This document shows positions 1-55,339 of a stretch of 55,339 nucleotides of DNA, piece by piece; positions within the stretch are counted from its first letter, which is position 1, and each line of letters starts with the position of its first letter. The notes under the pieces were generated by a model. It was not told the DNA's origin and did no database searches. It was given only the letters and a program-made list of their open reading frames with translations. The DNA lies in IMG/VR virus record IMGVR_UViG_3300035003_000007, positions 1 through 55,339 of that record; one strand, given 5' to 3'. Both the position numbers and the translations under genes were made by a program. The DNA comes from a virus (Duplodnaviria; Caudoviricetes).

Positions 1-129
1 CACAAAGCGACGCAGCAGCACGCCCGCCGCGTCATACTCCGCCATCTCCTGCTCGCCAGACCACAGAACCTGCGTCACCACACCGTTCAGCGTCCGGCTT
101 CGACGCCGCCCCGCCGCGTCATACCGATA
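1..129 (-). pseudogene. Orphan Rhs/YD-repeat fragment (runs off the window edge)
   Basis: The minus strand translates to YRYDAAGRRRSRTLNGVVTQVLWSGEQEMAEYDAAGVLLRRFV, typical of the end of an Rhs core. An in-frame TAA (130-132) lies directly upstream, so it is not the continuation of a full-length rhs gene. Not in the ORF track. Confidence 0.75.
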
Positions 130-160
130 TTAACAAGCAAAAACCCATTGCGATCATCGG

Positions 161-3100
161 CTACAACCACCGGTCCGGCGGACGTCCCGTCCAACCAATT
201 CGCTCCAGGATGGATAGTGCACGCACGCGTACCTGTTCCGCTTCGCGCGCGCGCCCGGCTCCCTCATAAGCATCGGCCAAACCCAAAAGGACGCCAGCGA
301 CAGCAGGCCTGTCGAGGCGTGGGTCAGTCGCTGTCGCCTCAGCAAGTGCGGCTTCGAATGCTTCGACTGCGGCGGGTATCCGATGCTGCATCAAGCGTAT
401 GCGACCGGTTATCGCACTTGCCGTTGCCAAGCCAGCGCGGTCCGGTGGGTTAGCTGTGGCGAGCAGGGCACGGTACCGCGCCAGATCGCCCTCAGCTTCG
501 CTAAGCTGTCCTGCCCAGGCGGCGATGAGGGCACCAATCCGCGCATCGTCAGCAGCCATCTGGCCACTACGTTCGACGGATGGAAACGCACGCGCCGCGC
601 CAAGCGCAACTAGCGCCTCAGCCGGCTTGTCGTTGGCAAGCTTTGCCATCGCCGACCGGAGCAGGAGCGCAACGCGCGCGATATCTGGCGGGAGTCCTGC
701 CGCCTCGTGTGCCGCGACTGCTGCAACCGCGAGACGTTCGGCTTCCACGACGTCGCCACGCCCAGCTGCGACGTTCGCGGCTGCCGACAGCAGCGCGACG
801 CGACGTGGATCGCGCGGCTGGAGACTGCGCTCCATTGAGGCCATGGCCCCGCTGGCGATCGCCTGCGCTTCAGCGCCTCTACCCTGGCCCGACAATAATT
901 CGGCAAGTGCCAGCTTGAGGAATTCCATCGTGGGCGTGCCTGCAGGCAATCGCGCTTGACCCGCCGTGAGCTCATTCCGGTAGATTCGCTCAACCTCGGC
1001 CGTGCGTCCCATGTTTTGAAGAATTCCAGCCATCACCAGGCGGATTTCGCCAGCCCATGGATGAGCCTGGCCAAAGCCTGCCTCAACAACAGTCAGGGCG
1101 CGCTGTGCCTGCGCCAGCGATTCTGTCCTCTGCAGAGAAGCATCCTGGGTTCGGGCCAGGCCGAGCAGCGGAGAAACGACGTCGAAACGTCCATCCGTCC
1201 CGCGCGCCTCCGCTGCGTGCAGCGCCAAGCCGAACTCGTTCTCGGCCTCGCCAGTTCGTCCCGCCGCCAGCAGCGCTTGGCCAAACCCAATGCGTGAAGC
1301 GATCACCTGCGGGTGCGCCTCCGAATGCACCGAAGTCAGGATCTCGATTGCCCGACGCGAAAGCGCCAGCGCCTCCTCCGTCCGGCCGGCCTCGAGCGCC
1401 CTGCCGCTCAGCGCGGAAAGGGCGGCGCCGACGGCCGAGTGGCGTGGGCCAAATGCCCCTTCTAGGATGGCCAGGATACGACGCCGAAGCGCTTCTGCTT
1501 CCGCATCTTGCCCTAGCATGGCACGCAGCGATGCGAGCGGCGCAAGCGCATCGGTGAGGTCCGGGTGGACCGGCCCGAGTGCCGCCTCGGCCAACGCGAC
1601 GCCGCGCTCGATGAGGGGAGCCGCTTCGGTCACGCGCCCTTCCCCAAGGAACGCCGAGCCCAGGTTTGAATAGCCGCGCGCCCTCTCCGGGTCGTTCGGT
1701 GCGAAGCCGCGCTCGCGCAATTCAAGCGACCGGCTGAACAGCAGAATCGCATCGTTGGGCTGCCCGACGGCGAGCAAGGCAAGCGCGAGCACGTTCAGTA
1801 CCGGTGCGATCGCCGGGTTGTCGCCGCCATCCAACACCTCTGCCATCGCTAGAGCCTCGCGTCCCGCAGAGATCGCCTCAGACGTGCGCCCCGCCCGCCG
1901 CAGCGTGGTCGAGAGGTTCGTCAAGATATTCTGGCGTGCAGTCGTTGGTCCAAGGGACGCGTGCCCCGCGGCTTTAAGGGCAGCACCGAAGCCGGCCTCC
2001 GCATCAGCCAGCCGCCCGAGTGCCAGGGCAGCCATGGCGCCCTGGTTCCTGGCTTGAGCGAGATCATTGGGATAGCGCCCGCCGCCGAAGCGCGCGGCCG
2101 CCTCGGCCGCAAAGCGCTCCGCCTCCTCGTAGCGCGCATCCAGGCGTGCCAGGGCCGCGAGGTCAAAATACACGCCTCCAACGCGGGGATGATCGGCCGG
2201 GTACAGCGCCTGCGCGACGACAAGCTGACGGTCGAATGCCCGGCGCGCGCCCTCACGGTCATTGGCAGCGACGCGCGCTTGACCTTCCGCGCGGAGCGCA
2301 TCGAGCAGAAGGCGGTCCGGCGCTGCCCTGTTCGCTGCTGTCACCGCGCGGCCCGCCATAGCGAGGGCAAGTGCCGGCCTGCCGGAGCGACTTGCATAAT
2401 TGGCGAACTCGCTCAGAACGGCTACCGCCTGTCGAGGATCGCGGCGCGCCGCTGGTTGATCGATCAAACCGGACGCCTCGACGAGCCTCGCATCTGCCTC
2501 GGTGCGATCACCAGTCCGATCGGCCGCGATGGCCAGGTTGATCTGGATCTGCACAGCGAGAAGCCCGTTGGCACCGGCAGCGGCGGAGCGGAGGAGCATG
2601 ACGGCTTCGGGCGCCCGGCCAAGCAGGGAAAGCGCCTGAGCATGCCCCAAAAGATGCGCCGGTGACGGCTGGGCTACCGCAGCGAAGGTTGCCGCAGCGG
2701 CGGCATGGTCACCGGCTTCCATCTGCGCGAGGCCAAGCGAGGTTAGAGTTGCCGGCAAGTGAGGTTCGGCGGCGCGACCGAGCGCTGCCATATCGTCCCG
2801 CACCCTCGCAAGCAATGCCACTGCCTCGACAGGCCGGCCCTGACGGCGCGCTAACTCTCCACGCAGCCGAGCTGCGCGGAGAGACAGCAAATCTCCGGTG
2901 GACAGGGCGACCAGGATGCGGTCAAAGCGCGGCGGTATCGCAGCGGCTTCGTCCAGGGCAGAGCGGCTGAGTAGCACGTCTAGCAGCGTCACCAAAGCGC
3001 CAGCGACGGCGTCCTCGTCGCGGGGCGACTGCGCCTCGTGGATTGCCAGCGCGCGACGCAGCAGCGGATCAGCGACCATCATCTGGCCTTGCCGTATGCG

Positions 3101-4096
3101 GAGGTTCGCGAAATTCGTGAGTGTGAACGCCAGGGCGGGGCTCGACCGGTCACCAGCGATGTCACGCTGCGCTATTGCTTCCTCAAATGCTCTGGCGGCA
3201 TCTGTCCACTGCCCAGCCTCATCGAGGTTTACGCCAAGCGTATTGAGAGCCTCAGCAATCTGGAGTGGCATTGCCGGCGCGCGGCGCAGCAGCGCCACCG
3301 CCCGTCCGGCAAGAAGCGCGGCCTCAGCCGACTGCCCCTGGGCTCGCTTGAGAGAGGCGAGCCTCAGCAAGGGGAGAGCAAGGTCGTGATGGTCACGCCC
3401 GAGCCGTGCCTCCTTGTCTGACAGCAAAGTCGCAATCAGCGCCACAGCCTCCGCTGGACGGTCCTGTTGCATCAGCACTTCAGAAAGGTTGACCGTGGCG
3501 GCGTCGTAAGTTGGGTCAGACTGGCGGTTTGCGGCTTCAAGCACGCGCACTGCCTCGCGCGCCGCATCCTCTGCGTCCAGCCAGCGACGCTGCGTGAGGA
3601 GCGCGAACGCCATGGCGTTGAGAACTGCGGGCAACATTTCCGGCTGCTGCTGAGCGAGGGCGCGGGCAGCAGGTAGCGCCGGCCGAAGAATGGCATCCGC
3701 ATCGCCCGGACGCCCCTGCCGGACAATGATATGCGCAAGTTGCTGGCGCAGCATGACGTGCCACGGGCTCGGCGGAGGGTAGGCAGCTTCCGCCATCGCG
3801 AGCGTATCGCGGTACAGGCGCTCCGCGGTGTCGAGTTCGCCCCTCGCAAGAGCCACCGCGCCAAGGCGATGCCTCGCGGGTACCAGGCAAAAGGGCGCAA
3901 GATCGCCAAGCTGCGGGCAGATGGTCTCCGCCTCGCGCGCCAAGCGCTCGGCCGCTATCAGGTCGCCGGCAGCGCGACGGGCGTCAGACTGAAAGGAAAG
4001 CTGCCAGGAGCGCTGTAGCCGCGGGTCCGGAGCTTGGCCTTCGGCAGGTATCGCCCACGCTGCCAGCACCAAACCAACGACGCCAAAGCCGCGCAT
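161..4096 (-). CDS. Large secreted tetratricopeptide-repeat protein (~1310 aa, kinesin-light-chain-type TPRs)
   Basis: AGGAGG RBS before the ATG at 4096. Signal peptide MRGFGVVGLVLAAWAIPAEG-Q. Repeated helical pairs such as HHDLALPLLRLA, HPRVGGVYFDLA, DPERARGYSNLG, HPDLTDALAPLA. No CHAT, kinase or NTPase domain seen. Confidence 0.85.
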   Translation of the reverse strand: MRGFGVVGLVLAAWAIPAEGQAPDPRLQRSWQLSFQSDARRAAGDLIAAERLAREAETICPQLGDLAPFCLVPARHRLGAVALARGELDTAERLYRDTLAMAEAAYPPPSPWHVMLRQQLAHIIVRQGRPGDADAILRPALPAARALAQQQPEMLPAVLNAMAFALLTQRRWLDAEDAAREAVRVLEAANRQSDPTYDAATVNLSEVLMQQDRPAEAVALIATLLSDKEARLGRDHHDLALPLLRLASLKRAQGQSAEAALLAGRAVALLRRAPAMPLQIAEALNTLGVNLDEAGQWTDAARAFEEAIAQRDIAGDRSSPALAFTLTNFANLRIRQGQMMVADPLLRRALAIHEAQSPRDEDAVAGALVTLLDVLLSRSALDEAAAIPPRFDRILVALSTGDLLSLRAARLRGELARRQGRPVEAVALLARVRDDMAALGRAAEPHLPATLTSLGLAQMEAGDHAAAAATFAAVAQPSPAHLLGHAQALSLLGRAPEAVMLLRSAAAGANGLLAVQIQINLAIAADRTGDRTEADARLVEASGLIDQPAARRDPRQAVAVLSEFANYASRSGRPALALAMAGRAVTAANRAAPDRLLLDALRAEGQARVAANDREGARRAFDRQLVVAQALYPADHPRVGGVYFDLAALARLDARYEEAERFAAEAAARFGGGRYPNDLAQARNQGAMAALALGRLADAEAGFGAALKAAGHASLGPTTARQNILTNLSTTLRRAGRTSEAISAGREALAMAEVLDGGDNPAIAPVLNVLALALLAVGQPNDAILLFSRSLELRERGFAPNDPERARGYSNLGSAFLGEGRVTEAAPLIERGVALAEAALGPVHPDLTDALAPLASLRAMLGQDAEAEALRRRILAILEGAFGPRHSAVGAALSALSGRALEAGRTEEALALSRRAIEILTSVHSEAHPQVIASRIGFGQALLAAGRTGEAENEFGLALHAAEARGTDGRFDVVSPLLGLARTQDASLQRTESLAQAQRALTVVEAGFGQAHPWAGEIRLVMAGILQNMGRTAEVERIYRNELTAGQARLPAGTPTMEFLKLALAELLSGQGRGAEAQAIASGAMASMERSLQPRDPRRVALLSAAANVAAGRGDVVEAERLAVAAVAAHEAAGLPPDIARVALLLRSAMAKLANDKPAEALVALGAARAFPSVERSGQMAADDARIGALIAAWAGQLSEAEGDLARYRALLATANPPDRAGLATASAITGRIRLMQHRIPAAVEAFEAALAEATATDPRLDRPAVAGVLLGLADAYEGAGRAREAEQVRVRALSILERIGWTGRPPDRWL

Positions 4097-4263
4097 CAAA
4101 CCTCCTGGCACATACGGAAGTCGCCGTCAGGTGGGATCGAAGTAGCAGATTTCATTGCAAGGCGGTGTTGTTTTCTTTCAGGAACTCTACGCTGCGCCCG
4201 CCTCCCTTAAGCGAACGGCATGCAAGCGGCCCTTCGAAGGAGGGCCACAAAGGACAGAACAGG

Positions 4264-4692
4264 TCACATCCGTATACCGTACCGCGTAGGCCAATCCGCT
4301 GCTGCTTTGCCTCGCATTGCCGATTCCCATTCCACTGGAAACGGCTCCATCAGCCCCGGCAGCGTCATCCCTTCGGGCTGCCGCCCGTACACGATCGCCT
4401 CCACCACCGCCGGCGCCAACAGCGTCAGGTTCAGCAACCGCCCGACATAGCCACGGTCGACCCCCTCGGCCTTCGCCAGTTCGCGGATTGAGCCATACCG
4501 CCCTTCCTCCAGCATCCGCCGCCACCGGAACGCCCGCGCCAGCGCCTTCACCAACGCCGGATCGCCGCGCGTGGTCATGACGCCAGCGCTGTCCGAACCG
4601 GCCTGCACCGCCGCCCCATCCGGCCCGATGATCTGCTTCCGCCCGCCGCGCCGCCGGATCGTCATGGGCACCACCACCGTCACGCTGGTCAT
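4264..4692 (-). CDS. Conserved recombinase-associated protein with HTH-like segment
   Basis: ATG at 4692 overlaps the recombinase stop (ATGA). Contains MTIRRRGGRKQII and ALARAFRWRRMLEEGRYGSIRELAKAEGVDRGYVGRLLNLTLLAP, a sequence type usually found after or fused to these serine recombinases. Confidence 0.75.
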   Translation of the reverse strand: MTSVTVVVPMTIRRRGGRKQIIGPDGAAVQAGSDSAGVMTTRGDPALVKALARAFRWRRMLEEGRYGSIRELAKAEGVDRGYVGRLLNLTLLAPAVVEAIVYGRQPEGMTLPGLMEPFPVEWESAMRGKAAADWPTRYGIRM

Positions 4693-6013
4693 GCCGCAAT
4701 CCCCTCCCCTTTCGCTGCCATGTCCCGCGCCAGCCCGGCCAGCCCTTCCAGATTCAGCCGGATCTGCGCGCCGGCGTCGCCGACCGTCACGCGCTCGACC
4801 AGCAGCCGCACGATCCGCTCCTGCTCGCCGGGGAACAACTCGTCCCACAGCGGGTCGAGCCGCCCGAGTGCGTCGCGCACTTCGGCCTCAGTCACATCAG
4901 GCGCCTCGGCACGCGCTGCGCGCCACGTGCCGACGATGACCTCCGGCTGGCGGAGCAGGGCGCGGACCTGGGCCATCACCAGCCCCTCGACCTCGCCCGC
5001 AGGCAGCCGCCGATGCGGCGCGTCGTTCGCGCCACCCTGCAGCACCGCCTGGCTGACGTAGTAGCGGTAGAGCCGTCCGCCCTTGCGCGTGTAGGTCGGC
5101 GACATCGCCCGCCCGTCCGGACCGAACAGCAGGCCGCGGAGCAAGGAGGGCGCGCCGGCGCGGTTCTTCGCGCCACGCTCGCGCGGGCTTTCCTGCAGGA
5201 TGGCGTGCACACGATCCCACAGCGTCTGCGAGATGATGGCCACGTGCTCGCCGGGATGGGATGTCCCCTTGTGCACCGCCTCGCCGACGTAGACCCGGTT
5301 CACCAGCAGCTTGTAGAGCGCGCCCTTGTCGAAGGGGCGGCCAGTCTTCGTCAACAGCCCCTCGGCGCGCAGCAACGGCAGCAGCTTGGTGGCGGAGCCG
5401 ATCTCGGCGAAGCCCTCGAACACGCGCCGCACCGTCGCCGCAGCAGCCTCGTCCACCAGCAGCTTGCGATTCTCGACGCGATAGCCGAGCGGCACTGGCC
5501 CGCCCATCCACATGCCCCGCGCGCGAGAGGCGGCGATCTTGTCCCTCACCCGCTCGCCGATTAATTCTCGCTCATACTGCGCGAAGCTGAGCAGCATGTT
5601 GAGCGTCAGCCGCCCCATGCTCGTGGTCGTGTTCAGCGACTGCGTAATCGCAACAAACGTGACCTCGTGCGCCTCGAAGATCTCGACCAGCTTCGCGAAG
5701 TCCATCAGCGATCGGGACAGCCGGTCCACTTTATAGACCAGCACGACGTCCACCAGCCCGGCCTCGATGTCGGCCAGCAGCCGCTTCAGCGCTGGGCGCT
5801 CCAGCGTGCCGCCACTGACCCCGCCATCGTCGTAGCGGTCGTGCACCAGCACCCAGCCCTCGGAGCGCTGCGACGCGATGAACGCCTCGCATGCCTCGCG
5901 CTGCGCCTCGAGCGAGTTGAACTCCTTCTCCAGCCCCTCGTCGGTCGACTTCCGGGTGTAGACGGCGCAGCGGAGCTTGCGCACCTTCGCCGGCATGGCG
6001 GCATCGCGGCGGG

Positions 6014-6017
<4 letters not shown>
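4689..6017 (-). CDS. Large serine recombinase (resolvase + recombinase domains); probable integrase
   Basis: RCAVYTRKST catalytic serine motif, DRLSR, and FAQYERE...ERVRDKIAASRARGMWMGG. Start placed at the ATG 6017 overlapping the upstream stop. Confidence 0.93.
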
Positions 6018-6501
<484 letters not shown>

Positions 6502-6505
<4 letters not shown>

Positions 6506-6735
6506 GCGTCTCCCTTTCTCCTGGGGTTCGCACGAAGGCGCTGGCCGGGCACGGAGTGTAGTCGAACCACCCTCTCACTGCCGGCCGCGCGGGCCGCTTC
6601 CTCGGCAGCGCGGCTGCGGAGCCGCAGGAGCCCCCGGGCAAGCAGGTCACAGACCTCCTGGAGGTGGGGCGGGAGGTGGGGGTTCTGGGATATCGCAGAT
6701 CGGTCCGGGCTGGGGTGCGATGACATGGCAGGCAC
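6502..6735 (-). CDS. Small hypothetical protein upstream of DUF2924
   Basis: Stop overlaps the DUF2924 start; contains LQEVCDLLARGLLRLRSR. Start uncertain. Confidence 0.6.
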
Positions 6736-6796
6736 ATCGCCTGCTCGGGCCGCGGCCCGCCACCTTGGAGCCGGTCTACCCGCCTGCGGAACCGAA

Positions 6797-6815
6797 GGGT
6801 TGACCCCTTCAACCC
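6797..6815. promoter_or_regulatory. Palindromic operator-like site GGGTTGA-N5-TCAACCC
   Basis: Perfect 7-bp inverted repeat in the divergent intergenic region, with related copies at 7581-7599 and 7615-7633. Confidence 0.55.
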
Positions 6816-6822
6816 GGCCGAT

Positions 6823-6837
6823 GTTCGGTATATGTTC
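6823..6837 (+). promoter_or_regulatory. Alphaproteobacterial LexA (SOS) box GTTC-N7-GTTC
   Basis: GTTC-GGTATAT-GTTC is an exact consensus match, ending 43 bp upstream of the ATG at 6881 and overlapping a TATATG -10-like element. Confidence 0.75.
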
Positions 6838-6880
6838 CTGTCACTACACCTCCCACCCCCAGCCTGGACACCTCCCCACC

Positions 6881-7564
6881 ATGCTGATCGAACAGCTCGA
6901 CCGAACCCTATGGACCCTGGGCCAGGCGCATAGCCACGTCAGAGATTTGGTCGCTGCGCATCTACAAGCGGATCCGGAACGTCTGGCGCAAGCGCTCCGC
7001 CCCGGACGCTCATGGGGCCCACCACTCAATCTGAGCGAGGTCACCACCCCTGTCGCGTGGGAGGAAATTCAGATCGCTCTACGAGACGGCGATCTTCATG
7101 CCGTCGGCCGACTCTCCACGGAACGCGCTGCTTCGTGGTCTTCCGAGCACGACGGATGGCGGTTCCACTCCGGACGCCACAGCTCCATCACCCCTGAGCA
7201 GTGGCGGGCGGGCCAACCCAGCCGATCGGCCAACGCCCTTAATCTGCTCGAAGGCCACTTCATCGACATCCGCGTACCCCGCTTCATGGTGCTTGCGATC
7301 TGGCCTGTTGCACCCGAGCCGGCGCCGATCCCAGGGCCTGCCGACACTGATGCGTATGAAACGCCGTACATGAAGCTGCTCAAACAGGGAGTGGCCGACA
7401 ACGGGATATCGGAGCGATACCAGGGGAAGAAGGAGCTGCTGTCGGAGTGGTTCCGCGGGCAAACCGTCGATGGGGAACCGATCTCGCAGAATCTTGCCGA
7501 CGTGATGGCAACGCTGATCAGACTTCCAGCTTCGCAGCGCGGCGGCGCGAAGCGAGCCTTCTAG
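6881..7564 (+). CDS. Hypothetical protein, candidate SOS-controlled phage regulator
   Basis: 227 aa from MLIEQLDRTLW. It is the first gene of the rightward transcript, in the position normally held by cI/cro. Helical C-terminal domain YETPYMKLL...SQNLADVMATLIRLP. Confidence 0.7.
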   Translation: MLIEQLDRTLWTLGQAHSHVRDLVAAHLQADPERLAQALRPGRSWGPPLNLSEVTTPVAWEEIQIALRDGDLHAVGRLSTERAASWSSEHDGWRFHSGRHSSITPEQWRAGQPSRSANALNLLEGHFIDIRVPRFMVLAIWPVAPEPAPIPGPADTDAYETPYMKLLKQGVADNGISERYQGKKELLSEWFRGQTVDGEPISQNLADVMATLIRLPASQRGGAKRAF

Positions 7565-7580
7565 CATTGCAGCAGGCCTT

Positions 7581-7633
7581 GGATTGAACGGTTCCACCCG
7601 TCGTCGTCGTCGACGGGTGGACCGGCTCCAAGG
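7581..7633. promoter_or_regulatory. Two tandem operator-like sites forming an 11-bp inverted repeat
   Basis: GGATTGA-ACGGT-TCCACCC (7581-7599) and GGGTGGA-CCGGC-TCCAAGG (7615-7633). TCCACCCGTCG and CGACGGGTGGA form a perfect inverted repeat. Confidence 0.5.
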
Positions 7634-7694
7634 CAGCGTGCCGAAAAATCCGGCGCTTTGATGCGGCCTCTCACCACCGAGGGGACTGCACAGC

Positions 7695-8075
7695 GTGTCC
7701 AACATCTCCCGAATTGCTTCTTTCGACAGGGACGCGAGGCCGCGGCCTGCAGCGCTGGAGTTCGCGACCGACGTCGCCACTCTTTGTGAGCTTCTGACCA
7801 ACGCGCCGCCGGGCGGGTCCATCGCGTATCACGTCGGCGCGCTGGCGCGCGACCGCTACCCGAATCTTTCAACGCTATCCGACGCGCGCCGCCGGCAACT
7901 CAATGAGGTTGCCGACTATGTGCTGCGCCTCGCCGCCGCTGGGCGCGTCAACCTGACGCAGCGCCGGCTTGGCGAGGAACGCTTCCTCTACCTCATGGAA
8001 GTTCGACGCCAGCCACGCTCCGCGCCCACGGTGCATGGGCGTCCGCACGCATGCCTAATTGAGGAGGCGGCGTGA
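7695..8075 (+). CDS. Hypothetical phage protein
   Basis: PPGGSIAYHVGALARDR...GRVNLTQRRLG; stop overlaps the next start. Confidence 0.7.
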   Translation: MSNISRIASFDRDARPRPAALEFATDVATLCELLTNAPPGGSIAYHVGALARDRYPNLSTLSDARRRQLNEVADYVLRLAAAGRVNLTQRRLGEERFLYLMEVRRQPRSAPTVHGRPHACLIEEAA

Positions 8076-8497
8076 TGGGCAAGGCCTCGCGCGACAAGGG
8101 GATGCGGCGCGAGCGTGCGCTGGTCGAGATTCACACGAAGTGCGGCATCCATGCCGAGCGCGTGCCGCTGTCTGGCGCGACGCACTACCAGGGGAACGGC
8201 GCCGACATCGACCTCCATGTGCGCGGGCCACAGCCGCTGAAGGCTGAGGTCAAGGCGCGTGGCGAGGGCAACGGCTTCAAGACCTTGCACCGCTGGCTTG
8301 GCGACAACGACGCGCTGTTCCTGTGGCGCGACCGCGCTGCGCCCTTCGTCGTGCTGCCGCTGCATGTCTGGCTCGAGATCGCCGGCCGCAGCGCACGGCT
8401 CGATGCCGACCTTGACGCCGATCGCCGCGAGCGCCGCGACGGCATCGAGAACGGCCCCGTCCCGTCGAATGACGCCGTCGCTCGGAGCGCCGCGTGA
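8072..8497 (+). CDS. PD-(D/E)XK Holliday junction resolvase-like nuclease
   Basis: MGKASRDKGMRRERA...SGA...GADIDL...AEVKAR matches the Hjc-like phage pattern. Confidence 0.75.
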   Translation: MMGKASRDKGMRRERALVEIHTKCGIHAERVPLSGATHYQGNGADIDLHVRGPQPLKAEVKARGEGNGFKTLHRWLGDNDALFLWRDRAAPFVVLPLHVWLEIAGRSARLDADLDADRRERRDGIENGPVPSNDAVARSAA

Positions 8498-8607
8498 TGC
8501 GCCGCCACGTCCTCGAGGCGCTGCGCCTCTTGCTCGGCGGCGTGCTGTTCGCCGCGAGCGTCATCGCCCTGCTCTGGGCTGCCGAACTCCTGGAGGTGAC
8601 ACGATGA
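8497..8607 (+). CDS. 36-aa single-pass membrane peptide
   Basis: MRRHVLEALRLLLGGVLFAASVIALLWAAELLEVTR. Coupled on both sides (TGATG at 8495-8499, ATGA at 8604-8607). Below the ORF-track size cutoff. Confidence 0.65.
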   Translation: MRRHVLEALRLLLGGVLFAASVIALLWAAELLEVTR

Positions 8608-9080
8608 GCAACCGCACCACCCTGGCGCAACTGCGCGACATGACGGCGGCGCAGGCCGCACGCCTGCCCGTCGATCATCTGGCGCTGCTGCTGGAAGAGA
8701 TCGGGGCGCTGAAGGCCGACGCCAAGCATCTCGCCGACCTGCTGCATGACGCCCTGCATGCCCGCTACGGCGCCGCCGCCGCCGCGACCCGTCGCGCCGA
8801 GGGGAAGGACACCGGCCGTGTCCGCATCGCGGATGACGCCTTCGAGGTCGTCGCCGACTTGCCGAAAAAAGCGGCGTGGGACCAGCCGAAGCTGGCCGCG
8901 GCGGTCGCCACCATCGTGGCGTGGGGCGAGGACCCTGCCGACTACGTCACCACCGAGATCCGCGTGCCGGAAAGCCGCTTCACGGCCTGGCCGCCGCGCA
9001 TCCGCGCCGTCTTCGAGCCGGCGCGAACCGTCGCCACTGGCCGCCCCTCTTACACCCTCGAACAGAAGGACGCCGCGTGA
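8604..9080 (+). CDS. Hypothetical phage protein
   Basis: MSNRTTLAQL...GKDTGRVRI...DLPKKAAWDQPKL; GGAGG RBS and translational coupling. Confidence 0.8.
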   Translation: MSNRTTLAQLRDMTAAQAARLPVDHLALLLEEIGALKADAKHLADLLHDALHARYGAAAAATRRAEGKDTGRVRIADDAFEVVADLPKKAAWDQPKLAAAVATIVAWGEDPADYVTTEIRVPESRFTAWPPRIRAVFEPARTVATGRPSYTLEQKDAA

Positions 9081-9268
9081 TGGCGCACGAACTCCGCATC
9101 CAGGTCGTCATCCCATTGCAGGGCGATGCCGTCGCCCGCGCGAAGGACGTGGCTGCCTTCGAGCCGACGCTCGACGGCTTCACCGAAGTCGTCGCCCGCG
9201 CCGGCGGTGAAATCAAGGTGGACGTCATCAAGGCCAAGCCGCGCGCCGCAAAGCAGGAGACGCACTGA
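9080..9268 (+). CDS. Small hypothetical protein
   Basis: MAHELRIQVVIP, 62 aa; TGATG coupling at both ends. Confidence 0.65.
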   Translation: MAHELRIQVVIPLQGDAVARAKDVAAFEPTLDGFTEVVARAGGEIKVDVIKAKPRAAKQETH

Positions 9269-10038
9269 TGGCGATCTCCCTCGCATCCCTGCGCACCAGC
9301 ACCAGCCTCACGCCACCGCGGCTGCTCACCTATGGCGTGGCCGGCGTCGGCAAGACGCTCTTCGCGACGTCGGCGCCGCGTCCCGCTGTCATCCAGACAG
9401 AGGATGGGCTTGGCACCATCAGCGCGTCCACCTTCGGCGTGCTGCGCAGCTTCGACGAGGTGATGGAGGCAATCAGCAGCCTCTATTCCGAGCCGCATGA
9501 CTTCCAGACCGTCGTCGTTGACAGCCTGGACTGGCTGGAGCCGCTGATCTGGCAACACACCGCGCAGCTTCACAACCAGCCGAACATCGAGGCCTTCGGC
9601 TACGGCAAGGGTTACGCGGCCGCAGCCGACACGTGGCGCAGCGTCCTCGAAGGGCTGAACGCCCTGCGCGACGAGCGCGGCATGGCGGTGATCCTGCTCG
9701 CCCACGCTGAGATCAAGCGCTTCGACAGCCCTGAGACCGAACCCTACGACCGCTATCAGCCGAAGCTCCACCGCAGTGCATCCGCGCTGGTGCAGGAGCA
9801 TGTCGATGCCGTGCTCTTCGCGAATTATCGCGTCACCACCATGAAGTCGGACGTCGGCTTCAACAAGAAAGTGGTGCGCGGTGTCAGCGGCGGCGACCGC
9901 CTGCTGCACACCGTCGAGCGCCCGGCCTTCCTCGCGAAGAACCGCTTCGGCCTGCCGGAGACGCTGCCGCTCTCCTGGCCCGACTTCGCCGCCGCCGTCC
10001 CCTTCTACGCCAACGCCACCCCGAGCCCGCGGAGCTGA
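9268..10038 (+). CDS. AAA_24 family ATPase (Sak4-like single-strand annealing protein)
   Basis: Walker A YGVAGVGKT, Walker B VVVDSLDWLE, FLAKNRF; next to DUF669. Confidence 0.85.
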   Translation: MAISLASLRTSTSLTPPRLLTYGVAGVGKTLFATSAPRPAVIQTEDGLGTISASTFGVLRSFDEVMEAISSLYSEPHDFQTVVVDSLDWLEPLIWQHTAQLHNQPNIEAFGYGKGYAAAADTWRSVLEGLNALRDERGMAVILLAHAEIKRFDSPETEPYDRYQPKLHRSASALVQEHVDAVLFANYRVTTMKSDVGFNKKVVRGVSGGDRLLHTVERPAFLAKNRFGLPETLPLSWPDFAAAVPFYANATPSPRS

Positions 10039-10041
10039 TCC

Positions 10042-10599
10042 ATGGCCCAGTTGAACGACACCTTCGATGCCACCGGCGTCGCGCCTGCCGCGCCGATGGA
10101 GCTGCTGCCGCCCGGCCGCTATGCCGCGCAGATCGTCAACAGCGAGATGCGCGCCACCCGCGCGGGCACCGGCCAGTATCTCTGGCTGGAGATGGACATC
10201 CTCGAAGGCCCGCATCACGGCCGGAAGCTCTGGGACCAGCTCAACCTGGTGAACCAGAGCCAGCAGACGGTGGAGATCGCCCAGCGCACCCTCTCGGCGA
10301 TCTGCCATGCGGTCGGCCAGCTGCAGGTGAGCGACAGCGAGCAGCTGCATTTTCGGCCCGTGCAGGTGACGCTCACCGTCGAGCCGGACAGCCGCGACAA
10401 GCATCTGCCGCCGCATGAGCAGCGCAAGCAGAACCGGGTCAAGGGCTATGCCCCGCTCGGCGGTGCGGCGCCGGCGCGTCCGGTAGCGGCGGTGACGAGT
10501 GAGCGACATGCCCAACAGCGGGAACCTCGCCCGGCCGCGCCCCCGGCGCGCCCCGCGGCGCCGACAACCGCGACGCCGCCCTGGCGGCGGGCGGGCTGA
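10042..10599 (+). CDS. DUF669 protein (SSB-like)
   Basis: LLPPGRYAAQIVNSEMRATRAGTGQYLWLEMDILEG...GRKLWDQLNL, with a PPW tail. Confidence 0.85.
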   Translation: MAQLNDTFDATGVAPAAPMELLPPGRYAAQIVNSEMRATRAGTGQYLWLEMDILEGPHHGRKLWDQLNLVNQSQQTVEIAQRTLSAICHAVGQLQVSDSEQLHFRPVQVTLTVEPDSRDKHLPPHEQRKQNRVKGYAPLGGAAPARPVAAVTSERHAQQREPRPAAPPARPAAPTTATPPWRRAG

Positions 10600-10601
10600 C
10601 C

Positions 10602-11564
10602 ATGGTGTCGCTCCCCACCCCCACCAGCCCGACCGTGGACGCGATCTACGCCGCCTATGAGGCGGCGGCGGACCACGGTTATCGGGAGCATCTCGGCGCC
10701 TCGCTGATCGGCACCGGCTGCGAGCGCGCCATCTGGTACACCTTCCGCTGGGCGACCCGGGCGCGCCATGCCGGCCGGCTGCTGCGGCTGTTCGAGACGG
10801 GCAATCTTGCGGAGGCCCGCTTCGTCGCCGACCTGCGTCGCATCGGCGTCACCGTGCTCGACGTCGATCCCGCGACGGGGCGGCAGTGGAAGCTGCGTGA
10901 CGCCAGCGGCCACTTCGGCGGCAGCATGGATGGCGTGGCGCTCGGCCTGCTCGAAGCGCCGCGCACCTGGCACGTCTGCGAGTTCAAGACCCACAGCGCG
11001 AAGTCCTTCGCCAAGCTGCAGGCCGATGGCGTCGCCGCGTCGAAGCCGACCCACTGGGCGCAGATGCAGGCGTACATGCATCTCGCCGGGCTGGATCGCG
11101 CTTTCTACCTGGCGGTCTGCAAGGACACGGATGCGCTCTACCAGGAGCGCATCCATCACGACGCCGAGGCCGGGTTGCGCATCCTGGCGAAGGCAGCGCG
11201 GATCATCAACGCGGTGCGGCCACCATCGCGCATCAGCGACGATCCGGCGTGGTGGGAATGCCGGTTCTGCGACCATCACGCCGTCTGCCACGCCGGCGCG
11301 GTGCCCGAACGGCATTGCCGGTCCTGCCTGCACGCCACCCCCATCGCTGACGGCGCATGGCACTGCTCGCGGCATCAGCACGCGCTGTCCCGGCGCGACC
11401 AGCAGGCGGGCTGCGGTGCGCACCTCTACATCCCGGACCTCATCGCCGCCGAGCAGATCGACGCCGGCGAGGACTGGGTCAGCTACCGGCTGCCAGATGG
11501 CAGCGCATGGCGCGACGGCGCCACCCCCATCCCCGAGACGCAGGAGATCTCCGATGCCGCTTGA
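10602..11564 (+). CDS. Cas4-like PD-(D/E)XK exonuclease
   Basis: HLGASLIG..CERAIWY, GSMDGVA, CEFKT, QMQAYM, C-terminal CRFC..C cluster. Confidence 0.85.
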   Translation: MVSLPTPTSPTVDAIYAAYEAAADHGYREHLGASLIGTGCERAIWYTFRWATRARHAGRLLRLFETGNLAEARFVADLRRIGVTVLDVDPATGRQWKLRDASGHFGGSMDGVALGLLEAPRTWHVCEFKTHSAKSFAKLQADGVAASKPTHWAQMQAYMHLAGLDRAFYLAVCKDTDALYQERIHHDAEAGLRILAKAARIINAVRPPSRISDDPAWWECRFCDHHAVCHAGAVPERHCRSCLHATPIADGAWHCSRHQHALSRRDQQAGCGAHLYIPDLIAAEQIDAGEDWVSYRLPDGSAWRDGATPIPETQEISDAA

Positions 11565-13119
11565 TGCGCCGTCCAGCGTGCTGCTGAAGCCGCTCGCCTT
11601 CATCACCGCCTTCCACGAGGTGCGCCCGCTCAACCCGGCCTATGTCGAGCGGCTGCGCCAGAAGGTGCGCGCGATCGGCGTGAAGCCCTATCCGCTGTCG
11701 GTGACGCCCGCCGGCGCGCTGTTCGGCGGCCGGCACCGCTACGAGGCCTTCCGGGCCGAGGGCATCACCGAGTGCCTGATGCACATCTCCGAGCCGGCGA
11801 GCCTGGATCGCGAAGCCATCGAGCTGAATCGCGCCAGCGAAGACGCGCTGCCCATGTCGTTCGTCGACTACGCCGAGATGGTGTGGCGGAAGCATGCGGC
11901 CAGCGCCACGCAGCAGGCCATCGCCGAGGAGATGGGGTGGAGCCGCGAGGCCGTCCGGAACTATGCCGGCCTCGCGAAGATCGACCCTCGGGCGTGGGCC
12001 ATCATTGGCACGGCCTTTCAGTCCGGCGGGGCGGCACGGGACGAAGACGCCGTGCCAGCGTTTGGCACGGCCGTGCCATTCACCGAGTTCCTGCTGCGAA
12101 ACATCCTTTTCCTCACCGCCGACCAGCAGCTCGACTTGGTGCAGGATCTCGCCGCCGGCAGGATCAACAAGAATAAGTTCAAGGTGCAGGCCGAAGCCTA
12201 TCGCACCCGCAACGCCATCGCGGATTGGGTGCGCGACCAGCTTGGCGAGATCGATCCGGAAATCGTCGCCGAATCTGCGGCCGAGGTGATGCGCGGCGCC
12301 TATGACGCCGAGTGGGTCACCTACGCCGAGAACGGCATCGATCCGCCGAAGCTCACCCGTCTGGTGGAGGCCGCCCGCGCCCGCTTCGCGAAGAAGCACA
12401 GCCTCATCCTGATCCATGGCGACTTCCACGCGGAGATCGCGAAGCTTGGCGACGCCTCGGTGGACGCGGTCATCACCGATCCGCCCTACCGGATCAGCAC
12501 CGACCGCGTCTATCGCCTCGCCAGCCAGGCCGACTGGAACAAGAACTTCGGCGCCTGGGACAACCAGCCCGAGGGCGAGTTCCTCGCCGACATCCGCCGC
12601 TGGGCCGACAGCTTCTTCCGCGTCATGAAGCCCGGCGCCTCCGGCTTCCTGTTCGTCGGCGAACCCTATCTCAACATCACCCAGGCGCTGTTCGACGCGG
12701 CCGGCTTCGAAATCAAGGGCAGCTTCTTCTGGTGCCGATCGAATCCCGGCACCTCGGTCACCAAGGCCGACTTCATGCCGGCGATGGATCACGCCATCCA
12801 GTTCGTGAAGCCCGGCGCGCGGCGCACCTTCAACTATCCGGGCGAGCCGGAGGCCTTCAACTGGTTCCAATCGCCGATCTGCGGCGGCCATGAGCGCCTG
12901 AAGACGCCGAAGGGCGAGACGCTCCACCCGACGCAGAAGCCGGAGGCGGTGATCCGTCACCTGATGGATCTGATCACCCTGCCGGGTGACCTGGTGCTGG
13001 ACGGCTTCATGGGCACCGGCACGACGGGGAAGGTGGCGCGCGACACGGGCCGGCGCTTCGTCGGCATCGAGCAGGACGCCGGCTTCTTCGCCGCGGCCAA
13101 GGCGCGGGTGGAGGGCTGA
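11554..13119 (+). CDS. ParB (CTPase + HTH) fused to a beta-class N6A/N4C DNA methyltransferase
   Basis: AGGAG RBS, ATG 11554. GRHRYEA matches the GxxRxxA ParB box. HTH TQQAIAEEMGWSREAVRNY. MTase motif IV TDPPY, HPTQKP, and motif I VLDGFMGTGTT. Confidence 0.88.
   Translation: MPLDAPSSVLLKPLAFITAFHEVRPLNPAYVERLRQKVRAIGVKPYPLSVTPAGALFGGRHRYEAFRAEGITECLMHISEPASLDREAIELNRASEDALPMSFVDYAEMVWRKHAASATQQAIAEEMGWSREAVRNYAGLAKIDPRAWAIIGTAFQSGGAARDEDAVPAFGTAVPFTEFLLRNILFLTADQQLDLVQDLAAGRINKNKFKVQAEAYRTRNAIADWVRDQLGEIDPEIVAESAAEVMRGAYDAEWVTYAENGIDPPKLTRLVEAARARFAKKHSLILIHGDFHAEIAKLGDASVDAVITDPPYRISTDRVYRLASQADWNKNFGAWDNQPEGEFLADIRRWADSFFRVMKPGASGFLFVGEPYLNITQALFDAAGFEIKGSFFWCRSNPGTSVTKADFMPAMDHAIQFVKPGARRTFNYPGEPEAFNWFQSPICGGHERLKTPKGETLHPTQKPEAVIRHLMDLITLPGDLVLDGFMGTGTTGKVARDTGRRFVGIEQDAGFFAAAKARVEG
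12006..12078. repeat. Cluster of GGCACGG half-sites including the perfect 16-bp palindrome TGGCACGGCCGTGCCA (parS-like)
   Basis: Half-sites at 12006-12015, 12033-12039 and 12049-12057 (inverted), plus the palindrome at 12063-12078. All lie inside the ParB-MTase gene just after the HTH. Confidence 0.7.
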
Positions 13120-13123
13120 GCCG

Positions 13124-13534
13124 ATGAGCGACGGCACCAACCCCATGCGTTGGGACTGCGGCAGCCGTGGCTGCTTCAACCAGCTGCGCCGCCCGAAGAT
13201 CGAGCGCTTCGCGGCCTGCTTTCCGGGGCGGATCGCAATGAGCGACATCGATGCGACCGTGGAGGTGAACGGCCACTTCGTTTTCCTGGAGATGAAGAGT
13301 TTCCGGGGCGAGATCCCGCGCGGCCAGCGCATCTACTTCGAGCGCCTCACGCGACTCTCCGACCGCATCACCGTGCTGGTCCTGTGCGGCGATGCGGAGA
13401 CCATGCAGTGCGAGGCACTGCGCTGGATCCACAACGGGCATCTGTCCGATTGGCAGCCGGCGACGCTCGACGACGTCATCCGGCTGCTGAACAAATTCGC
13501 GAACTGGGCGCAGGTGCAGGGAGCCGCGGCATGA
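13124..13534 (+). CDS. Small restriction-endonuclease-fold (PD-(D/E)XK) protein
   Basis: SDIDATVEVNGHFVFLEMKS...GQRIYFE. Starts 4 bp after the MTase stop and overlaps the helicase start. Confidence 0.7.
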   Translation: MSDGTNPMRWDCGSRGCFNQLRRPKIERFAACFPGRIAMSDIDATVEVNGHFVFLEMKSFRGEIPRGQRIYFERLTRLSDRITVLVLCGDAETMQCEALRWIHNGHLSDWQPATLDDVIRLLNKFANWAQVQGAAA

Positions 13535-15114
13535 CGCTCTCCCTCCGCCCCTATCAGCGTGCGGCCATCGACGCGCTCTACGATTACTTCGCCGGCAACA
13601 CCGGGAATCCGCTCGTGGTGATTCCCACCGCAGGGGGCAAATCCGTCGTCATCGCGGGCTTCATCCGCGAGGCGATCGCCGCCTATGCCGACACCCGGGT
13701 TCTGATGCTCACGCACCAGCGGGAACTGATCTCCCAGAATTTCCAGGCGCTGCTCCGCGCCTGGCCGGATGCGCCGGCGGGCATCTATTCCGCCGGCCTG
13801 TCGCGCCGCGATATCCGCGCGCAGATCCTGTTCGCAGGCATCCAGTCGATCCACCGCCACGCCTATCAGGTGCAGCGCTGCGACCTGGTGCTGATCGACG
13901 AGGCGCATCTGCTCGGCCGCGGCGACAGCGGCATGTATCGCTCCTTCCTCAAGCAGCTGAACGAGATCAATGCCGGGCTGCTGAAGGTCGTCGGCTTCAC
14001 CGCCACACCCTACCGCCTCGACAGCGGGCTGCTCCACGAGGGCAAGGACCGGCTGTTCACCGACATCGCCTATGAGGTGCCGGTGCTGGACATGATCCAG
14101 CAGGGCTACCTCTGCCCCGTCGTCCCGAAGCAGACCACGACGCAGCTCGACGTCGGCGGGGTCGGCACCCGCGGCGGCGAATTCATCGCGAAGGATCTCG
14201 AGGCGGCGGTCGACCGCGATGAGGTGACGCGCGCCGCGGTCGCCGAGATTGTCCAGCACGGCGAGGGACGCGGCTCCTGGCTGGTGTTCTGCTCCGGCGT
14301 GGCCCATGCACGCCATGTCCGCGACGCCATCCGCGAGCATGGCATCTCCGCCGAGACCGTCACCGGCGACACGCCGGCGCCCGAGCGGGACGGCATCCTC
14401 GCCGCCTTCAAGGCAGGGCGGCTGCGCTGCGTCACCAACGCCAACGTGCTCACCACCGGCTTCGACGCGCCCGGCACCGATCTCGTCGCGCTGCTGCGCC
14501 CCACGAAGAGCGTCGGCCTCTACGTCCAGATGGTCGGCCGCGGCACGCGGCTCGCCGAGGGCAAGGACGACTGCCTGGTGCTGGACTTCGCGGGCAATAC
14601 GGCGCGCCACGGCCCGATCGACACGGTGGACGGCCGAAAGAAGGAACCCGCCGGTGATGGCGAGGCGCCCATCAAGGTCTGCCCGGAATGCCAGACCATC
14701 AACCACGCCAGCGCGCGGCACTGCATCGAATGCGACCATGAGTTTCCGCCGCCGGCGGTGAAGGTTGCGGCGCAGGCGGCGTCGAACGCGCTGCTCTCGA
14801 CGCAGATCCAGGCGGCGTGGTGCGACGTGACGGGCGTCAGCTACGCCCGCCACGAGAAGCCCGGCAAGCCGACCTCGCTGCGGGTCACCTACGAATGCGG
14901 CCTGGCGCGGCACAGCGAATGGATCTGCTTCGAGCACACCGGCTTTCCCCGCGAGAAGGCCTGCTCCTGGTGGCGTCGACGCGCACCGCAGTTGCCGGCG
15001 CCCTCCTCGGTCGACGAGGCCCTGGAGCACCTCGACGCGCTGCGCCAGCCCATCGCAATCCAGGTGCGTCCCACCGGCCAGTACACCGAGATCACCGCGG
15101 CGAGGTTCATGTGA
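13531..15114 (+). CDS. SF2 DEAH-box helicase with zinc ribbon
   Basis: LRPYQ, PTAGGKS, IDEAH, TAT, QMVGRGTR, CPEC...CIEC. Confidence 0.93.
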   Translation: MTLSLRPYQRAAIDALYDYFAGNTGNPLVVIPTAGGKSVVIAGFIREAIAAYADTRVLMLTHQRELISQNFQALLRAWPDAPAGIYSAGLSRRDIRAQILFAGIQSIHRHAYQVQRCDLVLIDEAHLLGRGDSGMYRSFLKQLNEINAGLLKVVGFTATPYRLDSGLLHEGKDRLFTDIAYEVPVLDMIQQGYLCPVVPKQTTTQLDVGGVGTRGGEFIAKDLEAAVDRDEVTRAAVAEIVQHGEGRGSWLVFCSGVAHARHVRDAIREHGISAETVTGDTPAPERDGILAAFKAGRLRCVTNANVLTTGFDAPGTDLVALLRPTKSVGLYVQMVGRGTRLAEGKDDCLVLDFAGNTARHGPIDTVDGRKKEPAGDGEAPIKVCPECQTINHASARHCIECDHEFPPPAVKVAAQAASNALLSTQIQAAWCDVTGVSYARHEKPGKPTSLRVTYECGLARHSEWICFEHTGFPREKACSWWRRRAPQLPAPSSVDEALEHLDALRQPIAIQVRPTGQYTEITAARFM

Positions 15115-15464
15115 CATGCCGCACCTGCGCCCACCCCGCCTGGCACTGGAATTGGTGGCATCCCGCCCGAACGCTGCGCGTCCACTGGACCGTGCCGAGC
15201 TGCTCTCCCGTCTGCCTCAGCCTCTGGAGGGACCGTCGCATGGTTGATCCCAACGAGCAGGAAGTCGGCGCGATGCGCGCCGCCGGCGACATCGCCGGCC
15301 AGTTCATCGACGCCGTCGGCCGCACCGACATGGCCACCTGGTCCGAGCAGGACTGGCGCGGTTTCATCGAGGCCATCTGCGGCGCCTATGTCGATGCGCT
15401 GATCGAGCAGCAGATCGCCATCAACTCCGCACTCGGCAAGGTGCAGCCGGGGCCGCCGGCGTGA
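15111..15464 (+). CDS. DUF6511-like phage protein
   Basis: GTG overlaps the helicase stop. CxxC...CSxxC, then MVDPNEQE...GRTDMATWSEQDWRGFIEAICGAY. Confidence 0.7.
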   Translation: MTCRTCAHPAWHWNWWHPARTLRVHWTVPSCSPVCLSLWRDRRMVDPNEQEVGAMRAAGDIAGQFIDAVGRTDMATWSEQDWRGFIEAICGAYVDALIEQQIAINSALGKVQPGPPA

Positions 15465-17848
15465 GCGCCACGCCCAACTTCATGGCGCAATACGGCTCGC
15501 GGCTGGCGGACAACGGGTATCCCGTCATCCCGCTCATGCCGGGCAGCAAGGTGCCGGGCCGGCATCATGTCGGCCAGTGGACGCCCTATCCCGACTGGGC
15601 CCGGCATTGCGACCGCACGACGAAGCCCTTCGAGGTGGACATCTGGCAGCGCTGGCCCGGCTGCGGCGTCGGCATCGCAGCCGGCGTCGTGGTGGGCATC
15701 GACATCGATGTTCTGGACGCCGCGCTCTCCATCCAGATCGCCGATCTGGCGGCGCAGATGCTGGGCGACACGCCATGCTGGCGCATCGGCCGCGCGCCGA
15801 AGCGCATGCTGGTCTATCGGGCGGACAGCCCCTTTGCCGGGCGCAAGCGCCATCCGCTCGAGCTCCTCGCCCGCGGCCAGCAATTCGTGGCCTATGCCGT
15901 GCACCCGGACACTGGCCAGCCCTATGCTTGGCCGGAGGCCAACCTGCTGGACGTGCCGCTGGACCGGCTACCGGCCGTCGATGAGGCGGCCTGCCTGGCC
16001 TTTCTGGACGCCGCCTGGCAACTCGTCCCGGAGGCGCTGCGGACACGCTCTCTCCGCCTCGAGGACAGCCAGGGCGCATGGAAGGGCGCCTCGGATCCCC
16101 GCGGCACCTACGACGCGGTGAAGGCGGCGCTGGCCTTCCTTCCCAACGAGGACCTGGACGGCCATTCCTGGATTACCATGGCGAACGCCATCAAGGCGGC
16201 GCTGGGCGAGGAGGGCCGGCAGCTCTGGCTCGACTGGTCAAAGTCGAGCGCCAAGTCGGGGCTGTCGGGCAGGCCGGACACAGCGGAGCGCCGCTGGGCC
16301 TCGCTGCGCCCCCACAGCGTCGGCGCCGGCAGCATCTACGGCCTAGCCATCGCACGCGGCTGGGTACCGCCGCCCGACATCACCCTGAATGCCGATGCGG
16401 CAGAACGCGCCGCGCAGCCGCACCCGGCAGCGGCGCTGCTGGCCAGGGCGGAGGCGACGCCGCCAGCGCCGCAGCCCGAGGCCGCCCACCCCGCGGCGGC
16501 GTTGCTGGCCATGGCAGAGGCCACGCCGCTGCCGCCCGCGCCGGAGCCGAAGCCCTATCGCGTGCCGCCGGAGCTGCTGCAGGTGGATGGCGTGCTCGCC
16601 CGGTTCGTGGAGTACGCCACGGCCAGCGCGGTCAGCCCGCAGCCCTTTCTCGCCCTCGGCGCGGCCATCTGCCTGGTCGGCGCCGTCGCCGGCCGGCGCT
16701 ATCGCACCCCCACCGACTTGCGCAGCAACCTGTACGCCATCGGCATCGCGGATAGCGGCGGCGGCAAGGACCACGCGCGCCGCTGCGCGAAGCGGGCGCT
16801 CTACGCCGCCGGCCTCGATCGCTATCTCGGCGGCGAGGATTTTGCGTCGTCGGCCGGATTGCTGGCGTCGCTGCAGCACCATCCCGTCCGTCTGTTCCAG
16901 GTGGACGAGTTCGGCCAGTTCCTGAAGCTGGTGCTGTCGCCGCGCGCGCCGACGCACAAAGCCGCCATCTGGACCGAGCTCACAAAGCTCTACACCTCCG
17001 CCGCCGAGGCCTTCATCGGCGCCGAATACGCCGACCAGAAGACCAAGCCGCGCGTCACCATCGAACAGCCCTGCGCCTGCCTCTGGGGCGTCACCGTGCC
17101 CGGCCCGTTCTGGCAGGCGCTGGAAGGCCGCGCGCTTGGCGACGGCTCCATCGCGCGCTTCCTGGTGTTCCTCAGCGACGATGACTATCCGGAGCGCAAC
17201 GAGGCGCCCGCACCGGCGACGCCGCCTGCCGCTCTCGTGGCCGGGCTGCAGGCCATCGCCCGCGGCGTGCCGGGTCACAGCTACGGCGGCAACCTGGCCG
17301 AGGCGATGTCGAGCACGATCTCGACCCAGCCCTATGCCGTGCCGCTCACTGCCGATGCAGAGGCCGCCATGGCGGCGGTGCAGCGCGAAGCCACCGACCT
17401 GCTCCGCGTACATCGCGGCTCCTATGCCACGGCGCTGTTCGGCCGCTATGCCGAGAACACCGCGAAGCTCGCAATGATCGCCGCCGTCAGCCGCGATCCA
17501 GCGAAGCCCGTGACACAGGCCCGCGACGTCACCTGGGCAGCGGCGCTCGTCGAGCATTGCATCTGCACGCTGCTGCGCGAGGCCGACCAGCGCGTGTCGG
17601 ACAACAGCACCGAGGCGAACCACAAGCGGCTGCTGGCCATCATCCGCGACGGGGGGCGGCTGTCGCGCAGCGACGTCACGCGCCGATCGCAATTCCTGTC
17701 GCGCCGCGAGCGGGAGGAAATCCTGGCCTCGCTGATCGAGGGCGGGCTGATTGTGGCGGAGCAGCAGGCCAGCGCCACCAAGCCGGCCACTCTCTACCGC
17801 GCGACGACGGCGAACAAAACACCATCGTTCAAGGGAGGCACGAGATGA
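15461..17848 (+). CDS. Primase-polymerase with PriCT-2 and DUF3987-type helicase domain
   Basis: GYPVIPL..GSKVP, GIDIDV, GQQFVAYAVHPDTG; PriCT WITMANAIK...WSKSSAK; SGGGKD and QVDEFG. Confidence 0.9.
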   Translation: MSATPNFMAQYGSRLADNGYPVIPLMPGSKVPGRHHVGQWTPYPDWARHCDRTTKPFEVDIWQRWPGCGVGIAAGVVVGIDIDVLDAALSIQIADLAAQMLGDTPCWRIGRAPKRMLVYRADSPFAGRKRHPLELLARGQQFVAYAVHPDTGQPYAWPEANLLDVPLDRLPAVDEAACLAFLDAAWQLVPEALRTRSLRLEDSQGAWKGASDPRGTYDAVKAALAFLPNEDLDGHSWITMANAIKAALGEEGRQLWLDWSKSSAKSGLSGRPDTAERRWASLRPHSVGAGSIYGLAIARGWVPPPDITLNADAAERAAQPHPAAALLARAEATPPAPQPEAAHPAAALLAMAEATPLPPAPEPKPYRVPPELLQVDGVLARFVEYATASAVSPQPFLALGAAICLVGAVAGRRYRTPTDLRSNLYAIGIADSGGGKDHARRCAKRALYAAGLDRYLGGEDFASSAGLLASLQHHPVRLFQVDEFGQFLKLVLSPRAPTHKAAIWTELTKLYTSAAEAFIGAEYADQKTKPRVTIEQPCACLWGVTVPGPFWQALEGRALGDGSIARFLVFLSDDDYPERNEAPAPATPPAALVAGLQAIARGVPGHSYGGNLAEAMSSTISTQPYAVPLTADAEAAMAAVQREATDLLRVHRGSYATALFGRYAENTAKLAMIAAVSRDPAKPVTQARDVTWAAALVEHCICTLLREADQRVSDNSTEANHKRLLAIIRDGGRLSRSDVTRRSQFLSRREREEILASLIEGGLIVAEQQASATKPATLYRATTANKTPSFKGGTR

Positions 17849-17910
17849 TGCATTTGGTGCGCCGAGAAAAATCCGCGGCTCGAAACCCAGGCGGACGGCC
17901 GGTCAGGGCC

Positions 17911-18043
17911 AGACTTTCAATAACTCAATTCTTCACGCGCACGCGCAGATACACACCCGTGGGCGCCCTTGGGGGGAGAGGAAGGGGTATATTGAAGTAT
18001 TATATATTATTGAATTATCTCCTCTCCCAAGGGGGCGCCCCCT
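17911..18043. promoter_or_regulatory. Candidate replication origin
   Basis: AT-rich core TATATTGAAGTATTATATATTATTGAATTAT in very GC-rich DNA, directly after the primase gene. TTCAATA (17916) faces two TATTGAA copies (17990, 18008). Imperfect inverted arms GGGCGCCCTTGGG..GAGAGGA and TCCTCTCCCAAGGG..CGCCC. Confidence 0.55.
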
Positions 18044-18080
18044 CCCACCAACCCGCGCTCACGCTTTCGCGAGGTGGCGC

Positions 18081-18311
18081 ATGAGCCTGCCAGGCGCCCC
18101 GCAGCCGCCGCGGTCCTGCCTCGACCGCGGCTCCCGCAGCGCGACGACCACGCCCGAGATGGAGATGCTGCGCCGGCGCGTCTGGCAGCAGCAGGGCGTC
18201 ATCTCGCTGCACCTCGAAGACATCACCGACCCCTGGCTACGCCAGGCCATTCAGAACGAAGCCACGCGGCGCTGGGGGCCGCGCAATGGAGGACAGAACT
18301 ATGGCCGGTAA
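18081..18311 (+). CDS. Hypothetical phage protein
   Basis: GAGG RBS; LRRRVWQQQGVISLHLEDITDPWLRQ. Confidence 0.7.
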   Translation: MSLPGAPQPPRSCLDRGSRSATTTPEMEMLRRRVWQQQGVISLHLEDITDPWLRQAIQNEATRRWGPRNGGQNYGR

Positions 18312-18846
18312 GCGCAAGTCGAAGCGGGTGGTCGAGGATCTCGCGAAGCCGTCGAAGTGGCGGCTGCAGCATGGCGGCTTCTCGGCGCCGATCCGCGACG
18401 CCGATCCCGAGACCGGCAGCCCGGTCGAGCATCGGCGTGCCGTCGACACGCTGGGCATGATGCTGGCGAACGGCACCATCACCCCGCAGATGCACGAGGC
18501 GGGGTGCATCTTTCGCACGCTGTTCCGCTCGGCGGCGCTGGACGGCATCGCCACCTCGCAGCTGATCCGGCTGGCGGGCGCGACGAATGACGATATGCCG
18601 GGCCGTCAACTCGATGCCCGGCGTCGTGTCGCGAACGCGATCGACGCCCTCGGCGGCCACGACAGCCCCGCCGGCTCCTGCGTGTGGTTCGTCGTTGGCC
18701 TGGAGTTCTCGGTGCGCGAATGGTCGGCACGCCAGGGCTGGGCTGGGCGTATCGTGCATGGCCCCGTGGGCCAGGGCATCCTAGTCGGCGCGCTCGGCAC
18801 GCTGGCCATGCACTTCGGGCTGACGCCGCGGCAGCGGGCTGCGTGA
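18301..18846 (+). CDS. Hypothetical protein (DUF6456-like), candidate late-gene regulator
   Basis: GGAGG RBS; TLGMMLANGTITPQMHEAG...CVWFVVGLEFSVREW. Last gene of the early operon, in a Q-like position. Confidence 0.7.
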   Translation: MAGKRKSKRVVEDLAKPSKWRLQHGGFSAPIRDADPETGSPVEHRRAVDTLGMMLANGTITPQMHEAGCIFRTLFRSAALDGIATSQLIRLAGATNDDMPGRQLDARRRVANAIDALGGHDSPAGSCVWFVVGLEFSVREWSARQGWAGRIVHGPVGQGILVGALGTLAMHFGLTPRQRAA

Positions 18847-18856
18847 GGCGGCTGCC

Positions 18857-19075
18857 TCACTCAGCGCCGAGGACGAACGCCACGGCCTCGGCGATCATCG
18901 TGAGCGGCAGCGCAGGGTGGTGCGCCAGGACGGCTTCGCGCACCGCCCGGCTATACGGGTCACCCCGCCCCTGGACGCCTGCCGGAGGGCGTCGGGCAGC
19001 CCTTGCGGCGGCCAGGGCACCCGGGCTCAGCCATGGCGGCGGGGGACGTGGTGGGGCGCCGTCGGGCATCCCCAA
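18857..19075 (-). CDS. Small hypothetical protein
   Basis: 72-aa ORF divergent from 19145 and sharing the SOS-box intergenic region. Confidence 0.4.
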   Translation of the reverse strand: MGMPDGAPPRPPPPWLSPGALAAARAARRPPAGVQGRGDPYSRAVREAVLAHHPALPLTMIAEAVAFVLGAE

Positions 19076-19093
19076 CGATAGCCTCCCCTACCA

Positions 19094-19108
19094 GAACAAG
19101 ACAAGAAC
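19094..19108 (+). promoter_or_regulatory. Alphaproteobacterial LexA (SOS) box GAAC-N7-GAAC
   Basis: GAAC-AAGACAA-GAAC is an exact consensus match in a divergent intergenic region, 36 bp before the ATG at 19145. Confidence 0.75.
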
Positions 19109-19144
19109 ATGCTATGCAGCGCAGAGACCCAAAGGAGAAGATCC

Positions 19145-19486
19145 ATGGCCGCTCGAAGGCAGGCACGCGTGCGTCCCGTCGACGCCGCGATTGTCCGATT
19201 GATGGCGCTCGCCGCGAAGGCCGTTCCGCCGCACCGCATTGCGCGCGAGGTCGAGGTGATCGTCGCCGAATGGCTACGCGCGCCCGACGCCGACCCCATC
19301 GAGGCAAAGGGGTGGCTGGACGAACTGCGCGAGAAGATCGTCGTGGGCGTTGCTGACGCCGAGGAGCAGCTCTCGGACATCGACACCAGCGAGCCGGCCG
19401 CGGTGAAGCAGGCGCAAGCCACGCTGGCGGCGCTGGTCGCCACGCGGGATGCCGCTGAGCGTGCGCGGGCTGCTGTCCGCACATGA
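19145..19486 (+). CDS. Helical hypothetical protein (probably SOS-regulated)
   Basis: AAGGAG RBS, ATG 19145, 113 aa, predicted all-alpha. Confidence 0.65.
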   Translation: MAARRQARVRPVDAAIVRLMALAAKAVPPHRIAREVEVIVAEWLRAPDADPIEAKGWLDELREKIVVGVADAEEQLSDIDTSEPAAVKQAQATLAALVATRDAAERARAAVRT

Positions 19487-19747
19487 GCCAGGGTTGTTCA
19501 CTTTGCGCGTATGGCCAAGCGGCCGCATCGCCTGACCATCTGGGGAATGTGGGCCAACACGGCCTCGCATTTCTGCGTTGGGCCTGCATCAGGCTCATGG
19601 TCGGAAAACTCTGCCAGAAAGCGCTATGATCCCGGATGGACTCCAAGGAACCACGGATCTAGTGCGAGAAGTGGCGCTGGGCGACGGGTGGACACTGGAA
19701 CTCTCTGTCTACCTTGCGAGACGCTGACGGCAGGGAGTGTCGGAGCC

Positions 19748-20755
19748 ATGGCCACCATCAGCAACCTGACCAGCCGCAATGCGGTTCTGCAAGCCATCAA
19801 GGAATACGACGACCTGGGACGCGATGACTTCCTCAGCCGCTATGGCTTCAGGAAATCCAGATCATACGTCCTGATCCACCAGGACAAGCACTACGACAGC
19901 AAGGCCATCGCTGGAGTGGCGTTGAAGTACGAGCCGGGCGTTGATCGAGCCTTGAGGTCCGATGAGTTCTCGGGCGGTGCGAACACGGTGCAGGCGAAGT
20001 TGGAGGAACTCGGCTTCGTGGTCCGAGCCTTCGCCGAGCCCCTGTTGATCCCCAGCACGGCCGCGTCTCGCACCACCGACAAAGAGACCCAGCGCGATAG
20101 CCTCGTTCTGCTCGCTCCGGACGAGGAATTCGCACCGGGTTCGGGAAGGCAGAAGACTTGGGACATGCTGCGATCATCCGTCAACTTGGAGGAGTTCGCT
20201 CAGAAGTTCGCAGCGGCAACGCCAGTCGCTCCAAGCATCACAGTGGCCAACTTCCTATCCTGGCTTCGACGATCCGGGCGAGCGGTCATGGCACAGGGCG
20301 AAGCAATCCGACACCTTCGTCCCGTCGACGCCGACGATGAACCCTTCGATCCCGAGAACATCACCGACGCCCGCGAGAAGGTCCGTCGTGAGATCCGAGC
20401 CCGCCGGGGCCAAAAGCAGTTCCGCGATGCCCTAATCGAAGCCTACGCGGGCCGCTGCGCCATCACCGGCTGCGATGTCCTCGACGTCCTGGAAGCCGCG
20501 CACATCACGCCATACCTCGGTCCCGAGACGAACCACGTCACAAATGGGCTCCTGCTGCGCGCGGACCTCCACACGCTCTTCGACACTAACCTCGTCGCTG
20601 TGGATCCGGAGACGCTGCAGGTGCTGGTGGCGCCCAGGATCCACGACCCGGCGTACCGGGCGCTGCATGGGCAGCCGCTACGGGCAACGAAGACAAAGGC
20701 ATCAATGCCGAGTGAGGCGGCGGTCAAGCAGCACCTGGCGAATTGCTCGTGGTGA
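19748..20755 (+). CDS. HNH endonuclease with ScoMcrA-like N-terminal head domain
   Basis: GGAG RBS. N-terminus AVLQAIKEYDDLGRDDFLSRYGFRKSRSYVL...YDSKAIAGVA. C-terminus RRGQKQFRDALIEAY.GRCAITG...EAAHITPY...NGLLLRADLHTLFD (HNH_2 type). Confidence 0.88.
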   Translation: MATISNLTSRNAVLQAIKEYDDLGRDDFLSRYGFRKSRSYVLIHQDKHYDSKAIAGVALKYEPGVDRALRSDEFSGGANTVQAKLEELGFVVRAFAEPLLIPSTAASRTTDKETQRDSLVLLAPDEEFAPGSGRQKTWDMLRSSVNLEEFAQKFAAATPVAPSITVANFLSWLRRSGRAVMAQGEAIRHLRPVDADDEPFDPENITDAREKVRREIRARRGQKQFRDALIEAYAGRCAITGCDVLDVLEAAHITPYLGPETNHVTNGLLLRADLHTLFDTNLVAVDPETLQVLVAPRIHDPAYRALHGQPLRATKTKASMPSEAAVKQHLANCSW

Positions 20756-21043
20756 CCCCCCACGGGGGCTCACGACACGCCTCGCCGCTCGTCACGCTCG
20801 CGTCGCGCTTCCATTTCGACCTCCAAGCGTGCCACCATCTCGACAGCCGCCTCAGTAGGCTTAGTCGGCGTGCCGCAGCCCGCGGCGCTCAGGAAGCCTT
20901 TCCTCGATGCGCTGTTACAATTCACCCCATGGCGGCGCGCAAATCGCGTTGGGTATAGTGGGGACACGTCGAGAAGGTGCGTCGAGCGCCGCGGCTCCCG
21001 AGCCACTCGCCAGCTGATCAGCCACTGTGGCTTTCGAGCCGCA

Positions 21044-21209
21044 GGGTCCTTCCTGGCCCCGCTGTATGCGGGGGGCGGAAGCGCGCAAGGTCGCTAGCGC
21101 CAGGCCGAAAAACAGGGTTGCGGTTTGCAGCCTTTTCCCCGTGCGATCAGCCAGATAGCCCGCAAACCATGCCGCGCACGGTTTGCACTCACGGCTGGAT
21201 GGTTTGCAC
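21044..21209 (+). other. Candidate lambda-like cos packaging site (cosQ-cosN-cosB)
   Basis: GGGTCCT (identical to lambda cosQ) at 21044, then TGCG-GGGGGCGGAAGCG-CGCA, then four GGTTTGC sites (21122, 21162 inverted, 21180, 21201). The prophage encodes a GpA terminase. Confidence 0.65.
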
Positions 21210-21233
21210 CCACTCCCAGATTCGGATGGCATC

Positions 21234-22703
21234 ATGACGCTCCCCTGGATGGCAGCGAAGATCCTGCTGCGTCCGGTGGCGGAGCTGCGCCCGCATGCCG
21301 GCAACGCGCGCGTTCACAGCGCCGAGCAGCTGGAGCAGATCAAGGCCAGCATGCTGGCCTTCGGCTTCACCAATCCGCTGCTGGTGGACGAGGCCGGCGT
21401 GCTTATCGCGGGGCACGGTCGGCTTGAGGCCGCGGTCGCGCTCGGCATGGCCAAGGTGCCGGTGATCGTGCTGCGGCACCTGTCCGCTGCGCAGAAGGAG
21501 GCGCTGCGGCTCGCCGACAATCGCATCGCGGAGAACGCGACCTGGGACCAGGCGCTGCTGCGCGATGCGCTGGCCAGTGTCCATGCGGCGCAGGACATCG
21601 ACCTCGCCACGCTCGGCTTCTCGGCGGATGAGCTCGCGGACATCCTCGCGGCGGCTGGAGATGCCGTGTCCGACGGCGACGCGCCCGAGGCTCTGTCCGC
21701 GGATCCTGCCGAGGGGGACGGTGCGGCTGGCGCGGCAGGCACGGAGGATGCGCCGGCGGACGATCCCGCCGACGCCGATCCGGAGCCGCCGCGCCAGGCC
21801 GTGACCCGCCCCGGCGATCTGTGGCTGCTCGGCGAGCATCGCCTGCTCTGCGGCGACAGCACCGATGCTGGCACGGTGGCGCGCGTCATGGGCGAGGACC
21901 GCGCGGCGCTGTTGTTCACGTCGCCGCCCTATGGAAACCAGCGGGACTACACCACCGGCGGCGTCACGGATTGGGACGCCCTGATGCAGGGCGTGTTCCA
22001 GCATCTCGACCTGGCTATGCGACCGGACGGCCAGGTGCTGGTGAACCTCGGCCTGATCCACCGCGACAATGAATGGCAGCCCTATTGGGCTGGCTGGCTG
22101 GACTGGATGCGCGCCCGCGGCTGGCGAAGGTTCGGGCTCTACACCTGGGACCAGGGGCCCGGTCTCCCCGGCGACTGGAACGGCCGCCTAGCGCCGGCCT
22201 TCGAGTTTGTCTTCCACTTCAACCGCCAGGCCCGCCAGGCGAACAAGATCGTGCCCTGCAAATGGGCAGGCACGCCGAACAAGGGCAGCGGGCTGCGGGC
22301 GGCCGACGGGACCATCTCGGAATACCAGCATGCCGGCCTGCCGGTGCAGGACTTCCGGATCCCCGACAACGTGCTGCGGCTGACCCGCCACAAGGGCCGC
22401 GGCATCGAGACTGAGCACCCTGCGGTGTTCCCGGTGGTGCTGCCCGAGTTCCTGATGCGCACCTACACGGACGAGGGCGACGTCGTGTTCGAGCCCTTCG
22501 GCGGCTCCGGCACCACCATCCTGGCGGGCCAACGCACGGGCCGGCGCGTGCGCGCGATCGAGCTGGCGCCGGCCTATGTCGACCTGGCGATCGCGCGCTG
22601 GCGGATGCTGCATCCGGACCTGCCGGTGACGCTGGCGGACGATGGCCGCGGATACGACGCCGTTGCCGCGGCGCGGATGGAGGTCACCGTCGATGCAGCT
22701 TGA
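21234..22703 (+). CDS. ParB/Srx N-domain + DNA methyltransferase (SPPY, likely N4C)
   Basis: NARVHS...LIAGHGRLEAA; HRLLCGDST; FTSPPY; HPAVFP; FEPFGGSGTT. Confidence 0.9.
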   Translation: MTLPWMAAKILLRPVAELRPHAGNARVHSAEQLEQIKASMLAFGFTNPLLVDEAGVLIAGHGRLEAAVALGMAKVPVIVLRHLSAAQKEALRLADNRIAENATWDQALLRDALASVHAAQDIDLATLGFSADELADILAAAGDAVSDGDAPEALSADPAEGDGAAGAAGTEDAPADDPADADPEPPRQAVTRPGDLWLLGEHRLLCGDSTDAGTVARVMGEDRAALLFTSPPYGNQRDYTTGGVTDWDALMQGVFQHLDLAMRPDGQVLVNLGLIHRDNEWQPYWAGWLDWMRARGWRRFGLYTWDQGPGLPGDWNGRLAPAFEFVFHFNRQARQANKIVPCKWAGTPNKGSGLRAADGTISEYQHAGLPVQDFRIPDNVLRLTRHKGRGIETEHPAVFPVVLPEFLMRTYTDEGDVVFEPFGGSGTTILAGQRTGRRVRAIELAPAYVDLAIARWRMLHPDLPVTLADDGRGYDAVAAARMEVTVDAA

Positions 22704-23949
22704 TCTCGTGGTGAGCAGCGCGCCGGTCGCATCCCTCGTGCCCTATGCCGAGAATGCGCGCACGCATTCGCCGTCGCAGGTGACGCAGATCGCCGCATCC
22801 ATCGCCGAGTTCGGCTTCGTGAACCCGGTGCTGGTCGACGCCGAGGGCGTGCTGATCGCCGGCCACGGCCGCGTCATGGCCGCGAAGCAGCTGGGCCTCG
22901 CCTCCGTGCCGGTGTTGCGGCTCGGTCATCTCTCCCCGGCGCAGGCGCGCGCGCTCCGCCTGGCCGACAACCAGATCGCGTTGAACTCCGGCTGGGACGA
23001 GGCGCTGCTCGCCGCAGAGATTGCTCGCATCCGCGACGAGGCCGTGGTCGACCTGGACGTGCTTGGCTTCTCCGGCATGGAACTGGATCGCCTGCTGGCA
23101 GCTGCCGATGCCGGCCTCGGCGACGATGCTGATGAGGCGCCGCCGCTGCCCTTGGTGCCAGTCACCCGCAGCGGCGACCTCTGGCGCTGCGGCGAGCACC
23201 GCCTGCTGTGCGGCGACGCGACGAAGCTGGCCGATGTGCAGCGTGCGCTTGGCGCCGGCCATCTGGCGGACATGGCGTGGCAAGACCCTCCGTATAACGT
23301 TGCGTATGAGGGCGGCACCGCGGCCAAGATGACCATCGCGAACGATGCGTTGGGTGCTGACTTCGCCGACTTCCTGCGGCCCGCGCTGGCCAACATGCTC
23401 TCGGTCACCAAGGGCGCCTGCTACGTCTGCATGTCCTCCTCCGAATGGCCGACGCTGCATCGCGTCTGGCAGGAGGCCGGCGGCAAATGGTCCAGCACCA
23501 TCATCTGGGCGAAGAACACCTTCGCTCTCGGTCGCGCCGACTACCACCAGCAGTTCGAGGCCATGCTCTACGGCTGGAAGGCAGGCGCGCAGCACTACTG
23601 GTGCGGCGCGCGCGACCAGGGGAATGTCTGGCACTTCGACAAGCCGGCCCGCAACGACCTGCATCCGACGATGAAGCCTGTGGCGCTGATCGAGCGGGCG
23701 ATCCGCAACAGCAGCAAGCCGCGCGACACGGTGCTGGATTGCTTCGGCGGCTCGGGCACCACCATGATCGCGGCGGAGCGTACCGGACGGCGCGCTGTGC
23801 TGCTGGAGATCGATCCCGCCTATGCCGATGTGATCGTGCGGCGCTGGCAGGAGACGACCGGCAAGGCCGCGGTGCTGGATGGCGAAGATCGTACCTTCGC
23901 AGATATCGCCGCAGTTCGAGATGTCGGGAGCGCCAAGGCGATTGCATGA
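22693..23949 (+). CDS. ParB/Srx N-domain + DNA methyltransferase (DPPY, likely N6A)
   Basis: NARTHS...LIAGHGRV; HRLLCGDAT; QDPPYNV; HPTMKP; LDCFGGSGTT. Confidence 0.9.
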   Translation: MQLDLVVSSAPVASLVPYAENARTHSPSQVTQIAASIAEFGFVNPVLVDAEGVLIAGHGRVMAAKQLGLASVPVLRLGHLSPAQARALRLADNQIALNSGWDEALLAAEIARIRDEAVVDLDVLGFSGMELDRLLAAADAGLGDDADEAPPLPLVPVTRSGDLWRCGEHRLLCGDATKLADVQRALGAGHLADMAWQDPPYNVAYEGGTAAKMTIANDALGADFADFLRPALANMLSVTKGACYVCMSSSEWPTLHRVWQEAGGKWSSTIIWAKNTFALGRADYHQQFEAMLYGWKAGAQHYWCGARDQGNVWHFDKPARNDLHPTMKPVALIERAIRNSSKPRDTVLDCFGGSGTTMIAAERTGRRAVLLEIDPAYADVIVRRWQETTGKAAVLDGEDRTFADIAAVRDVGSAKAIA

Positions 23950-24015
23950 CCACGTGGCGCGCTGCTACCCCATGATCATCGACGTCTCCTGACCAACCCG
24001 CTTCGAGGACCGGCT

Positions 24016-24522
24016 GTGCCGCAGCGACAGGTATACACCATTGGCTATGAAGGAGCGGATCTGGCGTCCTTCCTTGCGAAGCTGGCGTCCGCGGGCATCA
24101 AGCAGGTGATCGACGTGCGGGAGTTGCCGCTCTCCAGAAAGCGGGGCTTCTCGAAGACAGCTCTCGCGGCCGCGCTTGCCGAACGCGAGATTCGCTATCT
24201 GCACCTACGCGATCTCGGAGACCCGAAGCCTGGGCGTGAGGCTGCGCGGCGAGGTGATCACAGCAGCTTCCTCCGCATCTACAGGCGGCACCTCGCAGGG
24301 ACATCGGCCCAGGCCGCCTTGGCAGAGGCGAACCGGCAGGCTGCCGCTCTGCGGTCCTGCCTTCTATGTTTTGAGCGCGACCACGACGGGTGCCACCGCT
24401 CCATCGTGGCGGACGCCATGACCGCCGCGACGGGGATCAGAGTGACGCATCTCCGCGTTTATCCACCAGACCGGCACAGTGCCCAGAGTAGCGATGAGCG
24501 CGCCACCACCCACGTCTGGTGA
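24016..24522 (+). CDS. DUF488 family protein
   Basis: YTIGYEG, IDVRELPLSRKRGFSK, CLLCFERDHDGCHRSIVA. Confidence 0.88.
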   Translation: MPQRQVYTIGYEGADLASFLAKLASAGIKQVIDVRELPLSRKRGFSKTALAAALAEREIRYLHLRDLGDPKPGREAARRGDHSSFLRIYRRHLAGTSAQAALAEANRQAAALRSCLLCFERDHDGCHRSIVADAMTAATGIRVTHLRVYPPDRHSAQSSDERATTHVW

Positions 24523-25267
24523 GGCCGAGGCGGTCGTCATCGTCAAGGCCGCGCCGCAACTTGGGCAGAAGCATGGCGAGACGGTTTGCTGCGCGGGAAT
24601 CGATCTCCAGGGTAACTGGTTGCGCCTATACCCCGTGGCTTTTCGCACGCTTGATGAGGGCCAGAAATTCGGCCGGTGGGATCGCATTCGCTTTCGCTGG
24701 CGGCTTCCCAATGACGATTCCCGGCCGGAAAGCCGCCGGGTCGATCAGGACAGTATCCGCGTCGTGGGCGACCTTCGGCAAACGGAGCGTCAGCGATTTC
24801 TCGCAGCCCGCATTGTCACTGGTCTCAAGCGCGAGCGCGAAGCGAAGCGCAGTCTCGCGCTACTGAAGGCTCGCATCCTCGACTTTTCGCACGAGCGGAA
24901 GTCGGGTGATGAACTCGAGCGCGAAGGTGCAGCCTTTGCAGCCCTCCACAATCAGAGCGACCTCTTCAACACCAAGCCCCTGATCCCGTATCAGCCATGC
25001 CCATTCAAGTTCCAGTACCGCTACGAGACGGATGACGGCATCCGCCATGGGACCTGTCAGGATTGGGAGATCGAGGCAACGTTCTACAAGTGGCGGCGAG
25101 CGTACGGGGAGCAGCGGGCGCTTGCAGAAATGCAGCGCGTGTTTGGCGAAGAGTATCCGGCGAAGGGGATGCTGATGGCGATGGGCACCCACTCGCTCTA
25201 CCCAGATACGTGGCTGATCAACGGCGTCGTCCGGCTCGACGAGGTGGAGCAGCTAGCGCTGTTCTGA
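24494..25267 (+). CDS. Conserved hypothetical protein partnering DUF488 (possible OB-fold nucleic acid binding)
   Basis: VIVKAAP...ETVCCAGIDLQGNWLRLYPVAFR...DSRPES...DWEIEATF...MGTH. Overlaps the DUF488 gene. Confidence 0.75.
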   Translation: MSAPPPTSGEAEAVVIVKAAPQLGQKHGETVCCAGIDLQGNWLRLYPVAFRTLDEGQKFGRWDRIRFRWRLPNDDSRPESRRVDQDSIRVVGDLRQTERQRFLAARIVTGLKREREAKRSLALLKARILDFSHERKSGDELEREGAAFAALHNQSDLFNTKPLIPYQPCPFKFQYRYETDDGIRHGTCQDWEIEATFYKWRRAYGEQRALAEMQRVFGEEYPAKGMLMAMGTHSLYPDTWLINGVVRLDEVEQLALF

Positions 25268-25408
25268 AGTCGACGCGACGCGTCCCCGATCGAGAATACT
25301 CAATTACAGCAACAAGATAACACTGCATCTCGCTTGGCTCGGGCGCGGCACAGCGCGAATGGTCCGTCACGCGCAGGGGATGCCCTGCGCCACACGACGG
25401 AGACCAGC

Positions 25409-25645
25409 ATGCCCGACCGCGAAGCCCGCGCCGCCCGCAACCAGGAGAACAGCCTCGCCGCCTTCCTCGCGAAGAAGGCGGAGTTCGACGCCCTGCTCGC
25501 CGAACTGCAGCAAGACAGCGACGACCACTTCTGGGCGGACCCTGAGGCGGTGCTCTGGGGCGAGACGGCCTGGCTCGCGGACGCCGTCGCGAAGCTGAAG
25601 GACATCGCTGATCAGCACTTCCGCCGCGGTGAGTACGCCCCCTAG
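25409..25645 (+). CDS. Small conserved phage protein
   Basis: GGAG RBS; LAAFLAKKAEFDALLAELQ..SDDHF..DPE.V.WG. Confidence 0.75.
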   Translation: MPDREARAARNQENSLAAFLAKKAEFDALLAELQQDSDDHFWADPEAVLWGETAWLADAVAKLKDIADQHFRRGEYAP

Positions 25646-25664
25646 CGCGGCGCACCCCGCGACG

Positions 25665-25735
25665 GCCCCGACCGGGTTCCGCCCGGCGGGGCTCCCGGCA
25701 GTAGGGCGCCGAGGGTCGGCTCCCGGAACCGGAGA
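25665..25735 (+). promoter_or_regulatory. Two-hairpin structured leader that could sequester the DUF3489 RBS
   Basis: GCCCCGACCGGG-TTCCG-CCCGGCGGGGC, then a nested stem whose outer arms CTCCCGG and CCGGAG include the GGAGA RBS. Confidence 0.4.
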
Positions 25736-25743
25736 CCCCGACG

Positions 25744-26574
25744 ATGAAGCTTTCCGACACGCAGCGCGCGATCCTCGCCGCCGCCGCCGAGCACCCCGAG
25801 CACCTGGCCTACCCGCCCGAGCGCCTGCCGGCCGGCGCGAAGCAGAAGGTGGCGCAGGCTCTGCTGAAGAACGACCTAGTCATCGGCGTGCATCGCCCCG
25901 CCTACGAAGCCATCGCGAAGTGGACGGTGGACGGCGACGAGCTGCTGCTGAAGATCACCGACGACGGGCTGCGCGCGATCGGCATCGACCCGAACGCGGG
26001 CGACGCGGCGGAGGAGGACGAGCAGAGCGCCGCCGCCATCGCGCGCCGCAACGCCGAGCGCCGCGCCGCCGCAGAGGCTGCCGCGCCGGTGGCCGACACG
26101 GCGCCCACGGGCGGGGGGGACGCCGCGGAGGCGGAGGCCGCCGCGGAGGAAGCCGAACCCACCCAGGGCGCGCCCACGCCCGCCCCGCGGGCCAGCCTGC
26201 GCGACGCCGCGCAGCGGGTCCTCGATGCCTGGGAGGACGAGGCCAACCAGCGCTACGACCTGACCGACGCGATCGACGCCCTGCGCCAGATCCTGGCGAA
26301 GCCCGCCCGCGCCACGCGCGAGACCGGCGCGCCGCGGAAGCCGCGCGAGGGCACGAAGCAGGAGACGGTGCTGGCGATGCTCCGCCGCGAGGAGGGTGCG
26401 ACCATCGCGCAGATCTGCGAGGCAACCGGCTGGCAGCAGCACACGGTCCGCGGGTTCTTCGCCGGCCTGAAGAAGAAGGGCTACGCGGTCGAGGTGCTGG
26501 AGCGGATCCGCCAGGTCGGCCCGAACAAGACGGGCGCGAAGGGCTCCTTCGCCATCTATCACCTGCCGGCCTGA
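25744..26574 (+). CDS. DUF3489 domain protein
   Basis: MKLSDTQRAILAAAA; C-terminal GTKQETVLAMLRREEGATIAQICEATGWQQHTVRGFFAG. Confidence 0.88.
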   Translation: MKLSDTQRAILAAAAEHPEHLAYPPERLPAGAKQKVAQALLKNDLVIGVHRPAYEAIAKWTVDGDELLLKITDDGLRAIGIDPNAGDAAEEDEQSAAAIARRNAERRAAAEAAAPVADTAPTGGGDAAEAEAAAEEAEPTQGAPTPAPRASLRDAAQRVLDAWEDEANQRYDLTDAIDALRQILAKPARATRETGAPRKPREGTKQETVLAMLRREEGATIAQICEATGWQQHTVRGFFAGLKKKGYAVEVLERIRQVGPNKTGAKGSFAIYHLPA

Positions 26575-26592
26575 CCACGGAGCCGGACACGT

Positions 26593-26626
26593 CGAGGGCC
26601 CGCCGCCCGACGGTAGCGGGCCCTTG
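26593..26626. terminator. Hairpin after DUF3489
   Basis: CGAGGGCCCGC...GCGGGCCCTTG stem; weak U tail. Confidence 0.45.
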
Positions 26627-26664
26627 CTCGTGATGACCATCACGCGCGGCGGGAGGTCGCCGCC

Positions 26665-27180
26665 ATGCCGGAACTGACCGCCTCCACGCGCGAGGCCGCG
26701 CGGCGCCTCGGCGTCAGCGACACCGCCATCCACAAGGCCGAGCGCGCGGGCCGCATTGCTCGCGAGCCGGACGGCCAGTGGGACATCGACAAGACCCGCC
26801 GCCGCCTGACCGAAACCGCCGATCCCGTTCGCTCGCCCCTGGCCGGTAGCGCCGGCGCAGATGGCACGCCCTTCGCGCGGCTGAAGGTCGCGCAGCTGGC
26901 CCTGAAGGTGGAGGCGCAGCGCCTCTCGCTGGATGAGACCAAGCGCCGCCTGCTCGATGTCACCGAGGCGAATGCCGCGCTCGACGAGATCGGCAGCACG
27001 ATGCGCGATGCGCTGCTCAACTGGCCGGCACGCGTGTCGGGCCTGATTGCCGCCGAGATCAGCGTCGACCCGCATCTGCTGCAGACCATCCTGCAGAGCC
27101 ACATCAACGACCTGCTGACGGAGGCGGCCGATCGCTTCGATCCCGCAGGCCTCGGAGGGGACCGGTCTCCGCAGCCGTGA
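26665..27180 (+). CDS. Terminase small subunit (Nu1-like)
   Basis: N-terminal HTH STREAARRLGVSDTAIHKA; MRDALLNWPARVS; directly upstream of GpA. Confidence 0.8.
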   Translation: MPELTASTREAARRLGVSDTAIHKAERAGRIAREPDGQWDIDKTRRRLTETADPVRSPLAGSAGADGTPFARLKVAQLALKVEAQRLSLDETKRRLLDVTEANAALDEIGSTMRDALLNWPARVSGLIAAEISVDPHLLQTILQSHINDLLTEAADRFDPAGLGGDRSPQP

Positions 27181-27184
27181 GCAT

Positions 27185-29110
27185 GTGCGGCGGCGTGTCG
27201 GCGCCATGCTCCGGCCGCCGCCGCAGCTCACCGTCTCGGAATGGGCCGAGCGCCATCGCATGCTCGGCAGCCGCGCCTCGGCGGAGCCTGGCCCCTGGCG
27301 CACCAGCCGCACGCCGTATCTGAAGGACGTGATGGACGCGCTCTCCGCGGTGCATCCCGCCCGCCGCGTCGTGTTCATGAAGGGCGCGCAGGTGGGCGCG
27401 ACGGAAAGCGGAAACAACTGGCTCGGCTACATCATGCACCACGTGCCGGCGCCGGCGCTGGCGGTGCAGCCGACCGTGGAACTGGCCAAGCGCTTCTCGC
27501 GCCAGCGCATCGACCCGCTGCTGGAGGAGACGCCCGCGCTGCGGGAGCGGGTTGCCCCGGCGCGTGCGCGCGACAGCGGCAACACCATGCTGTCGAAGGA
27601 ATTCCCAGGCGGCATCCTGGTGCTGACCGGCGCCAACAGCGCGGTCGGGCTGCGCTCGATGACGGCGCGGTTCCTGTTTCTCGACGAGGTGGACGCCTAT
27701 CCCGGCGATGTCGCCGGCGAGGGCGACCCCATCGCCCTGGCTGAAGCTCGCGCCCGCACCTTCGGCTGGCGGCGCAAGGCCTTCCTGGTCAGCACGCCAA
27801 CCATCGCTGGCCGCAGCCGCATCGAGCGGGAGTATCTGGCGAGCGACCAGCGGCGCTTCTTCGTGGCGTGCGTGGCGTGCGGGGAGATGCAGTGGCTGCG
27901 CTTCGAGCGGCTGCTTTGGGAGAAGGGTGCGCCGGAGACGGCGCGGTATCGCTGCTCGGCCTGCGACCACCCGATGCAGGAGCACGACAAGACCACCATG
28001 CTCGGCGGCGGGGAATGGCGCGCGACGGCGGAGGGCCAGGATCCGCATACCATCGGCTTCCACATCTCGGCGCTCTACTCGCCCGTGGGCTGGCTGTCCT
28101 GGGCGCAGATCGCGCGGGATTGGGAGGCAGCCCAGGGCAAGCCCGAGGACATCAAGACTTTCAAGAACACGGTGCTCGGCGAGACCTGGCAGGAACAGGG
28201 CGAGGCACCGGATTGGGAACGCCTGGTCGAGCGCCGCGAGGATTTTGCCATGGGCGTGGTGCCCAAGGGCGTGCTGGTGCTGACCGCGGGCGTGGACGTG
28301 CAGGATGATCGCCTGGAATGCGACGTCTGGGGCTGGGCGGAGGGCTTCTCCTCCTGGCTGGTGGACCACGTGGTGATCCCGGGCAGCCCGCGCGACCGTG
28401 AGCCCTGGGACGAACTCGCCCGGGTGCTGGCGCGCGACTGGCCTCGGCAGGGCGGCGGCGCGATGCGCATCGCCCGGCTTTGCGTCGACACCGGCGGCCG
28501 CGACACGGCGGCTGTCTATGGCCACCTGCGCCGCCTGCGGGATCCGCGGATCGCGCCGACCAAGGGCATCGATGGGTGGAACCGGGCGCAGCCAGTGCAG
28601 GGCCCGACGCCGGTGGACGCGCTGGTCAACGGCCAGAAGCTGCGCCGCGGCCTCAAGCTCTGGACCGTGTCGGTCTCGACCTGGAAGGCCGATCTCTATC
28701 GCCGGCTCTGGCTCGGCGGCGGCGACGCGGAGGATGTGCCACCGGGTTGGGTGCATCTGCCGCGCGCGATCGAGGTGGAGTGGGTCAAGCAGCTTGTCGC
28801 TGAGCAGCTGCGCACCACGAAGGACCGCCGCGGCTTTGCACGCCAGGAATGGGCCAAGCTGCGGGAGCGGAACGAGGCCCTGGACTGCGCGGTGCTGGCC
28901 CGCGCCGCGCTGTGGCTGCTCGGCGCCGATCGCTACGGCGATCGCTTCTGGCAGCAACTGCGGGACCAGATCGCGGATGCACCTCTGCGGGCGAGCGAGG
29001 TTCCCACCGCAGGGAATGTCGCTCCCCCATCGCCGCCTCCGGCGCCAGCCGCATCCGACACCCAACGCCCACGCGGCTGGCTCGCGCCGCGCAGCGGCTG
29101 GCTTCGCTGA
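27185..29110 (+). CDS. Terminase large subunit, GpA family
   Basis: TVSEWAE, RTPY, KGAQVGATE, FLDEVD, VSTPT, AGVDVQDDRLE, RNEALDC. Confidence 0.95.
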   Translation: MRRRVGAMLRPPPQLTVSEWAERHRMLGSRASAEPGPWRTSRTPYLKDVMDALSAVHPARRVVFMKGAQVGATESGNNWLGYIMHHVPAPALAVQPTVELAKRFSRQRIDPLLEETPALRERVAPARARDSGNTMLSKEFPGGILVLTGANSAVGLRSMTARFLFLDEVDAYPGDVAGEGDPIALAEARARTFGWRRKAFLVSTPTIAGRSRIEREYLASDQRRFFVACVACGEMQWLRFERLLWEKGAPETARYRCSACDHPMQEHDKTTMLGGGEWRATAEGQDPHTIGFHISALYSPVGWLSWAQIARDWEAAQGKPEDIKTFKNTVLGETWQEQGEAPDWERLVERREDFAMGVVPKGVLVLTAGVDVQDDRLECDVWGWAEGFSSWLVDHVVIPGSPRDREPWDELARVLARDWPRQGGGAMRIARLCVDTGGRDTAAVYGHLRRLRDPRIAPTKGIDGWNRAQPVQGPTPVDALVNGQKLRRGLKLWTVSVSTWKADLYRRLWLGGGDAEDVPPGWVHLPRAIEVEWVKQLVAEQLRTTKDRRGFARQEWAKLRERNEALDCAVLARAALWLLGADRYGDRFWQQLRDQIADAPLRASEVPTAGNVAPPSPPPAPAASDTQRPRGWLAPRSGWLR

Positions 29111-29121
29111 AGGAGGAGGTG

Positions 29122-29358
29122 ATGAACCCGACCGTCCTCGCCTGGGCGCTGGCGCAGCCCGCTGGCACCCGCGCGTCCGTGCTGGCCGCGGCCTTCACGG
29201 GCGGCACGACCCGCGTGACCTTCGACGGCCGCACAGTGGAGTACCGCTCCCTGGACGAACTCGGCCGCGCCCTGTCGGTGCTGCACGCTGCCGAAAACGC
29301 TGCCGCGCGCCGCCCCAGCGTCACGTTGGCCAGCTTCTCGCGCGAGGGCAGCGGGTGA
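29122..29358 (+). CDS. Head-tail joining protein (gpW-like)
   Basis: GGAGGAGG RBS; VTFDGRTVEYRSLDEL; lies between terminase and portal. Confidence 0.85.
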   Translation: MNPTVLAWALAQPAGTRASVLAAAFTGGTTRVTFDGRTVEYRSLDELGRALSVLHAAENAAARRPSVTLASFSREGSG

Positions 29359-30833
29359 TGGGGCGTCTCCGCGATGCCTGGCACGCGCTGCGCGGCTATG
29401 CCGCCGCGCAGGACAGCCGCGCCTCGAGCTGGGCGGCCTCGGGCGGCAGCGCCACGGCCGAGGTCGGCGCGGCCGCGGCCACCGTCGCACGCCGTGCCCG
29501 CGATGCCGTGCGCAACGACCCGTATGCCGCCCGCATCGTCGATCTGTGGACCGGCAACGCGGTCGGCGCCGGCATCACCACCCGCTGGCCGGACAAGCCG
29601 CATGCCGAGGCCTGGCGCCGCTGGTCCGACAGCACGGCCTGCGACGCCGAGGGCCGGCTTGATCTCTTCGGCCTGCAGGCGCTGGTGATGCGGGCGGTGG
29701 TGGAGAGCGGCGAATGCTTCGTCCGCCTGCTGCCGGCCGACATTTCGCCGGCGAACCCGATCGGCCTCCGCCTCCAGGTGCTGGAGAGCGACCATCTCGA
29801 CACGGCACGGCAGGGCGTCATCGACGGCGTCCCCACGCTGCAGGGCATCGGCCTCGGCGAGGCCGGTGAGCCGGTCGGCTACTGGCTGCACCGCGTGCAT
29901 CCCGGCGCGTCGTGGGTGCTGCCGGGAGGTGCCACCTGGTTGAGCAGCCAGCCTGTTCCGGCGCGCGACGTCCTGCACATCTATCGCAAGCGCCGCCCCG
30001 GTCAGATGCGCGACGTCTCCTGGCTCGCGCCAGTGCTGACCCGGCTGCGCGATCTCGGCGACTACGAGGCGGCTCTGCTGATGAAGGCCAAGATCGAGGC
30101 CTGCCTCGCCGCGGTCGTCTCCGAGGATGGCGACGAGGCCATGACTGGCCCGGCGTCAGGCCTGCTGCGCGACGCCCAGGGCCGCACCGTGGAGAGCTTC
30201 GAGCCCGGCATGATCCTGTATCGCCGCGGCATGGGATCCGTGGAGGTCGTGAACCCGTCCGGCGGTGGATCACACGCTGCGTTTGCCCGGCGCGCGCTGG
30301 AGGCGTCAGCGGTCGGCACCGGCCTCACCTACGACCAGGTGGCCGGCGATCTGACCCAGGCGAACTACTCCAGCCTGCGGGCCGGCAAGATCGAGTTCCG
30401 TCGCCTCTGCGAGCAGGTCCAGTACGGCATGCTGATCCCGATGCTGGTGCGGCCCATCGCGGACCGCTTCCACGCGCAGGGCGCGCTGCTCGGCCTGTGG
30501 GGCGACGAGATCCCGGCGGACATGTCGCACGTCCCGCCGGCGCACGAGATGATCGACCCGCTCAAGGACACCACGGCGCTGATTGCGCAGGTCCGCGCCG
30601 GCTTCGTGCCGCAGCCGGAGGCGGTCGGCGCCTTCGGCTACGATTTCCGCCAGGTCGTCGAGATGATCCGCGAGGCCAATGCCCTGCTCGACGAGGCGGG
30701 CCTCTCGCTCGACACTGATCCGCGCCGCGTCGCGAAGTCGGGCGCCGCGCAGGACGCCGCCCAGCTCGCCGCCATCGAGATCGCCGCCACCGGCGCCGCG
30801 GGGCCACCGCGCGAGACGGACAGGCCAGATTGA
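29358..30833 (+). CDS. Portal protein, lambda family
   Basis: RARDAVRNDPYA, ESGECFVR, RPGQMRDVSW, GDLTQANYSSLRAG, IDPLKD. Confidence 0.95.
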   Translation: MGRLRDAWHALRGYAAAQDSRASSWAASGGSATAEVGAAAATVARRARDAVRNDPYAARIVDLWTGNAVGAGITTRWPDKPHAEAWRRWSDSTACDAEGRLDLFGLQALVMRAVVESGECFVRLLPADISPANPIGLRLQVLESDHLDTARQGVIDGVPTLQGIGLGEAGEPVGYWLHRVHPGASWVLPGGATWLSSQPVPARDVLHIYRKRRPGQMRDVSWLAPVLTRLRDLGDYEAALLMKAKIEACLAAVVSEDGDEAMTGPASGLLRDAQGRTVESFEPGMILYRRGMGSVEVVNPSGGGSHAAFARRALEASAVGTGLTYDQVAGDLTQANYSSLRAGKIEFRRLCEQVQYGMLIPMLVRPIADRFHAQGALLGLWGDEIPADMSHVPPAHEMIDPLKDTTALIAQVRAGFVPQPEAVGAFGYDFRQVVEMIREANALLDEAGLSLDTDPRRVAKSGAAQDAAQLAAIEIAATGAAGPPRETDRPD

Positions 30834-32148
30834 GCAACTTGGGATCGCCGGACTTGATGATCACTATGCGGCCGTCGACGCCTGTGGCGCGTCAGATGTT
30901 GCATCGGCCCTACAATCGACAGGATCGCAGCGTCCCGGTGCGCATAATTCACACTTCGAGACGCGAGACCATGTCGAGGAAACCCCCGGCGGTCGTCCGC
31001 GGCGCCGTCATGGCCAACGGAATTCCGAACGTCGCCGCCTCACGCACCTCGCTGGCCGTAGCGCCGTAGCGGCGGCGAAACGCGCGGCTGAAGACCGATG
31101 CGTCGCAATAGCCCACGGAGTCCGCAATTTGTTGAATGGAACGACGCTCACCTGAGTCTTCGAGTCGGCGCCGTGCCTCGGCCAAGCGTTCAGCCTTGAT
31201 GGCCTTTGCAACGCCGCCCAGCGGCTCGAACAGTCGGTAAAGCGCGCTGCGCGAAAGGCCCGCGTCCCGACAAAGCCGCTCCGGCGTCAAGATCGCAGAC
31301 CCAAGCCTCGCACGAATAATGGCACAAACTCGTTTGCGCAGCACGGCTTCTGCATGCGGGCGAGCAGCTTTGAGGTTGTCGGCGCCTGGCGCGAGGGTCC
31401 CGCGAAGCAGCGTGAGGGTGGCGTCGGTTAAGTGGGGCACGTCGGCGAGGGTCATGTTGGGCAAGCAAGCAGCCATGTCACGCAGGAACGCGACGAGAAG
31501 CTGACCCATCGGCGTGGTGAGCGCCTGGACGCCGTCAACGCCGCCCGGCAGGCCGAGACCCGGCAGCGCGTCCCGCGTTACAAAGGCGACAAGCCAATCC
31601 TCCTCAGCACCTGGGCGTTCGACCGCAAAGGGCTGGTCGCAGGACATGAGGATCGGCCGCGCCGCTGAGACGTGCTGTGTCGTCCCATCGATTACGACGC
31701 GCTGTGCGCTGCGGACCGGGATATTGAGAAGCCAATGATCCAGCCCGTCTCGCCGGACCATGGCGGGCGTGCGACGCTGGTCGAGCGGCGGAGAACTGGT
31801 GCGCTTCATCACGATGGAACCAAGCGACCAGGCCGTGTAGCTCGCCGAGCTGTCAGCCCAAGCCTCGCGCTGGATCAGCTCTGCGAACCTGATTGCGTCG
31901 GCGCGGTAGGCCTCGAATCGCTGCGCTACTGGGAGTCCCTGCGTCGTGAAGCTGACGCTGGGAAGCGGGCGGGAAGGCCTGCCGCTACCGGCATATTTCG
32001 TCACAGATCGGCATCCCCACCATTGGTTCTTCTAGGTTGTCCTAATGGGTAGCCTTTGGGGCCCATCCCCTGTCAAGTCGGTCGTAGACAGGTCGCCAGC
32101 GCCGCCCCGGACGCAACACAACTCGCCGCCATCGAGATCGCCGCCACC
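30765..32148 (+). repeat. 27-bp exact direct repeat (30765-30791 and 32122-32148), part of a ~70-bp degenerate copy of the portal 3' end
   Basis: CTCGCCGCCATCGAGATCGCCGCCACC occurs at both positions. The second copy translates SAAPDATQLAAIEIAATSVAAPPRSDPQQQG*. Confidence 0.9.
30949..32004 (-). CDS. AraC-family transcriptional regulator (cargo)
   Basis: FTTQGLPVAQRFEAY N-domain; LTPERLCRDAGLSRSALYRLFEPLGG...SIQQIADSVGYCDASVFSRAFRRRYGATASEVR. Confidence 0.92.
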   Translation of the reverse strand: MTKYAGSGRPSRPLPSVSFTTQGLPVAQRFEAYRADAIRFAELIQREAWADSSASYTAWSLGSIVMKRTSSPPLDQRRTPAMVRRDGLDHWLLNIPVRSAQRVVIDGTTQHVSAARPILMSCDQPFAVERPGAEEDWLVAFVTRDALPGLGLPGGVDGVQALTTPMGQLLVAFLRDMAACLPNMTLADVPHLTDATLTLLRGTLAPGADNLKAARPHAEAVLRKRVCAIIRARLGSAILTPERLCRDAGLSRSALYRLFEPLGGVAKAIKAERLAEARRRLEDSGERRSIQQIADSVGYCDASVFSRAFRRRYGATASEVREAATFGIPLAMTAPRTTAGGFLDMVSRLEV

Positions 32149-32197
32149 AGCGTCGCGGCACCGCCGCGTTCCGACCCGCAACAGCAGGGCTGACATC

Positions 32198-34249
32198 ATG
32201 ACCGAACCCATCGAACCGGCCGGCAGCGATGCCGCGCCGGAGACTGCCGCTGCGCCCGATCGCCCTGCTCCGGCCGCGCCGGTTCCCATCGATGGGCAGT
32301 CGATCGTGGCGCATCGCGCGCTCACCGCGCCCGCCACCGTCGATCGCGCCGCCCGCACCGTCGAGGTCGTCTGGTCCACCGGCGCCCGCGCCCGCAACTT
32401 CGTCCCCGCCCTCGGCCTCATCACCGAGGAGCTGGAGATGTCGCCCAACGCCGTGCGCATGGACGCGCTGCGCTCCGGCAACGCACCGGTGCTGAACACC
32501 CATCGCAGCATGGATGCGCGCGACGTGCTCGGCCGCGTCACCGCCGCCCGCCTCGAGCGCGGCCGCGGCATGGCCACGCTGCAATTCTCCTCCGCCGCCG
32601 ACGTCGAGCCAGTCTGGCAGCGCATCGCCGACGGCACGCTGCGCGCCGTCAGCGTCGGCTATCGCGTCCACCGCTACGAGCCACGGCCGGACATCGCCAC
32701 CGGCACCACCGTCCACCGCGCCGTGGATTGGGAACCCTTCGAGATCTCCGTCGTGCCGATCCCGGTGGATCGCGACGCCGCAGTTCGCGCGCAGGGGGAC
32801 CAGGGCGCCCCCATGCCCGCCATCGAACCCGCCCTCACCGAGAAGGACACCACCATGCCCGACGCCAACGACACCCCGCCCGAGAACGCCCCGGTGCCCA
32901 CCACGCCCGCGCCCGAGCCGGAGCGCACCGCGCCGCCCGCCGATCCCGCCGCCGAGGCCACGCGCGCCGAGCGCAGCCGCATCGCCGGCATCGACACCGC
33001 CGTCGAGGCCGCCCGCGCCCTGCTCTCGGCCGACCGTGTGGCCGCCCTGCGCGCCGACGCCGTCGAGCGCGGCTGGTCCCCCGACGACACCCGCCGCGCC
33101 CTGTTCGACGCCCTGGTGCGCCACGCGCCGCGCCCCTCCATGCCGGCCAACCCGGCCTCGCATGCCGGCCCTCCGCGGGCCGAGATCCTCGACGCCATGG
33201 CCGAGGCGATCGCCGCCCGCGCCATGCCGGGCTACCAGCCCTCCGGCAATGGCCGCCACGCCGAATTCATGGGCTGGCGCCCCTCCGACATGGTGCGCGA
33301 ACTGCTCACCCTTCATGGCGAGACGCAGGTGCCGCGCGATCCGGTGCGCCTCGCCGAGCGCGCCTTCCACACCACCTCCGACTTCCCTGCGCTGCTCTCG
33401 GCGGCGGCCAACAAGATGCTGCTCGCCGCCTACGCGCCCGCCGCGCCGACCTATCGGCAGATCTTCCTCCGCCGCGATTTCCGCGACTTCAAGCCGCACC
33501 GGCACCTGCGCATCGGCGACTTCCCCGTCCTGCAGCCGCTGCTGGAGAATGGCGAGATCCAGGCCGGCACCATGTCCGAGAGCCAGGAGATCGTGCTGCT
33601 GCAGACCTTCGCGCGCCGCATCCGCGTGACGCGGCAGATGCTGGTGAACGACGATCTCGGCGCCTTCACCGACTTCGCGGCGATGATCGGCCGGCGTGTC
33701 GCCGACTTCGAGAACGCCACCGCCTATGCCCTGGTGAACCTCGCCAACGGCGATGGCCCGACGCTCACCACCGGGAGCGCGGCGGTGTTCGCGACGGGGG
33801 CAGTGCGGGCGAACAAGGCCGCGGCCGGCACCGCGCTGGACGAGGCCAACATCGCCAAGGGCCGTGAGGCCATCATGAAGCAGCGCACGCTCGACGGCCT
33901 GCCGATCTCGCTCGGCCGCAGCATGCGCGTGCTGGTGGGGCCCGCGCTGGAACTTCCCGCGCTGAAGCTCACCGCGGCCATCGCCCCGGCGGCGTCGGCG
34001 AACGTGAACCCCTATGTCGGGCTGCTGCAGCCGGTGGTCGAGCCACTGATTTCGGCGAACCGCTGGTATCTCTTCGCCGAACCGCCGACCACGCCGGTCT
34101 ATGTCTACGGCTACCTCAACGGCGCCGAGGGACCGCAGGTCACCACCGGCCCGGTCTCCGGCGTCGATGGCATCGAGGTCAGCGTGATCTTCGACTTCGG
34201 CGTCGGTGCCATCGACTGGCGCGGCGCCTGGTTCAACCCGGGCACCTGA
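32198..34249 (+). CDS. Prohead protease / major capsid fusion protein
   Basis: RTVEVVWSTGA, APVLNTH, VSVGYRV, WEPFEISVVPIP (protease); HTTSDFP, RDFK, NDDLGAF, DFGVGAIDWRG (capsid). Confidence 0.93.
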   Translation: MTEPIEPAGSDAAPETAAAPDRPAPAAPVPIDGQSIVAHRALTAPATVDRAARTVEVVWSTGARARNFVPALGLITEELEMSPNAVRMDALRSGNAPVLNTHRSMDARDVLGRVTAARLERGRGMATLQFSSAADVEPVWQRIADGTLRAVSVGYRVHRYEPRPDIATGTTVHRAVDWEPFEISVVPIPVDRDAAVRAQGDQGAPMPAIEPALTEKDTTMPDANDTPPENAPVPTTPAPEPERTAPPADPAAEATRAERSRIAGIDTAVEAARALLSADRVAALRADAVERGWSPDDTRRALFDALVRHAPRPSMPANPASHAGPPRAEILDAMAEAIAARAMPGYQPSGNGRHAEFMGWRPSDMVRELLTLHGETQVPRDPVRLAERAFHTTSDFPALLSAAANKMLLAAYAPAAPTYRQIFLRRDFRDFKPHRHLRIGDFPVLQPLLENGEIQAGTMSESQEIVLLQTFARRIRVTRQMLVNDDLGAFTDFAAMIGRRVADFENATAYALVNLANGDGPTLTTGSAAVFATGAVRANKAAAGTALDEANIAKGREAIMKQRTLDGLPISLGRSMRVLVGPALELPALKLTAAIAPAASANVNPYVGLLQPVVEPLISANRWYLFAEPPTTPVYVYGYLNGAEGPQVTTGPVSGVDGIEVSVIFDFGVGAIDWRGAWFNPGT

Positions 34250-34280
34250 TCCCGGCTGCTCCCTTCCGTCATCAATCCAT

Positions 34281-34316
34281 GCAGAGGCCGCCCCACCGGG
34301 CGGCTTCTGCGTTTGT
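34281..34316 (+). terminator. Rho-independent terminator-like hairpin after the capsid gene
   Basis: GCAGAGGCCGCCC-CACC-GGGCGGCTTCTGC followed by GTTTGT. Confidence 0.65.
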
Positions 34317-34331
34317 GGAGACCCCATTCCC

Positions 34332-34679
34332 ATGCGCAACTTCATCCAGCCGGGCGACAGCCTGGCGGTCGGCGTCCCCTATGCCGGTGGCATCCTCTCC
34401 GGCCAGGGCGTGCTCGTCGGCGCGCTGTTCGGCGTGGCAGCCGTCGACGGCGCGCAGAACGCCGTCATCGAGGCCGCCACCCAGGGCGTGTTCGACATCA
34501 CCAAGGAGCCGGCGCTCGCCATCACCGCCGGCGCGCGCGTCTTCTGGGACAACACCAACCGGCGCATCACCACCACCGCCACAGGCAATTTCTGCGTCGG
34601 CATCGCCGCGCTCGCGGCCCTGGCGGCGGACACGACGGTGCGCGTCTGGCTCAGTCGCGTTCCGGCCTCGGGGGCGTGA
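34332..34679 (+). CDS. DUF2190 head decoration/cement protein
   Basis: MRNFIQPGDSL...SGQGVLVGALFGVA...GVFDITK...VFWDNT. Confidence 0.88.
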   Translation: MRNFIQPGDSLAVGVPYAGGILSGQGVLVGALFGVAAVDGAQNAVIEAATQGVFDITKEPALAITAGARVFWDNTNRRITTTATGNFCVGIAALAALAADTTVRVWLSRVPASGA

Positions 34680-34981
34680 CCGCCTTCGATGCGGCGCTGG
34701 CCGTGCTGGCGGCGGACCCGAACCTCGGCACCGACGCCACCTGGCAGCGTGGCGCTGGGCCGGCCGTGCCGGTGCGGGTACTGCGCGCGTCACCGGATAA
34801 GATACGCGACGCCTTCGGCACGGCGCTGATCCAGGCCACCGACGTGCTGACGGTGCCGGTCGCCGCGCTGCCGGAGATCCTCGCCGGCGACGTGTTCTCC
34901 CTCGGCGCCGACATCCTCACCGTCCAGCACGCCGAGCGCGATGCCGCCGGCACCGCCTGGCGCGTCCTCTGCCAGCGATAG
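34676..34981 (+). CDS. Head-tail joining protein
   Basis: GTG start coupled to the previous stop; AFDAALAVLAADPNLG...PD....FG...AERD. Confidence 0.75.
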   Translation: MTAFDAALAVLAADPNLGTDATWQRGAGPAVPVRVLRASPDKIRDAFGTALIQATDVLTVPVAALPEILAGDVFSLGADILTVQHAERDAAGTAWRVLCQR

Positions 34982-34990
34982 GAGCGAGCC

Positions 34991-35314
34991 ATGCCGCAGA
35001 GCACCCTCGGCCAGTGGAGCGTGCCGCTCGACCTCGCGCTGGGGGCTGCGGCGGGCCTCGCCGGCGGCTTCGTGCGCTGGAACAATCCGGAGCGTCGGCG
35101 CCTCGGCTGGTGCCTGGTGTGGGAGGTTCCCTCCGCGGCGCTCGTGGGCAGCGCCGGCTACGCGCTCGGCGGTCTGCTCGAATTCAACGAATACGGGCGG
35201 TTCCTGTTCGCCTTCGTGTTCGGCTATCTCGGGCAGGCCGCGCTGCATGACCTCGCCGTCGCCGTGCTGCGCCATCGTGCGGGATTGCCGCCCAAGGATG
35301 GCGGCACGTCGTGA
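34991..35314 (+). CDS. Holin-like membrane protein (3 TM)
   Basis: AGGAG RBS; three hydrophobic segments, FGYLG motif, basic tail. Confidence 0.55.
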   Translation: MPQSTLGQWSVPLDLALGAAAGLAGGFVRWNNPERRRLGWCLVWEVPSAALVGSAGYALGGLLEFNEYGRFLFAFVFGYLGQAALHDLAVAVLRHRAGLPPKDGGTS

Positions 35315-36036
35315 GGCTCGGCGCCACGATCGTCGGTGACCTGCGCCGGGTGCTGGCGGCGGAGGTGCAGGCTGGCGAGCGCGCCGCCATGACCGCCGTG
35401 CGGGCCGAGACCGAGCAGGTGAAGCAGGAGTTGCGCAAGCAGGTGACGACGGCCTTCTCGGGCAACGCGCGCGGCGTGGCCAACGCCTGGCGGTCGATGA
35501 TCTTCCCGCGGAGCGGGCAGTCGCTGCGGCCGGCGGGGCTGGTGTTCACCAAGGTTCCGGCGATCATCGATGCCTTTGAGCGCGGTGCGCTGATCCGCGC
35601 CAAGGGTGGCGGGAAGTTCCTTGCCATCCCGACCGGCTTCAACGCCGCGCGCGGACGCCGGGGGCGTGGTGAGAAGGGCATGCGCGTCACGCCGGCGCAG
35701 ATGGTCGCTTCCGGGCAGGCCTTCCTTCGCCCCTTCAAGTCCGGCCGTGGCTTCGTCTGGTGCCTTCCGCTGCGCCTGGGCGAGCAGACCGGGCGACGTC
35801 GCCGGACCCGGCTGGTGGCGGGCGGCGTCACCGAGGTCGGCACCGCCAATCGCAAGGGCCGCGAGGCCTGGGCGCGTGGACTGCTGGAGCAGGGGATGGT
35901 GCCGATGTTCCTGCTGCTGCCCCAGGTGAAGCTCGCCAAGCGGCTCGATGTGCGCGGTGCGGCTGAGCGCGGGCTGCGCCGCCTGCCAGGGCGCTTCGTG
36001 GCGGCTTGGGAACGCGAGAGCGGGAGGGCCGCGTGA
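35311..36036 (+). CDS. DUF6441-like neck/tail completion protein
   Basis: GERAAMTAVR...IIDAFERGALIR..GGKFLAIPT...VPMFLLLPQVKLAKRLD. Confidence 0.8.
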   Translation: MRLGATIVGDLRRVLAAEVQAGERAAMTAVRAETEQVKQELRKQVTTAFSGNARGVANAWRSMIFPRSGQSLRPAGLVFTKVPAIIDAFERGALIRAKGGGKFLAIPTGFNAARGRRGRGEKGMRVTPAQMVASGQAFLRPFKSGRGFVWCLPLRLGEQTGRRRRTRLVAGGVTEVGTANRKGREAWARGLLEQGMVPMFLLLPQVKLAKRLDVRGAAERGLRRLPGRFVAAWERESGRAA

Positions 36037-36479
36037 GCACGCGCGAGACCGCCATAGCCGCGCTGCACAGCCGGCTGGTCACGGCGCTCGCCGTTCGGAA
36101 CCCGGCACCGACGGTCCAGCGCGGCGAGACCATCCCGCAGCGCATTCCCGCCGGCGGACTGGTCGTCGTACGCGACGGCGAGACGGTGGAGGAGACACCG
36201 ATCCTGTCGCCACTCGCCTGGCAGATCGAGCATCGCGCCGAGGTGGAGATCACAGTCGCCGGTGCGGCGCCCGCCGCACGCAACGCCCTGCTGGACGCGC
36301 TGCTGGTGGACATTGCCGCGGCGATCGCCACCAGCCGCACCCTCGGCGGCGCCGTCGAATGGGCGCAGCCCGGCAGCGCGTCCTTCGAGGACGTCGAATT
36401 CGAGGGCGCCGCCGCGGCCCGCGCCGCCGCCATCCCCGTGACCCTCTGGTTCACCGTCGCCGGCTCGCCGCTGGCCTGA
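36033..36479 (+). CDS. Tail terminator-like protein
   Basis: STRETAIAAL...IPAGGLVVVRDG...SRTLGG; directly before the tail tube gene. Confidence 0.75.
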   Translation: MSTRETAIAALHSRLVTALAVRNPAPTVQRGETIPQRIPAGGLVVVRDGETVEETPILSPLAWQIEHRAEVEITVAGAAPAARNALLDALLVDIAAAIATSRTLGGAVEWAQPGSASFEDVEFEGAAAARAAAIPVTLWFTVAGSPLA

Positions 36480-36500
36480 TCCCGCTCCAGGAGAAAGCCC

Positions 36501-37454
36501 ATGCCCCGTGCCATCGGCGCGAATTGCCGCATGCTCATGCTGCCCGAGACCACCTACGGCACCGCACCCGGCAGCAACTGGCGGCGCATGCCGTTCCTGT
36601 CTTGCGACTTGGGCGCCGAGCAGCCGCTGCTCGATGCGGATGTCATCGGCGTTGGCAGCAATCGCGATCCGGCCGCACCTTTCCTCGACACGGTGACGGT
36701 CGCCGGCCAGGCGGTGGTGCCGGTCGACCTGATCAACATCGGGCACTGGCTGCGGCTGCTGCTCGGCGCACCGACCACCACCGGCAGCACCAACTTCATC
36801 CACACCTTCGGCTCGGGCGCGGCCGCGCTGCCCAGCAACGCGATGGAGATCGGCTATCCCGACGTGCCGTCCTTCGACGTATGCACCGGCGTGCGCGCCG
36901 ACACCTTGGAGATGGACTTCACGCCAACCGGCGCGGCGACGGCGACCTTCGGGCTGCTGGGCCAGGGCTCGGTGCGCACGGGCGCCACCTCAGGCGGCAC
37001 GCCGACCAGCGCGGCCTACACCGCCTTCAACAAGGCGCAGGGGTCCATCACGCGCAGCGGCTCGGCGCTGGCGCAGGTGACCGGGGCGCGGCTCAGCTAC
37101 GCCAACGGCATGGAGGCCGTGCGCACCATCCGCGCGGACCGCCGCGTCGAGGGCGTGGATCCCGGTATCGCGCGCTGCACCGGCCAGATCACCGTGCGCT
37201 TCGAGAACACCACGCTGCTGGCCCAGGCGCAGGCCGGAACCTCGGCGGAATTCGCGCTGGCCTTCACCATCGACGCCAATCGCAGCCTGACCATCACGCT
37301 GCACGAGGTCTATCTGGCGCTGGCCAAGACGCCGATCGAAGGACCAGCCGGCGTGGAGGCCAGCTTCGATTTCAGGGCCGCGTTCAACGCCACGGCGACG
37401 CGGATGATGACCGCGGTGCTGCGGAACCAGCAGGCGGGGACGGAGTATGCGTGA
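36501..37454 (+). CDS. Major tail tube protein
   Basis: AGGAG RBS; MPRAIGAN...ETTYGTAP...LGAEQPLL...PIEGPAGVEASFDFRAA. Confidence 0.88.
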   Translation: MPRAIGANCRMLMLPETTYGTAPGSNWRRMPFLSCDLGAEQPLLDADVIGVGSNRDPAAPFLDTVTVAGQAVVPVDLINIGHWLRLLLGAPTTTGSTNFIHTFGSGAAALPSNAMEIGYPDVPSFDVCTGVRADTLEMDFTPTGAATATFGLLGQGSVRTGATSGGTPTSAAYTAFNKAQGSITRSGSALAQVTGARLSYANGMEAVRTIRADRRVEGVDPGIARCTGQITVRFENTTLLAQAQAGTSAEFALAFTIDANRSLTITLHEVYLALAKTPIEGPAGVEASFDFRAAFNATATRMMTAVLRNQQAGTEYA

Positions 37455-37493
37455 TCGTGTTGCTCATGCCGGTAGGCCAGGAGGGATGTGTGA

Positions 37494-38495
37494 TCAGGTA
37501 TGCTCGTGGCTGGGGGCGGTCGCAGGCGGGCCCTCGGATATGAACCCGGTTCGAACAAGCTCGCCCAGATGCCGTGAGAACAGTTCAGCTTCTGCCCAAG
37601 CAGCACCGCCCATCGACGCCGCTCGAAGCAAGCTGTGGATCATCCCCTTCGCCAGAGTATCGTGGACGTTCACATCAGCCCCTTGCAGGGCGGCTGAGAG
37701 CGCTTCGCCTTGCGGCCGCAGCGGGTCGTGCTCCGCCAGATGCACAAGGGTCGGCGGCAGCCCCGCGAGGAGCGCGCCATCAAGGGGGAATGCCCCGGGA
37801 CAGGGGCGCGCTACCCGACCCAGGTACGCACCGATGTAGTAGGCGATGTCGTCAGGCTTCAGAACCGGATCGCGCCCGTGCGTCGCGATCCATGCCGGGC
37901 CGGTGTTGGAACTGAGCGGGCCGGGACACAGCAGCCCAAGCGCCGCGATCCGCGCTCCGCCGCGATCTCGCTCCGCAATTGCCGCAGAAAGCGCCAGCGT
38001 CGCGCCGGCACTTTCGCCCGCCATTGCAAGCCGCTGCGTATCGATGCCTTCGTCCACATTGGCCCCATGCAGCCAATCCAGAGCCACCATCACGTCATCC
38101 AGCGCCGCCGGATACGGATTCTCGGGCGCCCGCCGATAATGCAGCAGCGCGACCTGGAGGCCTGACCAGGCCGCGATGTTCGCTGCCACCGCGTGATACG
38201 AAGCGATGCTGCCGGTAACGAAGCCGCCGCCATGCAGGTAGAGCACCGTCGGTAAAGCCGCGTCGCGTGATCCGGAACGGTAAATGCGCAACGGCACTTC
38301 CCGCCCCGAGGCCGTCACGAAGACGTCGCGGACGCTGATCCCGGCCGGAACGGTTAGGTCGAAACGCCGAGCATAATGCTCGAAGCGATCGCGCCGAGCA
38401 GAAGGATCGCGACTAACCGGCATGTCGGCCATGCGGGTGCGCAGGGCGGCGAGGAACTCCGTGATGCCTCCCGCGTAGACCGGTGGCGTCGTCAC
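37494..38495 (-). CDS. Alpha/beta hydrolase, HSL-type esterase (cargo)
   Basis: YLHGGGF, YRRAPENPYPAALDD, AGESAG nucleophile, DPLR, GMIH. Confidence 0.92.
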   Translation of the reverse strand: MTTPPVYAGGITEFLAALRTRMADMPVSRDPSARRDRFEHYARRFDLTVPAGISVRDVFVTASGREVPLRIYRSGSRDAALPTVLYLHGGGFVTGSIASYHAVAANIAAWSGLQVALLHYRRAPENPYPAALDDVMVALDWLHGANVDEGIDTQRLAMAGESAGATLALSAAIAERDRGGARIAALGLLCPGPLSSNTGPAWIATHGRDPVLKPDDIAYYIGAYLGRVARPCPGAFPLDGALLAGLPPTLVHLAEHDPLRPQGEALSAALQGADVNVHDTLAKGMIHSLLRAASMGGAAWAEAELFSRHLGELVRTGFISEGPPATAPSHEHT

Positions 38496-39463
38496 TCGAT
38501 GCGTGCACCCGTCGCGCGGACAATCGGGGCCCAGCGCGCGACCTCTGCCCTGACAAAGTCGGCCGTGCCAGCGGGTGTCGTAGTGCTGATCGGGATCAAG
38601 CCCATTTCGTCAGCACGCGCGCGCATTGCTGGATCGGCCATGACCTCGTTAATGGCAGCGTTCAGGCGCTGCACGATCGCCGTGGGGGTTCCCGCCGGCG
38701 CGAAGATGATATTCCATGTGTAGGATAGATATCCGGGCAACCCTGCTTCGGTCAGGGTCGGAAGGTCCGGGAGTTGCGGCGCACGGTCGGCCGACGCAAC
38801 GCCGATCGCGCGGAGCGTCCCTGCGCGGATATGCGGCAGTGTCGTGGACAGCGCATCGAAGAACACATGGATGCGCCCACCGATGACATCCTGGAGCGCC
38901 GGCCCCGACCCGCGATAGGGAACGTGCTCGATCTGCACGCCCGCCGCTTGCGCGAACATCGCGCCTGACACGTGGTTCGACGATCCGTTACCAGCCGAGC
39001 CATAAGCATAGCGGTTCGGCGCGGCCCGCAGCAGCGCGAGGAGTTCGGACAAGTTCTGCACTGGCAGGGTGGCCGGCACTACCAGGATCTGCGGCACGTC
39101 GACGATCCGCACGATCGGTGTGAAATCCCGAATTGGATCGAAGGGCAGCGACGGGTAGAGCGCAATGTTGAAGGCATGGGTCGAGACGGTGCCGACCAGC
39201 AGCGTGTAACCGTCCGGCGGGCTTTTTGCGGCCAGATCGGCACCGATGTTGCCTCCGGCGCCGCCACGATTGTCCACGACAACCGGCTGACCGAGGTTCT
39301 CGCTCAGACGCTGCGCGACGATGCGCGCGAAGACATCCGTGGGCCCCCCGGCGGCGAAAGGCACGATCAACCGCAACGGTCGGGTGGGGAAGGCCGGCTG
39401 CGCGGCAGCCTTGCGTCCGAAGCTTATCGCCGCCGTAGCCGCGATGATGGCGCGCCGCTTCAT
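38492..39463 (-). CDS. Bug/TctC tripartite tricarboxylate transporter substrate-binding protein (cargo)
   Basis: Signal peptide; RLIVPFAAGGPTD, VDNRGGAGGNIG, PPDGYTLL, HVPYRGSGPA. Confidence 0.95.
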   Translation of the reverse strand: MKRRAIIAATAAISFGRKAAAQPAFPTRPLRLIVPFAAGGPTDVFARIVAQRLSENLGQPVVVDNRGGAGGNIGADLAAKSPPDGYTLLVGTVSTHAFNIALYPSLPFDPIRDFTPIVRIVDVPQILVVPATLPVQNLSELLALLRAAPNRYAYGSAGNGSSNHVSGAMFAQAAGVQIEHVPYRGSGPALQDVIGGRIHVFFDALSTTLPHIRAGTLRAIGVASADRAPQLPDLPTLTEAGLPGYLSYTWNIIFAPAGTPTAIVQRLNAAINEVMADPAMRARADEMGLIPISTTTPAGTADFVRAEVARWAPIVRATGARIE

Positions 39464-39631
39464 TCTGCCGCTTCCTCTGCCGTTATCGTAGGTGCCTCAC
39501 GCAGACCAAGGACACGTCACCCACCATAGGCGGGTCAAGAGGTCCTGACGCCATCCAAACCGCGCCGCGCCACAGCTTGGGTCGGCCCAGCCGGATTCCC
39601 GATCGCCTCTCGCATCAAAGGAAGCCTTGCT

Positions 39632-40009
39632 ATGCTCACCCTCGACCTCCCCGTCGAGCCGTACTGGCTCGACCTGCCGCGCGGCGTCCGCGTGGAAATC
39701 CGCCCCGTCACCACCGCCGTGATGGCCGCCGCCCAGGCCGGCTCCGCCCGTCGCCTCGGTGCGCTGCGGGCCGCGGAGGCCGATCTCGACCCCGACATGG
39801 CGCGCGGCCTCGCCTTCGCCTTCCTGGTCAAGGCGTTGGCCCGCCACGCCGTCACCGCCTGGGACGGCGTCGGCGACGCCGCCGGCAAGCCGCTGCAGCT
39901 CTCGCCCGAGGCGGTCGAGCGGCTGATGGACATGGACGACATCGCCGCCGCCTTCTGGGAGCGCGCCACCGGCCCGGTCGCCGCGGTAGCCGCCGAGGGA
40001 AACGCCTGA
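39632..40009 (+). CDS. Tail assembly chaperone (gpG-like)
   Basis: MLTLDL..EPYWLDLPRGVRV...AVTAWDGVGD; ends EGNA* over a slippery site. Confidence 0.85.
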   Translation: MLTLDLPVEPYWLDLPRGVRVEIRPVTTAVMAAAQAGSARRLGALRAAEADLDPDMARGLAFAFLVKALARHAVTAWDGVGDAAGKPLQLSPEAVERLMDMDDIAAAFWERATGPVAAVAAEGNA

Positions 40010-40311
40010 GGGCCCGCGCCGAGTGGCACTTCGGCTCCGGGCCCGATTACTGCCGCGGCTGCGCGGCCCTCGATCGCGACTGCGGCCTCGCCTGCCCCTA
40101 CGCCGCCCACGCGCCGGCCAGCGTCGAGGGCGCTGCCTGCTGGGCCGCCGGCACCACCTGCGTGACGCCGGGGATGACGACCCTGGAGCTCGACATGGCG
40201 AGCGCGCTGGCGACGGCGCGCGCGATGGGCGCGACCGGCTGGGCCGCGGCCGAGATGCTCGTGGCCCTCGCCGCGGGCATGGCGGCCGGCGTCGCCTCTC
40301 TCCGGGGATGA
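39997..40311 (+). CDS. gpT-like extension reached by programmed -1 frameshift
   Basis: In-frame G GGA AAC heptamer (39997-40003) with a hairpin at 40010-40044. The -1 frame reads GKRLRARAEWHFGSGPDYCRGC...*. Confidence 0.8.
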   Translation, partial: GKRLRARAEWHFGSGPDYCRGCAALDRDCGLACPYAAHAPASVEGAACWAAGTTCVTPGMTTLELDMASALATARAMGATGWAAAEMLVALAAGMAAGVASLRG

Positions 40312-40462
40312 AGCATCGTCACGCCGCGCAAGTGTCTCCGTGCGTGGCTGCAAACGCGCTCGGCTGCGCTATGGATAGGCGACGCCGCTCGTGTCTGCTG
40401 TCTGGCACTCGTCAATGGGCGGAGGCTGGGCGGCGCCGTAGGCCGCGAGGAGAATCTTTGGC

Positions 40463-41521
40463 ATGGCGGCGAACCCCTACAGCGACCTACCTGACAGTGC
40501 ATTCTGGCGCAGATCGGTGAGCCGGCAGCCGCGCGACGTAGACCCGATCGTCACGCCAAAATTCGTCATCCCACGCAACGCAAAAATAGCCACCGCCGGT
40601 AGCTGCTTCGCCCAGCACATTTCTCGCACATTGGTGGGAAATGGCTTCAACTACCTTGTGACGGAAACAGGACCCCAGGACCGTAATTTCGGAGTATTTT
40701 CCGCTCGGTATGGCAACATCTACACCATCCGTCAGCTCAACCAACTTCTGCGTCGGTGCTACTCGCTGTTCGAGCCTGTCGATGACATCTGGGAGACGCC
40801 GGCAGGCCGCTACATCGACCCGTTCCGCCCGCTCGCGGAGCCGGGCGGGTTCGGCACCGTTGACGAATTACGACGGGATCGGGACGCCCACTTCGCAGCA
40901 ACCCGAACCATGTTCGAAGGGGCAGACGTCTTCATTTTCACCCTCGGGCTCACGGAGGGATGGGTGTCGATAGCGGATGGCGCCGTTTACCCTTTTGCCC
41001 CGGGCGTGATGGCCAATTCCCCGGAGGGCGCGAACATCGCCTTCCACAACTTCAGCGTCGCGGAAATGACCGACGATCTCCGCGCCTTCATTGCCGATGT
41101 CCGGAGGCTGCGGCCTAGCATCCGCTTCATTCTCACGGTGTCGCCTGTTCCGCTCATCGCCACCTACGAGGCCCGGCATGTGCTTGTGTCGACCGTCTAC
41201 AGCAAGTCGGCGCTCCGGGTGGTGGCGGATGAATTGTGCAAAAACGACCCCGACGTGGAGTATTTTCCCTCATTTGAGATCGTGGCAGGTCATCAATCCC
41301 GTGGCGCCTTCTTTGCCGATGATATGCGGGAGGTGAGTGCCGAGGGCGTCGATCACGTCATGGGGATCTTCACTCGCCACTACCTGACACAGGCTGCTGA
41401 TGGCCCGAGCCAAGATCCAGTCAGTCCGTCGGTCGCGCAGCCAAGGCAGGCGGGCCCAGCTGGAGCAGATATTGATTCGTTGATGGGCATCATCTGCGAT
41501 GAAGAGATCCTCGACCGGTGA
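40463..41521 (+). CDS. GSCFA domain protein (SGNH-like, polysaccharide associated; cargo)
   Basis: IATAGSCFAQHI, FSARYGNIYT, FIFTLGLTEGW, LTVSPVPL, YSKSALR, YFPSFEI. Confidence 0.92.
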   Translation: MAANPYSDLPDSAFWRRSVSRQPRDVDPIVTPKFVIPRNAKIATAGSCFAQHISRTLVGNGFNYLVTETGPQDRNFGVFSARYGNIYTIRQLNQLLRRCYSLFEPVDDIWETPAGRYIDPFRPLAEPGGFGTVDELRRDRDAHFAATRTMFEGADVFIFTLGLTEGWVSIADGAVYPFAPGVMANSPEGANIAFHNFSVAEMTDDLRAFIADVRRLRPSIRFILTVSPVPLIATYEARHVLVSTVYSKSALRVVADELCKNDPDVEYFPSFEIVAGHQSRGAFFADDMREVSAEGVDHVMGIFTRHYLTQAADGPSQDPVSPSVAQPRQAGPAGADIDSLMGIICDEEILDR

Positions 41522-42426
41522 GGATCGGCGTCGTCGGAAACTGTCAAGCAACTGGCTTCGGTCGAAGCTTGCAACTGGCTGCCCCTGGCCACGAGGTGTT
41601 CATCGTAGGGCTCGATCGGCTGCCGGCCGACACTGACCATGTCGCCCTGGGACAGAGCCTATGGGCCAGCGATGTCGTCTTCGTGCAGAGAGGAATTCTC
41701 GATAGCCACAAGGCGTTCCAAGCGCCGGGAGACCAGGCGAACGACGCGCGCGTGTTCGTCTTCCCGGCCATTGGGTTCACAGGCTTCCATCCAGACTGCG
41801 TGTATCTGCGTGATGGCGCAGGCGGCATGATCCACGGCGCTGCTGGGCCCTATCACTCGGCACTGGTGGCGGCCTGCTTCCTCGAAGGGCTCACGCTTGA
41901 GCGGGCAATGAGGCTGCACAACAGTCTGGTCTATGCACACCTCGGATATTTCGATCGCTATGCGAGTGACTACACGCACCTAAAAAAACATTTCCGGTTT
42001 GTGGGGTTTTCGCTGGACGGGACAATCAGGAACGGTCCGCCCGTCTTTATGCACACAGTCAACCATCCCCGCATCGAGATGCTTTTCGGGCTTGCTCGGC
42101 AGGCGGCGCGGTTGGTTGGGCTAAACCCCAAAGCGGCAACACCACCTGACGATGAGTTGGCTGGCGGGTATGTCTGGCCGGTCTATCCGGAAATTGCCAC
42201 GCGTATCGGCGTTGTGGGCAGCCGAACGTTCTCGGCTCATGGAAACCCGATCGAGCTCGAAGAGGTCTGTCGCCGTTCCTTCGAGCTCTTTGCAAGGGGC
42301 GGCGTTGGGGAGCCGCTGCCGCCCGCGGTCTTGCGGGCCCGCGAGTTTATTCGGCGTGAGGTGATCGGCCTGACTGCCCTACCGCCCCCAACTGCCGATG
42401 CGCCCCCGTCCTCACACGCGCCGTGA
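41518..42426 (+). CDS. WcbI-family polysaccharide biosynthesis protein (putative methyltransferase; cargo)
   Basis: VVGNCQA, FPAIGFTGFHPD, GPYHSAL, FMHTVNHP, WPVYPEIA. Confidence 0.85.
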   Translation: MRIGVVGNCQATGFGRSLQLAAPGHEVFIVGLDRLPADTDHVALGQSLWASDVVFVQRGILDSHKAFQAPGDQANDARVFVFPAIGFTGFHPDCVYLRDGAGGMIHGAAGPYHSALVAACFLEGLTLERAMRLHNSLVYAHLGYFDRYASDYTHLKKHFRFVGFSLDGTIRNGPPVFMHTVNHPRIEMLFGLARQAARLVGLNPKAATPPDDELAGGYVWPVYPEIATRIGVVGSRTFSAHGNPIELEEVCRRSFELFARGGVGEPLPPAVLRAREFIRREVIGLTALPPPTADAPPSSHAP

Positions 42427-42508
42427 GACGCAGCTTCCAGCGGATATCGCCATCGGGACAAGCGCATTGGCTTCCGACCGTCGCGGCGTCGCAGTAATCA
42501 TCGTCGTG

Positions 42509-42955
42509 ATGCCCGATTCGCAGAGCCGCCGATCCATGACCGCCGAGACAGACCGGCTCGTCGGCCGAGCGCTTCGTCGGATCCGGCTGGCTCGGGGCAT
42601 CTCAATTCAGGCCGCGGCAGACCATTTCGGCGTCTCCTTTCAACTCTTGAGTCGGGTTGAGCGCGGCAAGGTGCGGCTGCACGCCGGCGACCTGCACCGA
42701 ATGGCGGTGTTTTTCGAGGCGCCGATCGCAGCGTTTTATGATGAAGTCTCTGAAGGCGGCGGACATCCGAATTTGACCGACGAGGAACGACAACGGGCGC
42801 CCGACGTGTCGCTGGCGTTCATGCGGGCCGTCTTTCAAATTCGGGATGAAGCAGCCCTGACGGCGCTCTTGGCCGTGTCGCGAGCGCTGGCCGAAGCGTC
42901 AGCAGCAGCAAGCCGCGGCGATTGCGCAAACGTCGATCGGCCAGATTCCATCTGA
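42509..42955 (+). CDS. XRE-family HTH transcriptional regulator
   Basis: DRLVGRALRRIRLARGISIQAAADHFGVSFQLLSRVERG; no C-terminal S24 peptidase. Start uncertain (42509 or 42536). Confidence 0.8.
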   Translation: MPDSQSRRSMTAETDRLVGRALRRIRLARGISIQAAADHFGVSFQLLSRVERGKVRLHAGDLHRMAVFFEAPIAAFYDEVSEGGGHPNLTDEERQRAPDVSLAFMRAVFQIRDEAALTALLAVSRALAEASAAASRGDCANVDRPDSI

Positions 42956-43148
42956 CTGGCGCCTCGGCGCCGAGGCAGCCGGCCCTAGCATGGCTGCCTC
43001 CCTCACGATCAAGAGCTTCGACGCCGAGGGCTTCTGGCGCTCTCGCAGGCAGGTCGCCGCAGCATTCTAGAACCGCGCATCCGCGCGGGCGGTGAATGTC
43101 GCCGCCGAACGAAAACAGCCGCCCGCCGCGAGAAGGAGAAGCCCTGAC

Positions 43149-45335
43149 ATGGCCGACGCCACCCGCCGCGTCTCGGTCCGCCTCTCGCTGGACGACGCTG
43201 CCCGGGTGAAGTCCGGGCTGCGCGAGGTCGGCGAGACCGGGAGCCGCAGCCTGGAGCGCATCCGCGCCGGCGCGGAGGGCGCCTCACGCGGCCTCGACCT
43301 GCTGGATGCCGCCATGCGCGGCGTGCAGGCCGTCGCGCTGGCAGCGGGTATCCGGCAGATCGTGCAGGCCGGCGACGCGCTCACCCAGAGCCTGTTTCGA
43401 CTGCAGAACGCCACCGGCTCGGTCCAGGCCGCCGCGCAGGTCTATGAGCAGCTCTACCGCAGCGCGCTGCAGACCGGCGTCGCCGTCGCCGACAGCGCCG
43501 ACGCCTTCCAGCGCTTCTCGGTCGCGGCGCGCGCGATCGGCGCCACCAATGAGCAGGTGGCCCGCCTCGTCACGGGCCTGCAGGCCTCCGCCATCGTCTC
43601 CGGCGCCTCGGCGCAGGAGATCGGCAGCGCCACGCTCCAGCTTGCCCAGGCGCTGGCCTCCGGCACGCTGCAGGGCGACGAGCTGCGCTCCATGCTGGAG
43701 GCCATGCCGCTCCTGGCCGAGGCGTTGGCGCGCGAACTCGGCGTCGGCGTCGGTGAGCTGCGCAAGCTCGGCTCCGAGGGCCAGCTCACCGCCGATCGGG
43801 TGTTTCCCGCGCTGCTGCGCGCCACCGAGGCGCTCGGCCGGCAGCTGGAGCAGGCGCCGCTGACCGTCGCGCGCGCCTTCGGGCAGCTGCAGGTCTCGAC
43901 CGGCCAGTTCCTCGGCCAGCTCGACCAGGCCATCGGCCTGTCGAACACCCTGGCCCGGGCGCTTTCGGGCGCCGCGCGCGCGCTGGATGGCGTGCGCCGC
44001 GGCTCCGGCCTGACCCTGCCGAGCGAGGACCTGGCTGCCCGGCGCCGGCAGCTGGAGGGGATCGACGGCCAGATCGCGCAGCTGGAGGCCGGTTCGGCCA
44101 CCACGCCTCGCCGCGGCAGCGTCCGGCCGGGCCTCGTCGGCACCGCCGAGCAGCAGGCCGGCGTCGACCAGGGCGCCCGGCTGGAGGAGCTGCGCCGCGA
44201 GCGGCTACGCCTGATCGAGCAGATCGACACCGCCGAGCGCGAGGCGCTGATCCGCCGTCTCGACGAGCAGCAGACGGCCGAGCAGCGCGCGGCGGAATCC
44301 CGGCGCGAGCGCGCCGCGGCCGAGATCGCCGAGCTGCGCCCGCGGCTCGACGCGCAATTCCGCATCCGCCAGGAGTTCGATGAGCGCAGCCGCCGCCTCA
44401 ACGACGCGTTGGCCGCCGGCGCCATCGACCAGGCCGAGCGCGATCGCCTCGCGGCCTTCGCCACGCGCGAGCGCGACGAGGCGCTGCAGCGGCTGGAGGG
44501 CAGCACGCGGCGCGTCGCCGGTGCGCAGCGGCAGCGCAACGCTGAGGACCGCGAGGGCGCGGAGATCACGCGCGAGGTCGCCTCTCTCATCCAGCAGAAC
44601 GAGACGGCGACGGAGCGCTACGCCCGGCGCCTGTCGGAGCTTGGCCAACTCGTCGAGCGGGCCAGCGCCCGCGGCATCGCCCTGCCCGACGAGACCGTGG
44701 GCCGCGCCGCGCAAGCCGCCCTCGACGATCTCACCCGCGCCACGGCCGAGACGGGCGAGCGGACCCGCGAAACCAGCGACATCGCCCGCGACCTCGGCCT
44801 GACCTTCTCCTCCGCCTTCGAGGACGCCATCGTCCGCGGCGCCTCGCTCCGCGATGTCATCAAGGGCATTGGCGACGATCTGCTTCGGATCGGCACGCGC
44901 CGCCTGGTCACCGAGCCCCTGGTCGGCCTGCTGAGCCAGGGGATCAGCGGCGCGGCCGGCGGGGCGGCCAGCGGGGAGGCGGGCTCCTTTCTCAGCGGCA
45001 TCTTCGCGGCGGCTGCGGGCGCGGGTGGGCGCGAATTCCACCAGGGTGGCATGGTGGGCGCAGGTGGCGTCCCCGTCGCCCTCCCGGGCGCCCTGTGGGC
45101 CAACGCGCCGCGCTTCCACGAGGGTGGCTGGCCCGGCCTGCGGCCCGACGAGGTCCCGGCCATCCTCCAGCGCGGCGAGCGCGTGCTCTCGCGGGAGGAG
45201 GTGCGCCAGGGCGGCGCGGCCCCCACCATCGTGATGCACATCACCACGCCCGATGCGTCGAGCTTCCGGGCGTCGCAGGCACAGATCCTGGCCGAGATGA
45301 ACCGCGCCATGGCGCGCGGCCGACGGGGGCTCTGA
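43149..45335 (+). CDS. Tail tape measure protein
   Basis: AGGAG RBS; MADATRRVSVRLSL; QLAQALASGTLQGDELRSMLE tape-measure domain; C-terminal FHQGG...DEVPAILQRGERVL. Confidence 0.92.
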   Translation: MADATRRVSVRLSLDDAARVKSGLREVGETGSRSLERIRAGAEGASRGLDLLDAAMRGVQAVALAAGIRQIVQAGDALTQSLFRLQNATGSVQAAAQVYEQLYRSALQTGVAVADSADAFQRFSVAARAIGATNEQVARLVTGLQASAIVSGASAQEIGSATLQLAQALASGTLQGDELRSMLEAMPLLAEALARELGVGVGELRKLGSEGQLTADRVFPALLRATEALGRQLEQAPLTVARAFGQLQVSTGQFLGQLDQAIGLSNTLARALSGAARALDGVRRGSGLTLPSEDLAARRRQLEGIDGQIAQLEAGSATTPRRGSVRPGLVGTAEQQAGVDQGARLEELRRERLRLIEQIDTAEREALIRRLDEQQTAEQRAAESRRERAAAEIAELRPRLDAQFRIRQEFDERSRRLNDALAAGAIDQAERDRLAAFATRERDEALQRLEGSTRRVAGAQRQRNAEDREGAEITREVASLIQQNETATERYARRLSELGQLVERASARGIALPDETVGRAAQAALDDLTRATAETGERTRETSDIARDLGLTFSSAFEDAIVRGASLRDVIKGIGDDLLRIGTRRLVTEPLVGLLSQGISGAAGGAASGEAGSFLSGIFAAAAGAGGREFHQGGMVGAGGVPVALPGALWANAPRFHEGGWPGLRPDEVPAILQRGERVLSREEVRQGGAAPTIVMHITTPDASSFRASQAQILAEMNRAMARGRRGL

Positions 45336-45337
45336 TC

Positions 45338-45955
45338 ATGAGCTTCCACGATGTGCGGCTGCCCGAGGCGGTCGAGCTCGGCGCCACGGGCGGGCCGGGC
45401 TGGTCCACCCAGATCGTCACCACCGCCGGCGGGGCGGAGCGGCGCAACGCCAACTGGTCGCAGGCGCGGCGGTCCTACAACCTGGCCTCCGGCCTGCGCA
45501 CGCGGGCCGACATGGCGACACTGCTGGCCTTCTGGCACGCGCGCCAGGGGCGAGCCTATGGCTTTCGGTTCAAGGATTTTTCCGACTTCGAGCTGCCACG
45601 CCAGGCGATCGGCAGCACCAACGGCAGCACGGCCGGCTTTCCGATCTTCAAGCGCTACAGCTCCGGCGGCGTGAACCACGACCGGGTGATCACCCGCCCC
45701 GTCGCGAGCACGGTCCGCTGCTGGCAGAACGGGGTGGAGCGGAGCCTGGGCGGCGGCGCCACGCAGTTCGCGGTCAACCTCGCGACCGGCGTCATCACCC
45801 TCGGCGCCACGCTCGCCGCCACCACCGGCCAGCCGGTCGAAGTATCCTGCGAATTCGACGTGCCGGTGCGCTTCGACATGGACGACATGGAACTCGAGCT
45901 GCGCACCTATGCCGCGCAGCGCTGGGGCGACATCCGGCTCATCGAGATCCGCTGA
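45338..45955 (+). CDS. DUF2460 distal tail protein (GTA-like)
   Basis: MSFHDVRLP...GATGGPGWSTQI...ERRNANWSQARR...GFRFKD...EFDVPVRFD. Confidence 0.92.
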   Translation: MSFHDVRLPEAVELGATGGPGWSTQIVTTAGGAERRNANWSQARRSYNLASGLRTRADMATLLAFWHARQGRAYGFRFKDFSDFELPRQAIGSTNGSTAGFPIFKRYSSGGVNHDRVITRPVASTVRCWQNGVERSLGGGATQFAVNLATGVITLGATLAATTGQPVEVSCEFDVPVRFDMDDMELELRTYAAQRWGDIRLIEIR

Positions 45956-45965
45956 GGGATCCCCC

Positions 45966-47033
45966 ATGAAATCCGTCTCTCCCGGCCTCGCCGCGCATCT
46001 CGCCGGCGCGGTGACCACGCTCGCCACCTGCTGGCGCGTGCAGCGCGCCGACGGCGCGGTCTATGGGTTCACCGACCATGATCGGGACCTGCTGGTCGAT
46101 GGCCTGACCTATGCCTCGTCCAGCGGCTACGCCCGCGCCGCCATCGCCTCGCGCGCCGACCTTTCCGTCGATGACACTGAGATCGCGGGCATCCTCAATT
46201 CGTCGCTGATCACCGAGGCCGACCTGCGCGCGGGCCTGTGGGACGGTGCGGAGGTGCGGATCTTCCTGGTGAACTGGGCCGACCTGTCGCAAGGGGTGCT
46301 CCGGCTGCGCCGTGGCCGTATCGGCGAGGTCATCGCGGGCGACGATGGCGGCTTCCGCGCCGAGCTGCGCGGCCTCGCCCAGGCGCTGCAGCAGCAGGTC
46401 GGCGAGATGTACTCGGCCGAGTGCCGCGCCGATCTGGGTGACGCGCGCTGCAAGGTGCCGCTACGGCCGCCGCTGGCGGCGCGCAGCACCGCCTATGCCC
46501 TGGGCGATGTGGTGCGCGTGCAGACGAACCCGGTTTTTCTTGGCACGATGCGAGAGCAGGGCCGCTTCTACGCCTGCACCGTGGCGGGTGTGACCGCGCC
46601 GACGGCGCCAACCTTCAACGCAACGCCGCTCGGTGCGACGACAACGGACGGCTCGGTGACGTGGACGGTGCGCCAGGCCTGGACGTTCGGCGGGCGCGTG
46701 CAAGCCTCCTCCGACCCGGCGACGATCCAGGCTGAGTCGCTCTTCGGGATCAACACCCTCGCCGATGGCTGGTTCGAGGGCGGCGTGCTGACCATGGAGA
46801 CCGGCGCCAATGCCGGCGTCGCGCGCGATGTGCTGTCCTGGGCGCAGGCCACGCGCACGGCTGGCCTGTTCCTGCCCATGCCGTTTCCCATCGCCGCCGG
46901 CGACGTGTTTCGCCTCCAGCCCGGCTGCGACAAGCGCCTGGCCACCTGCCGCCAAAAATTCGCCAATCGCCTGAACTTCCGCGGCGAGCCGCATGTGCCG
47001 GGCGGCAGGGCCATGGTGGAGACGCCCGCATGA
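45966..47033 (+). CDS. DUF2163/BR0599 baseplate hub protein with inserted carbohydrate-binding-like module
   Basis: TTLATCWRVQRADG..YGFTDHDRDL; CRADLGDARC; GCDKRLATC..KFANRLNFRGEPHVPG. Confidence 0.92.
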   Translation: MKSVSPGLAAHLAGAVTTLATCWRVQRADGAVYGFTDHDRDLLVDGLTYASSSGYARAAIASRADLSVDDTEIAGILNSSLITEADLRAGLWDGAEVRIFLVNWADLSQGVLRLRRGRIGEVIAGDDGGFRAELRGLAQALQQQVGEMYSAECRADLGDARCKVPLRPPLAARSTAYALGDVVRVQTNPVFLGTMREQGRFYACTVAGVTAPTAPTFNATPLGATTTDGSVTWTVRQAWTFGGRVQASSDPATIQAESLFGINTLADGWFEGGVLTMETGANAGVARDVLSWAQATRTAGLFLPMPFPIAAGDVFRLQPGCDKRLATCRQKFANRLNFRGEPHVPGGRAMVETPA

Positions 47034-47443
47034 TCGGCGCGCCAATCCTCGACCAGGCGCGCACGCTGCTCGGCGTGCCCTGGCGCCATATGGGCCGCAG
47101 CACGGCCGGCCTCGACTGCATCGGCCTCGTCTGGCTCGCCGCCCGCCAGGCCGGCGTCGCGCTGCCCGAGCCGCCCCCCTACGCCCGCGAGCCGCAGGAC
47201 CACGCCCTGCGCGCGGCGCTGCATCTTCACCTGCTGCCGGTCGCCCTCGACGCGACGCGGCCCGGCGACGTGCTGCTGTTCAACCTCGGCCTCTACGCCG
47301 GTCATCTCGGCCTGGCGGGCCAGCACCCGGCCTACGGCGTCCCGAGCGTGGTGCACGCCCATCTGCCGCGCCGCGCTGTCGTCGAGGAACCCCGCGCCCC
47401 CTTCGCGCCGCGCCTCACCGGCGCCTTTCGCTGGCGGAGCTGA
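47030..47443 (+). CDS. NlpC/P60 tail-associated peptidase
   Basis: ARTLLGVPWRHMGRSTAGLDCIGL, PGDVLLF, HLG, VHAH. Confidence 0.9.
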   Translation: MIGAPILDQARTLLGVPWRHMGRSTAGLDCIGLVWLAARQAGVALPEPPPYAREPQDHALRAALHLHLLPVALDATRPGDVLLFNLGLYAGHLGLAGQHPAYGVPSVVHAHLPRRAVVEEPRAPFAPRLTGAFRWRS

Positions 47444-47446
47444 GCC

Positions 47447-50400
47447 ATGGCCACCCTTGCCCTCGCCGCCGGCGGCGCCCTGCTCGGCGGCGCCGGCTTC
47501 GGCTCCATCGGTGCCTCCGTGGGCTGGGCGCTCGGTGGCCTCGCCGGCTCCCTGCTGTTCCCGCCCAAGGGCCAGGACACCACCGGCCCGCGGCTCTCCG
47601 ACCTCAGCGTCCAAAGCAGCGCCTATGGCACCGGCATCCCCCTCCTGTTCGGCACCACGCGCCTCGCCGGCAACATCCTCTGGTCCTCGGGCCTGCGCGA
47701 GCAGGCCAACCGCCGCCGCATCGGCGGCAAGGGCAGCAGCCGCGCCACGGCTACGACCTACAGCTATTCCGCCTCCTGGGCGGTCGGCCTGTGCGAGGGG
47801 CCGGCTGCAGCCGTCCGCCGCATCTGGTTCGACGACAAGCTGGTCTATGACGCCTCCGGTGCCTCGCTGCAGATCGAAATCCCCGGCCTCGTCTGGCGCT
47901 TCTATCAGGGCGACGAGACCCAGCTGCCCGACCCGCTGATCGAGGCCGCGGTCGGCGCCGACAACGCGGTCGCGCATCGCGGCCTCTGCTACCTGGTCTT
48001 CGACGACGTCCCCCTGGAGCGCCTCGGCAACCGGCTGCCCAACGTCACCTGCGAAGTCGTCATGGCGGGCGACCTGTCGGTCCAGAGCGATCCCATCACC
48101 GGCCGGCCGACCCCGATGGACGGGAGTCTTGCCGCCATCGACTGGTCCAGCCGCCGTCTCTGGACCGTGACCAGTTCCCTGACCGAGACCGTGCAGATCA
48201 TCGAGACGCAGCTCGACAGCCTGACCTCGCGCGTCCTGGCCACGACCAGCTTCTCGCTGTCCAGCAGCGGCATCGCCGCCCTTCCGGGCGTGGGCCTCTT
48301 CTACGCGCCCTTCACGGGCAACAGCGGCCCGATTGCGCGCTACGACATGGACACCGGCGCACTCACGGGCAGCTTTGGCAGCGCCGGTTCCAGCCTGACC
48401 AACAGCCCGACCAACATCTCCCTGCTCGGTTCAGAGGCGCAGGACCTCGTGCCGCTGCAGGTCATCGGCGCGGCCGGCACCCGCTCCTTCCTGCTGGCCT
48501 CGCCCTTCACCTTTGCGGCAGGCGGCTTCTGCCTCGATGCCGACAGCATGGGCTATGTCTGGGGCTCCACCGTGGCCGGGCACCCGCGGCTGTTTGCGCC
48601 GGGCGCGCGCGGCTCCTGGGTGGTCGGTGAGGCGCGCGCAGGCGAGACGGACGCCTACTACCTCGCCGGACGCAGCGGCTTTCTGGAAGTCTGGCGCGTC
48701 ACCGTCAGCGCGGCGGCGGCCGGCATCACCAGCGGGCCGCAGATCGGCGGCACCCTCGGCGTCACCGCCACCCGGCTGCCGGACATCCCCGCCGCCGCGC
48801 TCGGCCACGGTGCCGGCACGATCGAGCTGCGCCAGGCGATCTTCGACCGCGAGGATGGCGCGCTGCTGCTCGGCACCAGCCTGGCCAGCGTCGAGCGGCT
48901 GTCGAAGGTCACGACCGGCGGCGCGGCGCTGTGGAGCGTGGCGGGCCCCTTCTGCCAGAGCCGCGTCTCGCACCTCTCGCGCCTCGATGCCGGCCTGCAT
49001 GCCGTGCTCGGCCTGAACCTCCTGGCCGTCTATGACACCCGCAGCGGGGCGCTGATCGCCAGCCAGCCGGTGCCCGGCTCCGATCCATCGGTCGGCGCCT
49101 GGCAGCTCTTCGAGGGCAGCACGCGGACCCTTTACGCGCAGACCCAGGGGGCCGGCGCGCGGCGGTTCCTGGCCATGCGGCAGGGCAGCCAGGCCGTGAC
49201 CCTGCCCAGCATCGTCGAGGCGCTCTGCGCGCGGGCCGGCCTCGAGGCGGGCGACGTCGACACCGCGGCACTCACCGACAGCGTGGCGGGCTACGTGCTG
49301 GCCCGTCCGGGCGCGGTGCGCGCGGCCTTCGAACCGCTCGCCGCCGCGTTCCAGTTCGACGCGGTCGAGAGCGACGATTTGCTGCGCTTTGTGCCGCGCG
49401 GCGGGGCGGCGGTCACGACGGTCGCGCATGCCGACCTGGTGCGGTCCGGCGAGGCGGCGGTGATCACCGAGACGCGCGCGCAGGAGGTGGAACTGCCGCG
49501 GCAGCTCACGGTGCGCCACATCGACCCGGCCCGCAGCTACGAACCCGGCGCGCAGCATTGGCAGCGCCCCGCCGCGCCCAGCCCCACCATGCGCTCGCGC
49601 GACGCCCAAACCCTCGACCTGCCGATCGTCCTGGGCGCCGACGCCGCCAAGGCCATAGCGCGCCGCCTGCTGACCGCCACATGGCGCGAGCGCACGCGCC
49701 TGACCTTCACCGGCACGACGCAGCATCTGCGCCTGGAGCCGACCGACCCGATCACGCTGGTCCTGGCCGATGGCAGCACCCAGCGTGGCCGCATCCTATC
49801 GGCCCAGCTCGGCGCCGATTGGACGCTGCGGCTGGAGGCGGTGGCCGAGGCGGCGGCCGACTATGCCCTCACCGCGGCGGCCGATGGCGGCGCGGGCTAC
49901 CCGCCCGACGCCATGCCGGCGCCCTACGGCATTCGCGCGCTGGTGCCCAACCTACCGTTGCTGCGCGACGGCGATGATCTCGCGGGCACCGGGCTGCGCG
50001 GCTATGCGCTGGCCGGCACCTATCCCGGCCAGGCTTGGCGCGCGGCGCAGCTGTGGCGCGGGGCGCTCGCCAGCCTCGACCTGCTCGGCGCGCTCGATGA
50101 GCCGATGGCCTGGGGCGGCGTTGTCGGGCCGGTGCCCGCGCCGACGAGCTATTGGCGCTGGGACGACGCCACCACCATCACTCTCGCGCCGCAGAGCGGG
50201 GCCGCGCGCATCGCCTCGGCCACCGATCTCGAAGTGCTGAACGGTGCCAATCTCGGGCTTCTGGTGTCGCCGGATGGCGTGGTGGAGCTGATCCAGCACG
50301 CGGTCGCGGTGGCCAACGGCGACGGGACCATCACCCTGTCGCGCCTGCTGCGCGGACGCCGCGGCACGGAGGATGCCGGCGCCTTCAGCGCGGCGCTCTA

Positions 50401-50875
50401 TGTCCTGCTCGACGGCAGCGAAATTCCCTTCGGTGGGCTGCTCGCCTCCCTTGGCCAGTCCGAGACCTTTCGGGCGCAGGGGGCCTTCCAGCAGGTGCAG
50501 GAGGCGCCCGCGCTCTCCAGGGTCAACACCGGGCGTGCCGAGCGGCCCTACGCGCCGGTCCACATCACCGCCACGCGCGACGGCGCCAACAACCTGACCC
50601 TCTCCTGGGTCCGCCGCACGCGCCTCGGCGGCGCCCTTCTCGACGGCACCGGCGCCGTGCCGCTCGGCGAGGCCAGCGAGGCCTACGAGGTCGACATCCG
50701 CAACGCCGCCGACACCGCGACGCTGCGCAGCATCACCGCCACGGCGCCGACGGCCAGCTACACCGCCGCGCAGCAGGTCGCGGACGGCCTCACGCCCGGC
50801 GCGCCGGTGCGCGTCCGCATCTTCCAGATCAGCGCGACTGTCGGTCGCGGCATCCCCGGGAGCGCCACCCTTTGA
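47447..50875 (+). CDS. Central tail tip / host-specificity protein (megatron-like)
   Basis: GPRLSDLSVQSSAYG..IPLLFGTTRLAGNILW, AVGLCEGP, AHRGLCYLVF; C-terminal LSRLLRGRRGTE, LSWVRRTR. Confidence 0.88.
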   Translation: MATLALAAGGALLGGAGFGSIGASVGWALGGLAGSLLFPPKGQDTTGPRLSDLSVQSSAYGTGIPLLFGTTRLAGNILWSSGLREQANRRRIGGKGSSRATATTYSYSASWAVGLCEGPAAAVRRIWFDDKLVYDASGASLQIEIPGLVWRFYQGDETQLPDPLIEAAVGADNAVAHRGLCYLVFDDVPLERLGNRLPNVTCEVVMAGDLSVQSDPITGRPTPMDGSLAAIDWSSRRLWTVTSSLTETVQIIETQLDSLTSRVLATTSFSLSSSGIAALPGVGLFYAPFTGNSGPIARYDMDTGALTGSFGSAGSSLTNSPTNISLLGSEAQDLVPLQVIGAAGTRSFLLASPFTFAAGGFCLDADSMGYVWGSTVAGHPRLFAPGARGSWVVGEARAGETDAYYLAGRSGFLEVWRVTVSAAAAGITSGPQIGGTLGVTATRLPDIPAAALGHGAGTIELRQAIFDREDGALLLGTSLASVERLSKVTTGGAALWSVAGPFCQSRVSHLSRLDAGLHAVLGLNLLAVYDTRSGALIASQPVPGSDPSVGAWQLFEGSTRTLYAQTQGAGARRFLAMRQGSQAVTLPSIVEALCARAGLEAGDVDTAALTDSVAGYVLARPGAVRAAFEPLAAAFQFDAVESDDLLRFVPRGGAAVTTVAHADLVRSGEAAVITETRAQEVELPRQLTVRHIDPARSYEPGAQHWQRPAAPSPTMRSRDAQTLDLPIVLGADAAKAIARRLLTATWRERTRLTFTGTTQHLRLEPTDPITLVLADGSTQRGRILSAQLGADWTLRLEAVAEAAADYALTAAADGGAGYPPDAMPAPYGIRALVPNLPLLRDGDDLAGTGLRGYALAGTYPGQAWRAAQLWRGALASLDLLGALDEPMAWGGVVGPVPAPTSYWRWDDATTITLAPQSGAARIASATDLEVLNGANLGLLVSPDGVVELIQHAVAVANGDGTITLSRLLRGRRGTEDAGAFSAALYVLLDGSEIPFGGLLASLGQSETFRAQGAFQQVQEAPALSRVNTGRAERPYAPVHITATRDGANNLTLSWVRRTRLGGALLDGTGAVPLGEASEAYEVDIRNAADTATLRSITATAPTASYTAAQQVADGLTPGAPVRVRIFQISATVGRGIPGSATL

Positions 50876-51576
50876 GCGACCACCTCGCCATTCCCCTCGT
50901 CGCGGCCAGCCAGAACCAGAAGGAGGTGACGCTCAACGAGGCGGTGAACCTCCTCGATCGCAGCAGCAACGCAGACGCCACCATCGCGCTGGCCGACGCC
51001 AACCTGACCCTCACGGCGGCGCAGGTGCGGCAGAACGCGCTGCTGAGCTTTACCGGCACTCTGACTGCCCCGCGCGTGCTCACGCTGCCGGCCGGCAAGC
51101 GCCAGATCCTCCTGCGCAATGCCACCGCCGGCGGGCACGCGCTGGAAGTCGGGTACGCCACCGGCAGCCGCGCGACGATCCCGCCGAATGCCTCGGCGGT
51201 CATCCAGGCCGATGGCACGAACTGCATCGCCCTCGGCGCCAGCATCGAGATCGGCTTCTACATCCCCGGCACCCTGCTCGCCGGCCAGCGCCTGGCAGGC
51301 TTCCTGTTCACCCGGCGCATCGCGCTCCCCGCCGGCCTCGCCGGCTCGCGCGCCGCGCTCGAAGTCGCGCCGACCAGCGCCGCAACCTTCTCGCTCCAGC
51401 GCAATGGCAGCGGCATCGCCAGCCTCACCTTCGCCGCCGGCGCCACGACGGCGAGCTTCTCGCTGCTGGCCGAGGCCACGCTTGAGGCCGGCGACCGCCT
51501 CACGCTGATCGCCCCCAGCCCGGCCGATCCCAGCCTCGCCGATCTTTACCTCACCCTCCGCGGGAGACCCGTCTGA
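50872..51576 (+). CDS. Tail fibre-related protein with DUF2793-like N-terminus
   Basis: TTG start overlapping the previous stop; HLAIPLVAASQNQKEVTLNEAVNLLD. Confidence 0.75.
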   Translation: MSDHLAIPLVAASQNQKEVTLNEAVNLLDRSSNADATIALADANLTLTAAQVRQNALLSFTGTLTAPRVLTLPAGKRQILLRNATAGGHALEVGYATGSRATIPPNASAVIQADGTNCIALGASIEIGFYIPGTLLAGQRLAGFLFTRRIALPAGLAGSRAALEVAPTSAATFSLQRNGSGIASLTFAAGATTASFSLLAEATLEAGDRLTLIAPSPADPSLADLYLTLRGRPV

Positions 51577-52604
51577 TGGCCTACATCCTCACCGAGGGCT
51601 TCGACCTGTATCGCGACCTCGCCGATCTCGGCCTGCGCGGCTGGACCAGCCTGCCGAATGGCGGCGGCCTCGCGCCAGGCTTCCACAGCCATGGCCGCGC
51701 GCTGCGCATCCCGAACCTCGCGACCGCCGTGCTCGCGCGGCGGGATTTCACCAGCGGCGCGAGCGAGCTTTACGTCGCCTGCGATGTCCTGCTCGATGCC
51801 CTGCCGACCACCGCAAACCGGCTGCTCTCGCTCTATGAAACCGCTGTCGATCAGATCAACGTCCTGATCAACACCAGCGGCACCCTGGCAGTGCGGCGAT
51901 CGACCACCACGCTGGCCACCAGCACCGCGGCGCTGCTGCCGAACACCCGCTACCGGCTTGAGCTGCGCGCGCTGAATGCCGACGCCGGCGGCATCGCAGA
52001 AATCCGGATCGACGGCACCGTCGTCGTCACCTTCACCGGCGACACCCGCAACGGCGGCACCGGCGTGATGAACCGGCTGGAACTGCACGGCCTGGTCCGC
52101 TCGGACAACATCGGCTTTGCGTATTTCGACAATTTGACGATCAACACGACGACCGGCGCGGCGCCGGCCGGTTATCCCGGCGCGCGGCGCATCGAGACGC
52201 TGCTGCCCACCAGCACCATCGCCGAGGGTTTTTCCCGATCCGACCCGGCCATCGCCCCGCACCTCCTGGTCGGCGAGGTGCCGCTCGACGCGACGAGTTT
52301 CATGGCCTCGGCCACGCCCGGCGCGCGCGACGAATACGGGCTCGCCGATCTTTCGGGCACGCCCACCGCCATCGATGCGGTGGTGCTGGTGGCGCATCTC
52401 GCGCGCTCCGACGCCGGGGCGCGGACGATGCGCGCGAACATCCTGTCCGGCAGCAGCCGCTTCAACGGCGCGACCGTCAGCCCGCCCGTCTCGCCCTCAG
52501 GAGGCTACACCGAGACGATCGCCCACACCGATCCTGATACCGGGGTCGCCTGGACGGCGGCGGGCGTGAACGCGCAGCGGGCCGAGATCGAGATCGTCGC
52601 GTGA
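51576..52604 (+). CDS. Beta-rich virion protein (lectin/LamG-like; putative receptor binding)
   Basis: MAYILTEGFD, EIRIDGTVV, YFDNL, DPDTGVAWT; TGATG coupling. Confidence 0.7.
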   Translation: MAYILTEGFDLYRDLADLGLRGWTSLPNGGGLAPGFHSHGRALRIPNLATAVLARRDFTSGASELYVACDVLLDALPTTANRLLSLYETAVDQINVLINTSGTLAVRRSTTTLATSTAALLPNTRYRLELRALNADAGGIAEIRIDGTVVVTFTGDTRNGGTGVMNRLELHGLVRSDNIGFAYFDNLTINTTTGAAPAGYPGARRIETLLPTSTIAEGFSRSDPAIAPHLLVGEVPLDATSFMASATPGARDEYGLADLSGTPTAIDAVVLVAHLARSDAGARTMRANILSGSSRFNGATVSPPVSPSGGYTETIAHTDPDTGVAWTAAGVNAQRAEIEIVA

Positions 52605-52903
52605 GCGGGACTAGCGGGCGCGTCGCACAGCTCGGCGGTGAGATCGTTCATGACGCGCTGCCGGCAGCCATCGGGCGCGCGCGCATGGCGCAGATCGGCG
52701 TCGAGGCTGTGCGCGACACGGCAGACATCCCACCGACGCGCGGGCGGCTCGCCCAGGCCGGCGCAGAGGCGGTGCATGGGGCCATCCCGGCGGACAGTGG
52801 GCGGTGCCGGGTCGCGCAACTCGGCATCGAGGTCGTGCGGGCGGTGAGCGAGGTCGCCTCCAGCGGCACCAGCCGCGTCCAGGTGGTGGTGATCTGCGGG
52901 TGA
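52601..52903 (+). CDS. Small repeat protein with four RxAQxGxExV repeats
   Basis: RVAQLGGEIV, RMAQIGVEAV, RLAQAGAEAV, RVAQLGIEVV. Confidence 0.7.
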   Translation: MSGTSGRVAQLGGEIVHDALPAAIGRARMAQIGVEAVRDTADIPPTRGRLAQAGAEAVHGAIPADSGRCRVAQLGIEVVRAVSEVASSGTSRVQVVVICG

Positions 52904-52970
52904 GGGGGCGGACCGTGAGCACGTCCATCGCGGACATGGCCGCGGCGCTGCGGCGCTTGATCGGCGGATA

Positions 52971-53005
52971 GGCGTGCCCAGCAGCGCCGCCATGCTGGGC
53001 ACGCC
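52971..53005. terminator. 13-bp perfect hairpin at the end of the late operon
   Basis: GGCGTGCCCAGCA-N9-TGCTGGGCACGCC; no U tract. Confidence 0.5.
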
Positions 53006-53285
53006 CCATCCGTCTCGGCCGGCCCTATGGCGGCCGGCCTGGTGAGCACCAGCGGGTTCGCCGCAATTCCCACCACCGCCACCGATCTGCCGCTCATGCA
53101 GCGTCTCCGGCGGTCCCCGCGCTTGATGGGTCCGGGTCCCCATGTGCAGATGAGGCAACGATAGCAGCGCCATCGGGCGTTGGCGCCGACGAAAAAGGGC
53201 AACTTTTTGCACTCGAAGGGCAATAGGTTGCACCGGCTGCGCTTGCGAGCCGATGCCGCGGGACATCGCGTTGTTGAACGCCGGC

Positions 53286-53600
53286 GCGGTGATGGCCGAC
53301 GCCTCGTTGAACCGACTGCAGCCCATCCGGGGCGGCACAGGAGTCGCCTTTGCGTAGATGGGGATCGTGGGCCTAGACGGGCAGATCGAGCTCGAGGCGT
53401 GCGGCTGTTCGGGCTGCCGGAGGCGGCACCGGGGGTGCTCTTCGCCTGCCCCTCGGTTCCGATCGGGACGCGCATCCTGGCGATGGAGATGACCTGGGAT
53501 CTGCCGAGCCTCACGGCCGGCTCGACGGCGAATATCGACGTGACCGTGGCTGGCGCACCGCGCAGCGACTTTGCGGACGCCTCGCTCGACCTCACGCCCG
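53286..53600 (+). pseudogene. Decayed C-terminal remnant of a different tail fibre-like gene
   Basis: Reads AVMADASLNRLQPIRGGTGVAFA*MGIVGLDGQIELEA (stop at 53355), then after a frameshift near 53400 RLFGLPEAAP...WDLPSLTAGSTANIDVTVAGA..SDFADASLD. Confidence 0.6.
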
Positions 53601-53693
53601 CGGCACTGGTAGGAGGTCGTCGCGATCGCCCGCGCCGGGAGCGAAATGCCCGCGGCCAGCGCGGCGGGGGCAAGAGCCCCCGCCGCAAAAGGC

Positions 53694-54071
53694 TTACGGG
53701 TTGCTGATGGCAAGCGTACGCCGGTCGAAGCGGAAGACCTTCGGCGCCTCATTCGCGATGCTCGCCACCATGACTTCGCGGCTGAAATCGATCGCGATGA
53801 TGCGCGACCCGAGGCCGCGTGCATCCAGGATTTGCAGGTTGTTCAGCAGGATTGTCTCAAGCACGCCATAGACCGTGTTTCCGCCGGTCGCGCGCTGCGT
53901 GATTTCCCGGCGCGTCTCGGGGCTGAGCATTTCCTCGATGGCGCGGATCATAGGGGCGGGCGCCTCTACGATACCAACGGCCGGTTGTGTCGTGGTGGGT
54001 TGCGCCGGCGCCTGGGCGAGAACCGGCGCGGCAATGATTGATACAATCAATGCGAAAATGGCGGTGCGCAT
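53694..54071 (-). CDS. Small secreted protein
   Basis: AGGAGGAG RBS; signal peptide MRTAIFALIVSIIAAPVLA-Q. Confidence 0.75.
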   Translation of the reverse strand: MRTAIFALIVSIIAAPVLAQAPAQPTTTQPAVGIVEAPAPMIRAIEEMLSPETRREITQRATGGNTVYGVLETILLNNLQILDARGLGSRIIAIDFSREVMVASIANEAPKVFRFDRRTLAISNP

Positions 54072-54328
54072 CTTGCTCCTCCTATGTTTCTTACCCACCA
54101 AAGATTATCAGAAGACAACATCGGCAACCAAGCGCACGGAGGCCGAACCGAACCAGGATGAGATTCTGCGCACATGCTTTGGACAGCGAGCATGTCTGCA
54201 GAGCCAATTCTCTCTTCATAAAATTTTCTTGGGCTGACATGTTCGTAGCAGTAAAGCTTCGCGCCGATGGCACCATTGAAGGCGCCAGAGACCAAAGACC
54301 CTGCCCCGTGCAAGCTGCAACGGCGTAA

Positions 54329-55339
54329 ATGAGTAGGATCGGGAGAGATGGCGTGACCTTCGCAGAAACGGGCGATTTCGTCTCAACGGGCAGCCTACCG
54401 AGCCCGGCGCAAGTACAAGCCCTGTTGGACGCCGCCTATCAACGGTTCGCCCCACATGCAGAGGGCGAGGTGTCGCGCGTCTATCCGGCGCTCGCCCGTG
54501 TGAGCCCGGAGTTGTTTGGAATCTGCCTGGCAGGGGTGAGCGGCAACACCTTCAGCATCGGCGCGGCCGAACATCCCTTCACGATTATGTCCGTCTCCAA
54601 GCCCTTCGTTTTCGCGCTGGTCTGCCAGGCGATCGGGCCGGAGGCGGTGCGGAAGAAGATCGGCGTCAACGCCACCGGCCATGCCTTCAATTCGGCGGCG
54701 GGCATCGAGCACATGCCGGACGGGCGCACCAACCCGATGGTGAATGCCGGCGCCATTGCGACTACCAGCCTGATCCCTGGCGCCGACGCCGAGGCGCGCT
54801 GGCGCCATATCCATGATGGCCTGTCGCGCTTCGCCGGGCGGACGCTTCCGATGAATGAGGAGGTCCTGGCCTCGGCGCGGGAAACCAATCATCGCAACCG
54901 GGGCCTCGCGCATGTGCTGCAGTCGCTCGGCCAGATCTACGCGGATCCGCTGGAGGCCGTGGACCTCTACACCATGCAGTGCTCGCTGGACGTCACGGCG
55001 CGCGACTTGGCGGTGATGGGCGCGACGCTTGCCGATGGCGGCGTGAATCCGCTGACCAAGGAGCGCGTGGTGGACGCCTCGGTCTGCCACTACGCGCTGG
55101 CCGTCATGGCTACCTCTGGTCTCTACGAGACCTCGGGCGACTGGCTCTACGAGATAGGGCTGCCGGGCAAGAGCGGCATCGGCGGCGGCATCGTGACCGT
55201 CTCGCCGGGCAAGGGCGCGCTGGGCACTTTCGCACCACCGCTGGATGTCGCGGGCAACAGCGTGCGTGGCCAGCTGGTCGCGCGGTTCCTCTCCCAGCGG
55301 CTTGGCCTCGACCTTTTCATCTCCGCACCCGCCGGCTGA
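54329..55339 (+). CDS. glsA: Glutaminase A
   Basis: FTIMSVSKPF (SxxK), NPMVNAGAI, YTMQCS, GLPGKSGIGGGI, GNSVRG. Confidence 0.95.
   Translation: MSRIGRDGVTFAETGDFVSTGSLPSPAQVQALLDAAYQRFAPHAEGEVSRVYPALARVSPELFGICLAGVSGNTFSIGAAEHPFTIMSVSKPFVFALVCQAIGPEAVRKKIGVNATGHAFNSAAGIEHMPDGRTNPMVNAGAIATTSLIPGADAEARWRHIHDGLSRFAGRTLPMNEEVLASARETNHRNRGLAHVLQSLGQIYADPLEAVDLYTMQCSLDVTARDLAVMGATLADGGVNPLTKERVVDASVCHYALAVMATSGLYETSGDWLYEIGLPGKSGIGGGIVTVSPGKGALGTFAPPLDVAGNSVRGQLVARFLSQRLGLDLFISAPAG

Follow-up and report, generated by a model that had tools for sequence, protein, structure and literature searches.

A phage ParB-HTH-methyltransferase gene with an intragenic array of parS-like sites that co-evolve with its recognition helix

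Gene P0001 of a Caudoviricetes provirus (IMG/VR record IMGVR_UViG_3300035003_000007) encodes a predicted fusion of a ParB-type N-terminal domain and helix-turn-helix (HTH) to a DNA methylase, and the codons of its DNA-binding domain carry an array of parS-like sites. The array sites are under selection at the DNA level and co-evolve with the recognition helix of the HTH, and the P0001 protein very probably binds the array in its own gene, as judged from these sequence patterns. The window, to which all coordinates refer, is the whole stretch of 55,339 nucleotides that was analysed (positions 1 to 55,339 of the record). ParB-fold-methylase fusions are reported to be common in phages, and the passages of PMC12704722 that treat them give neither a known function nor a DNA target.

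Domain architecture of P0001

The gene and the domains of its product are located as follows.

11554-13119, + strand: ParB-HTH-methyltransferase gene P0001 (521 aa), by translation, with full-length homologues of 520-521 aa that begin MPLDA
11572-11853, + strand: predicted ParB/sulfiredoxin-type N-terminal domain (about residues 7-100), from profile matches to ParB structures
11890-11994, + strand: predicted ParB-type HTH (residues 113-147), from the Spo0J/Noc alignment and a weak Pfam HTH_ParB match (E 0.008)
11935-11973, + strand: recognition helix GWSREAVRNYAGL (residues 128-140), aligning with GKARSTVANALRLL of Spo0J and with the Noc helix
12400-13116, + strand: predicted beta-class N6/N4 DNA methyltransferase domain (residues 283-521), PF01555 (E 4e-32), with DPPY at nt 12478-12489

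A profile of the N-terminal 285 residues matches Spo0J (1vz0, E 3e-15; 6sdk, 7e-13), Noc (7ng0/7nfu, 5e-14), ParB (6t1f, 9e-10), KorB (8qa8, 1.5e-7) and sulfiredoxin (6ky4, 3e-10). ParB_N is not called by Pfam in the P0001 sequence itself, and the ParB assignment was made from these profile matches together with full-length relatives that carry PF02195. The putative nucleotide pocket comprises box I (R24), box II (G59-x-H61-R62-x-x-A65; nt 11725-11748) and a box III-like N92; all 39 sequences compared have R24, G59, H61 and R62, and at least 90% have N92. Box II (GGRHRY) is sulfiredoxin-like, and the glutamates of GERR and ENLQR are not conserved in the profile alignments, so that CTP binding or hydrolysis by P0001 is uncertain. 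Which nucleotide (CTP, ATP or GTP) a ParB-fold protein uses is described in the relevant passage of PMC12704722 as unpredictable from sequence. In the HTH, the counterparts of residues 131 and 136 in Caulobacter ParB are, by the profile alignment, R173 and N178, which PMC7383237 lists among the parS-contacting residues.

The methylase domain scores 112.4 bits against PF01555 (gathering cut-off 26.7) and matches CcrM (6pbd, E 4e-56) and a DpnA-named methylase (5hfj, 9e-52), with D309, P310 and P311 invariant and Y312 kept in at least 90% of homologues; the PADLOC label is MTase_II or orphan MTase. This domain occupies residues 283-521, where neither a C-terminal ParB dimerisation domain nor any other C-terminal domain was found. 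All ten longer relatives that were checked also have PF01555 or ParB_N. The original prediction, made from the window alone, had claimed a ParB box, an HTH and a complete DPPY methylase, and the box (GGRHRYEA, residues 58-65), the DPPY motif (residues 309-312) and the profile matches to Spo0J, Noc and CcrM uphold it. The sequence thus supports P0001 as a fusion of a ParB-type N-domain, a Spo0J/Noc-type HTH and a CcrM-like beta-class DPPY methylase.

The site array is selected at the DNA level and co-evolves with the recognition helix

The array lies immediately after the HTH codons and consists of three half-sites and one full palindrome within a coding insert.

11995-12078, + strand: insert in the DNA-binding domain (residues 148-175, about 28 codons) carrying the array, without counterpart in Noc/Spo0J
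12006-12011, + strand: half-site A, TGGCAC; 35 of 41 loci have an exact copy of their own hexamer at this offset
12032-12037, + strand: half-site B, CGGCAC (one mismatch); exact in 24 of 41 loci, with orientation varying among lineages
12052-12057, - strand: half-site C, reading GTGCCA on the + strand; exact in 37 of 41 loci
12063-12078, no strand: site D, a perfect 16-bp palindrome, TGGCAC-GGCC-GTGCCA, parS-like (6-N4-6), one copy in the provirus

The profile alignment places nothing equivalent to the insert in Noc or Spo0J between the HTH and the helix that aligns with FTExLLR. The insert is only 4-36% identical to those of close relatives, while the flanking domains are 90-96% identical. 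GGCACGG occurs 24 times in the window (22.9 expected from shuffles), which is no global excess; five of the 24 fall at 12007-12077, a 71 bp segment in which, by our own arithmetic, about 0.02-0.03 would be expected. These are the five clustered half-sites of the original prediction, and its other two elements are likewise present: the palindrome TGGCACGGCCGTGCCA at 12063-12078, which is the sole window match to this 16-mer at 0-2 mismatches, and the overlapping inverted pair GCCGTGCCA (12049-12057), N5, TGGCACGGC (12063-12071). A separate repeat search of 11000-22900 returned mostly long imperfect GC-rich pairs.

Homologous loci (240 fetched, plus the window) were searched, of which 52 hold the segment, representing 46 distinct DNAs, and palindromes were scored by a fixed 6-N4-6 search. 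The array layout was found in 39-41 of the 46, at protein identities of 32-95% and across several phyla and viral contigs. A perfect 6-N4-6 palindrome stands at the equivalent codons in 39 of 46 loci, and 37 of 46 have at least two further exact copies. The 41 loci with site D in place use 23 hexamer types, each uniform across all copies inside one gene; elsewhere, the loci contain their own hexamers at a rate of one per 1,570 nt. At the wobble bases (hexamer positions 1 and 4) the copies agree at 229 of 238 positions, with 60.5 expected. Site D has decayed in three or four lineages (L084/L085/L162, L019 and L175). In a protein-only check, the region was present in 192 of 266 further proteins, and the site-D pentapeptide was reverse-complement-compatible in 176; at offsets 0-2 the count is 160 of 192, compared with 4% in shuffled linkers. 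The N-terminal 285 residues of P0001 gave no cultured phage match at E up to 1e-8 in a phage collection. Two proposals that the prediction had made for homologues, that the palindrome cluster should recur at the matching place and that it should be kept at synonymous positions, are thus both borne out. The array sites are under DNA-level selection, and a chance origin of the array was rejected on the half-site clustering, the recurrence in homologous loci and the agreement at synonymous positions.

Compensatory changes in inverted repeats would also be expected of a conserved hairpin, and the repeats might in principle act in RNA or single-stranded DNA (mRNA stability or attenuation) and not as protein sites. 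Pairing, however, needs no identity among direct copies, and within any one gene site A has the same sequence as the left half of site D; the central 4 nt of the palindrome often lack self-complementarity; and the co-variation with helix residues described below would be left unexplained. The RNA-hairpin reading, which we regard as extremely improbable, was rejected on two further results: the minimum free energy is -44.9 kcal/mol, no stabler than shuffles (-43.1 +/- 3.6; z -0.5), and an Rfam search gave no match.

The hexamer of the site tracks recognition-helix residues 131, 135 and 136. Among the 41 loci, 24 of the 26 residue triplets at these positions map to a single hexamer. A single helix residue and a single site base (R135K and C4T) separate L018 from L015, two prophages of one Thermoflexales metagenome-assembled genome (MAG). 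Three further minimal pairs combine D136N with G5A (L007 and L018), Q136N with T4C (L171 and L167) and S131K with A1G (L082 and L006). Co-occurrence counts are inflated by the short distance of 30-140 bp between helix and site, over which transfer of the whole cassette would move both. Independent pairs were compared by sign tests on a tree from which the HTH and insert columns had been left out, with residue classes that were picked post hoc, after inspection of the table. With that choice of classes, G at position 5 goes with D136 in eight pairs and against it in none (p 0.008), G at position 3 with R/K135 in about 6.2 against 0 (p about 0.03), and T at position 3 with small or hydrophobic residues in 7.4 against 0 (p about 0.016). 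The protein-only set gives a table of 46, 0 / 2, 124 for residue 171=A versus D136. P0001 itself shows a mosaic pattern: it is 96% identical to L082 in the N-domain and methylase, 45% in the helix region and 18% in the insert, and is 65% identical to L018 in the helix region and 34-36% elsewhere; it is with L018 that it shares its site. The sites co-evolve with the recognition helix, and the co-variation that had been proposed as a homologue test is seen in both the sign tests and the minimal pairs.

Gene neighbourhood and possible roles of the array

The gene downstream of P0001 is a candidate nuclease.

13124-13534, + strand: P0002, a small protein of 136 aa, candidate PD-(D/E)XK / VRR-NUC-like nuclease (motif level)

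The genes are tightly packed: P0001 and the Cas4-like exonuclease gene upstream overlap by 11 nt (start over stop), the P0002 ORF begins 4 nt past the end of P0001, and the helicase gene starts at 13531, overlapping the stop of P0002 (ATGA). The 45 homologues of P0002 share C12, C17, D41, D43, K58, G67 and Q68 without exception, and at least 90% of them have E56. Searches of Pfam, PHROG, NCBIfam and PADLOC gave no match for P0002, and a PDB sequence search gave nothing meaningful; an Atlas lead points to a VRR-NUC cluster (rank 28, score 0.93), 14% of whose members carry PF08774. The methylase gene is nearly always followed by a small D..ExK gene, drawn from at least three unrelated families. 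When the P0002 family was aligned with another downstream family in hhalign, the motif alone aligned, at a probability of 0.87% (not significant), and a PDB sequence search with this second family gave no meaningful match. Among five other downstream proteins, searched against Pfam, PHROGs, NCBIfam and PADLOC, the only matches were L182d (PDDEXK_11) and L015d (a methylase-like PHROG). Of the adjacent PD-(D/E)XK nuclease gene in the original prediction, the adjacency, the 4-nt gap and the conserved D..ExK therefore stand, and the nuclease call itself is at motif level only. As for a type II restriction-modification pair, whose nuclease and methylase share one target sequence, what the loci display is the adjacency of the two genes. 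The predicted absence of ParA also stands: neither KGGxGK[ST] in six frames nor an AAA_31 or CbiA match was found in the provirus record, which is 93% complete.

Such tight coupling, a D..ExK gene downstream in most loci and the co-variation, which points to a protein binding its own gene, would all suit an autoregulatory operator, at which the HTH throttles transcription of its own gene and of the downstream nuclease and helicase, with methylation genome-wide and in trans. Comparable control exists in some restriction-modification systems, in which the ratio of methylase to nuclease is set by methylases with an N-terminal HTH or by C-proteins. The sites, however, are about 450 nt inside the ORF, with no promoter-like elements found nearby, and an operator would explain neither the retained ParB-type NTP-fold domain with its invariant pocket residues nor the parS-like 16-bp geometry. 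We regard this role as unlikely to be the array's explanation; it is nonetheless compatible with the explanation that we prefer, and the two are not exclusive.

In the window and in Rhodospirillales and Magnetococcales relatives the gene neighbourhood is a replication module (AAA_24, DUF669, Cas4-like exonuclease, helicase and Prim-Pol). This setting, and the location of a unique cluster of sites within the gene for the protein that would bind them, would fit an origin of replication or a site for packaging (pac) or nicking, with the ParB-type domain acting as a site-directed nickase. The layout would then parallel the ori iterons in the O gene of phage lambda. The ParB-methylase Bce_0392 is reported to nick DNA in the part of PMC5512222 that concerns it. 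Against this, distant members retain the array and window-type replication genes were not detected beside them, L087 has a large terminase 2.2 kb downstream, the fused domain is always a methylase, and no AT-rich unwinding element was noticed by eye beside the array. Such a function appears quite improbable, more so than an operator.

The frequency of the site bears on where the protein could load. TGGCAC-N4-GTGCCA, allowing up to one mismatch, occurs once in the whole provirus record; the window-type palindrome has 0 and 1 copies in two related host genomes of 5-6 Mb, and the L002 palindrome is a single copy in its 5.9 Mb genome. TGGCGC-N4-GCGCCA, the palindrome type of one homologue, has 24 copies in its host genome, so restriction of the site to phage DNA is not a general rule, and loading would not always be confined to the phage.

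In our preferred explanation, P0001 joins an N-terminal ParB/sulfiredoxin-type NTP-binding fold and the HTH, through a helical connector, to a CcrM-like adenine methylase. The HTH would read the parS-like TGGCAC-N4-GTGCCA and the three flanking half-sites, all inside the insert, with bases read through recognition-helix residues R131, R135 and N136. Since the sites are so close to the codons of their reader, the two would be inherited as one cassette and specificity could shift jointly. The most likely role of the array is that of a single cis-acting nucleation site that would bring the methylase onto the phage chromosome. From there the protein may spread in the manner of ParB as an NTP-gated clamp, in whose closure the methylase dimer might, by conjecture, replace the missing C-terminal dimerisation domain, and the loaded methylase would preferentially modify that same DNA molecule. 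Physical binding, NTP switching, spreading and the cis bias of methylation are steps that we infer, and the explanation as a whole, including the nucleation-site role, strikes us as slightly better than an even bet.

A further proposal is that of self-marking, in which the methylase would load solely on array-bearing DNA and methylate it in cis, while the co-transcribed PD-(D/E)XK nuclease would attack unmarked host or co-infecting DNA. This seems to us doubtful; if it were true, competing phages would fall into incompatibility groups according to their hypervariable reader-and-site cassette.

The array offers a predicted cognate site for every family member, readable from its own gene, and makes ParB-type loading, as a way to target an enzyme to one DNA molecule, directly testable. 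It also represents a rare kind of sequence, a protein stretch dictated by the second role of the gene as its own binding site, and visible as such at synonymous positions. The 23 hexamer types and the helix residues paired with them, including one-residue/one-base changes, form a record of the evolution of HTH specificity, and a residue-to-base code at 131, 135 and 136 would supply dozens of natural orthogonal ParB-parS pairs, with a possible use in DNA labelling.

Comparison with known systems

P0001 resembles ParB-parS, Noc-NBS and KorB-OB in its homologous N-domain and HTH and in its 16-bp palindromic cognate site, and, as PMC7383237 describes for ParB and Noc, in a specificity set by few recognition-helix residues. 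It differs from all three systems in that ParA and the ParB C-terminal dimerisation domain are absent and the C-terminus is a DNA methylase, in that the sites lie in a dedicated coding insert of the DNA-binding domain, and in the hypervariable specificity of its family. A parS inside a parB gene has a precedent in parS-359 of B. subtilis, as noted in PMC4442127.

According to Kaljevic et al. (PNAS 2025; PMC12704722), phages and prophages are enriched for fusions of the ParB-CTPase fold to an N6_N4 methyltransferase (PF01555), and P0001 shares with those described there the domain fusion, the prophage location and the lack of ParA. The passages of that paper on the fusions make no mention of a cognate DNA site, an intragenic array or a recognition code, all three of which are proposed here. 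That a ParB-like module might target a DNA-modifying enzyme to phage DNA is an idea of Iyer et al. (2013), as cited in PMC6536676 and PMC4738411. This targeting concept, as far as those citing texts present it, is common to P0001 and the methylases of ParB-Tls (terminase large subunit) loci. Two ParB_N-methylase genes of this type, with no HTH by Pfam, lie upstream of the packaging genes of the provirus, and L087 is near a terminase; P0001 differs from the ParB-Tls methylases in its ParB-type HTH and site-bearing insert and, in the window, in sitting in the replication module.

In phage lambda, the ori iterons lie in the linker-coding part of the O gene, and sites and DNA-binding domain co-vary among related phages. 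P0001 is alike in having the sites of the protein within the linker region of its own gene, co-varying with its DNA-binding domain; it belongs to a different protein family and has a fused enzyme, the gene context varies within its family, and an origin function is not indicated. A literature search found no account of ParB-methylase genes with an internal array of sites. The ParB-methylase with an intragenic array is a new variant of the ParB-parS systems.

Provirus context and domain organization of P0001

The window comprises an entire IMG/VR provirus record (55,339 bases); it is 93% complete as estimated by CheckV and has a G+C content of 69%. The gene for P0001, the 521-residue ParB–HTH–methyltransferase, sits within an early operon of closely packed genes.

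Principal genes of the provirus (strand where recorded)
4689–6119 (−): serine integrase
9268–10038: AAA_24, first listed gene of the early operon
10042–10599: DUF669, early operon
10602–11564: Cas4-like PD-(D/E)XK exonuclease, early operon
11554–13119 (+): P0001, early operon
13124–13534 (+): P0002, a 136-residue ORF, early operon
13531–15114: SF2 helicase, early operon
15461–17848: Prim-Pol/PriCT-2/DUF3987, early operon
28398–30833: portal
32045–34249: head/protease gene
43092–45335: tape-measure gene
47447–50875: tail gene

Downstream of the primase gene, the ORF at 18286–18846 (+) matches DUF6456 just under the cut-off (25.8 versus 26.3 bits); the ORFs at 8259–9080, 19109–19486, 1961–2665 and 25876–27417 have no family match. 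Ahead of the portal and head genes, two further ParB_N and N6_N4 methylase fusions (21183–22703 and 22642–23949, both on the plus strand and both phrog_498) adjoin and overlap each other, making up a locus of the ParB-Tls type. Their Pfam ParB_N matches (E of 3–5e-4) are under the cut-off and no HTH was detected in them by Pfam. Together with P0001, the provirus thus encodes three ParB–methylase fusions.

The N6_N4 methylase (residues 303–516, E = 4e-32) is the sole Pfam domain of P0001, with a weak HTH_ParB match (E = 0.008); the methylase half matches CcrM (6pbd, E = 4e-56). A profile built from the N-terminal halves of 39 P0001-type proteins matches solved structures over positions 7–149, which take in the nucleotide-binding N-domain and the HTH: Spo0J (1vz0, 3e-15), Noc (7ng0/7nfu, ~5e-14), B. 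subtilis Spo0J (6sdk), Caulobacter ParB (6t1f), KorB (8qa8) and sulfiredoxin (6ky4, 3e-10). Residues Arg24, Gly59, His61 and Arg62 are invariant in the 39 sequences and Asn92 is nearly so. Precomputed annotation assigns PF02195 and PF01555 to full-length relatives of 35–52% identity, and Pfam detects the methylase or ParB_N in each of ten relatives that are longer or distant, with no alternative effector domain among them. One relative, P0045 (348 residues, on an 8.3 kb contig), is 81% identical over only the N-terminal 67% and lacks the methylase domain; it is labelled a transcriptional regulator by its source and may be either a natural ParB–HTH-only form or a broken gene.

The site array within the P0001 gene

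The heptamer GGCACGG shows no overall enrichment in the window (24 found, 22.9 expected), with five of the 24 copies falling within 12007–12077. Read as hexamers, this array has four sites, A–D.

Sites of the P0001 array
12006–12011 (+): site A, TGGCAC
12032–12037 (+): site B, CGGCAC, one mismatch
12052–12057: site C, GTGCCA
12063–12078: site D, TGGCAC-GGCC-GTGCCA

The site D palindrome occurs once in the provirus with up to one mismatch allowed. The array codons specify residues 148–175. On alignment with Noc, the HTH ends just short of this stretch and the helix FTEFLLR (corresponding to ITERHARAL of Noc) comes after, so that it is an insert within the DNA-binding domain and no inter-domain linker.

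The earliest sign of conservation came from the protein alignment, in which residues of the insert are paired as reverse-complement codons demand (GT/VP, AT/VA, VT/VT, VP/GT and SA/AD). Contigs of genomes, viruses and metagenomes supplied 240 loci; the Trp148–Arg182 segment was present in 52 sequences, the window included, representing 46 distinct DNAs. Recurrence of the palindrome cluster in homologues, put forward as a test of the original prediction, is borne out: 39 of the 46 have a perfect 6-N4-6 palindrome over the corresponding codons, and 37 have at least two more exact hexamer copies upstream. Omitting L085, L175, L019, L177 and L090, whose site D has decayed or lies out of register, leaves 41 loci, in which the hexamer varies by locus (23 types). 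An exact copy of the hexamer proper to the locus stands at site A in 35, site B in 24 and site C in 37 of the 41, against a background of one per 1570 nt in the remainder of the loci. Hexamer positions 1 and 4 are third codon positions in either orientation, and a failure of conservation at such synonymous positions was what the original prediction held would count against it; the copies agree there in 229 of 238 comparisons, where 60.5 are expected from third-position composition. The constraint on the array acts on DNA and not on the peptide.

In three loci with an identical insert (L084, L085 and L162; proteins P0046 and P0050), Lys replaces the near-invariant Trp129 of the helix, and the right half of site D is decayed (TGTGAC-GGAC-GGCACA) while upstream GTGAC/GTCAC copies persist.

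Were the repeats an RNA hairpin, both the identity of the direct copies and the co-variation with the helix described below would be left unexplained, and the RNA fold of the segment is no better than that of shuffles (z = −0.5). The array segment has no Rfam match, and no promoter-like site was found within 11300–13700. A replication origin would fit the replication-module context, which is however confined to the Rhodospirillales and Magnetococcales relatives; locus L087 has a large terminase gene 2.2 kb downstream. Since the context is not constant, an origin role is unlikely to be general. The site array itself is real and strongly supported.

Recognition helix and site sequence

The sequence GWSREAVRNY of the recognition helix (residues 128–140) aligns with GK(S/A)RSxVAN of ParB and Spo0J, which places Arg131 at Caulobacter Arg173 and Asn136 at Asn178. 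Both Caulobacter residues are listed as contacting parS and Arg173 as a specificity residue (PMC7383237). Residue–base pairings were drawn from the 41 loci.

Helix residues and hexamer bases
135 Arg or Lys: G at position 3 (Arg with C4, Lys with T4 or G4)
135 Ala, Val, Thr or Gly: T at position 3
135 Ser: C at position 3
136 Asp: G at position 5
136 Asn: CA at positions 4–5
136 Gln: TA at positions 4–5
136 Lys: GA at positions 4–5
131 variable: follows position 1

These pairings are chemically ordinary, as it is familiar for Arg or Lys to go with G, Asn or Gln with A, a small hydrophobic residue with T, and Asp with the cytosine in a G:C pair. The predicted co-variation of the sites with the helix was found, 24 of 26 residue triplets (131/135/136) each corresponding to a single hexamer and sign tests on independent pairs never running opposite. 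The site types are scattered on a tree built with the HTH and insert columns left out, TGCTAC with Ser-Gln, for example, being found in four places and TGTTAC with Ala-Gln in three. The sign tests, whose residue classes were picked after inspection of the data, gave 8 same to 0 opposite for Asp136 and G5 (p = 0.008), ~6.2 to 0 for Arg/Lys135 and G3 (p ~ 0.03), 7.4 to 0 for small or hydrophobic 135 and T3 (p ~ 0.016), 6 to 0 for Ser/Asn135 and C3 (p = 0.03) and 6.3 to 0 for Gln136 and TA (p ~ 0.03); pairs were too few for Asn with CA and Lys with GA.

Because the classes were chosen post hoc, a protein-only check was made on 266 other proteins, with the site deduced from the peptide alone. The region is present in 192, of which 176 have a site D pentapeptide compatible with reverse complementarity; at the stricter offsets 0–2 the figure is 160 of 192, compared with 4% of shuffled linkers. 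In Fisher tables uncorrected for relatedness, Ala171 goes with Asp136 (46, 0; 2, 124), Gly170 with Arg/Lys135 (56, 2; 15, 99) and Ala170 with Ser135 (24, 0; 6, 142).

Linkage is a real caveat, as transfer of a whole cassette would carry helix and sites jointly and the two lie only 30–140 bp apart. Minimal pairs argue against linkage as the full explanation. Between L018 and L015 the helix differs only by R135K and every site copy only by C4T; D136N accompanies G5A (L007/L018), Q136N accompanies T4C (L171/L167) and S131K accompanies A1G (L082/L006), each switch having required the identical base change in four to five separate copies. L015 and L018 are tree sisters from one Thermoflexales MAG with different site specificities, and this one-residue, one-base difference hints at selection for orthogonality; one Magnetococcales MAG likewise holds two members with unlike specificities (L007 and L010).

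The specificity cassette is the fast-evolving portion of the gene: within a close clade, identity is 90–96% in the N-domain and 80–96% in the methylase, compared with 40–75% in the helix region and 4–36% in the insert. L018 has the same hexamer as the window and is 65% identical to it in the helix region and 34–36% elsewhere.

Canonical parS is TGTTNCAC-GTGNAACA. The TGTTAC-type palindromes of relatives L008, L163 and L013 (TGTTAC-GTCC-GTAACA) have the outer TGTT..C in common with it, and the helices of these loci have Ala-Gln or Ala-Asn where ParB has Ala-Asn. Such sites and helices suggest that they derive from a parS-like ancestor.

The downstream gene, proposed mechanism and known systems

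Across the loci, a near-constant neighbour is a small gene whose start lies no more than a few bases from the methylase stop codon. P0002, the candidate nuclease, has homologues downstream in 13 of 51 other loci (tblastn), with Asp41, Asp43, Lys58 and Gln68 invariant across 45 homologues. A single BLAST cluster takes in 23 distinct proteins encoded at this downstream position (Asp52 and Lys68 invariant and Glu67 in at least 90% of 20 aligned members). The neighbour in L182 is a Pfam PDDEXK_11 protein (E = 2e-29), and those in L088 and L174 share another family. Four loci (L018, L163, L165 and L167) have no ORF of at least 60 residues there, two of them with little sequence remaining. Atlas matches, as leads only, are VRR-NUC for P0002 and NOV_C, PDDEXK_14 and PDDEXK_16 for the 23-protein cluster; hhalign between these two families was not significant. 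Unrelated families that share the motif thus stand in for one another, which suggests a functional pair of small gene and methylase. However, VRR-NUC-like genes are also ordinary in phage replication modules.

The co-variation supports the predicted reading of the array by the HTH of the same gene. P0001 would use the array as its single nucleation site on the phage chromosome and, through its conserved ParB-type pocket, would act as an NTP-gated loader or spreader; its methylation would favour the DNA molecule bearing the array. The window-type palindrome pattern has 0 and 1 occurrences in two related 5–6 Mb genomes, and the L002 palindrome occurs once in its host genome, within the prophage. 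Counting against general exclusivity, the 5.3 Mb genome that hosts L001 has 24 occurrences of the L001 type (TGGCGC-N4-GCGCCA). The reversed pattern has none there, and the excess may stem from codon usage or from function; two of the 24 share the AACT centre of the prophage site exactly and may belong to a second related prophage. The cis-acting methylation mechanism originally proposed is plausible but unproven.

No description of an intragenic, co-varying site array in ParB–methylase genes was found in the literature searched. Fusions of the ParB fold with N6_N4 methylases are reported to be phage-enriched, and a function has been suggested for them (PMC12704722). ParB-like proteins that steer phage DNA modification are an older idea (cited in PMC6536676 and PMC4738411). 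A ParB–methylase with nicking activity is described (cited in PMC5512222), as is a ParB-like protein that activates the thymine dioxygenase of a phage (PMC13229309). The array of the P0001 gene is a new variation on the ParB–parS theme, in which parS-359 of B. subtilis also lies within parB (PMC4442127).
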